Positions 1 through 64,000 of a stretch of 64,000 nt of DNA are shown piece after piece. The notes beneath the pieces are model-generated. The model did not search any database, had not been told where the DNA came from, and saw only the letters and a program-made list of their open reading frames with translations. Source of the stretch: Macrostomum lignano (Eukaryota); assembly GCA_002269645.1 (NCBI GenBank), contig NIVC01001868.1, positions 1-64,000 of the forward strand, read 5' to 3'. Both the position numbers and the translations under genes were made by a program. The stretch's first letter is position 1, and the number at the start of each line of letters is the position of its first letter.

Positions 1-1192
1 CAAAATTCTTAACAACCCTCCTAAACAAGATTACACACCCAACATAATTTCTCAAGAAGCATGTAGACTGTGTGGAGCGAGAAATGGTTCCGATATCCTA
101 CACTACTTGACCGAATGTCAAAAAGCTCAAGAGATCAGGAAAAATTACTTCTCTGTCAATACCTCTTGTCTTAGAGATGACAACCATGCAGTACACAAGA
201 TAGGATATGCTACAAATGAAAAAAGAATCAGAAAAGAGCTAACTGGTGTAGCTAAAATATATGAAGTCATGAATAGCTAAAACAGTTATGCAAACTGAAA
301 CAGATGCATCAGCAGTGTAAAAAATCCGCTTTCAGTTGTATATTCATTTCCTGTCTTTTTTATTTCCTATTTAAATCCTCGTTAGTCGTTAGACGTTAAA
401 AGTTCGTTTGAAGTGTGTATATACTCGTTTTTCACGCTTTCAATATCACGAGCTTTCAAATACTATATCTTTTGTAGCCGCGTATTCCGGAGTTCGAATT
501 CCCGCCAACTATAGAAGACTTCGTTAGTCAAAGAAACTTGATTTATTAGCTTGCCAGCTTGCTTGAATTAGACTTTGACCGCGCGGGGGAGGCAGGGTGA
601 AAGACTCAGCTTAGAAAATCCTAGCCAATTGGATTTCTCCGACAGGGTGGGCACTAAGCACTCCATTGGTTAGGGTTCGTTATTCACGCGTTTACAGCCA
701 ATCAGAAACGAAAAGAAATTTCGCGAAAGACAATGCAGGGGTGGGGGTTGACGCAGAGAGAAAGAAAGAGAAAATAATAGAAAATAATAGAAGTGCACGT
801 GAACTCAAATTGAGCACTATTACACTTTACGAAAAATCGCCTATTATTGAGAGCATTCCTTATACTCGATATTTGTTATATTGACAGAAAAAAATATTTA
901 ACTTTTTGAATCGCATTTTAGAAGAATCGTTTTGCATCAAAGTCATACGGTATCTGTTTTTTTTTTTTATTATTCCCTACTTTAAATCTTGTTGTTCTGT
1001 TGGATCAGTCGTAGTCGTCCGAAAAAACCGTAAAAATTCCAGACGTTCTTTCAAATACCTTATACTTAAATACAATTAACAATTATCATTCAAATCGTAT
1101 TCATCGTTCATGTAAAAATAATCAACCTTTTGAACAAATATTAAATACATTGAATCATATTGGCAAAACAGGCTCTTGGCCTGAACCAAACT

Positions 1193-1338
<146 letters not shown>

Positions 1339-2558
1339 TGCTGGCTCCCAGATATTTGTAAACCCCTCCCGGTGTTCTCGATCACTACATTGGCTTCTCC
1401 TTAATTTTTTGATCTTATATATATTTAAATATCTCAATGCAAATAGGAATTCTATGATTTAAAGAACATTAACAGCAGATCTAGACCATAATTTTTGTTT
1501 TAATCAACAAAATTCTAAGAGTTTATCAGCGGAAAGTGTGGTAGTTGGATACCACCAATTGCTCGATGTGGAATTTGATTTTTTAATCACATTACATTTT
1601 CTGGACTTTAAAATTATGTTTGCCCCATTCTGGTCCCCGTTCGTCCACTCCCTGGCGCTAGTTGTGACGTATCCTGCCCCTTTTCTGTTCCCCTCGCCCC
1701 ATTTTCTGGCGTTTGTTCGTCCAATTTATGTTTTAAATTTGTTTTTCTATGTGTTTCTGCGGCAATTTTTGTTGAATCCTTTTTGGCCTTTGCGTTTTCG
1801 CCCTTCCCCAGTTTCTGGGCCTCGCAAGCCTTTTTGTGACCTGTTTCCTGGGTATTTATTACCGCCTCCTGCGCCTGTCCTCTCCTCATGCCTTTCTTCT
1901 CCTCTGACGTCCCTTTAACTCCCTTTTCCGCCTCGCCCTTAACTTAATAACGTTTATTTAACGCAGTCTACTACTTGAAGGAAAACCTAACTTAGTTTTA
2001 TTTGAGTAAGCCCGCACCGCGGCACCCTGAACATTAACGTCTGTCGCAGCTCGTTCAAATAATATTACTTTAACTATATAATAACTTGATTTACCGAATA
2101 ATAAATAATCAAGCCAACGGTTACAGCATCCTGTTACTTCATCTCTGGATTAAAAGTCATAGCTTTTCTTGAGTCATTTGCCCGCGGGGCGTAAAATAAC
2201 CCCGTCTCATCTCGAAGCAAGCTCTGAGACTTCAACGTTCCGTAATACGTAAATTACGGTGGTGGCAGCGCTACTCTACTAACAGTAATCAGTCAAGCAA
2301 TCGAAGTGCATTAACTACGGTGTCTGAGGACCCTCTCTGAACGCTCGCGCCTAACGAAGACCGCTCGTCTACGACCGAAACTACCCTCCCCCCGGAATTG
2401 AGGACCCCGGCAGCCGGAGTAAAACAGGAGGCAAACTTTCGTTGTGATTCATCTGTGCGATTTTCTGGCTTCAATTCGTGCGAACGCAGCGACGACCGGT
2501 TTCGAAGAAACCCCGAGTTCAAAATCCGCAATCGCCAAATTTAAAGCCCAACTTTTCT

Positions 2559-4372
2559 ACGCATTTGTTTCCCCATTGATATTCGCATTGATATTCGAAT
2601 TTTAACAAAAGCAAAATACTAAAAGCAACCCGTAGCATGAAACTTTACACAGAGTAAACTGCAACCGTGAAACGACTATTGGTCAAGTTTCAGCTCGATA
2701 TGTAACTTTGGCTTTGAGCAGGAGCGATTTTCGATGTGTTCCATTTAAAATACATGTGATTCCAAAATTCATATTGATATTCGAGTACAGTCTATTCTGA
2801 TATGAACATGCAAAATTGCAGTCGCCTTCTCGATTCGGTTGTCCTCTTACCTTTCGTGGATTCGGCAGCTCCTTTATTCAGGAAGTGTCAAGACAAGTTC
2901 GTAGCCGATACATTGCCACGTACAATGCAGGTCGATTGATACAGCTGCGGTGTTTTCGTCTGTATCTACGCCAGGGCGATTGTGCTCGGAAAAGTGCCCT
3001 TTTTCAAGCGTGACGCCCAATCACTGGAGTCATTTAGACATCACATCTGGGCGGTTATCGAAGTTTACAGTCTCGGAGGGAACCAAGAGTTTTGCCATGC
3101 ATGCAAAAAAAGCTGTCCTGATACATGCAGTCCTGTCGCCAATGCTCCGATCGACTGGGTAGGTCCAACAAAAAATATTTTCTCGATTCAGCCTTTTTAA
3201 AACTAATATAGGTTTACAACATACGAGTATAGCAAACCCTCTAGATGATTGACAGGATCAAAAAACATAACGCTACTGCCTGAACGACTGGCTGAATGCG
3301 TATAGCAGTCTGAAATTTGATAGCAATTATTATGATGCAATGCGACGATTTTTTCCAGATCGAGTGCCCATCTTGCTTGTACTGGTATCATGTGCAATCG
3401 GCCAGTCGAGAATTTTATTTGTGAGAACTGCCATACCGTTTTTCTACTACCTGGCTAATCTAAATCCGTACTATGCAACTTCAATTCGGAGCACTTCGTT
3501 ACATTTCTGCTGACTATTCATTTGAGCGATATGAACTTTTCTACGACTACAATGACTTATCTACAGTACTTAAAACATGTTGCCAACTGTTACTTGATAT
3601 TGTAAATTACTGTTTTATAATTCGTCTCTAAGCTGCATGGCATGCAAGTCACCCACATACTGCATGATTTTGACTTTTTACGTTTCTGTTTTCGTTTCTG
3701 TCGTTTCACGGTTGCAGTTTACTCTGTGTAAAGTTTCGTCAAGATCGGTGAGGCAGAAGTACCTGTACTCGAATATCAATATGAATTTTGGAATCACATG
3801 TATTTTAAATGGAACGCATCGAAAATCGCTCCTGCTCTCGATTGATACTAAAGCCAAAGTGACATATCGAGCTGAAACTTGACCAATAGTCGTTTCACGG
3901 TTGCAGTTTACTCTGTGTAAAGTTTCGTCAAGATCGGTGAGGCAGAAGTACCTGTACTCGAATATCAATATGAATTTTGGAATCACATGTATTTTAAATT
4001 GAACACATCGAAAATCGCTCCTGCTCAAAGCCAAAGTGACATGTCGAGCTGAAACTTGACCAATAGTCGTTTCACGGTTGCAGTTTACTCTGTGTAAAGT
4101 TTCGTCAAGATCGGTGAGGCAGAAGTACCTGTACTCGAATATCAATATGAATTTTGGAATCACATGTATTTTAAATGGAACGCATCGAAAATCGCTCCTG
4201 CTCTCGATTGATACTAAAGCCAAAGTGACATATCGAGCTGAAACTTGACCAATAGTCGTTTCACGGTTGCAGTTTACTCTGTGTAAAGTTTCATGCTACG
4301 GGTTGCTTTTAGTATTTTGCTTTTGTTAAAATTCGAATATCAATGCGAATATCGATGGGGAAACAAATGCGT
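2559..4372. mobile_element. Non-autonomous long-TIR DNA transposon (MULE/foldback- or hAT-like) with 8-bp TSD
   Basis: The left arm 2559-2790 (acgcatttgtttcccc...gagtacag) is the reverse complement of the right arm ending 4372 (...ggggaaacaaatgcgt). ACTTTTCT is duplicated at 2551-2558 and 4373-4380. No recognisable transposase inside. Confidence 0.85.
3701..4293. repeat. Three tandem copies (about 176-190 bp) plus a partial copy of a TIR-derived unit in the right arm of the 2559-4372 element
   Basis: The unit tcgtttcacggttgcagttt...ttgaccaatag repeats near 3701, 3891, 4067 and partially at 4256. Confidence 0.9.
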
Positions 4373-4470
4373 ACTTTTCTTCCTCCGCCCCTGCACCTCT
4401 AAAGTTTAATTTCGCAATATTTACAGTGCATGAGCTCAGCTCTATTTACTATTTACTATTTACTAATTAC

Positions 4471-5035
4471 AGTCACGTATATGTTTGATATGATGGCTCT
4501 GTTATGATTGACATGGTGGCTCTGTTATGTTTGACATGGTGGCTCTTTTATGTTTGACGTGGTGGCTCTTCTATGTTTGACATGGCGGCCCTTTTACATT
4601 TGAAATGGTGTCTTTTTTATGTTTGGCATGCTGGCTCAATAATGTTTTGACATTGTAGCTCTTCTATGTTTGATACTAAAAGTCTAAAAGAGCCATATAT
4701 GTGACTCCATGTCAAACATATATGTGACTCCATGTCAAACATGAAACATAAAAGAGACACCATGCCACATAAGGGAACCACTATGTCAAACATATATGTG
4801 ACTCCATGTCAAACATTAAAGAGCCACCATGTCAAACAACTGAGCTACCATGTCCATGTCAAAAATAACAAAGACACCATTTCAATTTTCAAATGTAAAA
4901 GGGCCGCCATGGCAAACATAGAAGAGCCACCATCTCAAACATTAAAGTGCTACCATGTCTAACATAGAAGAGCCCCCATTTCAAACATAAAAGAGGCACC
5001 ATTTCAAACATAAAAAGAAGTGTCATGCAAAACTA
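4471..5035. repeat. Foldback (inverted) degenerate minisatellite, about 21-22 bp unit
   Basis: atgtttgacatggtggctct units at 4471-4680 switch to the reverse complement agagccaccatgtcaaacat at 4690-5035. Confidence 0.75.
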
Positions 5036-5099
5036 AATGGAGCCACTATAAAGCTAAGGAAATTATTGCACTAGGCCTAGCTACTTGTTCTCTAGTGGA

Positions 5100-5460
5100 G
5101 GCTTGCTATTTAAGGATAGATACTTGCTATCTGAGGGATGCTTGTTATTAGGGGATGCTTCCTATTGGAAGGATGCTTGCTACTGGGGTAACTTGCTATT
5201 GGGAAATGCTTGCTCTTGGGGGGGGTAGAGGGTATTTGCTATCTGAGAGGGGATTACTAGATATCTATAAGGTCTCTTTGTATCTAGGTTAGGTTATGCT
5301 TGCTATCTGGGGGATGTTTGCTATTGGGGGGATGCTTGCTATCTGGGAGATGCTTGCAGTCTAAGGATGCTTGCTATCTAGGAGATGCTTGCAGTCTGGG
5401 GATGCTTGCTATTTGGGAATTGATGCTTGAATGCTGTCTAAGGATGTTTGCTGTCTTGGA
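5100..5460. repeat. Degenerate tandem repeat (gggatgcttgctatct-like, about 18 bp)
   Basis: Recurrent ttgctatct/gggatgc motif with many mismatches. Confidence 0.65.
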
Positions 5461-6635
5461 ATGTTTTGTTTTTAGAGGGAATGTCTGTTGTTTATTTATG
5501 AAGGCTTTATTTCACTGTCTATTTGTTATTTGTAAAGAACAAGGATTCTATCCAGATATCTCCCATTGGGAGGCAAAGATTGCTAGTGCCTATACTATAG
5601 GCCTAGTTGCTTCAATATGGTGCAAGTCATGGATAGTGTCATGGATTAATTTTAACATTTAACATTTAATAATTTTATTTACCTTGTGTTATATCTGTCC
5701 TTGTTTATGTAATAGACTTTGTTTTTATTTTATGAGTAGTAGGCAAATTTTCTTAGAAACATATAGGCCTGATTTCAAAACTCTATTATTTTGTTGTAAA
5801 TAAAATTTTACTATAAATAGGAACCAACTAAGAGCCAGATCAAATTAATTGTTTCAATACTATTTCTGTCATTGCTGTTGTATTTCTTTCAAGCATTCTA
5901 TAGTCTCATAGATGTCCTTTTTAGTGAAAATTCCCACATAGATAGCCCTATAAAAATCTGTGCCATGCTGCTATCTAAAATTATAAACAAGTTCTAAATT
6001 CTGAACAATTTGGAAAAGTAAGTCTGTGGGCTTATATTAGGTCTAAAACTGATATGTGTTAGATTAAAATGATAATGTTAGATTAAAATGATAAATGATG
6101 CAAGGTTATTGTTTGCATTTGATGGTTGAATTAGGAATCTTGAATGCGTAGCTCTAGATGTGGTCTTAATGGGAAAAGGGATGAAACTGAGAGGGGAGCT
6201 CTGCAAAAAAGGGTATACTGCCATAGACTAACTAAACAGTAACAGAACAAAAGTTAAGTGAAGCTTAAGTCATATAATATACAACATAGACAGAGAAGCA
6301 ATAATGCACTAAAGCTATAGGCTGAGCTCTAATGCACAACAAAAACTTTAGGTCAATAAGGTTATTTTAGTGTTCTTGGCCTTAGTTTATGATGATCTAT
6401 TTTAGGCTTATACATGCACATAAAATTTTGTGTTGTTAAAAGTAGCATTAATAAATCATCTTTTTTATCTATAGAAAATGAATAAAGCATATCTTAGTAC
6501 TTGCACTATGATATTTCTCTTACATTAAAATGCAAATAAAAGTATACTTTTTATGGTTATTGACTGATACAACAATAAAAATACTGGTTATTTGCATGCT
6601 ATCTGTCTGGCACTTTATCTGTCCCCTATAAGACT

Positions 6636-9600
6636 ATGGGAAAAGGTCGATGCTGCAAGGATGATGAAGCTGAATACAGTGAGCCTTTGTAATATTTTTT
6701 CGAAGTTGCGTTTTTGTGAAAAACATCACTTCATAATTGTTTTACTACTCTGCAGACAAAGTCAGAGACCACGACAAAGACTTCAAAGGACCAATTGAAA
6801 ATCGATCCTGCACTGACATTGTCTGTTGTCTGCTCTTTGTAGCATGTGTCATCTTGCTACTGCTGATTGCCACTGTTGGTGAGTAGTATCTGTAGATTTA
6901 GTTCTAATTAGTAGGTTTAGTTCTAATTAGTAGATAACAGGACTTTATTGGTCAGTAGCATCCAGGAGGACTTTATTGGGTCAGTAGCATCCAGGAGGAC
7001 TTTATTGGGTCAGTAGCATGCAGAAGGGCTTTATTGGGTCAGTAGCATGCAGAAGGGCTTTATTGGGTCAGTAGCATCCAGGAGGACTTTATTGGGTCAG
7101 TAGCATCCAGGAGGACTTTATTGGGTCAGTAGCATGCAGAAGGGCTTTATTGGGTCAGTAGCATGCAGAAGGGCTTTATTGGGTCAGTAGCATGCAGAAG
7201 ACTTTATTGGGTCAGTAGCACCCATAAGGACTTTATTGGGTCAGTAGCATGCAGAAGGGCTTTATTGGGTCAGTAGCATGCAGAAGACTTTATTGGGTCA
7301 GTAGCATGCAGAAGGACTTTATTGGGTCAGTAGCACCCAGAAGGACTTTATTGGGTCAGTAGCATGCAGAAGAAGGACTTAATGATTGATGACAATTTGA
7401 TTTGATTTCCAGCTTTTATCAGAGGCGACTACAGGCGCGTGATCTATCCAACTGATTCTAATGGCCAGATCTGCGGCCGCGATGTTCAGTAAGCTTGCAC
7501 ATACATATATATGCATCGATTTTATTTGTACATTAGTATACAACAGCTTTATAGATAGGAATTTTGTACTGTATTTTCATGCTAGGCCATGTCTAATTTA
7601 TCAATCCATTGGCTGCATTTCCGCTTTGGCCTATTATTATTCAGTGTGTAACATTAATATAGTAGTGTCGGAGCGCCACTTCTATAACTGGTGCGAGTGC
7701 AAGCGGCAACGATAATATGCTTGTTTCCATACTCTGCCACTGGGCAAATAGTATATGCGCATGGTATAGTATCATTCCCTTCTATATCCTCTCTGATTGC
7801 GCAGCCTATTTGCGAACTGCTGCGCTCGTATTCTTTATTGCTACTAAAAGCCTGCTGTTTCTCTCTACCCTTTTGCCCCTAATATATCCTTCTATCCATA
7901 CTAACCATTAACTCGATTTGTAGATAACTTATCTTGCTCTATCCGATAGAAAAAAATAGCAACTTCTGTTGAAGCTACTGATATAAAGACATTTAAGAAT
8001 GTACAGCAGTCTGATCGCAGAATGTACAGCAGCTCACATGCTGAATGTACAGCAGTCTACATGCTGAATGTACAGCAGTCTACATGCTGAATGTACAGCA
8101 GTCTACATGCTGAATGTACAGCAGTCTACATGCTGAATGTACAGCAGTCTACATGCTGAATGTACAGCTGTCTACATGCTGAATGTACAGCAGTCTGATC
8201 GCAGAATGTACAGCAGTCTACATGCTGAATGTACAGCCGTCTACATGCTGAATGTACAGCAGTCTGATCGCAGAATGTACAGAAGTCTACATGCTGAATG
8301 TACAGCAGTCCACGTGCTGAATGTACAGCAGTCCACGTGCTGAATGTACAGCAGTCCACATACTGAATATACAGCAGTCCACATGCTGAATGTACAGCAG
8401 TCCACAAACTGAATATACAGCAGTTCACATGCTGAATGTACAGCAGTCCACATGCTGAATGTACAGCAGTCAACAAACTGAATATACAGCAGTTCACATG
8501 CTGAATGTACAGCAGTCCACATGCTGAATGTACAGCAGTCCACAAACTGAATATACAGCAGTTCACATGCTGAATGTACAGCAGTCTACATGCTGAATGT
8601 ACAGCAGTCCACAAACTGAATATACAGCAGTTCACATGCTGAATGTACAGCAGTCCACATGCTGAATGTACAGCAGTTCACATGCTGAATGTACAGCAGT
8701 CCACATGCTGAATGTACAGCAGTTCACATGCTGAATGTACAGCAGTTCACAAACTGAATATACAGCAGTCCACATGCTGAATGTACAGCAGTTCACATGC
8801 TGAATGTACAGCAGTCCACATGCTGAATGTACAGCAGTTCACATGCTGAATGTACAGCAGTTCACAAACTGAATATACAGCAGTTCACATGCTGAATGTA
8901 CAGCAGTCCACATGCTGAATGTACAGCAGTTCACATGCTGAATGTACAGCAGTCCACATGCTGAATGTACAGCAGTCCACATGCTGAATGTACAGCACCA
9001 GTTTGCATTCCGCACTCCCGCATCCTTAGAAACCGGACCCGCCTGGTGTTCTTCGATCTGACCGTGTGCGCCCGCATGGGCCTGGCCGCAGTCCAGCTGG
9101 GCTGCCCAACGCCGCAGGTGTGCGTAGCCAGCTGCCCAACCAGGATGTGGGCCTGGTTGCCGGCTCACCTGGCTGAGACTGGCGGCGATTTGAATGGCCC
9201 AGTCAAAACAACAATTGCTGCCGAACGGGAGAAGATGGTCTGTCTGGGCGGGCGCAACGCCATGGAACCTGAGTACCAGTCCCTGAGCATCCGTGACCTG
9301 GTTCAGAATCACTTGTGCGCACCCTACACCCTGCCGTCCGTGAGCATGCTTGGCCGCTGCCTGCCAAAACTGCTGAAGGGTGTCGGCGGCCGGGTTGTCA
9401 GCAGCATGACCACTCTGCCTAACAATGTTACCAGCGCTAACAATCGCAGTATCGGGGCGGACACCGTGCGAAGGGGTACCAACACTATGGCTAGGTTTAT
9501 CAAGGTGTACAGCTATCTGCAGGTGAGCTCTTTTGCTGCGTTGCTGTTCGAGAACCTAGAACTTATTCAGCCACACCGCCATCTCCCTGCCAGTCCCCAG

Positions 9601-12600
9601 CCACACCGCCATCTCCCTGCCAGTCCCCAGCCACCGCCATCCCTGCCAGTCCCCAGCTACACCGCCATCTCCCTGCCAGTCCCCAGCTACACCGCCATCT
9701 CCCTGCCAGTCCCCAGCCACACCGCCATCTCCCTGCCAGTCCCCAGCTACACCGCCATCTCCCTGCCAGTCCCCAGCCACACCGCCATCTCCCTGCCAGT
9801 CCCCAGCTACACCGCCATCTCCCTGCCAGTCCCCAGCCACACCGCCATCTCCCTGCCAGTCCCCAGCCACACCGCCATCTCCCTGCCAGTCCCCAGCCAC
9901 ACCGCCATCTCCCTGCCAGTCCCCAGCCACACCGCCATCTCCCTGCCAGTCCCCAGCCACACCGCCATCTCCCTGCCAGTCCCCAGCCACACCGCCATCT
10001 CCCTGCCAGTCCCAACCACACCGCCATCTCCCTGCCAGTCCCCAACCACACCGCCATCTCCCTGCCAGTCCCCAACCACACCGCCATCTCCCTGCCAGTC
10101 CCCAACCACACCGCCATCTCCCTGGCCCCGTAGGCGCTATTCGAAGACGTGGTGCAGTCGTGGCAGTGGATAGTCGGTGGCTGCCTGCTAGCTGTGGCTG
10201 TCAGTCTGCTATGGGTGCTTCTGCTCCGCTACCTGGCCAAGCCAATTGTAATCCTATCCATAGTACTGTTTGTACTGCTATTCGCGGCCGCCACAGCTTT
10301 CACAGTGTACAAGTACATTATCTTGCGCGGCCAATCGGATTCGTTGGAGAAGAACACAAAGCTAACTTTCGATTTTGGCTATTATTTGCACCTGTCTCGT
10401 ACCTGGCTGTTTCTAGCTATCGTGTCCGGTAGTCTGTTCATCATTGTGCTGTTCCTGCTGATCTGGCTGCGCCGGCGAATCTGCATTGCCATAGCTTTGA
10501 TCTCTCACACTAGCCACTGCCTAGGCCATATGATGTCCTGTCTGGTGTTCCCTCTGCTACCGTTTGTACTGCAATTTGGCGTGTTAGTGTTCTTCATTAT
10601 CACGGCTATCCATATTAGCAGTTTGGGCGATCCGGTGATGCGCCAGATTGACAATGAGACTTTTCTCGCGGACTTGAATTTTACTTCGCTAAGCACCGAG
10701 GAAGCCAAGCAGAAGATTAACGATTTGCTTACCCATCTGATTCCGTGCAATCCTAATGTGAGTTCCGATTGCCCGTTTTATTTTATTGATATGCTTTTGA
10801 TATTTAAGAAACTGTTTTGGTTGCGAGTAGGTCTCCATTTTCTGCTCGAAATATTTTAGCGACTAACGAACTTGAAAGTTTGTCGAACTTTTTGTGAAAC
10901 TTTTTTTGAAGAATCCCAATATCTGCATAGCAATGTACAACTCATGGCAATGTAAAGCTGACATAGCAATGTACAGCTGGCATAGCAATGTAAAGCTGGC
11001 ATAGCAATGTACAGTCGGCATAGCAATGTACAGCTGGCATAGCAATGTACAGTTGGCATAACAATGTACAGCTGGCATAGCAATGTACAGCTGGCATAGC
11101 AATGTACAGCTGGCATAGCAATGTACAGTTGGCATAACAATGTACAGCTGGCATAGCAATGTACAGCTGGCATAGCAATGTACAGCTGGCATAGCAATGT
11201 ACAGTTGGCATAACAATGTACAGCTGGCATAGCAATGTACAGTCGGCATAGCAATGTAAAGCTGGCATAGCAATGTACAGTCGGCATAGCAATGTACAGT
11301 TGGCATAACAATGTACAGCTGGCATAGCAATGTACAGTTGGCATAACAATGTAAAGCTGGCATAGCAATGTACAGTCGGCATAGCAATGTACAGTTGGCA
11401 TAGCAATGTACAGCTGGCATAGCAATGTACAGTCGGCATAGCAATGTACAGTTGGCATAGCAATGTACAGCTGGCATAGAAATGTACAGCTCTTATAGCA
11501 ATACCAATCATTACATATCTTAAATTTTGCAATGATGAGGCGATTTTGCAAGCAAACAGCTAAATTCACGCATTATCCTTTATTACAGTCAACCAACGTT
11601 GCGGGCTCCATGTGCCGCTTTCTGAAGTACGGAGATGACGCGTAAGTTTTTACTGTGTGTCTACTTTCAGTAATATGTAATGCAGCAGTTCTGTTTTGTA
11701 AATTTGGTATACTAATTACTAACTAAAACACGCAGATTCGGGCCCTACATGCAGTTGTTCAACATCTTCATGTTCTTCTGGCTGTTTAACTTTGTTGACG
11801 CTCTGTGCGAGATGACGCTGGCTGGAGCCTTCGCCTCGTATTACTTTGCTTTTAAGAAGCCTGACGACATACCGGCTACTCCGCTACTTAGCTCATTCTG
11901 GCGCTGCATTCGGTTCGTGTTCTGAGTTCCTATTCTGGTTGACATTGGGCCCGCCTTTAGCTTCTTTTAGCGAGCCGCTGCCCCAATTATCCTTTATGTA
12001 CACCATAGGTGCTTCAGTGATACACCATAGGTGCTTCAGTGATCCCCCATAGGTGCTTCAGTGATCCCCCATAGGTGCTTCAGTGATACCCCATAGGTGC
12101 TTCAGTGATACCCCATAGGTGCTTCAGTGATACCCCATAGGTGCTTCAGTGATACCCCATAGGTGCTTCAGTGATACCCCATAGGTGCTTCAGTGATACC
12201 CCTATATGTCTCTGAGATACCCAGATTGGTCTTTCAGTGATCTCAGTGAGTTTAAATGTACTTCACTAGCTACTGCACTTTTAATAGTTTTTTTCTACTG
12301 TCCGTAGAATGCCACGCAAATGTACTTCTATGAAAATTTCAGGTATCACATGGGCTCCATCGCGTTTGGCTCGCTGATAATTTCCATCGTGCAGCTGATC
12401 AGGGTGATGCTGGAGTATCTCGATCACAAGCTCAAGGACACTCAGAATCCAGTTGGTCAATTCTTTCTCAAGTGCCTGAAGTGCTGCTTCTGGTGTCTGG
12501 AGAAGTGTCTGAAATTTCTTAATCGCAACGCTTACATACTGGTGAGCTTAAAATTGTAATGGGGCGCTTTCACAAACTAGAAGCTTGACAAACTAGAACT

Positions 12601-15600
12601 CGACAAACTAGAAGCTTGACAAACTAGAACTCGACAAACTAGAAGCTTGACAAACTAGAAACCTCAAAAACTAGAAACTTGACAAACTAGAACTTGACAA
12701 ACTAGAAGCTTGACAAACTAGAAACTTGACAAACTAGAACTTGACAAACTAGAAGCTTGACAAACTATAAACTTGACAAACTAGAAGCTTGAGAAACTAG
12801 AAACTCAAAAACTAGAAACTTGACAAACTAGAACTTGACAAACTAGAAACCTCAAAAACTAGAAACTTGACAAACTAGAACTTGACAAACTAGAACTTGA
12901 CAAACTAGAAACCTCAAAAACTAGAAACTTGATAAACTAGAATTTGACAAACTAGAACTTGACAAACTAGAAACCTCAAAAACTTGAAACTTGACAAACT
13001 AGAACTTGACAAACTAGAACTTGACAAACTAGAACTTGACAAACTAGAACTTGACAAACTAGAACTTGACAAACTAGAAGCTTGACAAACTAGAACTCGA
13101 CAAACTAGAAGCTTGACAAACCAGAACGCGACAAACTAGAAGCTTGACAAACTAGAAACCTCACAAACTAGAAACTTGACAAACTAGAAACCTCAAAAAC
13201 TAGAAACTTGACAAACTAGAAACTTGACAAACTAGAACTTGAAAAACTAGAAACCTCACAAACTAGAAACTTGACAAACTAGAACTTGACAAACTAGAAG
13301 CTTGACAAACTAGAACTCGACAAACTAGAACTCGACAAACTAGAAGCTTGACAAACTAGAACTTGACAGACTAGAACTTGACAAACTAGAAGCTTGACAA
13401 ACTAGAACTCGACAAACTAGAAGCTTGACAAACTAGAACTCGACAAACTAGAAGCTTGACAAACTAGAAACCTCACAAACTAGAAACTTGACAAACTAGA
13501 AACCTCAAAAACTAGAAACTTGACAAACTAGAACTTGACACACTAGAACTTGACAAACTAGAAGCTTGACAAACTAGAACTCGACAAACTAGAAGCTTGA
13601 CAAACTAGAACTCGACAAACTAGAAGCTTGACAAACTAGAAACCTCACAAACTAGAAACTTGACAAACTAGAAACCTCAAAAACTAGAAACTTGACAAAC
13701 TAGAACTTGACAAACTAGAAGCTTGACAAACTAGAACTCGACAAACTAGAAGCTTGACAAACTAGAAACCTTACAAACTAGAAGCTTTACAAGACGCCAT
13801 TACAACAGTTAGTATAACTCGTATTCCAGATTGCCATATACGGTAGGAACTTCTGCTCGGCTGCCAGGGACTCGTTCTTTCTCATATTGCGCAATATTGT
13901 GCGCGTAGCCGTTGTGGACAAAGTGGCCGACTTTGTACTTTTCATTAGCAAACTGGTTATCGTTTGCACTATTGGTAAGACCTGCTACCATTGACTTTTT
14001 GTTAGTGAGTTTCTGACGTGTGTTAAATATGTGTTGCTTAATTAAGCGTTTATCTCCTGTGTGTCTTTTAAGCTTAAAGTATAATCTATCGATGCCCGAA
14101 TGGTGAGATCTAACACTAAACCAAGGACTCCAAGGAGATCCTGTGCTTTTATCTATGAATCGGATTGCATTCTCTAATCTGAGAGACTATGAGACTATGA
14201 GATCTCGCGCTCTAATCTAGGGGTAAAACTATGAGATCCTAGCCTCTAACCTAGGGGTGAAACTATGAGATCCCGTGCTCTAACCAAGGGATGAGACTAT
14301 GAGATCTCATGCTCTAACCAAGGGATGAGACTATGAGATCTCATGCTCTAACCAAGGGATGAGACTATGAGATCTCATGCTCTAACCAAGGGATGAGACT
14401 ATGAGATCTCATGCTCTAACCTAGGTATGAGACTGAGATCCAACGCTCTAACCAAGAGATGAGACTGAAATCTCATGCTCTAGCCTAGGGATGAGACTAT
14501 GAGATCCCAGATCCCATGCTTTATTCTAGGGGTGAGACTTTGAGATCCCAGATCCCAAGCTCTAATCTATAGGTGAGACTTTGAGAGATCCCAGATCCCA
14601 TACTCTAATCTATGGGTGAGACTATGAGATCCCAGATCCCATGCTTTATTCTAGGGGTGAGACTCTGAGATCCCATATCCCATGCTCTAGCCTAGGGATG
14701 AGACTATGAGATCCCAGATCCCATGCTTTATTCTAGGGGTGAGACTTTGAGATCCCAGATCCCAAGCTCTAATCTATAGGTGAGACTTTGAGAGATCCCA
14801 GATCCCATACTCTAATCTATGGGTGAGACTATGAGATCCCATATCCCGTGCTCTAATCTATGGGTGAGACTTTGAGATCCCAGATCCCAAGCTCTAATCT
14901 ATAGGTGAGACTTTGAGATCCCATATCCCATGCTCTAATCTATGGGTGAAACTTTGAGATCCCATATCCCATGCTTTAATCTATGGGTGAGACTTTGAGA
15001 TCCCATATCCCATGCTCTAGTCTATGGGTGAGACTATGAAATCCTAGATCCCATGCTCTAATCTAGGTGTGAGACTATGAGATCCCAGACCCTAATCTAG
15101 GGGTGAGACTATGAGATCATAGGCTCTATCCTGGGATTAGACTACGAGTTTCCTTGCTCTAACCAATAAGTGAGCTATGACTCATTTTCACTGTCTCTAA
15201 TCAAGAGCGTGACAGTGCATATGCAATGCCAATACAAAAAGAGCCACCAGAGTCGGCTCCTCTATGCTTTCAATCAGCCGCAATGCGAATCCCCGAACGC
15301 CTAAAATTCCTTTTCTGGCCCCGCCAGTCGCAATCTTCAATCTCTTCATGCACCCGCACGACGAGCCAATGACGAAGTCCGGAGCCGCTCACAGCTACTC
15401 TGTGCCTATCGTAAGACCTGCATTGAAATTAATGGCTACTTGGATGCACTTTTTTCTACCGCTATGTGTGTGTGTATTTGCACTTGCCCCATTTGCTAGG
15501 CTTAGCTTTCCTGCATCTGTGTGGGCGTGTGCGCGGGTCTGCAGAGCTGTAGCTTATTTCATGTCGTGTGCCAGCTAGAAAATCCATGTTCGATTTTCCT

Positions 15601-18600
15601 CTCTGCTGACTTTTTTTACTAACACCTAGCGTAGAATTTCTCTTCACCCACTGCATGTTTTAAAGCTCTCCTAGCAGGTTATCGGGGCTGTAATGGGATT
15701 CTGTTTGCTCGAGCAATGCATGCGGCGGTATGTTGGACTTGGTGGATCAATATGCGCACACGTTTATTATGATTGCTAAGCATTATTGTCTCTATTACTA
15801 ATATACATTTTGTGCCACCTTTGTGTTTATTTATTTTTCGTTTGCTAGTCATGTGCTTCTTTTTGTTGGAGTGCGCAATACAGTGCATTATCAAAGCATT
15901 TATACTTTTTTACTTCTATATTATCTACTAGAAATTCAAGCGGCTTAAAAAATGTATATATATAGTGTTTTTGCATAGCAACTCCGTGTTGTTGTCAATC
16001 AGCCTTAGTTTATTTCTTGGATAGACAATATTTGAGCCGCCACCCTCCCCCAGATCCCCAGGCTGGGGCGCCACCATCTTCCCAGATCCCCAGGCTGGGG
16101 CGCCACCATCTTCCCAGATCCCCAGGCTAGGGCGCCACCCTCTCTCCAGCTCCCCAGGCTGGGGCGCCACCCTCTCCCAAGATCCCCAGGCTGGGGCGCC
16201 ACCCTCTCTCCAGATCCCCAGGCTAGGGCGCCACCCTCTCCCCAGCTCCCCAGGCTGGGGCGCCACCATCTTCCCAGATACCAAGGCTGGGGCGCCACCA
16301 TCTTCCCAGATCCCCAGGCTAGGGCGCCACCCTCTCTCCAGCTCCCCAGGCTGGGGCGCCACCCTCTCCCAAGATCCCCAGGCTGGGGCGCCACCCTCTC
16401 TCCAGATCCCCAGGCTAGGGCGCCACCCTCTCCCCAGCTCCCCAGGCTGGGGCGCCACCATCTTCCCAGATACCAAGGCTGGGGCGCCACCATCTTCCCA
16501 GATCCCCAGGCTAGGGCGCCACCCTCTCTCCAGCTCCCCAGGCTGGGGCGCCACCCTCTCCCAAGATCCCCAGGCTGGGGCGCCACCCTCTCTCCAGATC
16601 CCCAGGCTAGGGCGCCACCCTCTCGCCAGCTCCCCAGGCTGGGGCGCCACCATCTCCCCGGATCCTCAGGCTGGGGCGCGCCACCATCTTCCCGGATCCT
16701 CAGGCTGGGGCGCGCCACCATCTCCCCAGATCCCCAGGCTGGGGCGCCACCCCCTCCCCATATCCCCAGGCCGGGGCGCCACCGTCTCCCCAGATCCCCA
16801 GGCTTAGGCTGTGACCAGTACCTACCGTACTAAACAAAGTGTATTTAGTTAACTATTATGTAAAAAGCTGCTCAGGTGAATGAGACTTCTAAAAGCACCG
16901 CTGTGGCACCACCCGTCCCCAATATAGGAGTGCTATTCTTCTTCACATTTGATGGCACAATCGGCAACAGGCTCGCCTTTATTGACAGTCTGACGCCGAA
17001 AGATCTTAATTATAATCTTGTACCTCTGCTTGTAAGTTTATTAAGATTTGGCTACTAACTCACTAATATTTATACGGCGACTGACGTTTTTGTCGAGTTT
17101 AGTAGCTCGGTTGATTTTAACACAGTTAAAAAATTTTTTGCTATCAGTTTTAATCAAAGAAAAATGAATCAGCTTGTTTGAAGTGAATTCTAAATTACTA
17201 CAGCAGTTTGTTGATTTTTTTAATTTGGTTTTAAAAACAATTTTTTTGCTTTGAAAACTAGGTTTTAAATTTTTATTGAACAGAAACAATCACTGAAGTA
17301 CTTTTTCAAACAATTTAAAAAAACTAAAATATATGGCTTGACCTGATATTTTTGCAGCGTTATCTTAGCCTAACAATGCCTAACTATTATAACAGTCAAC
17401 TCTAAAAATGCCTTTGACTGTCGTCACGTGGCGTAGGATATTCTGCAATATGCCCTGAGTTGCTGTAGCCTACCGCACTCTGATATGCCAGCGGCCCAGG
17501 CTCGATTCCAAGTGCAGTCACATTAATTTGGGGCTAAATTGGAATCTCGGTTTGGCTCTGCTCGTGCAATTACGAGCGTAACGCCCTTGAAGGCCAACCC
17601 CCAAGGCACAGTGAAGTGTACATGCCTAACGATAAATAAAGTTAGGGCCGCTGTATACTTCTGTGTGAGTGCCTGTGCGTATGACTGCGTACGTATCCGC
17701 GCGCTTGTGTGCCTGCTCAGGGGAGTCGGCGGAATGGGCAGTAATGCCTCTCCCCGGTTTTGTGACAATGTCGCTTTAAGTGGGCCAGGGTGCACACAAC
17801 CCCCCTGCCTCTAATGAAAACATACCTTGAGCCCACCTGATGCAGCCGCCATGCATCCACCTGACATACCTTGAGCCCACCTGGCGCAGCCGCCATGCAT
17901 CCACCTGACATACTCGTACCTTGAGCCCACTTGGTGCAGCCGCCATGCATTTACCTGACATACCTTGAGCCCACCTGGCGCAGCCGCCATGCATCCACCT
18001 GACATACCTTGAGCCCACCTGGCGCAGCCGCCATGCATCCACCTGACATACCTTGAGCCCACCTGGTGCAGCCGCCATGCATCCACCTGACATACTCGTA
18101 CCTTGAGCCCACTTGGCGCAGCCGCCATGCATCCACCTGACATACCTTGAGCCCACCTGGCGCAGCCGCCATGCATCCACCTGACATACCTTGAGCCCAC
18201 CTGGTGCAGCCGCCATGCATCCACCTGACATACCTTGAGCCCACCTGGCGCAGCCGCCATGCATTTACCTGACATACCTTGAGCCCACCTGGTGCAGCCG
18301 CCATGCATCCACCTGACATACCTTGAGCCCACCTGGCGCAGCCGCCATGCATCCACCTGACATACCTTGAGCCCACCTGGTGCAGCCGCCATGCATCCAC
18401 CTGACATACCTTGAGCCCACCTGGCGCAGCCGCCATGCATCCACATCGTATTGAAGTTCATATGAAATCGAACAGCCTCTACTGAGAGCCTTTGTCATCC
18501 GTCCGATGAGACTGCAGAGTGAGATCCCAATAGTTTAATTTCCATCTTTCCTGTACTTTTACCTTCTAATTAGCATGCACAAGGTACTTTGGTTACATTG

Positions 18601-20231
18601 TGCAGTGGAGGTTCTGCTCTTATGCGCAGTAGGGCTTCGGGACAAGAATTGAATACCATCTTGTCTGTCCTTAGTTGACTGACAAATGCAAAACAGTTAT
18701 ATGCAATGTAGCGTAGTGCATAGATGCTACTGCAGTTTTGCTAGTTGCGCCGCATATTTATTAGTCCAATCAATTGCTTTTCCATTTTATACCATTAATT
18801 TTTATTGTTCTTAATATCAAACTAATCCATTGCAATCGCCTCGCATTTGAGAGTAATTTTGGAATTGTACTAGTGTACGAGTACTTTCTCAATCTATTGT
18901 TATAGTGCAAAAGTATCTGAACACGAGCGTATAAATAAGAAACTTACCTATACTTCCACACTTGCTAAACTTGACAGCTGATAATGGTGTTCACCTACTT
19001 CTGCGCCTGCCTGTTCTTGTCCGTCTACAATATGGGCGTTGACACCATGTTCCTGTGCTTCCGTGAGTGCTTTTACACATGCTATGTTATTAGATTTTTA
19101 GTATTTATAATAATATGCTACACTAATAGTTGGTGAAGTAGCACAAGTACCCACTTCCGGTCCTCTGATTGAACCACCACCCTACCCACTTCCAGTCCTC
19201 TGATTGGACCACCACCCTACCCACTTCCGGTCCTATGATTTAACCACCACCCTACCCACTTCCGGTCCTCTAATTAGACCACCACCCTACCCACTTCCGG
19301 TCCTCTGATTAGACCACTACCCTACCCACTTCCAGTCCTCTGATTAGACCACTACCCTACCCACTTCCAGTCCTCTGATTAGACCACTACCCTACCCACT
19401 TCCAGTCCTCTGATTAGACCACCACCCTACCCACTTCCAGTCCTCTGATTAGACCACCACCCTACCCACTTCCAGTCCTCTGATTAGACCACCACCCTAC
19501 CCACTTCCAGTCCTCTGATTAGACCACCACCCCACCCACTTCCAGTCCTCTGATTAGACCACCACCCTACCCACTTCCAGTCCTCTGATTAGACCACCAC
19601 CCTACCCACTTCCAGTCCTCTGATTAGACCACCACCCTACCCACTTCCAGTCCTCTGATTAGACCACCACCCTACCCACTTCCGATCCTCTGGTTGGACC
19701 ACCACCCTACCCACTTCCTTAAGGGCCAACCCCAAAGACCGTGAAATAAGTGTACATGCCTAACGATAAATAAAGTTTGGGCCGCTGTACACTCCTGTGT
19801 TAAGCGTGTGCCTGCGCGTCTGTCTGCGCACGTATCCGCGGAACGGTGAGTCGGCAGAATGGGCAGTAATGCCTCTCGCCGGTTGTGTGACAATGTCGCT
19901 TAAAGTGCGCCCCTGCCCCCTGCTTCTAATAAAAAAGGTTGAAGCACTACCCTAGCCAAATTCGGTCCTCTGGTTAGACAATCAGCCTACCTACTTCCGG
20001 TCGTCAGGGTTTAACTGCCAAGTTCAGTTCCGCTTCTCAGACTGTAACGCAATCTCTCCCGCATATTAAATTTTGTACTTTTCTATCGCAGTGGAGGATC
20101 TGGAACGCAATGACGGATCGGCCGAGAAGCCCTACTTCATGCCGGAGTCGCTGATGGGCATCCTGGGCAAGAAAAACGACCCGCTTCTAGTTAAACAGGA
20201 CGAGAAGGACGTTGCTGAGGCCGCTGTATGA
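6636..20231 (+). CDS. SLC44A2: Choline transporter-like protein (SLC44A2/4/5 clade), 12 exons, 753 aa
   Basis: Exons 6636-6678, 6756-6878, 7413-7488, 9030-9522, 10134-10757, 11589-11641, 11736-11912, 12343-12541, 13830-13974, 16928-17031, 18978-19062, 20092-20231 (2262 nt, all GT-AG, phases consistent). Family motifs: [103 protein letters not shown]. The symbol denotes the clade, not strict orthology. Confidence 0.95.
6940..7380. repeat. 29-bp minisatellite in CTL intron 2
   Basis: Unit ggactttattgggtcagtagcatccagga and variants. Confidence 0.95.
7997..8996. repeat. 23-bp minisatellite in CTL intron 3
   Basis: Unit catgctgaatgtacagcagtc(t/c)a; ends about 30 nt before the acceptor at 9029. 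Confidence 0.95.
9568..10123. repeat. 30-bp minisatellite filling CTL intron 4
   Basis: Unit ccacaccgccatctccctgccagtccccag, with 29-bp variants at the 3' end; runs into the acceptor at 10133. Confidence 0.95.
10925..11490. repeat. 19-bp minisatellite in CTL intron 5
   Basis: Unit gcatagcaatgtacagctg. Confidence 0.95.
12001..12203. repeat. 22-bp minisatellite in CTL intron 7
   Basis: Unit ccccataggtgcttcagtgata. Confidence 0.95.
12571..13787. repeat. 15-16 bp minisatellite filling CTL intron 8
   Basis: Interspersed variants gacaaactagaactt, gacaaactagaagctt and aaaaactagaaacctc. Confidence 0.95.
14140..15175. repeat. Variable 30-40 bp minisatellite in CTL intron 9 (first array)
   Basis: Recurrent gagactatgagatccca(g/t)atcccatgctctaatcta(g/t)gggt motif. 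Confidence 0.85.
16040..16801. repeat. About 32-bp minisatellite with 192-bp higher-order repeat in CTL intron 9 (second array)
   Basis: Unit ccccaggctggggcgccaccctctcccaagat. Diagnostic variants recur at 192-bp spacing (ctag at 16127, 16319, 16511; gataccaagg at 16278, 16470). Confidence 0.93.
17587..17817 (+). mobile_element. Dispersed about 230-bp interspersed repeat, copy A
   Basis: Similar to 19719-19936 (gtgtacatgcctaacgataaataaagtt...gaatgggcagtaatgcctct...gacaatgtcgct). A short fragment also occurs near 58578-58612. Class unresolved. Confidence 0.75.
17818..18445. repeat. 44-bp minisatellite in CTL intron 10
   Basis: Unit catccacctgacataccttgagcccacctggcgcagccgccatg. Confidence 0.95.
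19148..19716. repeat. 35-bp minisatellite in CTL intron 11
   Basis: Unit ccaccaccctacccacttccagtcctctgattaga. Confidence 0.95.
19719..19936 (+). mobile_element. Dispersed about 220-bp interspersed repeat, copy B
   Basis: Homologous to 17587-17817; ends in ctaataaaaaa. Degenerate 35-bp units resume after it (about 19940-20000). Confidence 0.75.
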
Positions 20232-20896
20232 GCCGTGAGAGGCCTGCAGCCACTGCAGTCTGCTGTGTGCTGCTGTTTTATTAATAACATTTTTTCTTCT
20301 CCTAACGCAAAACAGTCTGTACTCAGTGAGTTGAGGTTGGCTGGTGCAGGTAAAGATTACTAAGCAGGTTCAATCAAGTCCTAATCTAATTTACCACATT
20401 CTCTCCTGCTTCTTGATGAAGCCATTGTTTTGCTGGGCCAATTTGGTTAACAAAAGGTAGGCTGTTGTGTGCAGAGTCCCTGCTTTGACTGGCCAAATCC
20501 TGCTTGGGGAACAGATTCTCTGCCGCGAGTTTAAGTGCAGAATTAAGCTAGCAGGAGTTTTATGACTTAACAGTTGGCGAAAGCTTTTTTGCAGCGGCCT
20601 GCTTCTCTGCTGGTGCAATTTCTAGCTTGTTCTTTATTACCTTGTCTGCTTCTTTTCTTGGCCCTCCGTTTATAACGCCGATTTATTCTTACTCAAATTT
20701 AAGCTTTGCTGTATTAAAATGATTGTTTATTAAGTATTAACACAACAATCAAATGCGACTTTTCTGTTTATTATTGTACTAAACTCAGCTTTTCTAAAGT
20801 TCCCGTTTTTATCTTCTGTAGAAGTATGTTTTTTAGTTGATTAAACAACTTTTTCTGTCATCATCTAAAGTGCGAGGTGCTGCTAAAAACTGGTGA

Positions 20897-22225
20897 AGGG
20901 TGTTGCAGCTGAGCCTGAAATTGGGGCTGAAGGGTGTTGCAGCTGAGCCTGAAATTGAGGCTGAAGGGTGTTGCAGCTGAGCCTGAAATTGTGGCTGAAG
21001 GGTGTTGCAGCTGAGCCTGAAATTGGGGGTGAAGGGTGTTGCAGCTGAGCCTGAAATTGTGGCTGAAGGGTGTTGCAGCTGAGCCTGAAATTGGGGGTGA
21101 AGGGTGTTGCAGCTGAGCCTGAAATTGGAGCTGAAGGGTGTTGCAGCTGAGCCTGAAATTGGAGCTGAAGGGTGTTGCAGCTGAGCCTGAAATTGAGGCT
21201 GAACGGTGTTGCAGCTGAGTCTGAAATTGGAACTGAAGGGTGTTGCAGCTGAGTCTGAAATTGGAACTGAAGGACGTTGCAGCTGATACAAAGGGGGTGA
21301 AGGCTGTTGCAGCTGATACAAAGGGGGTGAAGGGCGTTGCAGCTGATACAAAGGGGGTGAAGGCTGCTGCAGCTGATACAAAGGGGGTGAAGGCTGCTGC
21401 AGCTGATACAAAGGGGGTGAAGGCTGCTGCAGCTGATACAAAGGGGGTGAAGGGCGTTGCAGCTGATACAAAGGGGGTGAAGGGCGTTGCAGCTGATACA
21501 AAGGGGGTGAAGGGCGTTGCAGCTGATACAAAGGGGGTGAAGGCTGCTGCAGCTGATACAAAGGGGGTGAAGGCTGCTGCAGCTGATACAAAGGGGGTGA
21601 AGGCTGCTGCAGCTGATACAAAGGGGGTGAAGGGCGTTGCAGCTGATACAAAGGGGGTGAAGGGCGTTGCAGCTGATACAAAGGGGGTGAAGGGCGTTGC
21701 AGCTGATACAAAGGGGTGAAGGGTGTTGCAGCTGATATAAAGCGGGTGAAGGGTGTTGCAGCTGATATAAAGGGGGTGAAGGGTGTTGCAGCTGATATAA
21801 AGGGGGTGAAGGGTGTTGCAGCTGATACAAAGGGGTGAAGGGTGTTGCAGCTGATACAAAGGGGTGAAGGGTGTTGCAGCTGATACAAAGGGGTGAAGGG
21901 TGTTGCAGCTGATACAAAGGGGTGAAGGGTGTTGCAGCTGATACAAAGGGGGTGAAGGGTGCTGCAGCTGATATAAAGGGGTGAAGGGTGTTGCAGCTGA
22001 TACAAAGGGGTGAAGGGTGTTGCAGCTGATACAAAGGGGTGAAGGGTGTTGCAGCTGATACAAAGGGGTGAAGGGTGTTGCAGCTGATACAAAGGGGTGA
22101 AGGGTGTTGCAGCTGATACAAAGGGGGTGAAGGGTGTTGCAGCTGATACAAAGGGGTGAAGGGTGTTGCAGCTGATACAAAGGGGTGAAGGGTGTTGCAG
22201 CTGATACAAAGGGGGTGAAGGGTGC
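20897..22225. repeat. Two-phase minisatellite: 33-bp unit changing to 30/29-bp unit
   Basis: gggtgttgcagctgagcctgaaattggggctgaa to about 21270, then gggtgttgcagctgatacaaagggg(g)tgaa. Confidence 0.95.
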
Positions 22226-23239
22226 TAAAAGAATGGGCGATGCGTCTAACTCAGCCAGAACTTCGTGGATGGAAAACGCGTAGGTGTTCAATATGCGATA
22301 GCGGGATTCACACAGTATCAATATGGCAATATATGGATACTGCTTTGCTAGGTCAGCAACCCCACAGCCATTTCTTGGTCTAAATGTATTTTTCCCGCTT
22401 GACTGCGTCACCATCCGCTATCTGACGAGTGTAAATTGCTTCTCTGCTGTCGTGGCATGGCATGCAGTTATTATGCTAATAATACAATTTACTAAGAAAT
22501 GTGCTATCTAAATCGTTACAATATTCATTGTAAAGCTCAATTTCTCATCTTATATTGTATATATAGTTCTTATCCTGCCTGATTACGCCAAGATTTTTAT
22601 TCAACTTTTATTCCCAATGTTTATATAGTTTATATTTGTCTGTCCGACTGAAGCAACCCCCGGGCCCATTGAGATTAGAGCCATACATGTATTTCTATTT
22701 CACTCAGAGGTTTCTTCTAACGCGTGCTTTGTTTAATAAGAAAACCTTTTTTTCTAAGACTTCGAAATAAAAACCTGCTTGCCTTTTTGCTTTATTTTAC
22801 ACGATGGCTGTTAAGTGTCAGCTGGTGCCATATGCTATTCGTTATAGCTAAAATTATGATTGGAAAAACATTTTATTCGTTTTTTTGCGCGCGGTTTTTT
22901 TCGTTGCTGATTAGAACAACAATCGTTGATATGTTTATTGTTGTATTGGCTAATATAAATTCGGTTATACGAGTATATGCACTAATATAGCTTTTTATTA
23001 TCTGAATAGTGCATTATTTATTATTATTATTATATACATGTAAGCATCGGAATATACTGCTTCGCTCGCCAATTATAAATTGTTTTAAGTAAACTGAATT
23101 CATTTATTTTGTTTTTGTTTTTTTAATTATTCGTATCTCTGGGGTTTTTACTAATGTTTTCATAATTCAAGTGCCAGTCTTTATCTCCAGACCAATCGCT
23201 TGATAAAGTCTTTTTAAAGTAACCGAGACCTCCGTTGTA

Positions 23240-23790
23240 CTTTAATCAGCCAGTCCCAGGTATCATTACTTCCGATGTACTTTAAACTCCCAGTCCCAGG
23301 TATCCCCACCTCTGATGTACTTTAAACTCCCAGTCCCAGGTATCATTACCTCCGATGTTTAAACTCCCAGTCCCAGGTATCATTACTTCCGATGCTTAAA
23401 CTCCCAGTCCCAGGTATCATTCATTACCTCCGATGCTTAAACTCCCAGTCCTAGGTATCCCCACCTCCGATGTACTTTAAACTCCCAGTCCTAGGTATCC
23501 CCACCTCCGATGTACTTTAAACTCCCGGTCCCAGGTGTCATTACCTCCGATGTACTTTAAACTCTCAGGACGGTAATTATTTCCCCAGATGTATCTTAAA
23601 CTCCCAGTCCCAGGTATCATTACCTCCGATATACTTTAAACTCCCAGTCCCCGGGTATCATTACCTCCGATATATTTTAAACTCCCAGTCCCCAGGTGTC
23701 ATTACCTCCGATGTACTTTAAACTTTAAATCTCAAGACGGTAATAATTTCCCCATATGTATCTTAAACTCCCGGTCCCAGATACCATCAC
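23240..23790. repeat. About 41-bp degenerate minisatellite
   Basis: Unit aaactcccagtcccaggtatcattacctccgatgtacttt with indels. Confidence 0.85.
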
Positions 23791-24129
23791 CAATGTACTT
23801 TAAAAGACAGATACGCGTCCCTCAGTCAGGTACAGCTCGTGCTCTAGGCTCTCTAGTGTCAGTATCTGCGCTAGCAGCAGTTAATAATTGCGATACAAAG
23901 GACTAAATTTAAATTAAATTATAGTGGCCTGATGTGCGCACAATGCGCCTACACTATTATATATCCTTGTCTGGTATTCTGATACTTCTATAATTGGTCT
24001 ATTATATTCTTCTGTTCTTGCGCCTGTCATGCTACACTGGCATTTCATTTGTTCCTTATCGCCATTGCATTCTTCCCAGGTTCCTACTCTGGTCTGCCGT
24101 TCTTTTTTGCCCTCTTGCTTTCATCTTAT

Positions 24130-24405
24130 CTCCCTGTTCTCCTTTCTTCCTGCTCTTGTCCACTCTCTCCTCTCTTCTCCGCCGTCTCCTCGCTCTCCCC
24201 TGCCCCCCTCTACTCGCTCTCCGCCCTCTCCCCTCTCTCGTCTGCCCCCTCTCCGCCCTTCTTCCCTCTCTCGTCCGCTCTCTCTCCGCCCTCTCCCTTC
24301 TCTCATCCGCCCTCTATCCGCTCTCTCCCCTCTCGTCCGCCCTCACCCCACCCTCCGCTCTCCCCTGCCCCTTCTCTTCGCTCTTCACCCTCTCACCGCT
24401 CTCCC
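24130..24405. repeat. CT-rich low-complexity tract
   Basis: Near-pure pyrimidine strand (ctctc/ccgccct motifs). Confidence 0.8.
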
Positions 24406-24451
24406 ATTAACTAAAATAAAAGTGCATATAAAGATGCTACATAGCGTAAAT

Positions 24452-25555
24452 GCAACGGTCGTTTCACAAACCCTACTTTTCACAACTTCGAAACCAGAAC
24501 CTTTCATAAGACCTATATTTCATAAAACCTAATTTTCACAACGTGGAAAATAAGCAATGCAGCAGATTTCACAAGCCCTAAATTTCACAACGCCTAAAAC
24601 ACTATGGAGATACAATCTTTCTTCTACGAGGGAGGCTTCGCCTCGGCCAATCAACGCAGTCCTCAGTCTTGTATGTGGGCCAGATAAATCAGTCCATGCG
24701 GGTGATACCTTATACGCATTTGTTCGCATACCCTTAGCCATAGAAATGCACACCGCATAGTGCTTCTATGCTCACTCAGAAGAAAGCCACAAGTAGAGCT
24801 GATCAAGCACAGAGTTGCAAGACAGCAGTTCGAGGCTGGCCGGCAGTATGTTTTGCCAACTTACCCAAAGGTGGTTGGCCTTTGATATCTACAGCCAGCC
24901 TCGAACTGTTCGATCCACCTGTAAACTGTTCGTCGACTGATGGAATCGGGACCGTGAATGCGGTTTTCGTAAATTTCAGGGCATTTCTGACCAAGACTCC
25001 AAAGTGAGTGATTGGACATGTGATTGGACATGTCTCTGCCCTTCTGTAGAGTGAATTTTAGGGTCTATGACTGGAACAAATCTTGCAGCTGCTGTCTTGC
25101 AACTCTGTGCTTGATCAGCTCTACTTGTGGCTTTCTTCTGAGTGAGCATAGAAGCACTATGCGGTGTGTATTTCTATGGCTGAGGGTATGCGAACAAATG
25201 CATGCTGCTTACAGCAGGAAGCACTTATAAAAATCGGACTTTCGTGGCATGAAAGCTAAAATAAGCCGCTAACTATTAAGGCATATGATTTTTTCGTCAC
25301 ATCAATACATGTATTTGTGGAAGCAAGCAAAAGTGACACTACTTCTGGGACACCCCTCGTACAATCCTTCTGTATCTCCATAGTGTTTTTAGGCATTTTG
25401 AAATTTAGGCCTTATGAAATTTAGGGCTTATAAAATTTAGGGCTTGTGAAATTTAGGGCTTATGAAATTTAGGGCTTGTGAAATTTAGAGATTATGAAAT
25501 ACTGTGCACAATTTTTCGACGTGAAAATTAGGGTTTATTAAAGCGACCAAATGCA
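24452..25555. mobile_element. Nested inverted-repeat element(s): outer degenerate arms plus inner MITE 24714-25203
   Basis: Inner arms 24714-24828 and 25089-25203 are near-perfect reverse complements (about 115 bp). Outer arms about 24452-24632 and 25350-25555 (aaaacactatggagataca vs tgtatctccatagtgtttt, plus ttaggg-containing subrepeats). No TSD found. Confidence 0.75.
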
Positions 25556-25762
25556 GCTCGCAAGTGAGCATAGCGCTGCTACTGTTTTAGACTGAAATCA
25601 ATGAACTTGCTACTCGTAGAAAGCTGAACAGCAAAATCATAATAAACAATCTTTATTAGAATCGCAGAACGAAAGCTTCGTCGCCAATTGCATCACCAAA
25701 CTCAAAGCGGTTTACAGGCCTAAAGAAGTCAGGAATGATTAAAGACTTTAAGCGAAAGAAAG

Positions 25763-28700
25763 CTAGGGCAGCTCCTCTGTCACCAGGGTTACCCGGCCGG
25801 GATATTCCGCGGACAGCTGGCTGGCGTTGAGCACTTGGCTGGGCCGCCTGTTGCCGTAGGCCAGGTGCAGGAAGTCGTGCTCGGCGAACACCATGCCGCC
25901 GTTGCCATTGCGCGGCGTACCAGCCAGCCAGTCGATGGCGCCGGCGCCCGGTCCGGCGCAGAAATTGGCACGCAGAGCGTTGCTAGTCAGAGAGGGCAGC
26001 AGCGAGCGCCGGCTGAGGGCCGCCCGGCACCGCTCGCGCAGCAGGTCCCGCTGGGAGGGGTCCACGTAGGGCATGGTGGCCTCCGGCTCCATCAGGCACA
26101 CTGAGCAGCTGGGATCGGACGGTTTGCACTGGCGCTGGCGTTCAAACTTTCTTAGAAACCGGTACAGCATCAGCGGGCCTGTGGGAGTCAGTTCGGTCTG
26201 GCACTGACTCTACTTTCATTCTGACTTATTTTCTCACCCTGACTCTAAAACCCCCAGTTTTCTACTGGCTCACCCTCTCGTCCTAAATATCAGCTCATCC
26301 TGACTCTCGGGGCTTTTCATCCTGACTCTCGGAGCTTCTCATCCCGAATCTTAACCATGACTCTCCGACCTTCTCATCCTGACTCTCAATCCTGAATCTT
26401 CGAGCTTCTCACTCCTGACTCCCTGAGCTTCTCATCCTGACTCTCACTCCTGACTCTCTCAGCTTCTCATCTTGACTCTCCGAGCTTCTCATCCTGACTC
26501 TCACTCCTGACTCCCTGAGCTTCTCACCCTGTCTCTCACTCCTGACTCCCTGAGCTTCTTATCCTGACTCCCCGAGCTTCTCATCCTGACTCTCACTCCT
26601 GACTCCCTGAGCTTCTCATCCTGACTCCCCGAGCTTCTCACCCTGACTCTCACTCCTGACTCCCTGAGCTTCTCATCCTGACTCTCACTCCTGACTCCCT
26701 AAGCTTCTCATCCTGACTCCCCGAGCTTCTCATCCTGACTCTCATGTTTACATTCTGACTTTATCAAGACTATATTCTTGGCTCTCAGCTTCTCACTTCA
26801 ACGTACATGTACTATGAAGGTCTCACTCTCAATTTCTTCTCACCATGTCAGAAAAAATGAGATTATTGAAGCAAGAATGAGATTCTTTCCATGTTTTGCA
26901 CTGCGTTGATGCTCTGCAACATGCGCTCGTAATAATCATACTGTATTTACTATCGCATGCAATTTTGTCTGCGCCTTTAACGGGTGGCAATCAATGTACG
27001 AGTATAGGAATCCAGCGCATGTTTTATATTCAAATTTAAAAATCTGTTCTAGGATTAATCTTTAAAATTGGGATCGGATTGCCTTGCATCAATTCTCCCA
27101 AATAAATAGTATCCCCATTCGTCTATTGCAATCGGGAATTGACTGCAGGATTCATTTTTATCATTCTATAGCCTCGGGGGGGGGATTCGCTTAAGCTCCT
27201 CATTGAAATGATTGAGCTCGAGTAGCAATAGAATGAATAGAAATGAAAATCTGATGCTTTCAATTCAGTAAGAAAAAATTTATACGCGAGCAACTCTTTC
27301 TAAATTGTCTTAATTCTTAAGCAGGAAAAAACAACTTCGATAATTGATTTGAGTGATTTACGTAAGCAAGCTGAGTATTAAGGAGGCAATTTTAACACGT
27401 ACTGGCGCGGGATACAGTAAAGCACCTGCTCAGGGAGCAAAATGTAGTTTATTGCGTTCATAGTTGCTTTGATGAGGTAAAATGAGTTGACAGTGAATAC
27501 CTCCCTAATACAAGCTGAGTTCCTTTTGCTCGATAATTAAGTTAAACAAAATTCAAATTCGCGCCAAAATTAACGATATAAAACGCCCCGAAAAGCTAGG
27601 CGTAATAGTACAATTATTCTCGCCGGATTTAATAACCACTCTGGTGTTTAAAGGCAGTTTAAAAAGTTTTGTAGAATATTTTAACTATGTCCCTTTTGGC
27701 GCCAATTTGAATTCAATTTAATTTAACAAACAAACCGCTTCCTTGCATGTAATTCGTCTTTTTACTTAAAAAAATGTGCCCATGATGGAAAAGACGGAGC
27801 TTCGAGTTTTGATAAAGTTACTTGCACTTAAAAGGACTCTCACAAAATACGCGTTTGCATGAGGACATGTGACAGCATTGATGCTCCATAATAATGATAA
27901 TAATTGATTAAACCTGCCCTAATGGGCAGATGTGCAACCAACAGCCGTAGGCAGCCTTCAGACGCGCCTTCAGACAGGCACTCATTTTAGCGCCGCAGGC
28001 ACTCATTTTGGCGCCGCAGGCACTCATTTTGGCGCCGCAGGCACTCATTTTAGCGCCGCAGGCACTCATTTTAGCGCCGCAGGCACTCATTTTGGCGCCG
28101 CAGGCACTCATTTTGGCGCCGCAGGCACTCATTTTAGCGCCGCAGGCACTCATTTTAGCGCCGCAGGCACTCATTTTAGCGCCGCAGGTACTCATTTTAG
28201 CGCCGAAGGCACTCATTTTGGCGCCGCAGGCACTCATTTTAGCGCCGCAGGCACTCATTTTAGCGCCACAGGCCCTCATTTCGGCGCCGAAGGCACTCAT
28301 TTTAGCGCCGCAGGCACTCATTTTAGCGCCGCAGGCACTCATTTTAGCGCCGCAGGCACTCATTTTAGCGCCACAGGCACTCATTTTAGCTGTTCAATCC
28401 AAGGACTGTGGGGTCGCCGCACACACACCCTCAATTACCCCAGCTAATGCTGGCACCCATTTTACAGCTGAGTGAACTGAAGCAATGCAGATCCGTTTAG
28501 TGTCTTTCTCAAGGACACAAATTGTTCCGGGTGGGTGGAGAATCGAACTCCCGACCGTTCTGTCGTTAGTCCGACGCTCTAACCACTAGGCTACCACTTC
28601 TCATCCTGACTCTCGTACATGTAGCTTCTCATTCTGACTTTCATGTTTCATGTACATTCTGACTCTACGAAATCTCTATTCTTGACTCTCAGCTTCTCAA

Positions 28701-31700
28701 TCTGACTATGAAAGTCCTACTTTAAACTTTTTTCTCCTCATGTCACAGAGGTTTAGCAACAGTCATAAGTAGGTCGAAGCAAGAATGAGATTTTCGGTGT
28801 TTTGCAATGCGCTGGTGCATGCAAAGTCTATCATGTTCAACGATGAAAAACTGGGTGGAACAGTTTCACTGACTGAGCAATGCAGCATTTCTGTCTGTGG
28901 TCCTAAAGACGCAGCTCGAGCAAAAGTGCTTGAGGCCACAAATTTTTTGAATGCTCCTCGAACAATCATAAATATTTAATGACGTCATTCGCACCCGTGA
29001 GAGGTATCGCAGCCTCTGCTAAATACACTCAGCGACAGGCGCGTCGCCACCGGGGGGACAGGGGGGACATGCCCCCCCCCCCCCAGTTAAAGCTATGGGG
29101 GCATACATCCCACCTTGTGACCCGTTGTGGTAATGAATACTTTTTCTTCAGGGCGCCAAAATATAGCGCCTTCGGCGCCAAAATGAATGCCTGCGGCGCC
29201 AAAATGAGTGACTCTGGCGCCAAAATGAGTGACTGTGGCGCTAAAATGAGTGCCTGTGGCGCTAAAATGAGTGCCTGCGGCGCCAAAATGAGTGACTCTG
29301 GCGCTAAAATGAGTGCCTGTGGCGCTAAAATGAGTGCCTGTGGTGCCAAAATGAGTGCCTACGGCGCTAAAATGAGTGCCTGCAGTGCCAAAATGAGGGC
29401 AGGGAAGTAAAGTCCGATTATATCTGGCGTCACAGGGAGAAGCGTCACAATATCGAGTGTACATGAGTAAAGTGGAGGCATCTGTGTAACACAGACGACA
29501 ACGATCGTCCGCCAAATGGCTGATCTGGAGCTCAACCACATGCTTCGCCTTGTTCTGGAAATGCTTCGACGAGTGAGAGTCTGTTGCACGCTCGATACCC
29601 GTTACTGACTGTGTTTTAGACCTGTACACAGCGTGGACTTGTTTCGCTGTTCATTCTTTGTTGCCTTATTTTCACTGTCTATGGCCTAAACTCAAACAGT
29701 CGAACATTTTTTTCAATCCCCAATCGCCCTCTTGCGCAGGCGTGGACAATTTTGGGTGCGTATTGTATTGTTAAAGTACAGCCAGCTGACCGAGGGGAAA
29801 CCTGATTCACCCTCCGCTTGGAAACACACAATAGAAAGTGAAACAAAAGACTCCGAGGAGACCGGATATTACATTGAAAACTCAGCTGAGTAAGGATGAT
29901 GAAGCTTTTGTCTCATAGTGCTGTCCGGTTGAATTCAAATAAAAAATCCACCTTAGAGTCCCTTTTGTGTTATAGCCAGCTTTTTTAACCCAGTCTAATC
30001 CCCGCGTGCGTGCCTTAAAATCAACGCATTTTATACGGCTGTACCGAAATTCTTGGCCCATTTAAAGAAACTTTTTGCTGGAGGCTTGTGGAGCTTGCGA
30101 CGGTTTCTGTTTAAGCTTGCAATGGTTTCTGTTTGAGCTTGCATTGGTTTCTGTTTAGGCTTGCAATGGTTTCTGTTTAAGCTTGCATTGGTTTCTGTTT
30201 AAGCTTGCATTGGTTTCTGTTTAAGCTTGCAATGGTTTCTGTTTGAGCTTGCATTGGTTTCTGTTTAGGCTTGCATTGGTTTCTGTTTAAGCTTGCAATG
30301 GTTTCTGTTTAAGCTTGCATTGGTTTCTGTTTAAGCTTGCAATGGTTTCTGTTTGAGCTTGCATTGGTTTCTGTTTAAGCTTGCATTGGTTTCTGTTTAA
30401 GCTTGCATTGGTTTCTGTTTAAGCTTGCATTGGTTTCTGTTTGAGCTTGCATTGGTTTCTGTTTAGGCTTGCATTGGTTTCTGTTTAAGCTTGCAATGGT
30501 TTCTGTTTAAGCTTGCATTGGTTTCTGTTTAAGCTTGCATTGGTTTCTGTTTAAGCTTGCAATGGTTTCTGTTTGAGCTTGCATTGGTTTCTGTTTAGGC
30601 TTGCATTGGTTTCTGTTTAAGCTTGCAATGGTTTCTGTTTAAGCTTGCATTGGTTTCTGTTTAAGCTTGCATTGGTTTCTGTTTAAGCTTGCAATGGTTT
30701 CTGTTTAAGCTTGCATTGGTTTCTGTTTAAGCTTGCATTGGTTTCTGTTTAAGCTTGCATTGGTTTCTGTTTAAGCTTGCATTGGTTTCTGTTTAAGCTT
30801 GCATTGGTTTCTGTTTAAGCTTGCATTGGTTTCTGTTTAAGCTTGCAATGGTTTCTGTTTAAGCTTGCATTGGTTTCTGTTTAAGCTTGCATTGGTTTCT
30901 GTTTAAGCTTGCAATGGTTTCTGTTTGAGCTTGCATTGGTTTCTGTTTAGGCTTGCATTGGTTTCTGTTTAAGCTTGCAATGGTTTCTGTTTAAGCTTGC
31001 ATTGGTTTCTGTTTAAGCTTGCATTGGTTTCTGTTTAAGCTTGCAATGGTTTCTGTTTAAGCTTGCATTGGTTTCTGTTTAAGCTTGCATTGGTTTCTGT
31101 TTAAGCTTGCATTGGTTTCTGTTTAAGCTTGCATTGGTTTCTGTTTAAGCTTGCAATGGTTTCTGTTTAAGCTTGCATTGGTTTCTGTTTAAGCTTGCAT
31201 TGGTTTCTGTTTAAGCTTGCAATGGTTTCTGTTTAAGCTTGGAAAAATTTCTTACTCATAGAAAAGGGTTTCCCTTCTAAGAAGTAATCAGCCAATGCAA
31301 ATTTGAAGGCCGATATTTAGGCCTTAACAGTCGCAGGCTGGCAGCCGGCCAAGCTCACCCGTGTACTTGTTGGCCCCGAAGCCGCCCAGGCGGCTCTCGC
31401 CCTCGCCGGGCAGGGCGCTGGCCCGCCGGCTGACGTACAGCGGCAACAGGTCGGTGACGAATCGCAGGAAGCTGTGCCCTGGCGAGCACGCCATTAGCGC
31501 GTTGCTAGGCAACCAGGGCAAGCCGAACAGCAGCACAGCGTGTGCGACGGGCTCCTGGCCGAGGTAGCAGCCGCAGGCGGCCGATTTTCGGTTGGCCAGA
31601 CTGTCCAGATAGGCCGGCAGTTGGCGCCGCGCGCGCACGTCCAAGTCGGCGTAGATGCCGCCGTAGTGCAGCAGCAGGTAGTAGCGGGCCACGTCGGAGA

Positions 31701-32042
31701 ACTCCAGGCGGGAGCGCAGCAGGCGCCGGGTCCAGTTGGCTGCCTCCGGGTAGTGCCTGGCCAGCAGGCGGCGCAGCCCGCTGTCCGTCCACAGCAGGTA
31801 GCGGTGGCGGGGTGGCTGGTCAGCCAGGACTCGGCGTAGGGCCGGTACTGCCTGGGGATGCTGCCCAGGTCCGAGCACATCTGGTGAACAAGCGGCGGCG
31901 GGCGGCCCCAGTAGCGAAATGGCGACTGGAGCGGGCCGAACAGGACGGCCAGGGTTAGGAGGGCGCTGGCGCCGGTCAGTAGCGCCCACAGGAGCTGCTG
32001 TTGGCTGTTGCGGCGGCGCCACTGCAGGCAGGTTAATCGCAT
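25763..32042 (-). CDS. GT32-family DXD glycosyltransferase (SUR1/CSH1/Och1-like), 2 coding exons, with a 1-nt frameshift (possible pseudogene or assembly error)
   Basis: Exons 32042-31359 and 26178-25763 join as KYT-G-PLMLY (conserved TGP motif). N-terminal hydrophobic anchor, LVHQ, YLLWTD, SDVARYYLLLHYGGIYADLD, SNALMAC. The frame breaks at the G4 run 31809-31812 between SHP and RHRYLLWTD. A tttatt (AATAAA on the minus strand) lies near 25652. Confidence 0.85.
26290..26760. repeat. Composite minisatellite (ctgactctcact / ctgactcccygagcttctcatc) in the GT32 intron
   Basis: Alternating short and long ctgactc-based units. Confidence 0.85.
27975..28390. repeat. 21-bp minisatellite
   Basis: Unit gcactcatttt(a/g)gcgccgcag. 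Confidence 0.95.
28400..28597 (-). mobile_element. tRNA-derived SINE with CORE-like central domain
   Basis: Minus strand reads GTGGTAGCCTAGTGGTTAGAGCG...GGGAGTTCGATTCTCC (Pol III A box TAGCCTAGTGG, B box GTTCGATTC), then tgtgtccttgagaaagacactaaac...tcagttcactcagctgtaaaatggg, which resembles the CORE consensus. The 3' boundary is approximate. Confidence 0.8.
29037..29397 (+). mobile_element. Truncated hAT-MITE-like left end followed by 21-bp array (reverse complement of the 27975-28390 unit)
   Basis: caggcgcgtcgccacc plus G6/C-run motif, then ggcgc(c/t)aaaatgagtgcct units from about 29165. No right TIR found. Confidence 0.55.
30096..31240. repeat. 22-bp minisatellite in the GT32 intron
   Basis: Unit aagcttgcattggtttctgttt, with recurring gagctt/aggctt cassettes. 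Confidence 0.97.
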
Positions 32043-32097
32043 CTGCTTGGGGAAGAGTGCGGGATATGCGAGAACTGCATTCTGTTGTGTACTTGCT

Positions 32098-32770
32098 GGG
32101 CACTGTGTGAATTTGGGGCCATTATAGTGGACACTGTGTGAATGTGAGGCTATTATAGTGGACACTGTGTGAATGTGGGGCTATCATAGTGGACACTGTG
32201 TGAATGTGAGGCCATTATAGTGGAGACTGTATGAATTTGGGGCCATTATAGTGGAGACTGTATGAATGTGGGGCCATTATAGGGACACTGTGTAAATTTG
32301 GGGCCATTATAGTGGACACTGTGTGAATGTGGGGCCATTATAGTGGATACTGTGTGAATGTGGGGCCATTATAGTGGATACTGTGTGAATTTGGGGCCAT
32401 TATAGTGGACACTGTGTGAATTTCGGGCCATTATAGTGAACACTGTGTGAATGTGGGGCTATTATAGTAGACATTGTGTGAATTTGGGGCTATTATAGTG
32501 GAAAATGTGTAAATGTGAGGCTATCATAGTGGACACTGTGTGAATGTGAGGCTGTTATAGTGGACACTGTGTGAATGTGGGGCCATTATAGTGGACACTG
32601 TGTGAATGTGAGGCTGTTATAGTGGACACTGTGTGAATGTGGGGCCATTATAGTGAACACTGTGTGAATGTGGGGCCATTATAGTGAACACTGTGTGAAT
32701 GTGGGGCTATTATAGTGGACACTGTGTGAATGTGAGGCTGTTATAGTGGACACTGTGTGAATGTGGGGCA
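32098..32770. repeat. 31-bp minisatellite upstream of the GT32 ATG (probable 5'UTR intron)
   Basis: Unit gtggacactgtgtgaatgtggggccattata; lies between the minus-strand acceptor at 32043 and a minus-strand GTAAG donor near 32812. Confidence 0.92.
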
Positions 32771-34249
32771 GGATGTGACACTATAGTAGCCATACATGTA
32801 GACGTGGCTTACCGTGACACTATGGTGTACTGTCGTATACTGTTGTAGCTATGAATTGTGGCTTAACATATAGCCGCAAAAGGCCTGACTGTCAGTTCAT
32901 ATTTTCTTCCATCAATCGCCTGAACGCAACTGCCACCATTCTTGATAATACCCAATGTCTGCTGACACTTACCTTGCACCGAAGCCTGCTGGCCGAGAGC
33001 TGCAATATTTACCAGCGGATGTTGGAACTAGATGGGGAACTCATCCCCCACGTCTCTCGCTATGCCATGGGGAAAGTTTTCTACCTGGCTGTGCGAAAGC
33101 AAACGTCTGCTGTGGCTGTTTTGAAGTGTTTAATTCCTACTGAACAAGAGCCAGGGCGTCGATCTGATTGGCTGCTGGCCTGCCAGCCAATAGCAAACAA
33201 TTGACTCTGCTTCTCTTGAATGCCATGCATCTGGCGAAGAATCTGTCAATTTAAAGTTCTGTGCGAATCGATAGCTAGCTAGCTAATATAACTTCCGCGA
33301 CGTGAATTCTACTACTCATGTTACAATATGTCAGAAGGTTGACAGATGGCATGGCGTAAAAATTCGCGTGAGTTCCCAGCAGCTGCATTGCATTTTGACA
33401 GGGTGAGATTCTGGAAGCTGATAATTCTATACTGCATGTTCTTGCTTGGTTGTAGAAGTAATTCAGCCACTTGAAAATTGAACAAACTTCACACCAAAAT
33501 TATAGTGTTGGGAAAATCATGCAATTAAACATGATTTTCCTTTTTTAATTAGAAATATGTTACACGATGATCTGAGAATTGCATGTTGCATTCATAAATC
33601 GGGTATCGTCATAGACGCAAGAAATTTTGTCGAGAAAATTTAATTTTAATAGTGAAGACCTTACGTTCTTGTGTGTTCTTTCACAGAAACTCAAGTCAGA
33701 TCTTGTAAAGAAACGGCAATTCAACCGATTAAAACCGATTTTCACGACAGCTATAGCGTTTTTAAAAATACGATCCATGATTCAGCTGGGCCATGTGGGC
33801 TATGTGCGGGGCTGAAGTTTCAGCTAAATTCTCTAAATAAGGTGTGTATGTAAATATAAAGTACACGTAAATGTGCGTCGACGTGGTATGTGAGCTACAT
33901 ATACTGTACATGTATACGTTTTTGCCCTAGTGTACGTGTCTTGTGCGAAACGGAAACAGGCACTGCTTTTCGGTTATGAAATTTTAAAATTGTACAGTCG
34001 AATGACTAAATACGCAAGTATATATATATAAATTCCTTGCAAGCACTAAAACACTTAATGCAGATGATCACAACCTTCCATTCCCCACCATACATGTGCG
34101 TGTTCTATATACAAACATATTATAGCAAGAGGTCTCCGAATCGGCCCTCTGCGTCGATCTTGTTGTATATTTTACACTATGATTTGTAAATACATAGTAA
34201 AAACAATACGAGAGTATGTCAGCCAACTGCTGTTTGGGATTCTATTCAC

Positions 34250-36654
34250 CAACGTAGCTTGCGGAATGGCCTGCAGAGCAGGCCATAGACTATTTCAGCA
34301 TATTTTTGACAAAGCCTTAGCCTGCGATAGCAGGCGGATTAGCTTATACTCGTTGCAATAAAGGATAAACATGAAAGCAAAAAATAAAGTGGAGTGGGGT
34401 GGATGGACGGGTGGGTGGGTATAAATGACACAGTAAAATTGTGGAATTCATCAAATCAAGAAAGCTTGAAGCTATATGATCAAGGTCAAGTGCCAATTAA
34501 TTAATTAAATCATCAGCAGCTTTATTTAGTGCAATAATTTCCAAGTATCGGACAGTGTTTGTCATGGCTGCTCAAGTGCATTTTGATCCGGATACCGACT
34601 CCGAACTAGAGGAGGAGGAAGGCTGGCTAACAGCGGATGAGGGTGAAGATGAAGAAGAGGGGGACCTGCATCTCCAGCCAAATGAAGACGCCGGAGGCTT
34701 GCCAAATGATGCTTGGGTGACACGGGAAGCTGGGCAGGATCAACGGCCAGATACAGAGCCCGAGTTCTTTAGGAATGCCTGGTATGGATCCTGACTTGCC
34801 GAGGCCAGAGACTGCCGATGACGATCCAGCTGCGTTTTTCAAGCTGTTTCTAATTCTGACTGCTGACCTGCTGCAACAGCTCTGCACTTGGACCAATGCG
34901 CGGGCGTGGCGCAAATTCGACGAGCTACAAGCATCGATGCCAAACCTGCCTCAAAGGTTCTCTGCGTGGAAAGACGTCACCGTGGACGAGATGAAGAAGT
35001 TTGTCGCCATGTCGCTTTACATATCGGGAATAGTTAAAAAGCCCGAGATCGCCAACTATTGGAGCAAAGATGATTTCTACGCAACACGTTTCTTCCAACA
35101 ACTCGCTTGCCTGACAAGGGACAGGTACCAACAGATCAGTAGCCAGCTGCGCTTCTATGACTGCAACAACTTCGATGGAAACGACCCGCTAGCAAAGGCA
35201 AGACCATTTATTACGCGTGTAGCTGAGATATGTCGCAGTGCGTACATGCCAGAAAAAGAAATTAGTGTCGACGAAGAGCTTGTTCTGTTCAGGGGTCGCG
35301 TCATGTTTCGTCAGTATATTCCATCCAAGAAAGCGCGATATGGCATCAAACTGTATTGTCTTTGCAAAGCTAGATACGGTTACGTGAGCAACTTCTTAGT
35401 GCACTCTAGTAGAGCTGAGAATGAGCGATTCGGTCAAGGTCTCGGGTGTGGGGGGCTGTCTCTGAGTGAGAAAGTCCTGGTGGAGGCAGTTAGGTACGTA
35501 TTGGATTTAGGTTATCACGTCTTCTGCGATAGCTGGTTCGGATCTTATCGTCTTGCGATGTACATGTACATGTATCTGCTGCAGCGGAGCACCATGCTGA
35601 CATGCACAGTTCGCGCCGATGACAGGAAGAGCTCGGGCCTAAAGAAAGTTTACTTCCTTGACACGCAAGGCGTAGCCCAACTTCATCCTGTTCACCGAAT
35701 CGTGCGAAACGAACTGGTCATCTAGCAGAAGCAACAGACAGTTGTGTCGTACAACATATTTATGGGTGGTGTCGACAGGCTGGACTCTGCCTTGCAGCCA
35801 TACAACCCATGCAGTGGCTCACCAACAGCACTCGCTGAAGCGCATTGAAGCCACCGAAGCGCAGGCCCGACCAACGAAGCGGTGCAGGCAGTGCTACAAG
35901 AATGGCCAGGCCAAGAAAACCGTCTTCTGCTGCGGATCATGTGAAGGCAACCCTGGACTGTGCGCAGCCCCCTGCTTTGCCGACTGGCATGCCGCTCAGG
36001 TGTAACTTAATTTTTTCTAGTTTTCAAAGCCAAAGGCAGCTCATACTTAATTGACAAACAATTTGCGGCATAACTTCGGTTTCCCGCTCTAAATTCTTTT
36101 CCGGATTCTTTTAAACTTACAGTCTACAAATGTAAAAGAAACAAGTAAAAAGTCACAGGGTAAAAAGTCAACAGTAACACAATGTAATAGTCCAAACTCC
36201 AAAGCAGGAAAATGAAGCAGGCTTCTGAATTCCTAATCTGGAAAGGCCGGAAAATAATCAGTAACGCAGGTTTAAAAGCATTAAAGTATTAATTTCTGAA
36301 AATCAAGAAAATAATTTAGAGCGAGAAACCGACGTTATACCCAATATGCCATCTGGTAATAAACAGGTGTTATTGTTGCTGTTTAGCTGTTAAACATTGT
36401 TTATACGTTATAGCAATTTATCTTCTTGATTTTTACTGTTTCTTATTAAAAATGACTTCATCAGATAGAAAAACTCGTTGACCGTGACTCACAAATGTTT
36501 TCTGTATAAAAAAATAGTCATGGCCTGCTGAGCAGGCAAAGCCGCAAGCTACGGTTATGCAGACTTATTTTTCGAAGCAGCATTCAAATTATTCGCAAGC
36601 CATAGACCATTAGCTATGGCCTGCAGAGCAGGCCACCCGCATCCTCGGGGTTAA
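34250..36654 (+). mobile_element. Degenerate piggyBac element, right end intact, left terminus not found
   Basis: Right end ...gcatcctcgggg|TTAA (36651-36654). The subterminal motif aatagtcatggcctgctgagcaggcaaagccgcaagctacg (about 36512-36553) has an inverted match at about 34254-34295. Transposase remnants lie between. Confidence 0.8.
34564..36005 (+). pseudogene. piggyBac (PGBD4-like) transposase pseudogene
   Basis: Acidic N-terminus; SVDEELVLFRGRVMFRQYIPSKKARYGIK (D1); VFCDSWF (D2); YNIFMGGVD at 35750-35776 (D3, past a premature TAG at 35723); C-terminal CRQC...CGSC...LCAAPCF cysteine-rich domain. Frameshift near 34770 and internal deletions. Confidence 0.92.
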
Positions 36655-38269
36655 AGGCCGATATTTCGTATTGTTCACTATGGAAAAGTGTAACGTTAAA
36701 ATAATGGCTCGCGAACAACTAATCCGTGCAAATATGTAACCCATCATCTTAAGCCGCGGTGACTTTAACTGGCGGGCCACGTGATCCATATAATAATATA
36801 ATTATTCAACGGTAAGTAAGTACGCTCGTTTTATTGTATTAAGCAGGTTGCGTTACTTACATAATGCAAAGTTAGTTAAAACGAAATTTAAGTTTTATGA
36901 AATACTTGTGCTTTTTTGTTTTTAATTGTAATAAACTACTATAGCCAAAAGTTAGTTAAATGAGACGCTTTTGTTTAACTGAGCTAAATTTAAGACAAAA
37001 TAAAACGTTGTTGTTAATGACTCAATATTGATCAATAATAGAAAACAAAAACCGAAAGGTCGTTCAAGGGCCAAGGTTGCCTTTGTTTTTAACTAGAAAA
37101 CTGAAATTGGTAGAAGAATAGAAGTTAAATTAAGTGGCCCATTTATATAATATTACAGCTACTTATGGATTTTTATAGGTTTTTACTGCCTTTCGTGTAT
37201 TCTAGTTTTGCCATTTTTATACATTAGGCCTCTACCTAAACGAATTAATATTATTAAGGTAACTCACTTATTTATTGAAATTTTTGTTGTTGTTTGGCAC
37301 GGAGGCATAACCAGTAGCTAGCTATAGTCTAAAATCATAAAAATAGTCTCTTAAATTGGATTTAGCATGCATGGTTGATGAAATATTGGCAAACAAGAGG
37401 ATTGCCGATTGTCAAAATATTTATGCGTTTGTGCCATGAACAATTATGCATTAGTTATGCATTATACATAATGAGTATGGCATAGGAATAGGATAGGAGT
37501 AAGACAAGGGTTGAGGTTGATTCTTAGTTGGTTCCACTTCCAGTAGTAAGTAGTTTTCCCTTAGGTTTATCAAACCAAGTCTGAGGCATGGACTTGCCTT
37601 GCCCATACATTGAACTAATTTTTAAACTAGGCATATAGGTATAAAATACATTCATTTTTTTATTTTAATAGGCCTAAAACAGAGACTGTTAGGTGCCATG
37701 CCTAATAGTAATAAAATTATAAAAGAATACTAGCACTAATAATATATAATTTTTGTTGCTATTTTATTTTTAATTTGAATTTATGGCTGAACTAGGGCCT
37801 AACAATATTTAGCCTTTTTAATTAGGTCTAGATTTTCTTACTTTTGGAAATGCAAAAACCTATTATAATACTAAATAACCTATGTAACAGTATTGACCTA
37901 ATTTCAAATCTTAATAATGCTACTAGATTGTTATCCAAGATAGAATTCTTGCATAAAAGTTGTTACACATTTATGTATGCTTGTCAAATTTGTGTGCACT
38001 TGCACACTGAAAAAAGGCTCACTTGCATGCTCTTAAAGAAGGTATGTGTGTGCTTATATGCACTTGTGTAAAAAGCTATTTGCTGCAAAATCATATATAG
38101 GCTTTGACTTTTATATATATACAACATGGTTATATGCGCTTAAGTTCTTCTATTAGGCCTATTACTGGGTTTTTTTTTTCGCCAGAGATAAGGTGCGAAA
38201 TCGCACCTTGTGCCAAATTTCAAGGTGCGATTTTAAGGCTCAGAGTGCAATTTCTCTTGAGTCTTGTTT

Positions 38270-40760
38270 AGAATGTGAGGGTTTCACGAGAGATATTCAG
38301 ACAGACATTCGAAACGATTGTCTGTAACTTTAAACAAAATTGACCCGCTTCAACCATCTTTTTGGCAAATACTTACGCAAGTGTTGGGCGTCGAATAAGC
38401 TTTAATTTATTAACTGAAGTAAAAATCCTTCTGACATACATTGATTTAAAAATTGCTTAGCAACACTAGCTCTGATTAGAAATTGCTTTAGTGTTGACTA
38501 AAATTGTTTTGATCGTAGCAGCCTAAAAGCAGATACTGGATTTAAAAATGCTTCGATTTACTCTATACGCATGTCTCAGCTTTAAAATGACACCTCAGGC
38601 GTCGCAAAAGACAGCTTTGATGCTGAGATATTCGACACTAAACATGCATTGCTTTGCGCAATCTCACATTCAGAAATTTCACTGATTTTTTGTCGATATT
38701 TGTGCAGTTGCCGTGTCCTTGTTTTTCATCAGAAACTTGTCAAATTCTAGTCATGTCCAGTTTAAACCTGGACTTCTCTTAAACTGTCTTAAGTATTTGA
38801 TTTTTAATGATTCCTGCCTTTATATTGCATAGATTGTACCTGAGTCAGTGAGTCTGTGAGTGTACATTTGTACATATGGCAACCAATCATGACTTTTTCA
38901 CCGCTTTGTGGTTCAAATAAATATACGAGTGTACGAGAAACATGTTCCAACTGTTATTGAGAGAAATGGACGTCGCGTTTATTAACAGTCAGTGGCAATT
39001 AATATGAAGCAAATAGTTTATTGTTATGTTTTTACTTTTTTTGCGTGGCAATTCTTCTATCCAAATCGGAATGAGGTAAGCGGTGGGAATAAAATAAAAA
39101 GGAAGAATTTTTTCTACTGTTGTTGCAACCCAATAGCTATATGTACTTCAAACTTTTTAGATTGAACTGGCGATTTCTAATGTACTGCTAAGCTTTCCAA
39201 TCCCTACGGACTACAGTAGCAGTTCTTAACTTTTTTCTGTCTTGACTTCTAGACTCGGAATTCGGAACAACCTAAGGAGCCGCATGAAAATATTTAATTG
39301 GATAAAGATATTTTCTAAAAACAGCTCAAGTCGTGACACATCTTCTTCTCACCTCAGTCCATCAACTGCTGCTCCTTCTGAGACCAAAGCAATCGTGAAA
39401 GTAAAACAGATCAGTTTAGATCCCATGGCCATGAATACAACCATTTCAATTGTGAACCTGCTTCGCTTACAAGTATGAGCACTAGCCTTCCATTTGATGC
39501 CATTAGCTCACTTAACTCTGAAATAGTTCAAGGACGGTTCCAAATGTTGAGATCTGACGTAGAAGCAGTCCAATTTGTGGAAATTTATCAACTGGACTCC
39601 ATGAATCACTCCAATGAAAGGCGGCGAATAGCTGCAGAATGCGTAAACAAGTTTAAGTGAGTCACAAAAACCCCATTTACTGTAACTACATACACTTGTA
39701 CGTTAGCAAGGCTCCATGCGATGGTTAATAAATGGAGAAGTAGACAAGCATCTGAACAAATATTGAATAAAAATCAGTGAAGTTTCCGAATGTGAGTTTG
39801 AGCAAAGCAACGTTTAGTGTCGAATATCTCAGCATCAAAGCTGTCTTTTGCAATGCCTGAGGTGTCATTTTAAAGCTGAGACATGCGTATAGACATGACT
39901 AGAATTTGACAAGATTCTGATGAAAAACAAGGACATGGCAACTGCACAAATATCGACAAAAAATCAGTGAAATTTCTGAATGTGAGATTGCGCAAAGCAA
40001 TGCATGTTTAGTGTCGAATATCTCAGCATTAAAGCTGTCTTTTGCGACGCCTGAGGTGTCATTTTAAAGCTGAGACATGCGTATAGAGTAAATCGAAGCA
40101 TTTTTAAATCCAGTATCTGCTTTTAGACTGCTACGATCAAAACAATTTTAGTCAACAGTAAAGCGATTTCTAATCAGAGCTAGTGTTGCTAAGCAATTTT
40201 TAAATCAATGTATGTCAGAAGGATTTTTACTTCAGTTAATAAATTAAAGCTTATTCGACGCCCAACACTTGCGTAAGTATTTGCCAAAAAGATGGTTGAA
40301 GCGGGTCAATTTTGTTTGAAGTTACAGACAATCATTTTGAATGTCTGTCTGAATGGGTCTCCCTAAAACACGCCCGCACCGCCCTGCAGCGCTACACATT
40401 AAAACAAATTGGACTATAACTAAAGACACTTCAGAATGCGTTTTCTGTTAAGCTTCAAGTTTTTATTAAATTTAGTTTTTTTACTTTGAAATATAAAATT
40501 CGGTGAACAATAAGTGATATTAATAATAATATTAATAAAATAATAATATTATAATTAAATAATGAAAACGAGAATATAAAAAATAATAATATTTAAAAAA
40601 ATAAATAAAGATATTTATTCCATTACTATTTTAACTTTTCCTTGCAATCAAATACTGCATTGACAAAAATGTTATAATGTGTAGCAGTTCGGGGCCCGGT
40701 GCGGGGCGTGTTTTAGGGAGCCTTTGTCTGAATATCTCTTGTGAAACCCTCACATTGCTC
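38270..40760. mobile_element. Long inverted-repeat (foldback-like) structure nested inside the hAT-like element
   Basis: The arm 38270-38757 is a near-identical reverse complement of 39893-40354 plus 40734-40760. A further partial arm copy lies at about 39770-39893. Confidence 0.85.
40355..40724. mobile_element. 370-bp MITE with 9-bp TSD (MULE-like) inserted in the right foldback arm
   Basis: TIR ctccctaaaacacgccc(c)gcaccg at both ends. TGTCTGAAT is duplicated at 40346-40354 and 40725-40733; the left arm shows the empty site. Confidence 0.88.
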
Positions 40761-42084
40761 ACATTTCAGACAACTGGGAATGTATATTTTAATATCTTAC
40801 ATAAGGCTATAGCTATAGGCTATATCGCCTATATGACTTAATAGGATTTAAAGAGTTATTTTGTTTCATATTTTAAGGCAGTGCATAAAAAATAGCTTAA
40901 GCATGGTTAAGCCTTTAAAGAAAAATGGTTATAAGACCGCACCTAAACCGCACCTACTTTTTTAATTTCAGGGTGCGATTTTAAAATTTAGGGTGCATAC
41001 GCACACTCTGCGCACAAAAAAAAAAACCCTGGCCTATTAGGTCCAGAAGATTGCTTTTATGCTGGAAAATTCTAAAACAAAAGTAAAACAAAGAATAATA
41101 ATTTTAGAAAAAACAGTTGCTTTTAAGTTTTGTGAAACTCTTATAATTTTTAAAGAATATTTTCTCTAAAAAATATGGCATTCAAGCTATTTGCATAGCA
41201 TGGATTTGAAAAAAACTAGAATTTTCATTCTAGCATTATGGCCCTACTAGCCAGGCTGCCATGATCTACACTATAGCCTAATTCTAGCTGACATGCACTT
41301 GCATGTTGCTAAAAAAATGTACGCACACATTTTCATTTCCCCAAATAAGAATTCTATCCTGGGTTATAATAGGGCCATTTTATATTAAAATATTCTATTA
41401 CTATTATCAAGTTGTGCATAGCCATAGGTATTGTTTTTCTCTCTTTACTTATCTAGGATCAAATGGTCACAGCTTATACTTTAGTAGATATTTTGCCTTG
41501 AGAAAGTTCTTAGATTTTAAATCTATATATTACTGCTATCTAGTAAATGTTCTGATTTTAGGTGATTTCTTAGATTTTGAATCTAGAAATTATTATTCTT
41601 GATTTTATTAGATGTTCTACCTTTAAATATATTATTATTAAGGTGATTTCTTAGTTTCTAAATCTAAATATTAATTCTCCCAAACTTTGGAGATTTGTTA
41701 TCTTCTAAAACCAGGATAGAAGAAATATTGCTTGGTCCTTTTACATTATAAACTTGAAAGAGGAAAAAGAGAATTTTTCTTGTTGGCAGCCTGTATTGAA
41801 ATATTTATAAAGTTTTCTCAATGCTAGTTTAAAAAAGTGCACAATTTCAAATATGATTTTTTTCTAAGACATTTAAAATACAAAAAGCATACTGCAGTTA
41901 GAATATATTTGTTGATTTATTTAATTATTAAAATAAAGTATAATTATAATTATAAATAAAAACGATAGTAGTTTATAGTTATACTTATAGATTAATAGTA
42001 CTTAATGTGATAGCACTATCCAAGTTGGCCTATGTAACTTAAATTTGAAATTAGCACCCTCAAAAACCTTTATTAAGCCAAAAT

Positions 42085-42258
42085 CAATGGCACAGCCAGA
42101 AATTTATTTTTGGGAGGGGCCATTCAGTACCCAGAGGAAGGGGTATAGGAAAGTGGGTTTTTTTCACTGGAATTTCAGGGGAGGGGCAATTTTTTCTTCA
42201 GAATTTTTGGGAGGAGGCCCAGGCCCCCTGCCCCCCCCCCTCCCTGGCTATGCCACTG
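42085..42258. mobile_element. 174-bp hAT MITE with perfect 8-bp TSD
   Basis: TIRs caatggcacagccag and ctggctatgccactg. GCCAAAAT is duplicated at 42077-42084 and 42259-42266. Confidence 0.9.
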
Positions 42259-43292
42259 GCCAAAATCAGGATTTTATTAAAACTGGATCAATTTGTAATA
42301 TATATATTACAATGTCTATATCCATTTATTAAAATGCTTTGTTATAAAGTTTCCTTATAATGTAAATGTTTAAACTTTTAAAGTAGCATTTCCTATAGTA
42401 TTATAATATTGACTATTTTAGTTAATTTATCAAATGCTTTCTATATAACTTATCATTTGGATTTGACTTTGTAATCTTGTATTCTTAGTAAATTAATTTG
42501 TAAAGCAAGTTTAATTAAAACTATTTTAGGTTATTTAAGTATTAAATTGATTTTTGCTTGCAAAAATATGATCTTGCTTAATTAAAAAATGAATATTTTC
42601 CAATTTCAAAATATTTATATGCTAGATATTCTGTTTCTGTTTCTATTATCCCAAAATTCTAGCATCTAATATCATGTGAACTAGGATATTAGTTACAATC
42701 CAACCTCTTGTAACTAATTTTGGCTGTAGTATAGTATAGTTCTAAAGGCATACATGCCCAACACATGGCCTATTTGTCCAGTTGGCAAGAGGTCTGGCCA
42801 AGGTAAGTTGCAAAAATGGCGACCTACTTCAAAAATTGGACAAAAAGAGGGGAAGAAAGAAAAAAAGGCAAGAGAGGAGCGAAAAGGAGAGACAGGGAAG
42901 GAGAAAACAAAGAGAAAGAAGCAAAAACAGAGACCATGTTGCAGCCAAAGGCAACTAAGTTGCATTGCCTGGGTAAAATTTCAAAGTTAGGCATGTATAA
43001 CTAAATGTGCCAATTATTAAGTAGTCTGAGTAGTTGCAGCTATTATAGCTACATATGTGTAGAAGGCTATCAGTCCTAGTCATTGAGTCACTGACTTCAC
43101 TGACTAATATGCTAGAGTCTAGAGAGAACTTAGTTAGGGCTAATTTTAGACCTCACCAACCAAGGTCTTACCTCATATTGAATCTCAACGACATCTTGAC
43201 CAGTTGTAAAGTCAGGATTAACTATTAATAGAAATAAGCTAGAAACCAAACCTTAAACATAATAAGCATCATTGCTAAAAAAAGTTGCAGAG

Positions 43293-46200
43293 ATGGCATC
43301 GGCAGCTGCAGATTCTGTGGGCAGAAAGTCCTCAGCTCTAGCTCTTCCCGCCAACAATGGCTCAAGCGACCAGGAGCAGCCCGAGGAGATCTCTCTGCTG
43401 TACGCCGGCTCTCCGCCTCCCGTCATCGCCTCTCCGCCGGACACGCCGGAATCTTCGTCGGCTTCCGGGCCGGAGACCTCAGCCGAGGAGCTTCGGCGAC
43501 GTCGCCAGCGAGTGCAGCTGGCCGACAGTCTGGCCGCCTCCTATCCGTCGGCCTCGCTGTCGCGGGCTCTGCGCGACGTGCCCGGAGCTGAAGCTATCGA
43601 AGCTGGCGAAGCCAACAAGCTGGAGCCAACGATCTCGCTGGCGTCAGCGGAGGCTGTGCAGCAGCAGCAGCCGGTGCTGTCCAGAAGCTGCTACGCCAGT
43701 TTGCGCGGCTCGCCAAGCGGTGACAGCGAGCTGGCCGACTTCGACTGGCTGGTGAGTTTGAAGCCGTCGCCAGCTGGCCTGCTGTGCTGCGATCCCATCG
43801 ATGCTGAGCCACCGCCGTTGCAGCAGCAGCAGCAGCAGCAGTCAGCTGAAGACAGCGCGTCAACGGTGGCGGCAGCGGCCGCCGCAGCTTCCAACGATGC
43901 ACCGTCGCCGTTATGCGCCACGCTGCGCGCGCTGAGCGGCGATTACGATCCCCAGGCCGACCGGCTGATGAAGCCGCCCTATTCGTTCTCCTGCCTAATC
44001 TTTATGGCGCTGGAGGCTTCGCCAGACAAATGCCTGCCAGTTAAGAAGATCTACCAATGGATTGAGGACAATTTTCCCTACTACCGGCACGCCAACAACG
44101 GTTGGAAGAATTCCGTTCGGCACAATTTGTCGTTGAATAAAAGTTTCACCAAGGTGTTCCGCGACGTGAGTATGCTTTTTTCTTCGATAATTGAATTTGG
44201 TTGTTTGTTGCCAAGGCATGATTCCAGTATTTAGTGAGAAAAGGGGGTGTGAACTATAGAGTCAAAATTGAGCCCGAAGCATTCGGTCCCGGTTTCTCTA
44301 ATCCAATACCTTCATTTGGAGCTTCAAATGCACGCAGAATAGAAGCGATAGTTATGATACTATGTAATGTTATGCCCCCATTATGTTATCTCTTAATAAT
44401 GTTGACAAGTAGGTTATCCTCCCACCCCAGCACTCTGTGTTTCCCCGCCTTGATGGAGGTATAAATAGCCTCAAGATGGGGTGTTTGTATCACATATTTT
44501 ATAGACGATAGCGGGAGCTGTTTGGCTTCAAATGAAGGAATTGGATTAGAGAAACCGAGATTGAATGTTTTGGGCTCAATTTTGACTTTGCCTCAGATTT
44601 TTGCCTGCCTGCTCAATTCTGTATTTTTTTGGTTCGTCTGAAAAATCGTTGAAAAAGAGTTGAAGGTCAAAGCCTTGTTGTACGTTCTTCTGTTCTGTGA
44701 TGGGTAAAGATAAGTCTTACCGAATATCAAACCCGGAAATTACGAAGAACAAAACATAATAACAAATCTTGAATTTAAAAAAAAATAATTTATTGTGTTG
44801 CTTCTGTTATTGTTATGAACGCGCGGTAAAATACAGCTTTAGCTTAGTTGAATAATTTGTGTTGTCCGAAGTGTTATAAAACCGTTCGCTTTGAAAACTG
44901 TTTTTTTATTAATTCTACAATGAAATTTGCTCATCTGCGCTCAGGTGGCCGATTGCGATTCTGCAGCCGAGGATGAAGAGGTTTGCACTTGCACACCAGT
45001 AGCTCATGTGCTGTGCCCTGTGTTACTTCTAATCTTATTTTAACACAGCTCTTGTGCTGCTTTTCTATTTAGCGTCTTTTTATATTTACAAACCTCTCTG
45101 GTAGCTTTCAATCACTGATACCGAGCTAAACTCTGAGATTCCCTATTTTTTCTGTGCAATCTATGCCCTGTTCAGTACTATATAGCGCTAGCGCCCCTTG
45201 ACATCCTAATTTGGCGCCCCTTGACATCCTAATTTGGCGCCCCTTGACATCCTAATTTGGCGCCCCTTGACATCCTAATTTGGCGCCCCTTGACATCCTA
45301 ATTTGGCGCCCCTTGACATCATAATTTGGCGCCGCTTGACACCCTAATTTGGCGCCGCTTGACACCCTAATTTGGCGCCGCTTGACACCCTAATTTGGTG
45401 CCCCTTGACATCATAATTTGGCGCCCCTTGACATCATAATTTGGTGCCCCTTGACATCATAATTTGGCGCCGCTTGACACCCTAATTTGGTGCCCCTTGA
45501 AACCCTAATTTGGTGCCCCTTGACACCCTAATTTGGTGCCCCTTGACATCCTAATTTGGCGCCCCTTGACATTCTAATTTGGCGCCCCTTGACACCCTAA
45601 TTTGGCGCCCCTTGACACCCTAATTTGGCGCCCCTTGACACCCTAATTTGGCGCCGCTTGACACCCTAATTTGGCTCCCCTTGACATCATAATTTGGCTC
45701 CCCTTGACACCCTAATTTGGCGCCCCTTGACATCCTAATTTAACGCCGCTTGACACCCTAATTTGGTGCCCCTTGAAACCCTAATTTGGTGCCCCTTGAA
45801 ACCCTAATTTGGTGCCCCTTGAAACCCTAATTTGGTGCCCCTTGAAACCCTAATTTGGTGCCCCTTGAAACCCTAATTTGGTGCCCCTTGAAACCCTAAT
45901 TTGGTGCCCCTTGACACCCTAATTTGGTGCCCCTTGACATCCTAATTTGGCGCCCCTTGACATTCTAATTTGGCGCCCCTTGACACCCTAATTTGGCGCC
46001 CCTTGACACCCTAATTTGGCGCCCCTTGACACCCTAATTTGGCGCCGCTTGACACCCTAATTTGGCTCCCCTTGACATCATAATTTGGCTCCCCTTGACA
46101 CCCTAATTTGGTGCCCCTTGACATCATAATTTGGCGCCCCTTGACATCCTAATTTAACGCCGCTTGACACCCTAATTTGGTGCCCCTTGAAACCCTAATT

Positions 46201-49200
46201 TGGTGCCCCTTGAAACCCTAATTTGGTGCCCCTTGAAACCCTAATTTGGTGCCCCTTGAAACCCTAATTTGGTGCCCCTTGAAACCCTAATTTGGTGCCC
46301 CTTGAAACCCTAATTTGGTGCCCCTTGAAACCCTAATTTGGTGCCCCTTGAAACCCTAATTTGGCGTCCCTTGACACCCTAATTTGGCGCCCCTTGAAAC
46401 CCTAATTTGGTGCCCCTTGAAACCCTAATTTGGCGCCGCTCGACACCCTAACTTGGTGCCCCTTGACACCCTAATTTGGTGCCCCTTGACACCCTAATTT
46501 GGCGCCACGACACCCTAATTTGGTGCCCCTTGAAACCCTAATTTGGTGCCCCTTGACACCCTAATTTGGTGCCCCTTGACACAATAAAATTGGTGACTTT
46601 TGCAGTGGCGCCACTTGAGACCCTAAAGTGCCATCTATGATGGCTTTTAGCGCCTATTTCTTCAAGTAGCGCCTTCGTGACTCTGTGATATACGCGAATT
46701 GAGTGCCTGCTCTAACAGAATTATTGGCTTTGACAGCCAGTTACAATGACCCTCTGACCGAATCGTATAACAATGATTTAATTGCTTATGATTTTTTTAA
46801 TCACTGTTCTTGCAAATATATTTGGCAAATTCTAGACTTTCTAGTGCTAACTCTTCACAAAAAAGCCGCAGGTTGGCTTTTGTTTGTTAGGCTTCATTTA
46901 AAAAATGGAAATACCAGCTGACTGACCTCGCGGCTACGCGAAGCATTGCGTACGATTCTATTTTTAGTATATGGACTAGCTCGGAAATAAGGAAAACCAG
47001 CTCGTCTTCTGTGTGTCTCTCTTTATCTCTGGTTTTAGTTGACTTGAACTTAGTCTGTCTATCTTGTATTTTCTATATACCTGCTTACGGCTGTTTTATA
47101 TTATAGGAATAGCAAAATTAATGTACTCAAAAATGACGCAACATTCTATAGTTTGTTAGGATTTTTTTCACACTTTGTAGATTTGCTCATTTTTATGTAA
47201 TAGACATTTTCTCCGTTCAAGCTTGCCGCCTAACCTTTCATTGCGAAGGTATTAATTATATAAGCTACTAATAGTAGAACTAATTGCGCATTATCAATTC
47301 CGCATTAACAATCAGGTGTCAATCAAAGGCTCCCTGTGGACAGTGGATCCCATGGCCAGGGCCGGCATGCTTCAGGCGTTAAAGAAGACGCCTTATCATC
47401 CGTTTGCTCAGGTGCAGATGTACTGCACAGCTGGGACTCTTTATAAAACTGGCGCCAGCGGTGGCCGCGAGCGTCAGCAGCAACAGCAGCAGCAGCAGCT
47501 TCAACAGGCTGCTGGCTCTGTCGCGTCCGCCACCTCGGCTGTCCCGGCCACTACGCTGGGCCGCCTGCGCTACAGCGGCCTGCTGGGAACCGCACTGCTA
47601 GCCGCCGCCGCGGCAGCTGCCAATCCCGGCGCTACGCCATCTGGCGCCGATGCTTCGTCGCCAGCCGCTGCTGACGCTGGAGCTTGCGGTTCCGGTCACC
47701 AGGAAGCCAGTGCCGCCGCCGCTGCTGCACCCGACGATGCTCCATCGGCGACAACATCAGCAGCGGCAACTCCAACTCCGACGCTGCATCAGTATCATCC
47801 GCATGTTAACAGCTTCCGCGGTGTACAGACTCCTCGCGTGAAGTTGGAGCTGTTCGACCCCGCCAGCTCGGCTGCTGGTGGCACGGCTGGCGTCGCCAAG
47901 GAGGCCTCTGACGAGGACGCCTGCAACGGTGGCGTCGAGCGTCAGCAGGCGGGTCGAACTCCGCGCAAGCAGGACCTGGTGCCGTCTGCGCATCTCTATC
48001 CGTTTCTGGCGGCTAAGATGCGACGCCTGGTGCACTTGTTAGGCGATCAGGTGAGAGTCAGCGATGCTTGTTTTATATAAGGACTTATGAGGCTATTTCG
48101 GCGGCCAGCGGGTCTGGCTTTTCAACTGTCAGGCCTGTACACGGCTATCCGTACCTGCTCAAAGATCAGCTGATTGGGCATAACTGCGGGTCCGACTGTC
48201 GTCTTAAAGGGCCTGTCAACTTGGGCTCATAAAGTGGAGCCCGAGTAACCTATGTACACAAATGATACGTCATTCTGCTCACAGTGACGCCAAGAAACTG
48301 GGGGGGGGGCTAACAACAAGAGCATAATTAGGGACTCGACTTTAAGAGCTTAAGTCGATATAATAGTCACTAATCATCCCATTGCTTTTTCTCCCCTATC
48401 CCAATTCTAACTCTTGTCCGTTTTTGCCGAACCCAGCTTCTTGGTGTCACTGTGAGCAAAAGACGTGTCATTTGTGTTCATAGGTTACTCGGGCTCCACT
48501 TTATGAGCTTAAGTTGACAGGCCCTTTGGCGGCAGTGTCCAAGGCCTCCCTAGTTCGTGCATAATCCATTCATCGCATCCATTCCAATGAACGCCCCGCA
48601 GGCGTCCGACCCCGACTGTCTGCAGCACGCCGACGCCAACACCGACGACGACGACGACGAAGAGGAAGATGGCTACGTTGAAGTTGAGCAGCCAGTCAAG
48701 CGGCCGCGCGGTCGGCCTCGCAAAGACAGCGCCCCGGTGTACCGGCCGCTGCCGCTGGCCAAGTCGGCCAATCGCAGGAAGAAAAATCGTCGACTTGGTG
48801 GCGGCAAATCCTCGGGAATGCCGTCAGTCAACGAACTGGTTGCCGCCGCCCAGATGACTCAGATGAAACGAGAGGCTGCCGCCACCGCTGCCGTCGCGGC
48901 CGCTTCTGCTGGTAAGCCGAAGCCGCCAAAACTGGAGCCGGCACCGGCGCCAACATCGCTGCCAGTGTCTCCGTCTCGGCTGCAGGATGCTCAGGCTCTG
49001 TGCCTAGTGTTCAAACGGGCCGCCGACGAGGCCGCTGCCACAACCGCCGCCACCGCTGCCGCCGATTCCGCTGCCGACGCCGAACAGTGCCGCCCGACTG
49101 AGGCAAAAATGCCCAAGCTGATTGCGGCCTCGCGTGCGGCGGCCGACTTGCAAGAGTCAGCGGCCGCGTGAGTAGTCGGGTGGGCTGGGGGCTCTCGGAT

Positions 49201-49818
49201 CCGCTTGCTTGGCCGGCCACCTTCACCCACATTGGCAGGTTTATTTGTCCGCCTTCACCCCACATTGGCAGGTTTATTTGGTCACCTTCACCCCACATTG
49301 GCAGGTTTATTTGTCCGCCTTCACGAACATATTGGCACACAATTAATAGCCAACCGTTATAAAATCCCAGCAGCTCGGCAGATGGAGACGAATCGGAGGC
49401 GTCCTCCTCGGCACTGGTCCGTCTGGCGCTGAATCCGTCGGCCCTGCGTGTACCCTGCGGCCCGGTCAGCCCCACCAACTCGGAGCCCGGCTCAGCCGAG
49501 CAGCAGCAGCAGCAGCAGCCAGTTCCAGCTGTTGGCCAGCAGGAATCCAAGACGCGTACAATTGGCGGTGCTCGCGTCCGGGTACTTCAATCGACTAAGT
49601 CGACTGTCGCCAATACTGCGTCGCAATTTCAGCCGATGATCTCGCTGCCGAAGCTTCATCAGCAGCAGCCTCTGCTGCAGCCGCAGCCTCAGTTGCTGTT
49701 GCAGCCGTTTCTAGCCGCGGCTTCAATGCCGGCTGTTGTTGGAGCGCCAGCAGCTCCAGCATCCACTGTTGGCGGCTCGCTCTCTCATTTTATTATTAAA
49801 CTGGCTGGCAATCGGTGA
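43293..49818 (+). CDS. FOXN3: Forkhead box protein FoxN2/3, 4 exons, about 889 aa
   Basis: Exons 43293-44165, 47316-48050, 48554-49167, 49371-49818 (2670 nt). The forkhead domain [15 protein letters not shown]...[19 protein letters not shown] is joined across intron 1 to KGSLWTVDP...[11 protein letters not shown] (FoxN2/3 signature). The start codon and exon 4 are less certain than the forkhead domain. Confidence 0.9.
44257..44590. mobile_element. MITE-like inverted repeat (about 70-bp arms) in FoxN intron 1
   Basis: gtcaaaattgagcccgaagcattcggtcccggtttctctaatccaat versus its reverse complement at about 44520-44590. No TSD found. Confidence 0.75.
45191..46582. repeat. 23-bp minisatellite in FoxN intron 1
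   Basis: Unit gg(c/t)gccccttga(c/a)accctaattt; block duplication visible (taacgccgct at 45741 and about 46156). Confidence 0.97.
48208..48525. mobile_element. MITE with about 95-bp TIRs, Kolobok-like TTAA|AGGG terminus, in FoxN intron 2
   Basis: TTAA at 48204-48207 is followed by agggcctgtcaact. The right end gttgacaggccct is followed by TTGG (possibly decayed TTAA). Confidence 0.75.
49220..49325. repeat. Three copies of a 32-33 bp unit in FoxN intron 3
   Basis: ccttcacc(c)cacattggcaggtttatttg repeated three times. Confidence 0.85.
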
Positions 49819-50389
49819 TCAAGACCGTCAACCTGAACATGAATATGAACAAACGCTGGTATATTTCTATAAATAGCCCACGGGAATCCCCGCAGTCTTA
49901 ATTTAGAAGCGAATCCTTTCTCTCTTGTTAGTATATGCGTAAACCACGTTGGATTTTTGTTGGGGCTGCGAGCATATATTCTGGCAGTAGTTATTTCTCT
50001 TTTTTTTGCGCACAACATTGCAGCAATATATTGTGTATATCTGTGTAATATGTGCGCGACAGGCATCTCATTTGCGTCTACAAGCAATTGTTTCTATCTG
50101 TACTACATATATGCCATTTTGTGCGCGCCCAGCGCTGCATACTGAGAACAGTTTGTGAATTTCTTGACGCTTCTATCATTGTTAAATTACGCATTAAGTT
50201 GCCCTGGTATTCAATCTCTGTGTGTGATTGCAATTTTTATCCAGTTCAGCTAGCTATTCTGTCAGCAGGACTTATTCGGTTCAATATTGATGTAGTTGCA
50301 CATGATATTCTCTCTCAGTAAATACTTTTTTGTCCACCCTCCCAAATTGCTCTCTAGCCCATTATTTTTCCAAAAATCCGCAAAATTAT

Positions 50390-50815
50390 TACCGTGTAGA
50401 AACCGGGCCTATCACAATGTAGAAACCGGCCCAATACAGTGTAGAAACCGGCATATTACCGTGTAGAAACCGGGCCTATCACAATGTAGAAACCGGCCCA
50501 ATACAGTGTAGAAACCGGCATATTACCGTGTAGAAACCGGGCCTATCACAATGTAGAAACCGGCCCAATACAGTGCAGAAACCGGCATATTACCGTGTAG
50601 AAACCGGGCCTATCACAATGTAGAAACCGGCCCAATACAGTGTAGAAACCGGCATATTACCGTGTAGAAACCGGGCCTATCACAATGTTGAAACCGGCCC
50701 AATACAGTGTAGAAACCGGCATATTACCGTGTAGAAACCGGCATATTACCGTGTAGAAACCGGTATATTACCGTGTAGAAACCGGCATATTACCGTGTAG
50801 AAACCAGGCCATTGC
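50390..50815. repeat. Minisatellite with 67-bp trimeric higher-order repeat (23+22+22 bp)
   Basis: Core gtagaaaccgg followed in turn by gcctatcacaat, cccaatacagt and catattaccgt; period 67 (50401 to 50468). Confidence 0.93.
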
Positions 50816-51769
50816 TCGTACAATGTAGAAATAGGCCCATCGCCATGTAGAAATCGTAAGCAGTAATTCTGTTGCTATGCGAGAAGGAACTCAGCTGTTT
50901 CTAATAAGTAATAAGTTAGCTCAGTTCAAGTCATCATTGTGCATACCAATGAAACTATTGTATTCAGAGCTCAGTCAGTCATGTAAATAAATCATTACTA
51001 AAAACAGTGTGTTTAATACAAGCTATAGTCTTCAGTTGTTACTATGAGTAATCTAATGCATAGCAACTATCTATGCAATGCATCATATTAATCTCTCTCT
51101 CTCTCTCTCGCCGTGTCTCTAATAATTATGCATTTTGTGGCCCATTGTATTCTAGTTTATTCTAGGCTTTGCTTGGCAATCGGTTTATAATCTTATTAAT
51201 TAAATATAATAGTTTCGTAAGTCTTATTGGTATTGCTCCATTTCGCACGCTTCATAGCTGCGGTGCAATCTGTTTAATAAATTTAAGTATACAATTATCA
51301 TATCTATATTATATATACCATTAAATGCAGTCATTTTTCGCTGAAATAATTAAAAATCCTTGCCCATCTGGTCGCTCTGTCTCTGTCTGTTTTATATTCT
51401 TGTATTTATTTACAGATATATACACATCTATTCATTTATCTGCATTGTTGTTTTCTTCTCATTTACGCTTGACAGTTTATACAGACGCTTCTCCGTATAT
51501 GCAGATTTGATAATAAGCAACCATGCACACTATAGATTGATGGCTTATGAGTATTCAACTAATTTTATTGTGTTATTTCTATCATGGTTTACTGCTTATG
51601 TATTGCTAAACATTTCATGCTTGCTTTTCCATGCTTTTCCATTGAAGCCAGTTTTTGACGTGTAAGACTTGTGCAAATAGTTACGATTATATAATTGCTT
51701 GTAGGGGCGCCACAATGGGTGTGTCAGTAGCGCACCATAATTGGTGTGTCAGTGGCGCCAAGTATGGTT

Positions 51770-52024
51770 GTTATTAGCACCCAAAGCGGCCTTATTAGCG
51801 TTAAACGGGTGTTATTAGCGTCTATTATGGGTGCAATTAGCGTTTAATATGGGTGTCATTAGAGCCTAATATGGATACCATTAGCGTCTAATATTGATAC
51901 CATTAGCGCCTAATATGGATGTCATTAGCGTCTAATATGGATTCCATCAGCGCCTAATATGGGTGTCATTAGCGTCTAATATGGGTGTCATTGGCGTCTA
52001 GTATGGGTGCCATTAGCGCCTAAT
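51770..52024. repeat. Degenerate 22-bp minisatellite
   Basis: Unit cattagcg(c/t)ctaatatgggtgt. Confidence 0.8.
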
Positions 52025-53334
52025 GTGAGGCTCAATTATTGTTAAGAATTGGCTTCGATTTAGTAGTGGAATCGCACCACCTCCTCCCACCCCCAGTTCA
52101 TGACGCGCGAATTTCATATCGAAGCGAAACTAAATTATTGTTTTGCATTGTCCACACTAATATTTGTTATTATTTATCTAACGCAGCAGGGGGTCTTCCG
52201 CGTTCGTTTTTATTATGAAAGAAAGAATTATGTTTTTTGTGCTTATTTCCCTTTCCCTGGTGAAAGCATTCAGCAGGTATTCATTTTTCTGGTTATGGTT
52301 TGCCAAGCAATACAGTTTGTTGTGGTTTTTGTTGCAATCTTAACCCTACAATCAGTTGTCCTGTGCGAGTATTATTGTTATATTATTTATTATTGTTATT
52401 ATTATTGCTGCTAATTGTCATATTTTGCTATTTTATAATTATTTTTAATGCAAGACAATTTTGCTCTGGAGTTTATCCAACTATCCTGTTGCACACAGGC
52501 TTAGGCGGTACTACCATTAGTATTTACATTGTCTTGCTATATTTGCTACAACCTCTTTTGTCTTCATTTCAGAATCAGTTTTTATTCTCCTCCAGCTCCG
52601 CTTCCTAAGATTCTTCTTGTATTAAGTAGAGCGGCGAGGATGAAGTTATTATTTTTTGAGAAATTATCGAGTTTCTAACGAATATAACGAATTTCATTGG
52701 TTTAAATCCAGCAGTTATTGGCGTGTGAATTTAAAAAAGTAATGTTTTCCCCAGGTTGTAGACATGAAATTGTATGTTTTCTTTTCTTTGTCTCTTTTTG
52801 AGCTTCTTCATTCACTGTCAAATTGTGAAAGCTTGCCGTCAGAGTCTGTTTTAAAACCAAGCTGTATAGTCGGAATTATTTATGCTATATGGTAGTATGG
52901 TATGTAGTCGCATCGGTCTGTGTTGTAATCATTTTAGTATGTTAATCCTAGGATTGCACACACTTATACTGTTATTTTTTAGAGAATATTTGCGCTAATG
53001 AGCATTATCAGTGGTCACGAGTGATTTGTGACAGACATTTTTATTATTATTAATTGCCGTGTCCATCAGGGGTTGTTGGCTTACAATAAATATTATATAT
53101 GAGCTATATGCACCTTTTTGCTCGCTTGTTTGCTAATTTTGTTCATTATAATTGAAATATAAATAATCTCTAAGTACTATTAATACACTTTAAAGCACAT
53201 TGTAAAAGGCTTACCCTAACATCATGATACATTTTTCCCTGGCACTAAAAATAGCGCTGAAAATGTCAGACTTTTCATTGTTTATTTGTGCATATTTTCA
53301 TCTATTTAGTACTTAGAGGTAAATGACTTTCCCC

Positions 53335-53968
53335 AGTTCCCCATTGAGTCTGTGGGGATATTCTAGTGCCTCCAGTTTCCCATTGGATCTGTGAGGATAT
53401 TCTAGTGCCTCCAGTTCCCGCTTGAGTCTGTGGGGATATTTTAGTGACTCCAGTTCCCGATTGAGTCTGTGGGGATATTTTAGTGACTCCAGTTCCCGAT
53501 TGAGTCTGTGGGGATATTTTAGTGACTCCAGTTCCCGATTGAGTCTGTGGGGGATATTCTAGTGCCTCCAGTTCCCGCTTGAGTCTGTGGGGGATATTCT
53601 AGTGCCTCCAGTTTCCCATTGGATCTGTGAGGATATTCTAGTGCCTCCAGTTCCCGCTTGAGTCTGTGGGGATATTTTAGTGACCCCAGTTCCCGATTGA
53701 GTCTGTGGGGATATTTTAGTGACTCCAGTTCCCGATTGAGTCTGTGGGGGATATTCTAGTGCCTCCAGTTCCCGCTTGAGTCTGTGGGGGATATTCTAGT
53801 GCCTCCAGTTCCCGATTGAGTCTGTGGGGATATTCTAGTGCCTCGAGTTCCCGATTGAGTCTGTGGGGGATATTCTAGTGCCTCGAGTTCCCGATTGAGT
53901 CCGTGAGGGATATTCTAGTGTCTCCACTTCCCCATTGAGTCTGTGGGGATATTTTAGTGCCTGGGGAT
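53335..53968. repeat. 39-40 bp minisatellite just upstream of the FLCN acceptor
   Basis: Unit ttgagtctgtggggatattctagtgcctccagttcccga. Confidence 0.95.
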
Positions 53969-54028
53969 ACTTTATCCCCAGCTGCAATCCATCCCTCGAT
54001 GCGTCCCCCGCACCCCTAACCCTCTCAG

Positions 54029-57000
54029 AACTGCCTAGTGGCGCTGACCCACTTCTGCGAGGACCACGGGCCCTCGGTGGTGATGTGCACCCAGGCGGTG
54101 AGGCTGTCCGGCTTGCCGGTAGCCAAAGGCGGCAGCTGCTTGGACGGCACAACAATCAGTTCGGCGCTGCCAGGCGGTCCGGCCAGTCTGACTTCAACGA
54201 AATGCCCGGCTTGCCGCTCGATGCCGCCCAACACCTTGGCAATGTACACAGCCGACTGGCAGGGCGACTTGCTACTTGTGTCCAGCCAGCACCCAGCCGC
54301 TCCCAATCAGTTATATAGCCAGCTGCGTCAGGCCTGCCTTCGTGTGCACTCGTGCGAAGTCTGTCCAACCGGAGCTATGTACTTTGGCGACGATGCCGGC
54401 GGCGGCGGCGGCGGCTGCCACGTGTTCGCCAGTCCGTTCCAGCTAGACGACGTGAAAGCTCGCGGCCTGTCTAGCCAGTTCTCTGTGCTGGCGCTGTCGC
54501 GCGACGGTCGAATGCTGCTGCAATCCTGGCCTTGGCTGGTCAACCGCTCGGCCGAGATCATCGCCGGCCTGCGCGACGCCGCCGCAGCCCAGTTCTCAGC
54601 TGAGCAATCGGCCGGCTGTTCGGCTAGGGCTGCGCGAATCAACGGGTCCGGCTGGGTTCGAATGCGCCGGTCTGACGTGCCGGCCAGGTCGCTGGCCCAG
54701 CTGACTAGCAATCCAAGCGTCTACAGGCGGTTGCACGCCTGCTTTGCCCGACTGCTGCGCGGCTGGCAACGGGAAGAGCTGGCGCCTGGCAGGCCTACCG
54801 AGGATCAGCTGGCTTTGAACTCGGTGCTGTGCCTGGCTGAGGAGGTGAGAGTGTGTGAGAGTGCTCGTGAGGACTAACCGATCTGACCTGTCCTAAAGAA
54901 TCGCCTCTGAGCTGCCCTTGGAAATCGCCTCTGAGCTGTCAAAAAGAATCGACGTTGAGTCTCCCTAAAAAACAAATTTGTTATTGAATCTCAATACAGA
55001 AATATTCTCTGATCTAAGGCTTTTTAATAATCGTCTCTGACTTTAAAACCATTCTTGAGTCTCTCTAACATCCTTGAGTCTCCTGAGTCTCTTTAACACC
55101 ATCCCTGAGTCTCTAACACAATCCTTGAGTCTCTAACACCATCTTCGAGTCTCTAACACAATCCTTGAGTCTCTAACACCATCTTCGAGTCTCTAACACA
55201 ATCCTTGAATCTCTAACACTATTTTCGAGGAGTCTCTAACACAATCCTTGAGTCTCTAACACCATCTTCGAGTTTCTAACACCTTCCTTGAGTCTCTAAC
55301 ACTATCTTCGAGTTTCTAACACCTTCCTTGAGTCTCTAACACTATCCTTGAGTTTCTAACACCTTCCTTGAGTCTCTAACACTATCTTCGAGTTTCTAAC
55401 ACCTTCCTTGAGTCTCTAACACTATCCTTGAGTTTCTAACACCTTCCTTAAGTCTCTAACACCATCTTCGAGTTTCTAACACCTTCCTTGAGTCTCTAAC
55501 ACTATCCTTGAGTTTCTAACACCTTCCTTGAGTCTCTAACACTATCTTCGAGTTTCTAACACCTTCCTTGAGTCTCTAACACTATCTTCGAGTTTCTAAC
55601 ACAATCCATGAGTCTCTAACACCATCTTCGAGTTTCTAACACAATCCATGAGTCTCTAACACGATCTTCGAGTCTCTAACACCTTCCTTGAGTCTCTAAC
55701 ACTATCTTCGAGTTTCTAACACCTTCCTTGAGTCTCTAACACTATCTTCGAGTTTCTAACACCTTCCTTGAGTCTCTAACACTATCTTCGAGTCTCTAAC
55801 ACAATCCATGAGTCTCTAACACCATCTTCGAGTTTCTAACACCTTCCTTGAGTCTCTAACACTATCTTCGAGTCTCTAACACAATCCATGAGTCTCTAAC
55901 ACCATCTTCGAGTCTCTAACACCTTCCTTGAGTCTCTAACACTATCTTCGAGTTTCTAACACCTTCCTTGAGTCTCTAACACCATCTTCGAGTTTCTAAC
56001 ACCTTCCTTGATTCTCTAACACTATCTTCGAGTTTCTAACACCTTCCTTGAGTCTCTAACACTATCCTTGAGTTTCTAACACCTTCCTTGAGTCTCTAAC
56101 ACCATCTTCGAGTTTCTAACACCTTCCTTGAGTCTCTAACACTATCCTTGAGTTTCTAACACCTTCCTTGAGTCTCTAACACTATCTTCGAGTTTCTAAC
56201 ACCTTCCTTGAGTCTCTAACACTATCTTCGAGTTTCTAACACAATCCATGAGTCTCTAACACCATCTTCGAGTTTCTAACACAATCCATGAGTCTCTAAC
56301 ACCATCTTCGAGTCTCTAACACCTTCCTTGAGTCTCTAACACTATCTTCGAGTTTCTAACACCTTCCTTGAGTCTCTAACACTATCTTCGAGTTTCTAAC
56401 ACCTTCCTTGAGTCTCTAACACTATCTTCGAGTCTCTAACACAATCCATGAGTCTCTAACACCATCTTCGAGTTTCTAACACCTTCCTTGAGTCTCTAAC
56501 ACTATCTTCGAGTCTCTAACACAATCCATGAGTCTCTAACACCATCTTCGAGTCTCTAACACCTTCCTTGAGTCTCTAACACTATCTTCGAGTTTCTAAC
56601 ACCTTCCTTGAGTCTCTAACACCATCTTCGAGTTTCTAACACCTTCCTTGAGTCTCTAACACTATCTTCGAGTCTCTAACACAATCCATGAGTCTCTAAC
56701 ACCATCTTCGAGTCTCTAACACCTTCCTTGAGTCTCTAACACTATCTTCGAGTTTCTAACACCTTCCTTGAGTCTCTAACACCATCTTCGAGTTTCTAAC
56801 ACCTTCCTTGAGTCTCTAACACTATCTTCGAGTCTCTAACACAATCCATGAGTCTCTAACACCATCTTCGAGTCTCTAACACCTTCCTTGAGTCTCTAAC
56901 ACTATCTTCGAGTTTCTAACACCTTCCTTGAGTCTCTAACACCATCTTCGAGTCTCTAATACCATCCTCGACTCTCCCCTAAGGATTGTTCTTAAGCCGC

Positions 57001-60000
57001 CCCAAAAAATGACTCTTTAAAATCGTTTTTTATAAAGCATCTAAAGCTGGTTTTCACACACTAAGAAGAATTAATCGAAGTTAATAAAAACAACCGTCTC
57101 AAAATGTCAGGACGAAGACTCCGCAGATGACGGCATTCGCACTGTGGTTCCCACACCCACAAAACTTGTCGGAGGCGGCGACGGTGGCGGCAGCAGCGGT
57201 CTAGGTGGGGAAGGCGTCCAGCTCTCGGTTGTGAGCGCAGTATTTCACTCGCTGCGCCACGTGCGCGAGCGTTTGCACCAGGCGCCGCCAGCTTGTCAGT
57301 CGATTGATAATTTCAGCCTGCTGCTGCATCACCTGCTCACAGGCAATCAGATCGTGTTTCGAACTTTGCTGCCTGAGCTGGCTAAATCATTTTTCACTTT
57401 GCTGCGTTGCCTACTGCCTAGCAACTGTTCTCAGGAGCTGCTCAACTGGCAACGATATGAGGAACCCTATAGGTGAGTGGGAGTCTTGTCAGTTTACATG
57501 TAGATTGTAGGAGGCATTATTAGGTCTGACTTTCTAATCGTCAGGCATGTACTCTCTGTGTCTTGGTGGTTGATTGTTCAATCCCGTTGAAAACGTCACC
57601 GAGACAAGAATCGCTAAAGAGTGATTGCAAACAACTCACTCAGTGACTCTAGCGACTCTTGGGGCGACTCTTGTGACTTTTTAACGACTCAAACAACTGT
57701 AATGCAACGGAGAGGCGACTGTTGAGTCACGAGCGCATCACGTGAGTTGCAGAGTCGTAAAAGAGTCGCGAAAGAAGTCGTTCAAGAGCCGTTGTGTTTG
57801 CGCTTAACTTTCTACTAACATAAGTAGCCTAAATAGAGTTGTGTTATAAATGCGAAATGCGATTCTAATTCATTAAGTGACCAGATGCGCTTTAGACGCA
57901 ACTCAGTGATTCTGCAGCGGCTCTGGCACGCCTCAGATACGACTCTACGGACTTCCTAATAGTCCGTCCTAGTTAGCATTTTATTATACGAATGGACCTT
58001 ATTGAAAGTGTCTGGCTGCAATGGGTTATTTAACGGTCAGTTTCTATCATGCTGCATCATCAAACCAGGTGCAACCTGTTAGGCCTGACTGCCGATACTC
58101 GCCTACCAGATTGGATCGCCGCCGACGGCGAGGGCCATCCAATGCTACTGCTGGACTGTCGGCCTGACGCGTCAGCGCTTGCTGCACAGGTAAGCTCTGG
58201 CTGGGCTTGTGCGTGTGCGTGAGTGTTGGTTGATGAGTGCTCCCTGGCGCTTATGTACCAGTACCTGGGTGATATAGCACTAACTGAAGCTGGGAGCAAG
58301 CAATTCAATCCTTTCGATGGAGAATCAAGCTATTGATAAAACTAAAGATAAAGCTCTCCTCACTAAATTCCTCGTCTGCCATATCCGGGTTTTTCTGATG
58401 AAATCTGTGGTTGCTCCATTGAACCATCTTTTGGACCATGGACAATGAAAAACAAGTCTTTAATAGCTGGATTCTCCCAGTGAGGGTTGAATTGACTGCT
58501 ACTAAGGCTCAATTGGCTTCGAAAAATGCTACATTAATTTGGGGACAAGCTGGCATTGTCGTGTGATTCACGACCATTAGGGCCAACCTCAAGGCACAGA
58601 GAGTGTACATGCTTTGAAGTCCGTGATGCAGTGACAGTTTGGCAAGAAACTTTAAAAGAGATAAACAACCTATCCATTAGTGTTGTTTTTAGTTAACATA
58701 GCGCCAAGTGAGGATTTTCCATAGACATTACCAGCGGACAAGCTGCCGTCATGGAGGAAACATGAAACAAGAGAAAAGGTTATCTATGTTAATACTACAG
58801 CCTAGCATGCGCGTTAATCGTGAATTTCCCCCGCGTACAAGCTTCAGCCATTAAGAAATTAGGGGGGGGCTATTATTAAATTCAAGCAGCCAATGAAATT
58901 CATGGAAGGGATATCCCTATTTTTAGGAAGTCTTGGCCATAGACTCGCTTTCAGATGAGCGATCCTTTCTATTCCTTCATCCATGGCTGCCGTGCACACA
59001 GATTCAATTCACCCCTAGATGGGCCACTCAAGGCCGCAGTGCGAAAACCCCGGGGTTCAAGCCATAGACTGTAGCTTCTTTTGCGGTCAAGCATTACCAG
59101 CAGCAGCTGGTGTCTGTGGCCCAAACCCTGGGGTTTCCGTGACCTCGGAGAGGGCCGCTAAATACATTAGCGAATGCTGGAGCGACAGCTAAGTCTAATA
59201 TAGAATCTGTAGCCGTGCATTTTCGTACTTCGTTTGAAGTCTTGACTTATCAGCGTATCATACACACTTCCGGCGGCTTATTTATTGTTTTATTAATGTA
59301 TAACAAATAAAAGTTCCTACTTTGTTAGTAGTATGCATTTACCAACCCCAAAATACGCAACAAACATTGCAACAGGCTTTCATACCCGTAGACGATCTGG
59401 ATCTAGTAGTGACAACCAATAGGCCTGCCCGGCCGGCCGCTCAGCTGATTGGCCAAATTGACTCCCTGCTGGGCGATCCGGTGCTGCCTGAAGAGTCTCT
59501 CGATCTACTTCTGGCCAATGCTAAAGAGGATTGGCTAGAACGGGCTAGACAAACCTACGCTTTTATGCAGGTGAATATTTGTTTGATTGTGTACTTTGGT
59601 GTCTGCCTAATCTGATAATTGGCAGTGGCTACTTCAAGTTAAATTTATTGATTGTCGCTATAAAGCGCGCCAATATCAGTGTAAGGAGCGCCAATATAAG
59701 TGTAAGGAGCGCCAATATCAGTGCAAGGAGCGCCAATATCAGTGCAAGGAGCGCCAATATCAGTACAAAGGAGCGCCGATATCAGAACAAGGAGCGCCAA
59801 TGTCAGTACAAAGGAGCGCCGATATCAGAACAAGGAGCGCCAATATCAACAGTAGGGGCGTCAATATCAGTAAGATTAGCGCCAATATCAGTACAAGGGG
59901 CGCCAATATCAGTACAAGGGGCGCCCATATCACTACAGGAGCGCTAATATCAGTACAAGGGGCGCCAATATCAGTACAAGGGGCGCCAATATCAGTACAA

Positions 60001-60752
60001 GGGGCGCCAATATTAGTACAAGGGGCGCCAATATCAGTACAAGGGGCGCCAATATCAGTACAAGGGGCGCCAATATCAGTACAAGGGGCGCCAATAGCAG
60101 TACAAGGGGCGCCAATATCAGTACAAGGGGCGCCCATATCACTACAGGAGCGCTAATATCAGTACAAGGGGCGCCAATATCAGTACAAGGGGCGCCCATA
60201 TCACTACAGGAGCGCTAATATCAGTACAAGGGGCGCCAATATCAGTACAAGGGGCGCCAATATCAGTACAAGGGGCGCCAATATCAGTACAAGGGGCGCC
60301 AATATTAGTACAAAGGGCGCCAATATCAGTACAAGGGGCGCCCATATCACTACAGGAGCGCTAATATCAGTACAAGGGGCGCCAATATCAGTACAAGGGG
60401 CGCCAATATCAGTACAAGGGGCGCCAATAGCAGTACCACCAGTAGCTCAGCGGGTCAAAAATTGTTCAAATCAGTTTTTAGATTGATCAAACCGATTGTA
60501 AATCCGTAATTTGAAACGGCCTTAAGCCTTGCTGACACTACTATTAGTAGTTTAATCTAAAGGTAATTTGTTCATAAATTGTGTCAAAAATGCAATTCGC
60601 AGGCGCACAGGCGGCAGTTCTCCGATGGCCAAGTGACCGCCTTTCTATCCTCTCTAGGCTGTCAACGAGCCGACGAGATTGTACTGAAATTCTGGACTCG
60701 TGGTATCAGCGGATTAACCCGTAGAGAGATTATCAAATCATGCAGGCAATAG
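54029..60752 (+). CDS. FLCN: Folliculin (BHD protein), 5 coding exons; initiator Met not encoded in the first large exon
   Basis: Exons 54029-54844, 57111-57472, 58069-58189, 59376-59570, 60603-60752. Motifs NCLVALTHFCEDHGP, LRQACLRVHSCEVCP, FQLDDVKARGLSSQFS, FHSLRHVR, HLLTGNQIV, YEEPYRCNLLGL, KEDWLER, LKFWTRGIS. 548 aa if a Met is added. Confidence 0.93.
55085..56965. repeat. 20-bp minisatellite (largely 40-bp dimers) in the FLCN intron after the first coding exon
   Basis: Alternating gagtctctaacac(t/c)atcttc and gagtttctaacaccttcctt, with acaatccatg variants. Confidence 0.97.
57628..57801. repeat. Small degenerate inverted repeat built of CGACTC/GAGTCG subrepeats
   Basis: gcaaacaac...cgactctt units on the left; aagagtcg...gttgtgtttgc on the right. 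Confidence 0.5.
59665..60432. repeat. 21-bp minisatellite in the last FLCN intron
   Basis: Unit gcgccaatatcagtacaagg(g/a). Confidence 0.95.
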
Positions 60753-60964
60753 AAATTGCTGCCCTATGCTTGGCAGTTGGTTTTATATGTTTTGTCCATT
60801 GACGTTTTTTAGTTTTGTTTCAGTTGTTTAAATACTGGCTCGTTACTCTTTAGAGTAAATAGTATCAAACATTTAGGAATTAGTTCTATTGTTCTGAATT
60901 ATTAAAAATCTGCGGCTCCTTTGCTTATGCAAATCTTGTACACATTGCGCTAAATGCGTACATT

Positions 60965-61840
60965 GGTCCTTCAGCGGGTGGTTGCTGCTAGCCACTGGTC
61001 CTTCAGCGGGTGGTTGCTGCTAGCCACTGGTCCTTCAGCGGGTGGTTTCTGCTAGCCACTGGTCCTTCAGCGGGTGGTTGCTGCTAGCCACTGGTCCTTC
61101 AGCGGGTGGTTGCTGCTAGCCACTGGTCCTTCAGCGGGTGGTTGCTGCTAGCCACTGGTCCTTCAGCGGGTGGTTGCTGCTAGCCACTGGTCCTTCAGCG
61201 GGTGGTTGCTGCTAGCCATTGGTCCTTCAGCGGGTGGTTGCTGCTAGCCACTGGTCCTTCAGCGGGTGGTTGCTGCTAGCCACTGGTCCTTCAGCGGGTG
61301 GTTGCTGCTAGCCACTGGTCCTTCAGCGGGTGGTTGCTGCTAGCCACTGGTCCTTCAGCGGGTGGTTGCTGCTAGCCACTGGTCCTTCAGCGGGTGGTTG
61401 CTGCTAGCCACTGGTCCTTCAGCGGGTGGTTGCTGCTAGCCACTGGTCCTTCAGCGGGTGATTGCTGCTACCCATTGGTCCTTCAGCGGGTGGTTGCTGC
61501 TAGCCACTGGTCCTTCAGCGGGTGATTGCTGCTAGCCACTGGTCCTTCAGCGGGTGGTTGCTGCTAGCCACTGGTCCTTCAGCGGGTGGTTGCTGCTAGC
61601 CACTGGTCCTTCAGCGGGTGGTTGCTGCTAGCCATTGGTCCTTCAGCGGGTGGTTGCTGCTAGCCACTGGTCCTTCAGCGGGTGGTTGCTGCTAGCCACT
61701 GGTCCTTCAGCGGGTGGTTGCTGCTAGCCACTGGTCCTTCAGCGGGTGGTTGCTGCTAGCCACTGGTCCTTCAGCGGGTGGTTGCTGCTAGCCACTGGTC
61801 CTTCAGCGGGTGGTTGCTGCTAGCCATTGGTCCTTCAGCG
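60965..61840. repeat. 32-bp highly homogeneous minisatellite between FLCN and JOSD
   Basis: Unit ggtccttcagcgggtggttgctgctagccact. Confidence 0.97.
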
Positions 61841-62659
61841 AACCGCTCATAGCCACCAAAAACCCTCACTTGTCAATAACTTTTTGATTCTATCTTACCT
61901 CGCGCATACGTAGTTCAGTATCAATATGTAAATTATAAATTAGATGGAAATTAGATGGATTACTCAAGACCTAGTTAGATGCGAAATTGTTTTATACATA
62001 ATTTGTTTCTTATTTATTATTGAAATTCCCGCCAAAAAATATTTATAATCGATATTTAGTACTTACTATGCTACTACTGTTACGATTTTGAACCTGCTTA
62101 AGCGCGTATACTACAGACTACTACTCGTCTACAAAGATTACATTTAATTTTTCTTAATTCTGAAGTCACTTTATTTATACATTTTTTAGCCATTTTAAAT
62201 ACAGCTTATATCTGCTGTAGCTGGCTGCATTCATTGTTAGCTTGCAGTTTTCATTGCGCTTTATGTGTCCTCAGATTTATAGAATGCGGACATTTTTGCT
62301 TTCTACGTATTGCTGCGTCTTTCAGCAAATCCCCCCGCAAAGCGCAGTGCTTTATGACTGCGTGTATATTTAATTGTTCAAAAGAATCGATGTATCCTAC
62401 TGTTAGTAGGAGTCCAATTTACTGTGGAAATTTTCAGTTAATCATATACACGCGACATGCGAATTATTCTACTTCATCACTGATTTTACAGACCGGCTTT
62501 CAGTGTGCGCGCTTTTTGTATTTCCACAGCGCAGAGCAGATATTTTATAAACTTGATAGCAAATAAATTTGCAAAGATATATATATATATATTTTTCCTT
62601 TGTTTTGGTATTTCTGTTATTTTTGTATCAAACTAGGTGTCAATGGATACATACATACA

Positions 62660-62950
<291 letters not shown>

Positions 62951-63074
62951 GACATGTTCGAGCTTCGCTAGATTTTCAATCACTTACATCAGCTGTTGCT
63001 TTTCATGGTCAAGCAGAAAGCATTAGCCTGCAAGCCGCCCTCTAACAGCTTCAGCTGCAGCCGTAGATAGCGCA

Positions 63075-63830
63075 ATGAATTCGCACGCCCAGCAGGCGGC
63101 GCCCTATCACGAGCGCCAGCGACTATTATTATGCGCGGTGCACGCGGCTAATAATCTTCTGCAACGGCCAGAGTTCACTCAGAGCCAGTTTGACCAGCTG
63201 TGCCAGTCTTTGTCGCCGCAACAGGTCAAGTTATTAGCTTGCTTATCGCCCTTACTGACTCAGGTTACCGTGTGCACTGCTTAGATACCTATCTATGCCT
63301 ACATGGGTCACTAACCTATGCTCATTCAATATCCTTTAATATAATATCATTATTAAAAGTACACCCGTCGCCGGGCCCGCTATCTCTCCCGACAGACCTG
63401 GCTGCTAAATCCTCATCGGAATCCCCTCGGCCTTGGCAACTACGACGCTAACGTGTTGGACGCCGCCTTGCAGAGCCGCGGCCTTCGCCTAGTCTGGTTC
63501 GACCGGCGCAAACCGGTCGCCTGCCTGCTGCCCGACAGAATCGAAGGCTTCCTAATCAATTACCAATCGGCTGCCTGCTCCGTGCTGCCGATAATCCGCT
63601 CCCGCCATTGGGTGGCGCTCCGGCGCTGCGGCCCGAACAATGAGTATCATAATCTGGATTCCAAAATGGCCGAGCCCAGCCTCATTGGTTCAGGACAGCC
63701 TGCCGATCTGCTGCACTATCTGCAGGCCAGGCTGGATGCCGACGCCAGTCTGCAGATTCTCCCGGTTGTACTGCCCGAGGTGGCCGACTCTGGCGACTGG
63801 CAGCTGGCGCAACCGGCGTCTGATGAATGA
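63075..63830 (+). CDS. JOSD2: Josephin-domain deubiquitinase (JOSD1/2-like), 2 exons, 194 aa
   Basis: Exons 63075-63224 and 63396-63830. YHERQRLLLCAVHAANN (catalytic Cys), GNYDANV, RHWVAL (His), YHNLDSK (Asp). No UIM/polyQ tail, so JOSD rather than ataxin-3. Confidence 0.94.
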
Positions 63831-64000
63831 TAGAGGTTGATTAATTAATTTATATGCGATGTTTACCTCTTGCTGCTCTCTACTACATAGCTAAGGATCA
63901 GTGGTATGGCCAGTATTTTCCTTAATATTTCCTTAAGTAGATTGTAAAAATATTGTTGAGTAGATTGTAGAGATTGTTGAATAGATTGTACGGAGATTGT

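What the first reader, a model, noticed from the sequence alone, without database searches (positions are those of the whole stretch)
54010..54070. FLCN lacks its own start codon: Met1 probably supplied by a trans-spliced AUG-ending leader
Seen: the first FLCN exon begins right after a CTAAC-CCTCTCAG acceptor with AAC TGC CTA GTG GCG CTG (N-C-L-V-A-L-T-H-F). An in-frame TAA at 54017-54019 excludes an unspliced upstream ATG. Established: FLCN proteins begin MNA(I/V)(V/I)ALCHFCE, so exactly one codon (Met) is missing, and flatworm spliced leaders end in AUG that can act as initiator. Inference: the acceptor is an SL trans-splice site and a conserved tumour-suppressor orthologue depends on the leader for its Met. 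Competing model: a cis micro-exon ending ATG|GTATGT at 52897-52905.
Basis: partly seen in the sequence, partly recalled or inferred. Interest (0 to 1): 0.8.

Follow-up and report, generated by a model that had tools for sequence, protein, structure and literature searches.

The report
Flatworm folliculin gene borrows its start codon
In the flatworm Macrostomum lignano the folliculin (FLCN) gene has no start codon of its own and almost certainly gets its first methionine from the AUG at the end of the trans-spliced leader, a mechanism known in flatworms since 2006, so this is a clean new example and not a new phenomenon.

Summary
The window is the first 64 kb of Macrostomum lignano contig NIVC01001868.1 (assembly Mlig_3_7). 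FLCN exon 1 starts at 54029, directly after ...CTAACCCTCTCAG. Its first codon (Asn) aligns with residue 2 of human FLCN. An in-frame TAA lies at 54017-54019, and no in-frame ATG lies between it and the exon.

- The published M. lignano spliced leader is 35 nt long and ends in ATG. The exon is in phase 0, so the junction reads ATG|AAC.
- All six GenBank FLCN gene models in this genome are "partial" and lack a Met. They cover three near-identical copies and three copies of a paralogue with 52% protein identity. Four of the six begin exactly at the acceptor. The pipeline that built them trims the leader from reads and cuts transcripts at leader-read peaks.
- The paralogue has an unrelated upstream sequence but the same AG|AAC junction and no ATG.
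- Codons 2-19 differ between the paralogues by 8 synonymous changes and 1 conservative change, so they are translated. The first genomic in-frame ATG (54083) is Leu in the paralogue.
- The rival cis donor at 52897 (ATG|GTATGT) is specific to this copy and does not match the donor consensus. No consensus donor upstream follows an in-frame ATG.

I could not see leader-containing reads. Confidence is about 0.88. This is a new member of a known kind and of low interest.

The parts
54015..54028 (+). 3' splice acceptor (CTAACCCTCTCAG) used as the inferred SL trans-splice site. The AG is at 54027-54028.
   Evidence: Sequence. It is identical in the three near-identical loci. It is pyrimidine-rich, unlike the four cis acceptors of the same gene. 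It matches 5 of 6 positions of the published trans-acceptor motif [T/C]TNCAG (PMC8629364). GenBank model PAA61881.1 starts at the base after the homologous AG.
53999..54019 (+). Six-codon in-frame ORF in the presumed outron (ATG CGT CCC CCG CAC CCC TAA). Its TAA (54017-54019) closes the frame upstream of exon 1.
   Evidence: It shows that an unspliced transcript cannot supply Met1.
54029..54844 (+). FLCN coding exon 1 in phase 0. It starts with Asn2 and has no initiator codon. Donor: GAG|GTGAGA.
54083..54085 (+). First genome-encoded in-frame ATG (residue 20 if the SL Met is residue 1). It is not the conserved start.
   Evidence: It is CTA (Leu) in the paralogue. Codons 2-19 upstream of it show 8 synonymous changes and 1 conservative change between the paralogues.
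57111..57472 (+). FLCN exon 2
   Evidence: Spliced mapping of PAA63135.1 onto the window.
58069..58189 (+). FLCN exon 3
59376..59570 (+). FLCN exon 4
60603..60752 (+). FLCN exon 5, ending in the stop codon TAG (60750-60752)
52897..52905 (+). Judged unlikely.
   Evidence: It is specific to this copy. L001 and L002 have ATG|GTAGTC next to a ~30-bp indel. Neither form matches the GT[G/A]AG donor consensus that the gene's own introns match in 3 of 4 cases.
53333..53962 (+). 39-nt minisatellite (16 copies) inside the presumed outron, ending 66 nt upstream of the acceptor.
   Evidence: Copy number differs among the three loci.

Best explanation
The FLCN pre-mRNA of Macrostomum lignano is transcribed from somewhere upstream of 54029. 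Its 5' part (the outron, which contains the 39-nt minisatellite and a short in-frame ORF) is removed by spliced-leader trans-splicing at the AG at 54027-54028. The 35-nt leader CGGTCTCTTACTGCGAAGACTCAATTTATTGCATG is joined to exon 1, so the mature mRNA reads ...UUGC AUG|AAC UGC CUA.... The leader's terminal AUG is the first AUG on the mRNA and is in frame, so it serves as the initiator. The resulting protein starts MNCLVALTHFCEDHGP..., matching the MN(A)(I/V)(V/I)ALCHFCE start of FLCN in other animals.

Shown here: the gene structure, the absence of a genomic start codon, the reading-frame match, conservation in a paralogue, and selection on codons 2-19. Taken from the literature: the leader sequence, and the fact that flatworm leader AUGs can act as initiators. 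Inferred: that this particular acceptor receives the leader and that ribosomes start at the leader's AUG.
For: 1. Asn at 54029 aligns with residue 2 of human FLCN. 71 of 74 relatives begin with a Met directly at the conserved N-terminal motif; the other three are the Met-less M. lignano models.
2. The in-frame TAA at 54017-54019 and the absence of an ATG or near-cognate codon before the exon rule out an unspliced start.
3. The window is M. lignano Mlig_3_7. Its SL ends in ATG followed by a GTAAG donor, and about 30% of genes are trans-spliced (PMC8629364). PMC10468722 notes that the Macrostomum SL's final ATG is probably a translation start codon.
4. All six GenBank FLCN models (PAA63135.1 for this window, PAA61881.1, PAA74221.1, PAA63318.1/PAA82963.1, PAA69252.1) are 'partial' with no Met. 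Four start exactly at Asn2 and two start 2-3 codons further in. Two UniProt models from an older assembly also start NCLVAL. The annotation pipeline trims the SL from reads and cuts transcriptional units at SL-read peaks (PMC5730564). Names ending g2, g3 and g5 suggest FLCN was cut out of longer units.
5. Neighbouring genes in the same loci (Josephin, Branch, CoA-transferase) all have their own ATG, so the Met-less FLCN models are not a general annotation artefact.
6. The paralogue with 52% protein identity (L004/L005) has ...AAATCTTTCAG|AACTGTCTC, an in-frame TAA 45 nt upstream and no ATG. Ungapped identity is 35% in the 60 nt upstream and 80% in the 60 nt downstream of the junction.
7. Codons 2-19 show 8 synonymous changes and 1 conservative change between the paralogues. 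The first genomic ATG (54083) is Leu in the paralogue.
8. No ATG|GT[GA]AG exists in the 3.4-4.2 kb upstream in any of four loci. No consensus donor there is preceded by an in-frame ATG-opened ORF.
9. The SL sequence is absent from the window and from all fetched loci, so a leader would have to come in trans.
10. The mechanism is established. The SL AUG is in frame in 28% of trans-spliced S. mansoni transcripts, and more than 40 cDNAs need it to initiate (Cheng et al. 2006, as summarised in PMC9851317; also PMC12582326).
Against: - No SL-containing read or cDNA for this gene was seen here. The link between the annotation's 5' ends and SL-read peaks is inferred from the published method, not from the SL track itself.
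- Two of the six GenBank models (including the one for this window) start 6 and 9 nt inside the exon and not at the AG. I cannot explain this from the data at hand.
- The acceptor TCTCAG matches only 5 of 6 positions of the published trans-acceptor motif.
- About 35% of M. lignano cis donors fall outside GT[G/A]AG, so a non-consensus ATG|GT donor (five candidates in 4.2 kb, about the number I would expect by chance) is not formally excluded.
- Use of the SL AUG by ribosomes is inferred from selection on codons 2-19, not from protein or ribosome-profiling data.
Confidence: 0.88

Rival explanations
1. A cis-spliced 5' micro-exon ending in ATG, such as ATG|GTATGT at 52897-52905, is joined to 54029 and supplies Met1. 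No trans-splicing is involved.
For: The site exists, and an ATG|GT is present at the homologous place in L001 and L002. GTATGT is a plausible though non-consensus donor. About a third of M. lignano donors lie outside GT[G/A]AG.
Against: - The donor hexamer differs between copies: GTATGT here, GTAGTC in L001 and L002, next to a ~30-bp indel.
- Five ATGGT in 4.25 kb is about the number I would expect by chance, and none is GT[GA]AG.
- The divergent paralogue has no comparable candidate, only ATG|GTGCTT and ATG|GTTATC.
- None of six GenBank and two UniProt transcript-based models contains such an exon, although the pipeline assembled cis-spliced reads.
- The gene's own donors are GTGAG, GTGAG, GTAAG and GTGAA.
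Confidence: 0.07
2. Translation starts inside exon 1, either at the genomic ATG at 54083 or at a non-AUG codon such as GTG at 54038. In that case the first residues are not part of the protein, whatever is spliced on upstream.
For: ATG at 54083 is the first genomic in-frame ATG, and a GTG lies at codon 5. The GenBank model for this window happens to begin at that GTG.
Against: - Codons 2-19 are under clear protein-level constraint between the paralogues: 8 synonymous changes and 1 conservative change.
- They match the conserved FLCN N-terminus from residue 2 onwards.
- ATG 54083 is CTA in the paralogue, and GTG 54038 is ATT in the paralogue.
- On an SL-capped mRNA the leader's AUG would be met first by a scanning ribosome.
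Confidence: 0.03
3. The missing ATG is an assembly error, or marks a decaying pseudogene copy in this highly duplicated genome.
For: The DV1 line's genome is partly duplicated, and the assembly holds several near-identical copies of this region.
Against: - The junction is base-for-base identical in three independent contigs, and the same structure occurs in the paralogous loci for which DNA was fetched, L004 and L005.
- All copies keep intact 544-581 aa reading frames with Folliculin N and C domains.
- Substitutions between the paralogues are mostly synonymous at the N-terminus.
Confidence: 0.02

Closest known systems
Flatworm mRNAs that use the spliced leader's 3'-terminal AUG as initiator methionine (Cheng, Cohen, Ndegwa & Davis 2006, J Biol Chem 281:733; described for Schistosoma mansoni)
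   Same: The SL ends in AUG directly before its GU donor. The acceptor sits immediately before codon 2 in phase 0. The recipient gene has no in-frame AUG of its own at the orthologous start. The leader's AUG restores the conserved N-terminal Met.
   Different: The species is a free-living basal flatworm (Macrostomum lignano) and the gene is FLCN. Here the case rests on genome structure, annotation and paralogue comparison, not on cDNA and translation assays. The dependence is shared by two paralogues with 52% protein identity.
slORFs: open reading frames created or extended by start codons carried on spliced leaders (slORFfinder, PMC9851317)
   Same: This is an in-frame slORF: the SL start codon shares its frame and stop codon with the main ORF.
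   Different: In nematodes, tunicates and trypanosomes the leader mostly supplies non-canonical NUG codons and the genes usually keep their own AUG. Here a canonical AUG is supplied and the gene has none.
SL trans-spliced genes of M. lignano as annotated by the TBONE pipeline (Wudarski et al. 2017, PMC5730564; Ustyantsev & Berezikov 2021, PMC8629364)
   Same: The same genome, the same 35-nt SL, a CAG acceptor with an upstream pyrimidine run, and gene models that begin at the trans-splice site.
   Different: Those papers do not analyse use of the SL AUG as a start codon and do not mention FLCN. The acceptor here is TCTCAG and not the top motif [T/C]TNCAG. The paralogue's TTTCAG fits that motif.
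Folliculin (FLCN/BHD) of other animals, e.g. human FLCN (PDB 6ULG, 6NZD)
   Same: Longin plus DENN architecture (Pfam Folliculin and Folliculin_C). The N-terminal motif (M)N-x-[IVL]-[IV]-A-L-x-H-F-C-E-x-H-G-P is conserved from residue 2.
   Different: In the FLCN relatives retrieved the predicted protein begins with a Met at this motif, presumably genome-encoded. In M. lignano the genome does not encode it.

Membership tests
SL-AUG-initiated flatworm mRNAs (Cheng et al. 2006 class) | The organism has an SL RNA whose leader ends in AUG immediately 5' of the GU donor | tested here: met
   The window was identified as M. lignano. The published SL is CGGTCTCTTACTGCGAAGACTCAATTTATTGCATG followed by GTAAG (PMC8629364). 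This comes from the literature; the SL RNA gene is not in the window.
SL-AUG-initiated flatworm mRNAs (Cheng et al. 2006 class) | A 3' splice acceptor lies directly before codon 2 in phase 0, so the SL AUG is in frame and adjacent | tested here: met
   AG at 54027-54028. AAC at 54029 aligns with Asn2 of human FLCN. The paralogue has the same structure.
SL-AUG-initiated flatworm mRNAs (Cheng et al. 2006 class) | The genome encodes no initiator at the orthologous start, and the frame is closed upstream | tested here: met
   TAA at 54017-54019 with no ATG between it and the exon. In the paralogue TAA lies 45 nt upstream with no ATG.
SL-AUG-initiated flatworm mRNAs (Cheng et al. 2006 class) | No upstream cis donor delivers an in-frame ATG to this acceptor | tested here: inconclusive
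   No ATG|GT[GA]AG and no consensus donor preceded by an in-frame ATG-opened ORF in four loci. No annotated upstream exon in eight models. Non-consensus ATG|GT sites exist at about the number I would expect by chance and cannot be excluded without reads.
SL-AUG-initiated flatworm mRNAs (Cheng et al. 2006 class) | Transcripts carry the SL joined to this acceptor | not testable with these tools
   Support is indirect only. The 5'-partial gene models begin at the acceptor, and they come from a pipeline that trims the SL and cuts at SL-read peaks. No M. lignano transcript contigs were found in the searchable collections.
SL-AUG-initiated flatworm mRNAs (Cheng et al. 2006 class) | Ribosomes initiate at the SL AUG | not testable with these tools
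   Indirect: codons 2-19 are under purifying selection (8 synonymous, 1 conservative change), and the next genomic ATG is not conserved.
Folliculin (FLCN) orthologue | Folliculin N-terminal (longin) and C-terminal (DENN) domains, and a full-length alignment to human FLCN | tested here: met
   PF11704 E=3.4e-31. PF11704 and PF16692 are recorded for the full gene product. Human FLCN E=1.9e-37. tblastn hits lie along the gene.
Downstream gene of an M. lignano operon (criterion of Ustyantsev & Berezikov 2021) | Repeat-adjusted distance to the upstream same-strand gene below 1 kb | tested here: inconclusive
   The distance from the Forkhead stop (49817) to the acceptor is 4211 nt, or about 2.8 kb after subtracting the tandem repeats. 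The 3' UTR end of Forkhead is unknown. Gene names g2, g3 and g5 in other copies suggest longer transcriptional units, but this window's copy is g1.

The most novel reading that the evidence does not exclude
Dependence of FLCN on the spliced leader for its start codon is old and is being maintained. It predates the duplication that produced the two paralogues (52% protein identity) and has been kept in every copy. Translation of this mTORC1-pathway regulator would then be strictly conditional on trans-splicing and on the leader's special cap. That could couple FLCN output to the growth and nutrient state of the animal, or to its stem cells, where trans-spliced genes are over-represented according to PMC8629364.
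Probability: 0.1. Interest if true: 0.5.

Novelty: new member of a known kind. Interest (0 to 1): 0.22.

Why it matters
The value is mostly practical. GenBank and UniProt list all M. lignano FLCN proteins as 5'-partial fragments without a Met. The simplest correction is to add the leader-encoded Met, which makes them full-length proteins (548 aa for this copy). The same correction probably applies to many other "partial" M. lignano gene models, because trimming the leader also removes its ATG.

For transgenesis in this model flatworm, a reporter built from the FLCN upstream region would need the acceptor and trans-splicing to be translated.

Biologically it is one more example, in a free-living basal flatworm and in a conserved tumour-suppressor orthologue, of a mechanism described for schistosomes in 2006. 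The conservation across paralogues shows that such dependence can be stable over long periods.

Tried and rejected
- searching the large protein collection with the typed exon-1 peptide gave no hits, although a 98% identical protein is in the collection. It was found later. I treat this as a prefilter quirk.
- an Rfam scan of the window found nothing, so there is no SL RNA or other known RNA family here.
- searches with the full protein and with a seven-sequence profile returned only the two M. lignano clusters. No transcript-derived fragments and no other Macrostomum or flatworm orthologues were retrievable, so the check in related species could only be done on the within-genome paralogue.
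- one Logan transcript contig of a distant FLCN (P0035, SRR25404267, organism unknown) has an AT-rich 73-nt leader with its own ATG and nothing resembling a flatworm SL. This was uninformative.
- the supplements of PMC5730564 and PMC5816591 mention neither FLCN nor the three gene ids.
- no paper in the library combines folliculin with spliced leader.
- the Wasik et al. 2015 genome paper is not held.
- **CTAAC as branch point:** I did not pursue it. It lies only about 10 nt from the AG and is not conserved in the paralogue.
- **Non-AUG initiation in the outron:** rejected. The three codons after the TAA (CCC TCT CAG) are not near-cognate start codons.
Full report
**What is in the sequence**

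Positions 54015-54028 read CTAACCCTCTCAG. An open reading frame starts at 54029 with AAC TGC CTA GTG GCG CTG ACC CAC TTC. TAA at 54017-54019 is in the same frame, and the three codons between it and the exon (CCC TCT CAG) are neither ATG nor near-cognate start codons. The only in-frame ATG nearby (53999-54001) opens a six-codon ORF that ends at that TAA.

The 272-residue exon product is folliculin: Pfam PF11704 E=3.4e-31, and human FLCN chains 6ULG_L and 6NZD_H at E about 2e-37. In both the HMMER and tblastn alignments, Asn at 54029 pairs with Asn2 of human FLCN. A search of 1.84 billion representative proteins gave 387 relatives. Of the 74 with a recognisable N-terminal motif, 71 begin with a Met directly at it, mostly as MN/MD/ME. 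The other three are the M. lignano models, which have no Met. Exactly one codon, the initiator, is missing.

**Where the window comes from**

The best hit (98% identity) is a Macrostomum lignano protein, and its cluster holds three GenBank and two UniProt entries. Locus L003, fetched through PAA63135.1, is contig NIVC01001868.1 of assembly Mlig_3_7 (GCA_002269645.1). It equals window 44038-64000 at 100% identity with matching coordinates, so the window is the first 64 kb of that contig.

**Gene structure**

Mapping PAA63135.1 onto the window gives five exons: 54029-54844, 57111-57472, 58069-58189, 59376-59570 and 60603-60752, with stop TAG. The four cis donors are GTGAG, GTGAG, GTAAG and GTGAA. 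The four cis acceptors are all CAG|G without a pyrimidine run. The first acceptor is pyrimidine-rich.

A Forkhead gene lies upstream on the same strand, with its stop at 49817. A Josephin gene lies downstream with its own ATG at 63075.

**What the literature says about this organism**

- M. lignano has a single 35-nt spliced leader, CGGTCTCTTACTGCGAAGACTCAATTTATTGCATG, followed in the SL RNA gene by GTAAG.
- About 30% of genes are trans-spliced.
- The top trans-acceptor motif is [T/C]TNCAG, and the cis donor motif is GT[G/A]AG (PMC8629364).
- The Mlig_3_7 annotation was built by trimming the leader from SL-containing reads, mapping them, and cutting assembled transcriptional units at the resulting peaks. 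ORFs were then called with TransDecoder (PMC5730564).
- A later Macrostomum genome paper notes that the leader's final ATG is probably a translation start codon (PMC10468722).
- The terminal AUG of flatworm leaders can be the initiator. This has been known since Cheng et al. [quoted passage not shown]

**Evidence that this acceptor takes the leader**

1. **Frame.** The exon is in phase 0, so the SL-exon junction reads AUG|AAC and restores MNCLVALTHFCE.
2. **Gene models.** All six GenBank FLCN models in this genome are labelled partial and lack a Met. Three belong to near-identical copies (this window, L001, L002), and they start at Val5, Leu4 and Asn2 respectively. Three belong to a second paralogue and all start at Asn2. 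Two UniProt models from an older assembly also start NCLVAL. None has an upstream exon. This is what trimming a leader that includes the ATG would produce.
3. **Not a general artefact.** Neighbouring genes in the same loci (Josephin, Branch, CoA-transferase) begin with genomic ATGs.
4. **Paralogue.** The second paralogue (52% protein identity, loci L004/L005, also downstream of a Forkhead gene) has ...AAATCTTTCAG|AACTGTCTC. Its acceptor fits the published motif exactly, an in-frame TAA lies 45 nt upstream, and there is no ATG. Ungapped identity between the two paralogues is 35% in the 60 nt upstream of the junction and 80% in the 60 nt downstream. Conservation therefore begins exactly at the acceptor.
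5. **Selection.** Between the paralogues, codons 2-19 differ by eight synonymous changes and one conservative change (Val/Ile). The first genomic in-frame ATG (54083-54085) is CTA in the paralogue. These codons are therefore translated, and the internal ATG is not the conserved start.
6. **No genomic leader nearby.** The leader sequence is absent from the window and from all fetched loci.

**The cis alternative**

ATG|GTATGT at 52897-52905 is real, but it lies next to an indel of about 30 bp. In L001 and L002 the homologous site is ATG|GTAGTC. Neither form fits GT[G/A]AG.

The 4.25 kb between the Forkhead stop and the acceptor holds five ATGGT, which is about the number I would expect by chance, and none has a consensus donor. 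The paralogue has two, also non-consensus. Of the consensus donors in these regions (7, 10, 8 and 2 in the four loci), none is preceded by an in-frame ATG-opened ORF. About a third of M. lignano donors are non-consensus, so this rival is not excluded, but nothing favours it.

**Weak points**

- I could not see any SL-containing read or cDNA.
- The models for this window and for L001 start 9 and 6 nt inside the exon and not at the AG. I cannot explain this.
- The acceptor TCTCAG matches the trans motif at 5 of 6 positions.
- The CTAAC branch point is conjecture. It lies about 10 nt from the AG and is not conserved in the paralogue.
- Whether FLCN is part of an operon is unclear. The repeat-adjusted distance from the Forkhead stop is about 2.8 kb, and the published threshold is 1 kb.

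**Verdict**

The mechanism is a textbook feature of flatworm trans-splicing, the leader of this species is published, and the public annotation already reflects the trimmed leader. No paper in the library links folliculin with a spliced leader. This is therefore a new member of a known kind with modest interest. Its main use is to correct the 'partial' FLCN entries (and probably many others) by adding the leader-encoded Met, and to guide reporter design. The one mildly novel point is that the dependence on the leader's AUG is shared by two paralogues with 52% protein identity, so it is old and stable.

Noticed in passing
window 53333-53962; L001 9304-9951; L002 8754-9934: A 39-nt minisatellite ends 66 nt upstream of the FLCN acceptor. 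It has 16 copies here and about 30 in L002. Some units carry GTGAGG, which matches the cis-donor consensus. This fits the published remark that repeats inflate intergenic and outron distances in M. lignano.
   Followed up: partly
window 55084-56976: A 40-nt minisatellite (47 copies, 92% matches) fills most of FLCN intron 1. Most of it has no counterpart in the near-identical loci L001 and L002, so intron length differs by more than 1 kb between copies.
   Followed up: no
L004 and L005 (M. lignano contigs NIVC01000440.1 and NIVC01001855.1), gene at 6001: A second FLCN paralogue (581 aa, 52% identity) also lies downstream of a Forkhead gene. The Forkhead-FLCN pair was therefore duplicated as a block, which would fit the hidden polyploidy reported for this species (my inference). 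Josephin is not its downstream neighbour; a CoA-transferase gene lies there on the opposite strand.
   Followed up: partly
window 34775-35725 (+): A 316-aa ORF with a piggyBac-type transposase domain (PF13843, E=1.8e-47). It covers profile positions 1-240 of 349, so it is probably truncated or interrupted.
   Followed up: no
window 8100-11600, 15900-18500, 20800-22400, 27900-29400, 59600-61900: The window is full of minisatellite arrays that create long spurious ORFs on both strands. Several lie inside or next to genes: the choline-transporter-like exons at about 8965-10859 and FLCN introns 4 (59571-60602).
   Followed up: no
window 62640-62980: A trinucleotide repeat of about 340 bp, seen as poly-Leu, poly-Tyr, poly-Thr and poly-Val ORFs, lies between FLCN and Josephin.
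   Followed up: no
GenBank models PAA63135.1 (window 54038) and PAA74221.1 (L001 10001): Two of the six 5'-partial FLCN models start 9 and 6 nt inside exon 1 and not at the acceptor, although the DNA around the junction is identical in all three loci. The reason is unknown; it may come from the annotation pipeline.
   Followed up: partly
window 31324-32103 (-): A GC-rich ORF with a DXD glycosyltransferase domain (PF04488, E=4.6e-11) on the minus strand. It overlaps long alternative-frame ORFs that arise from its high G+C content.
   Followed up: no
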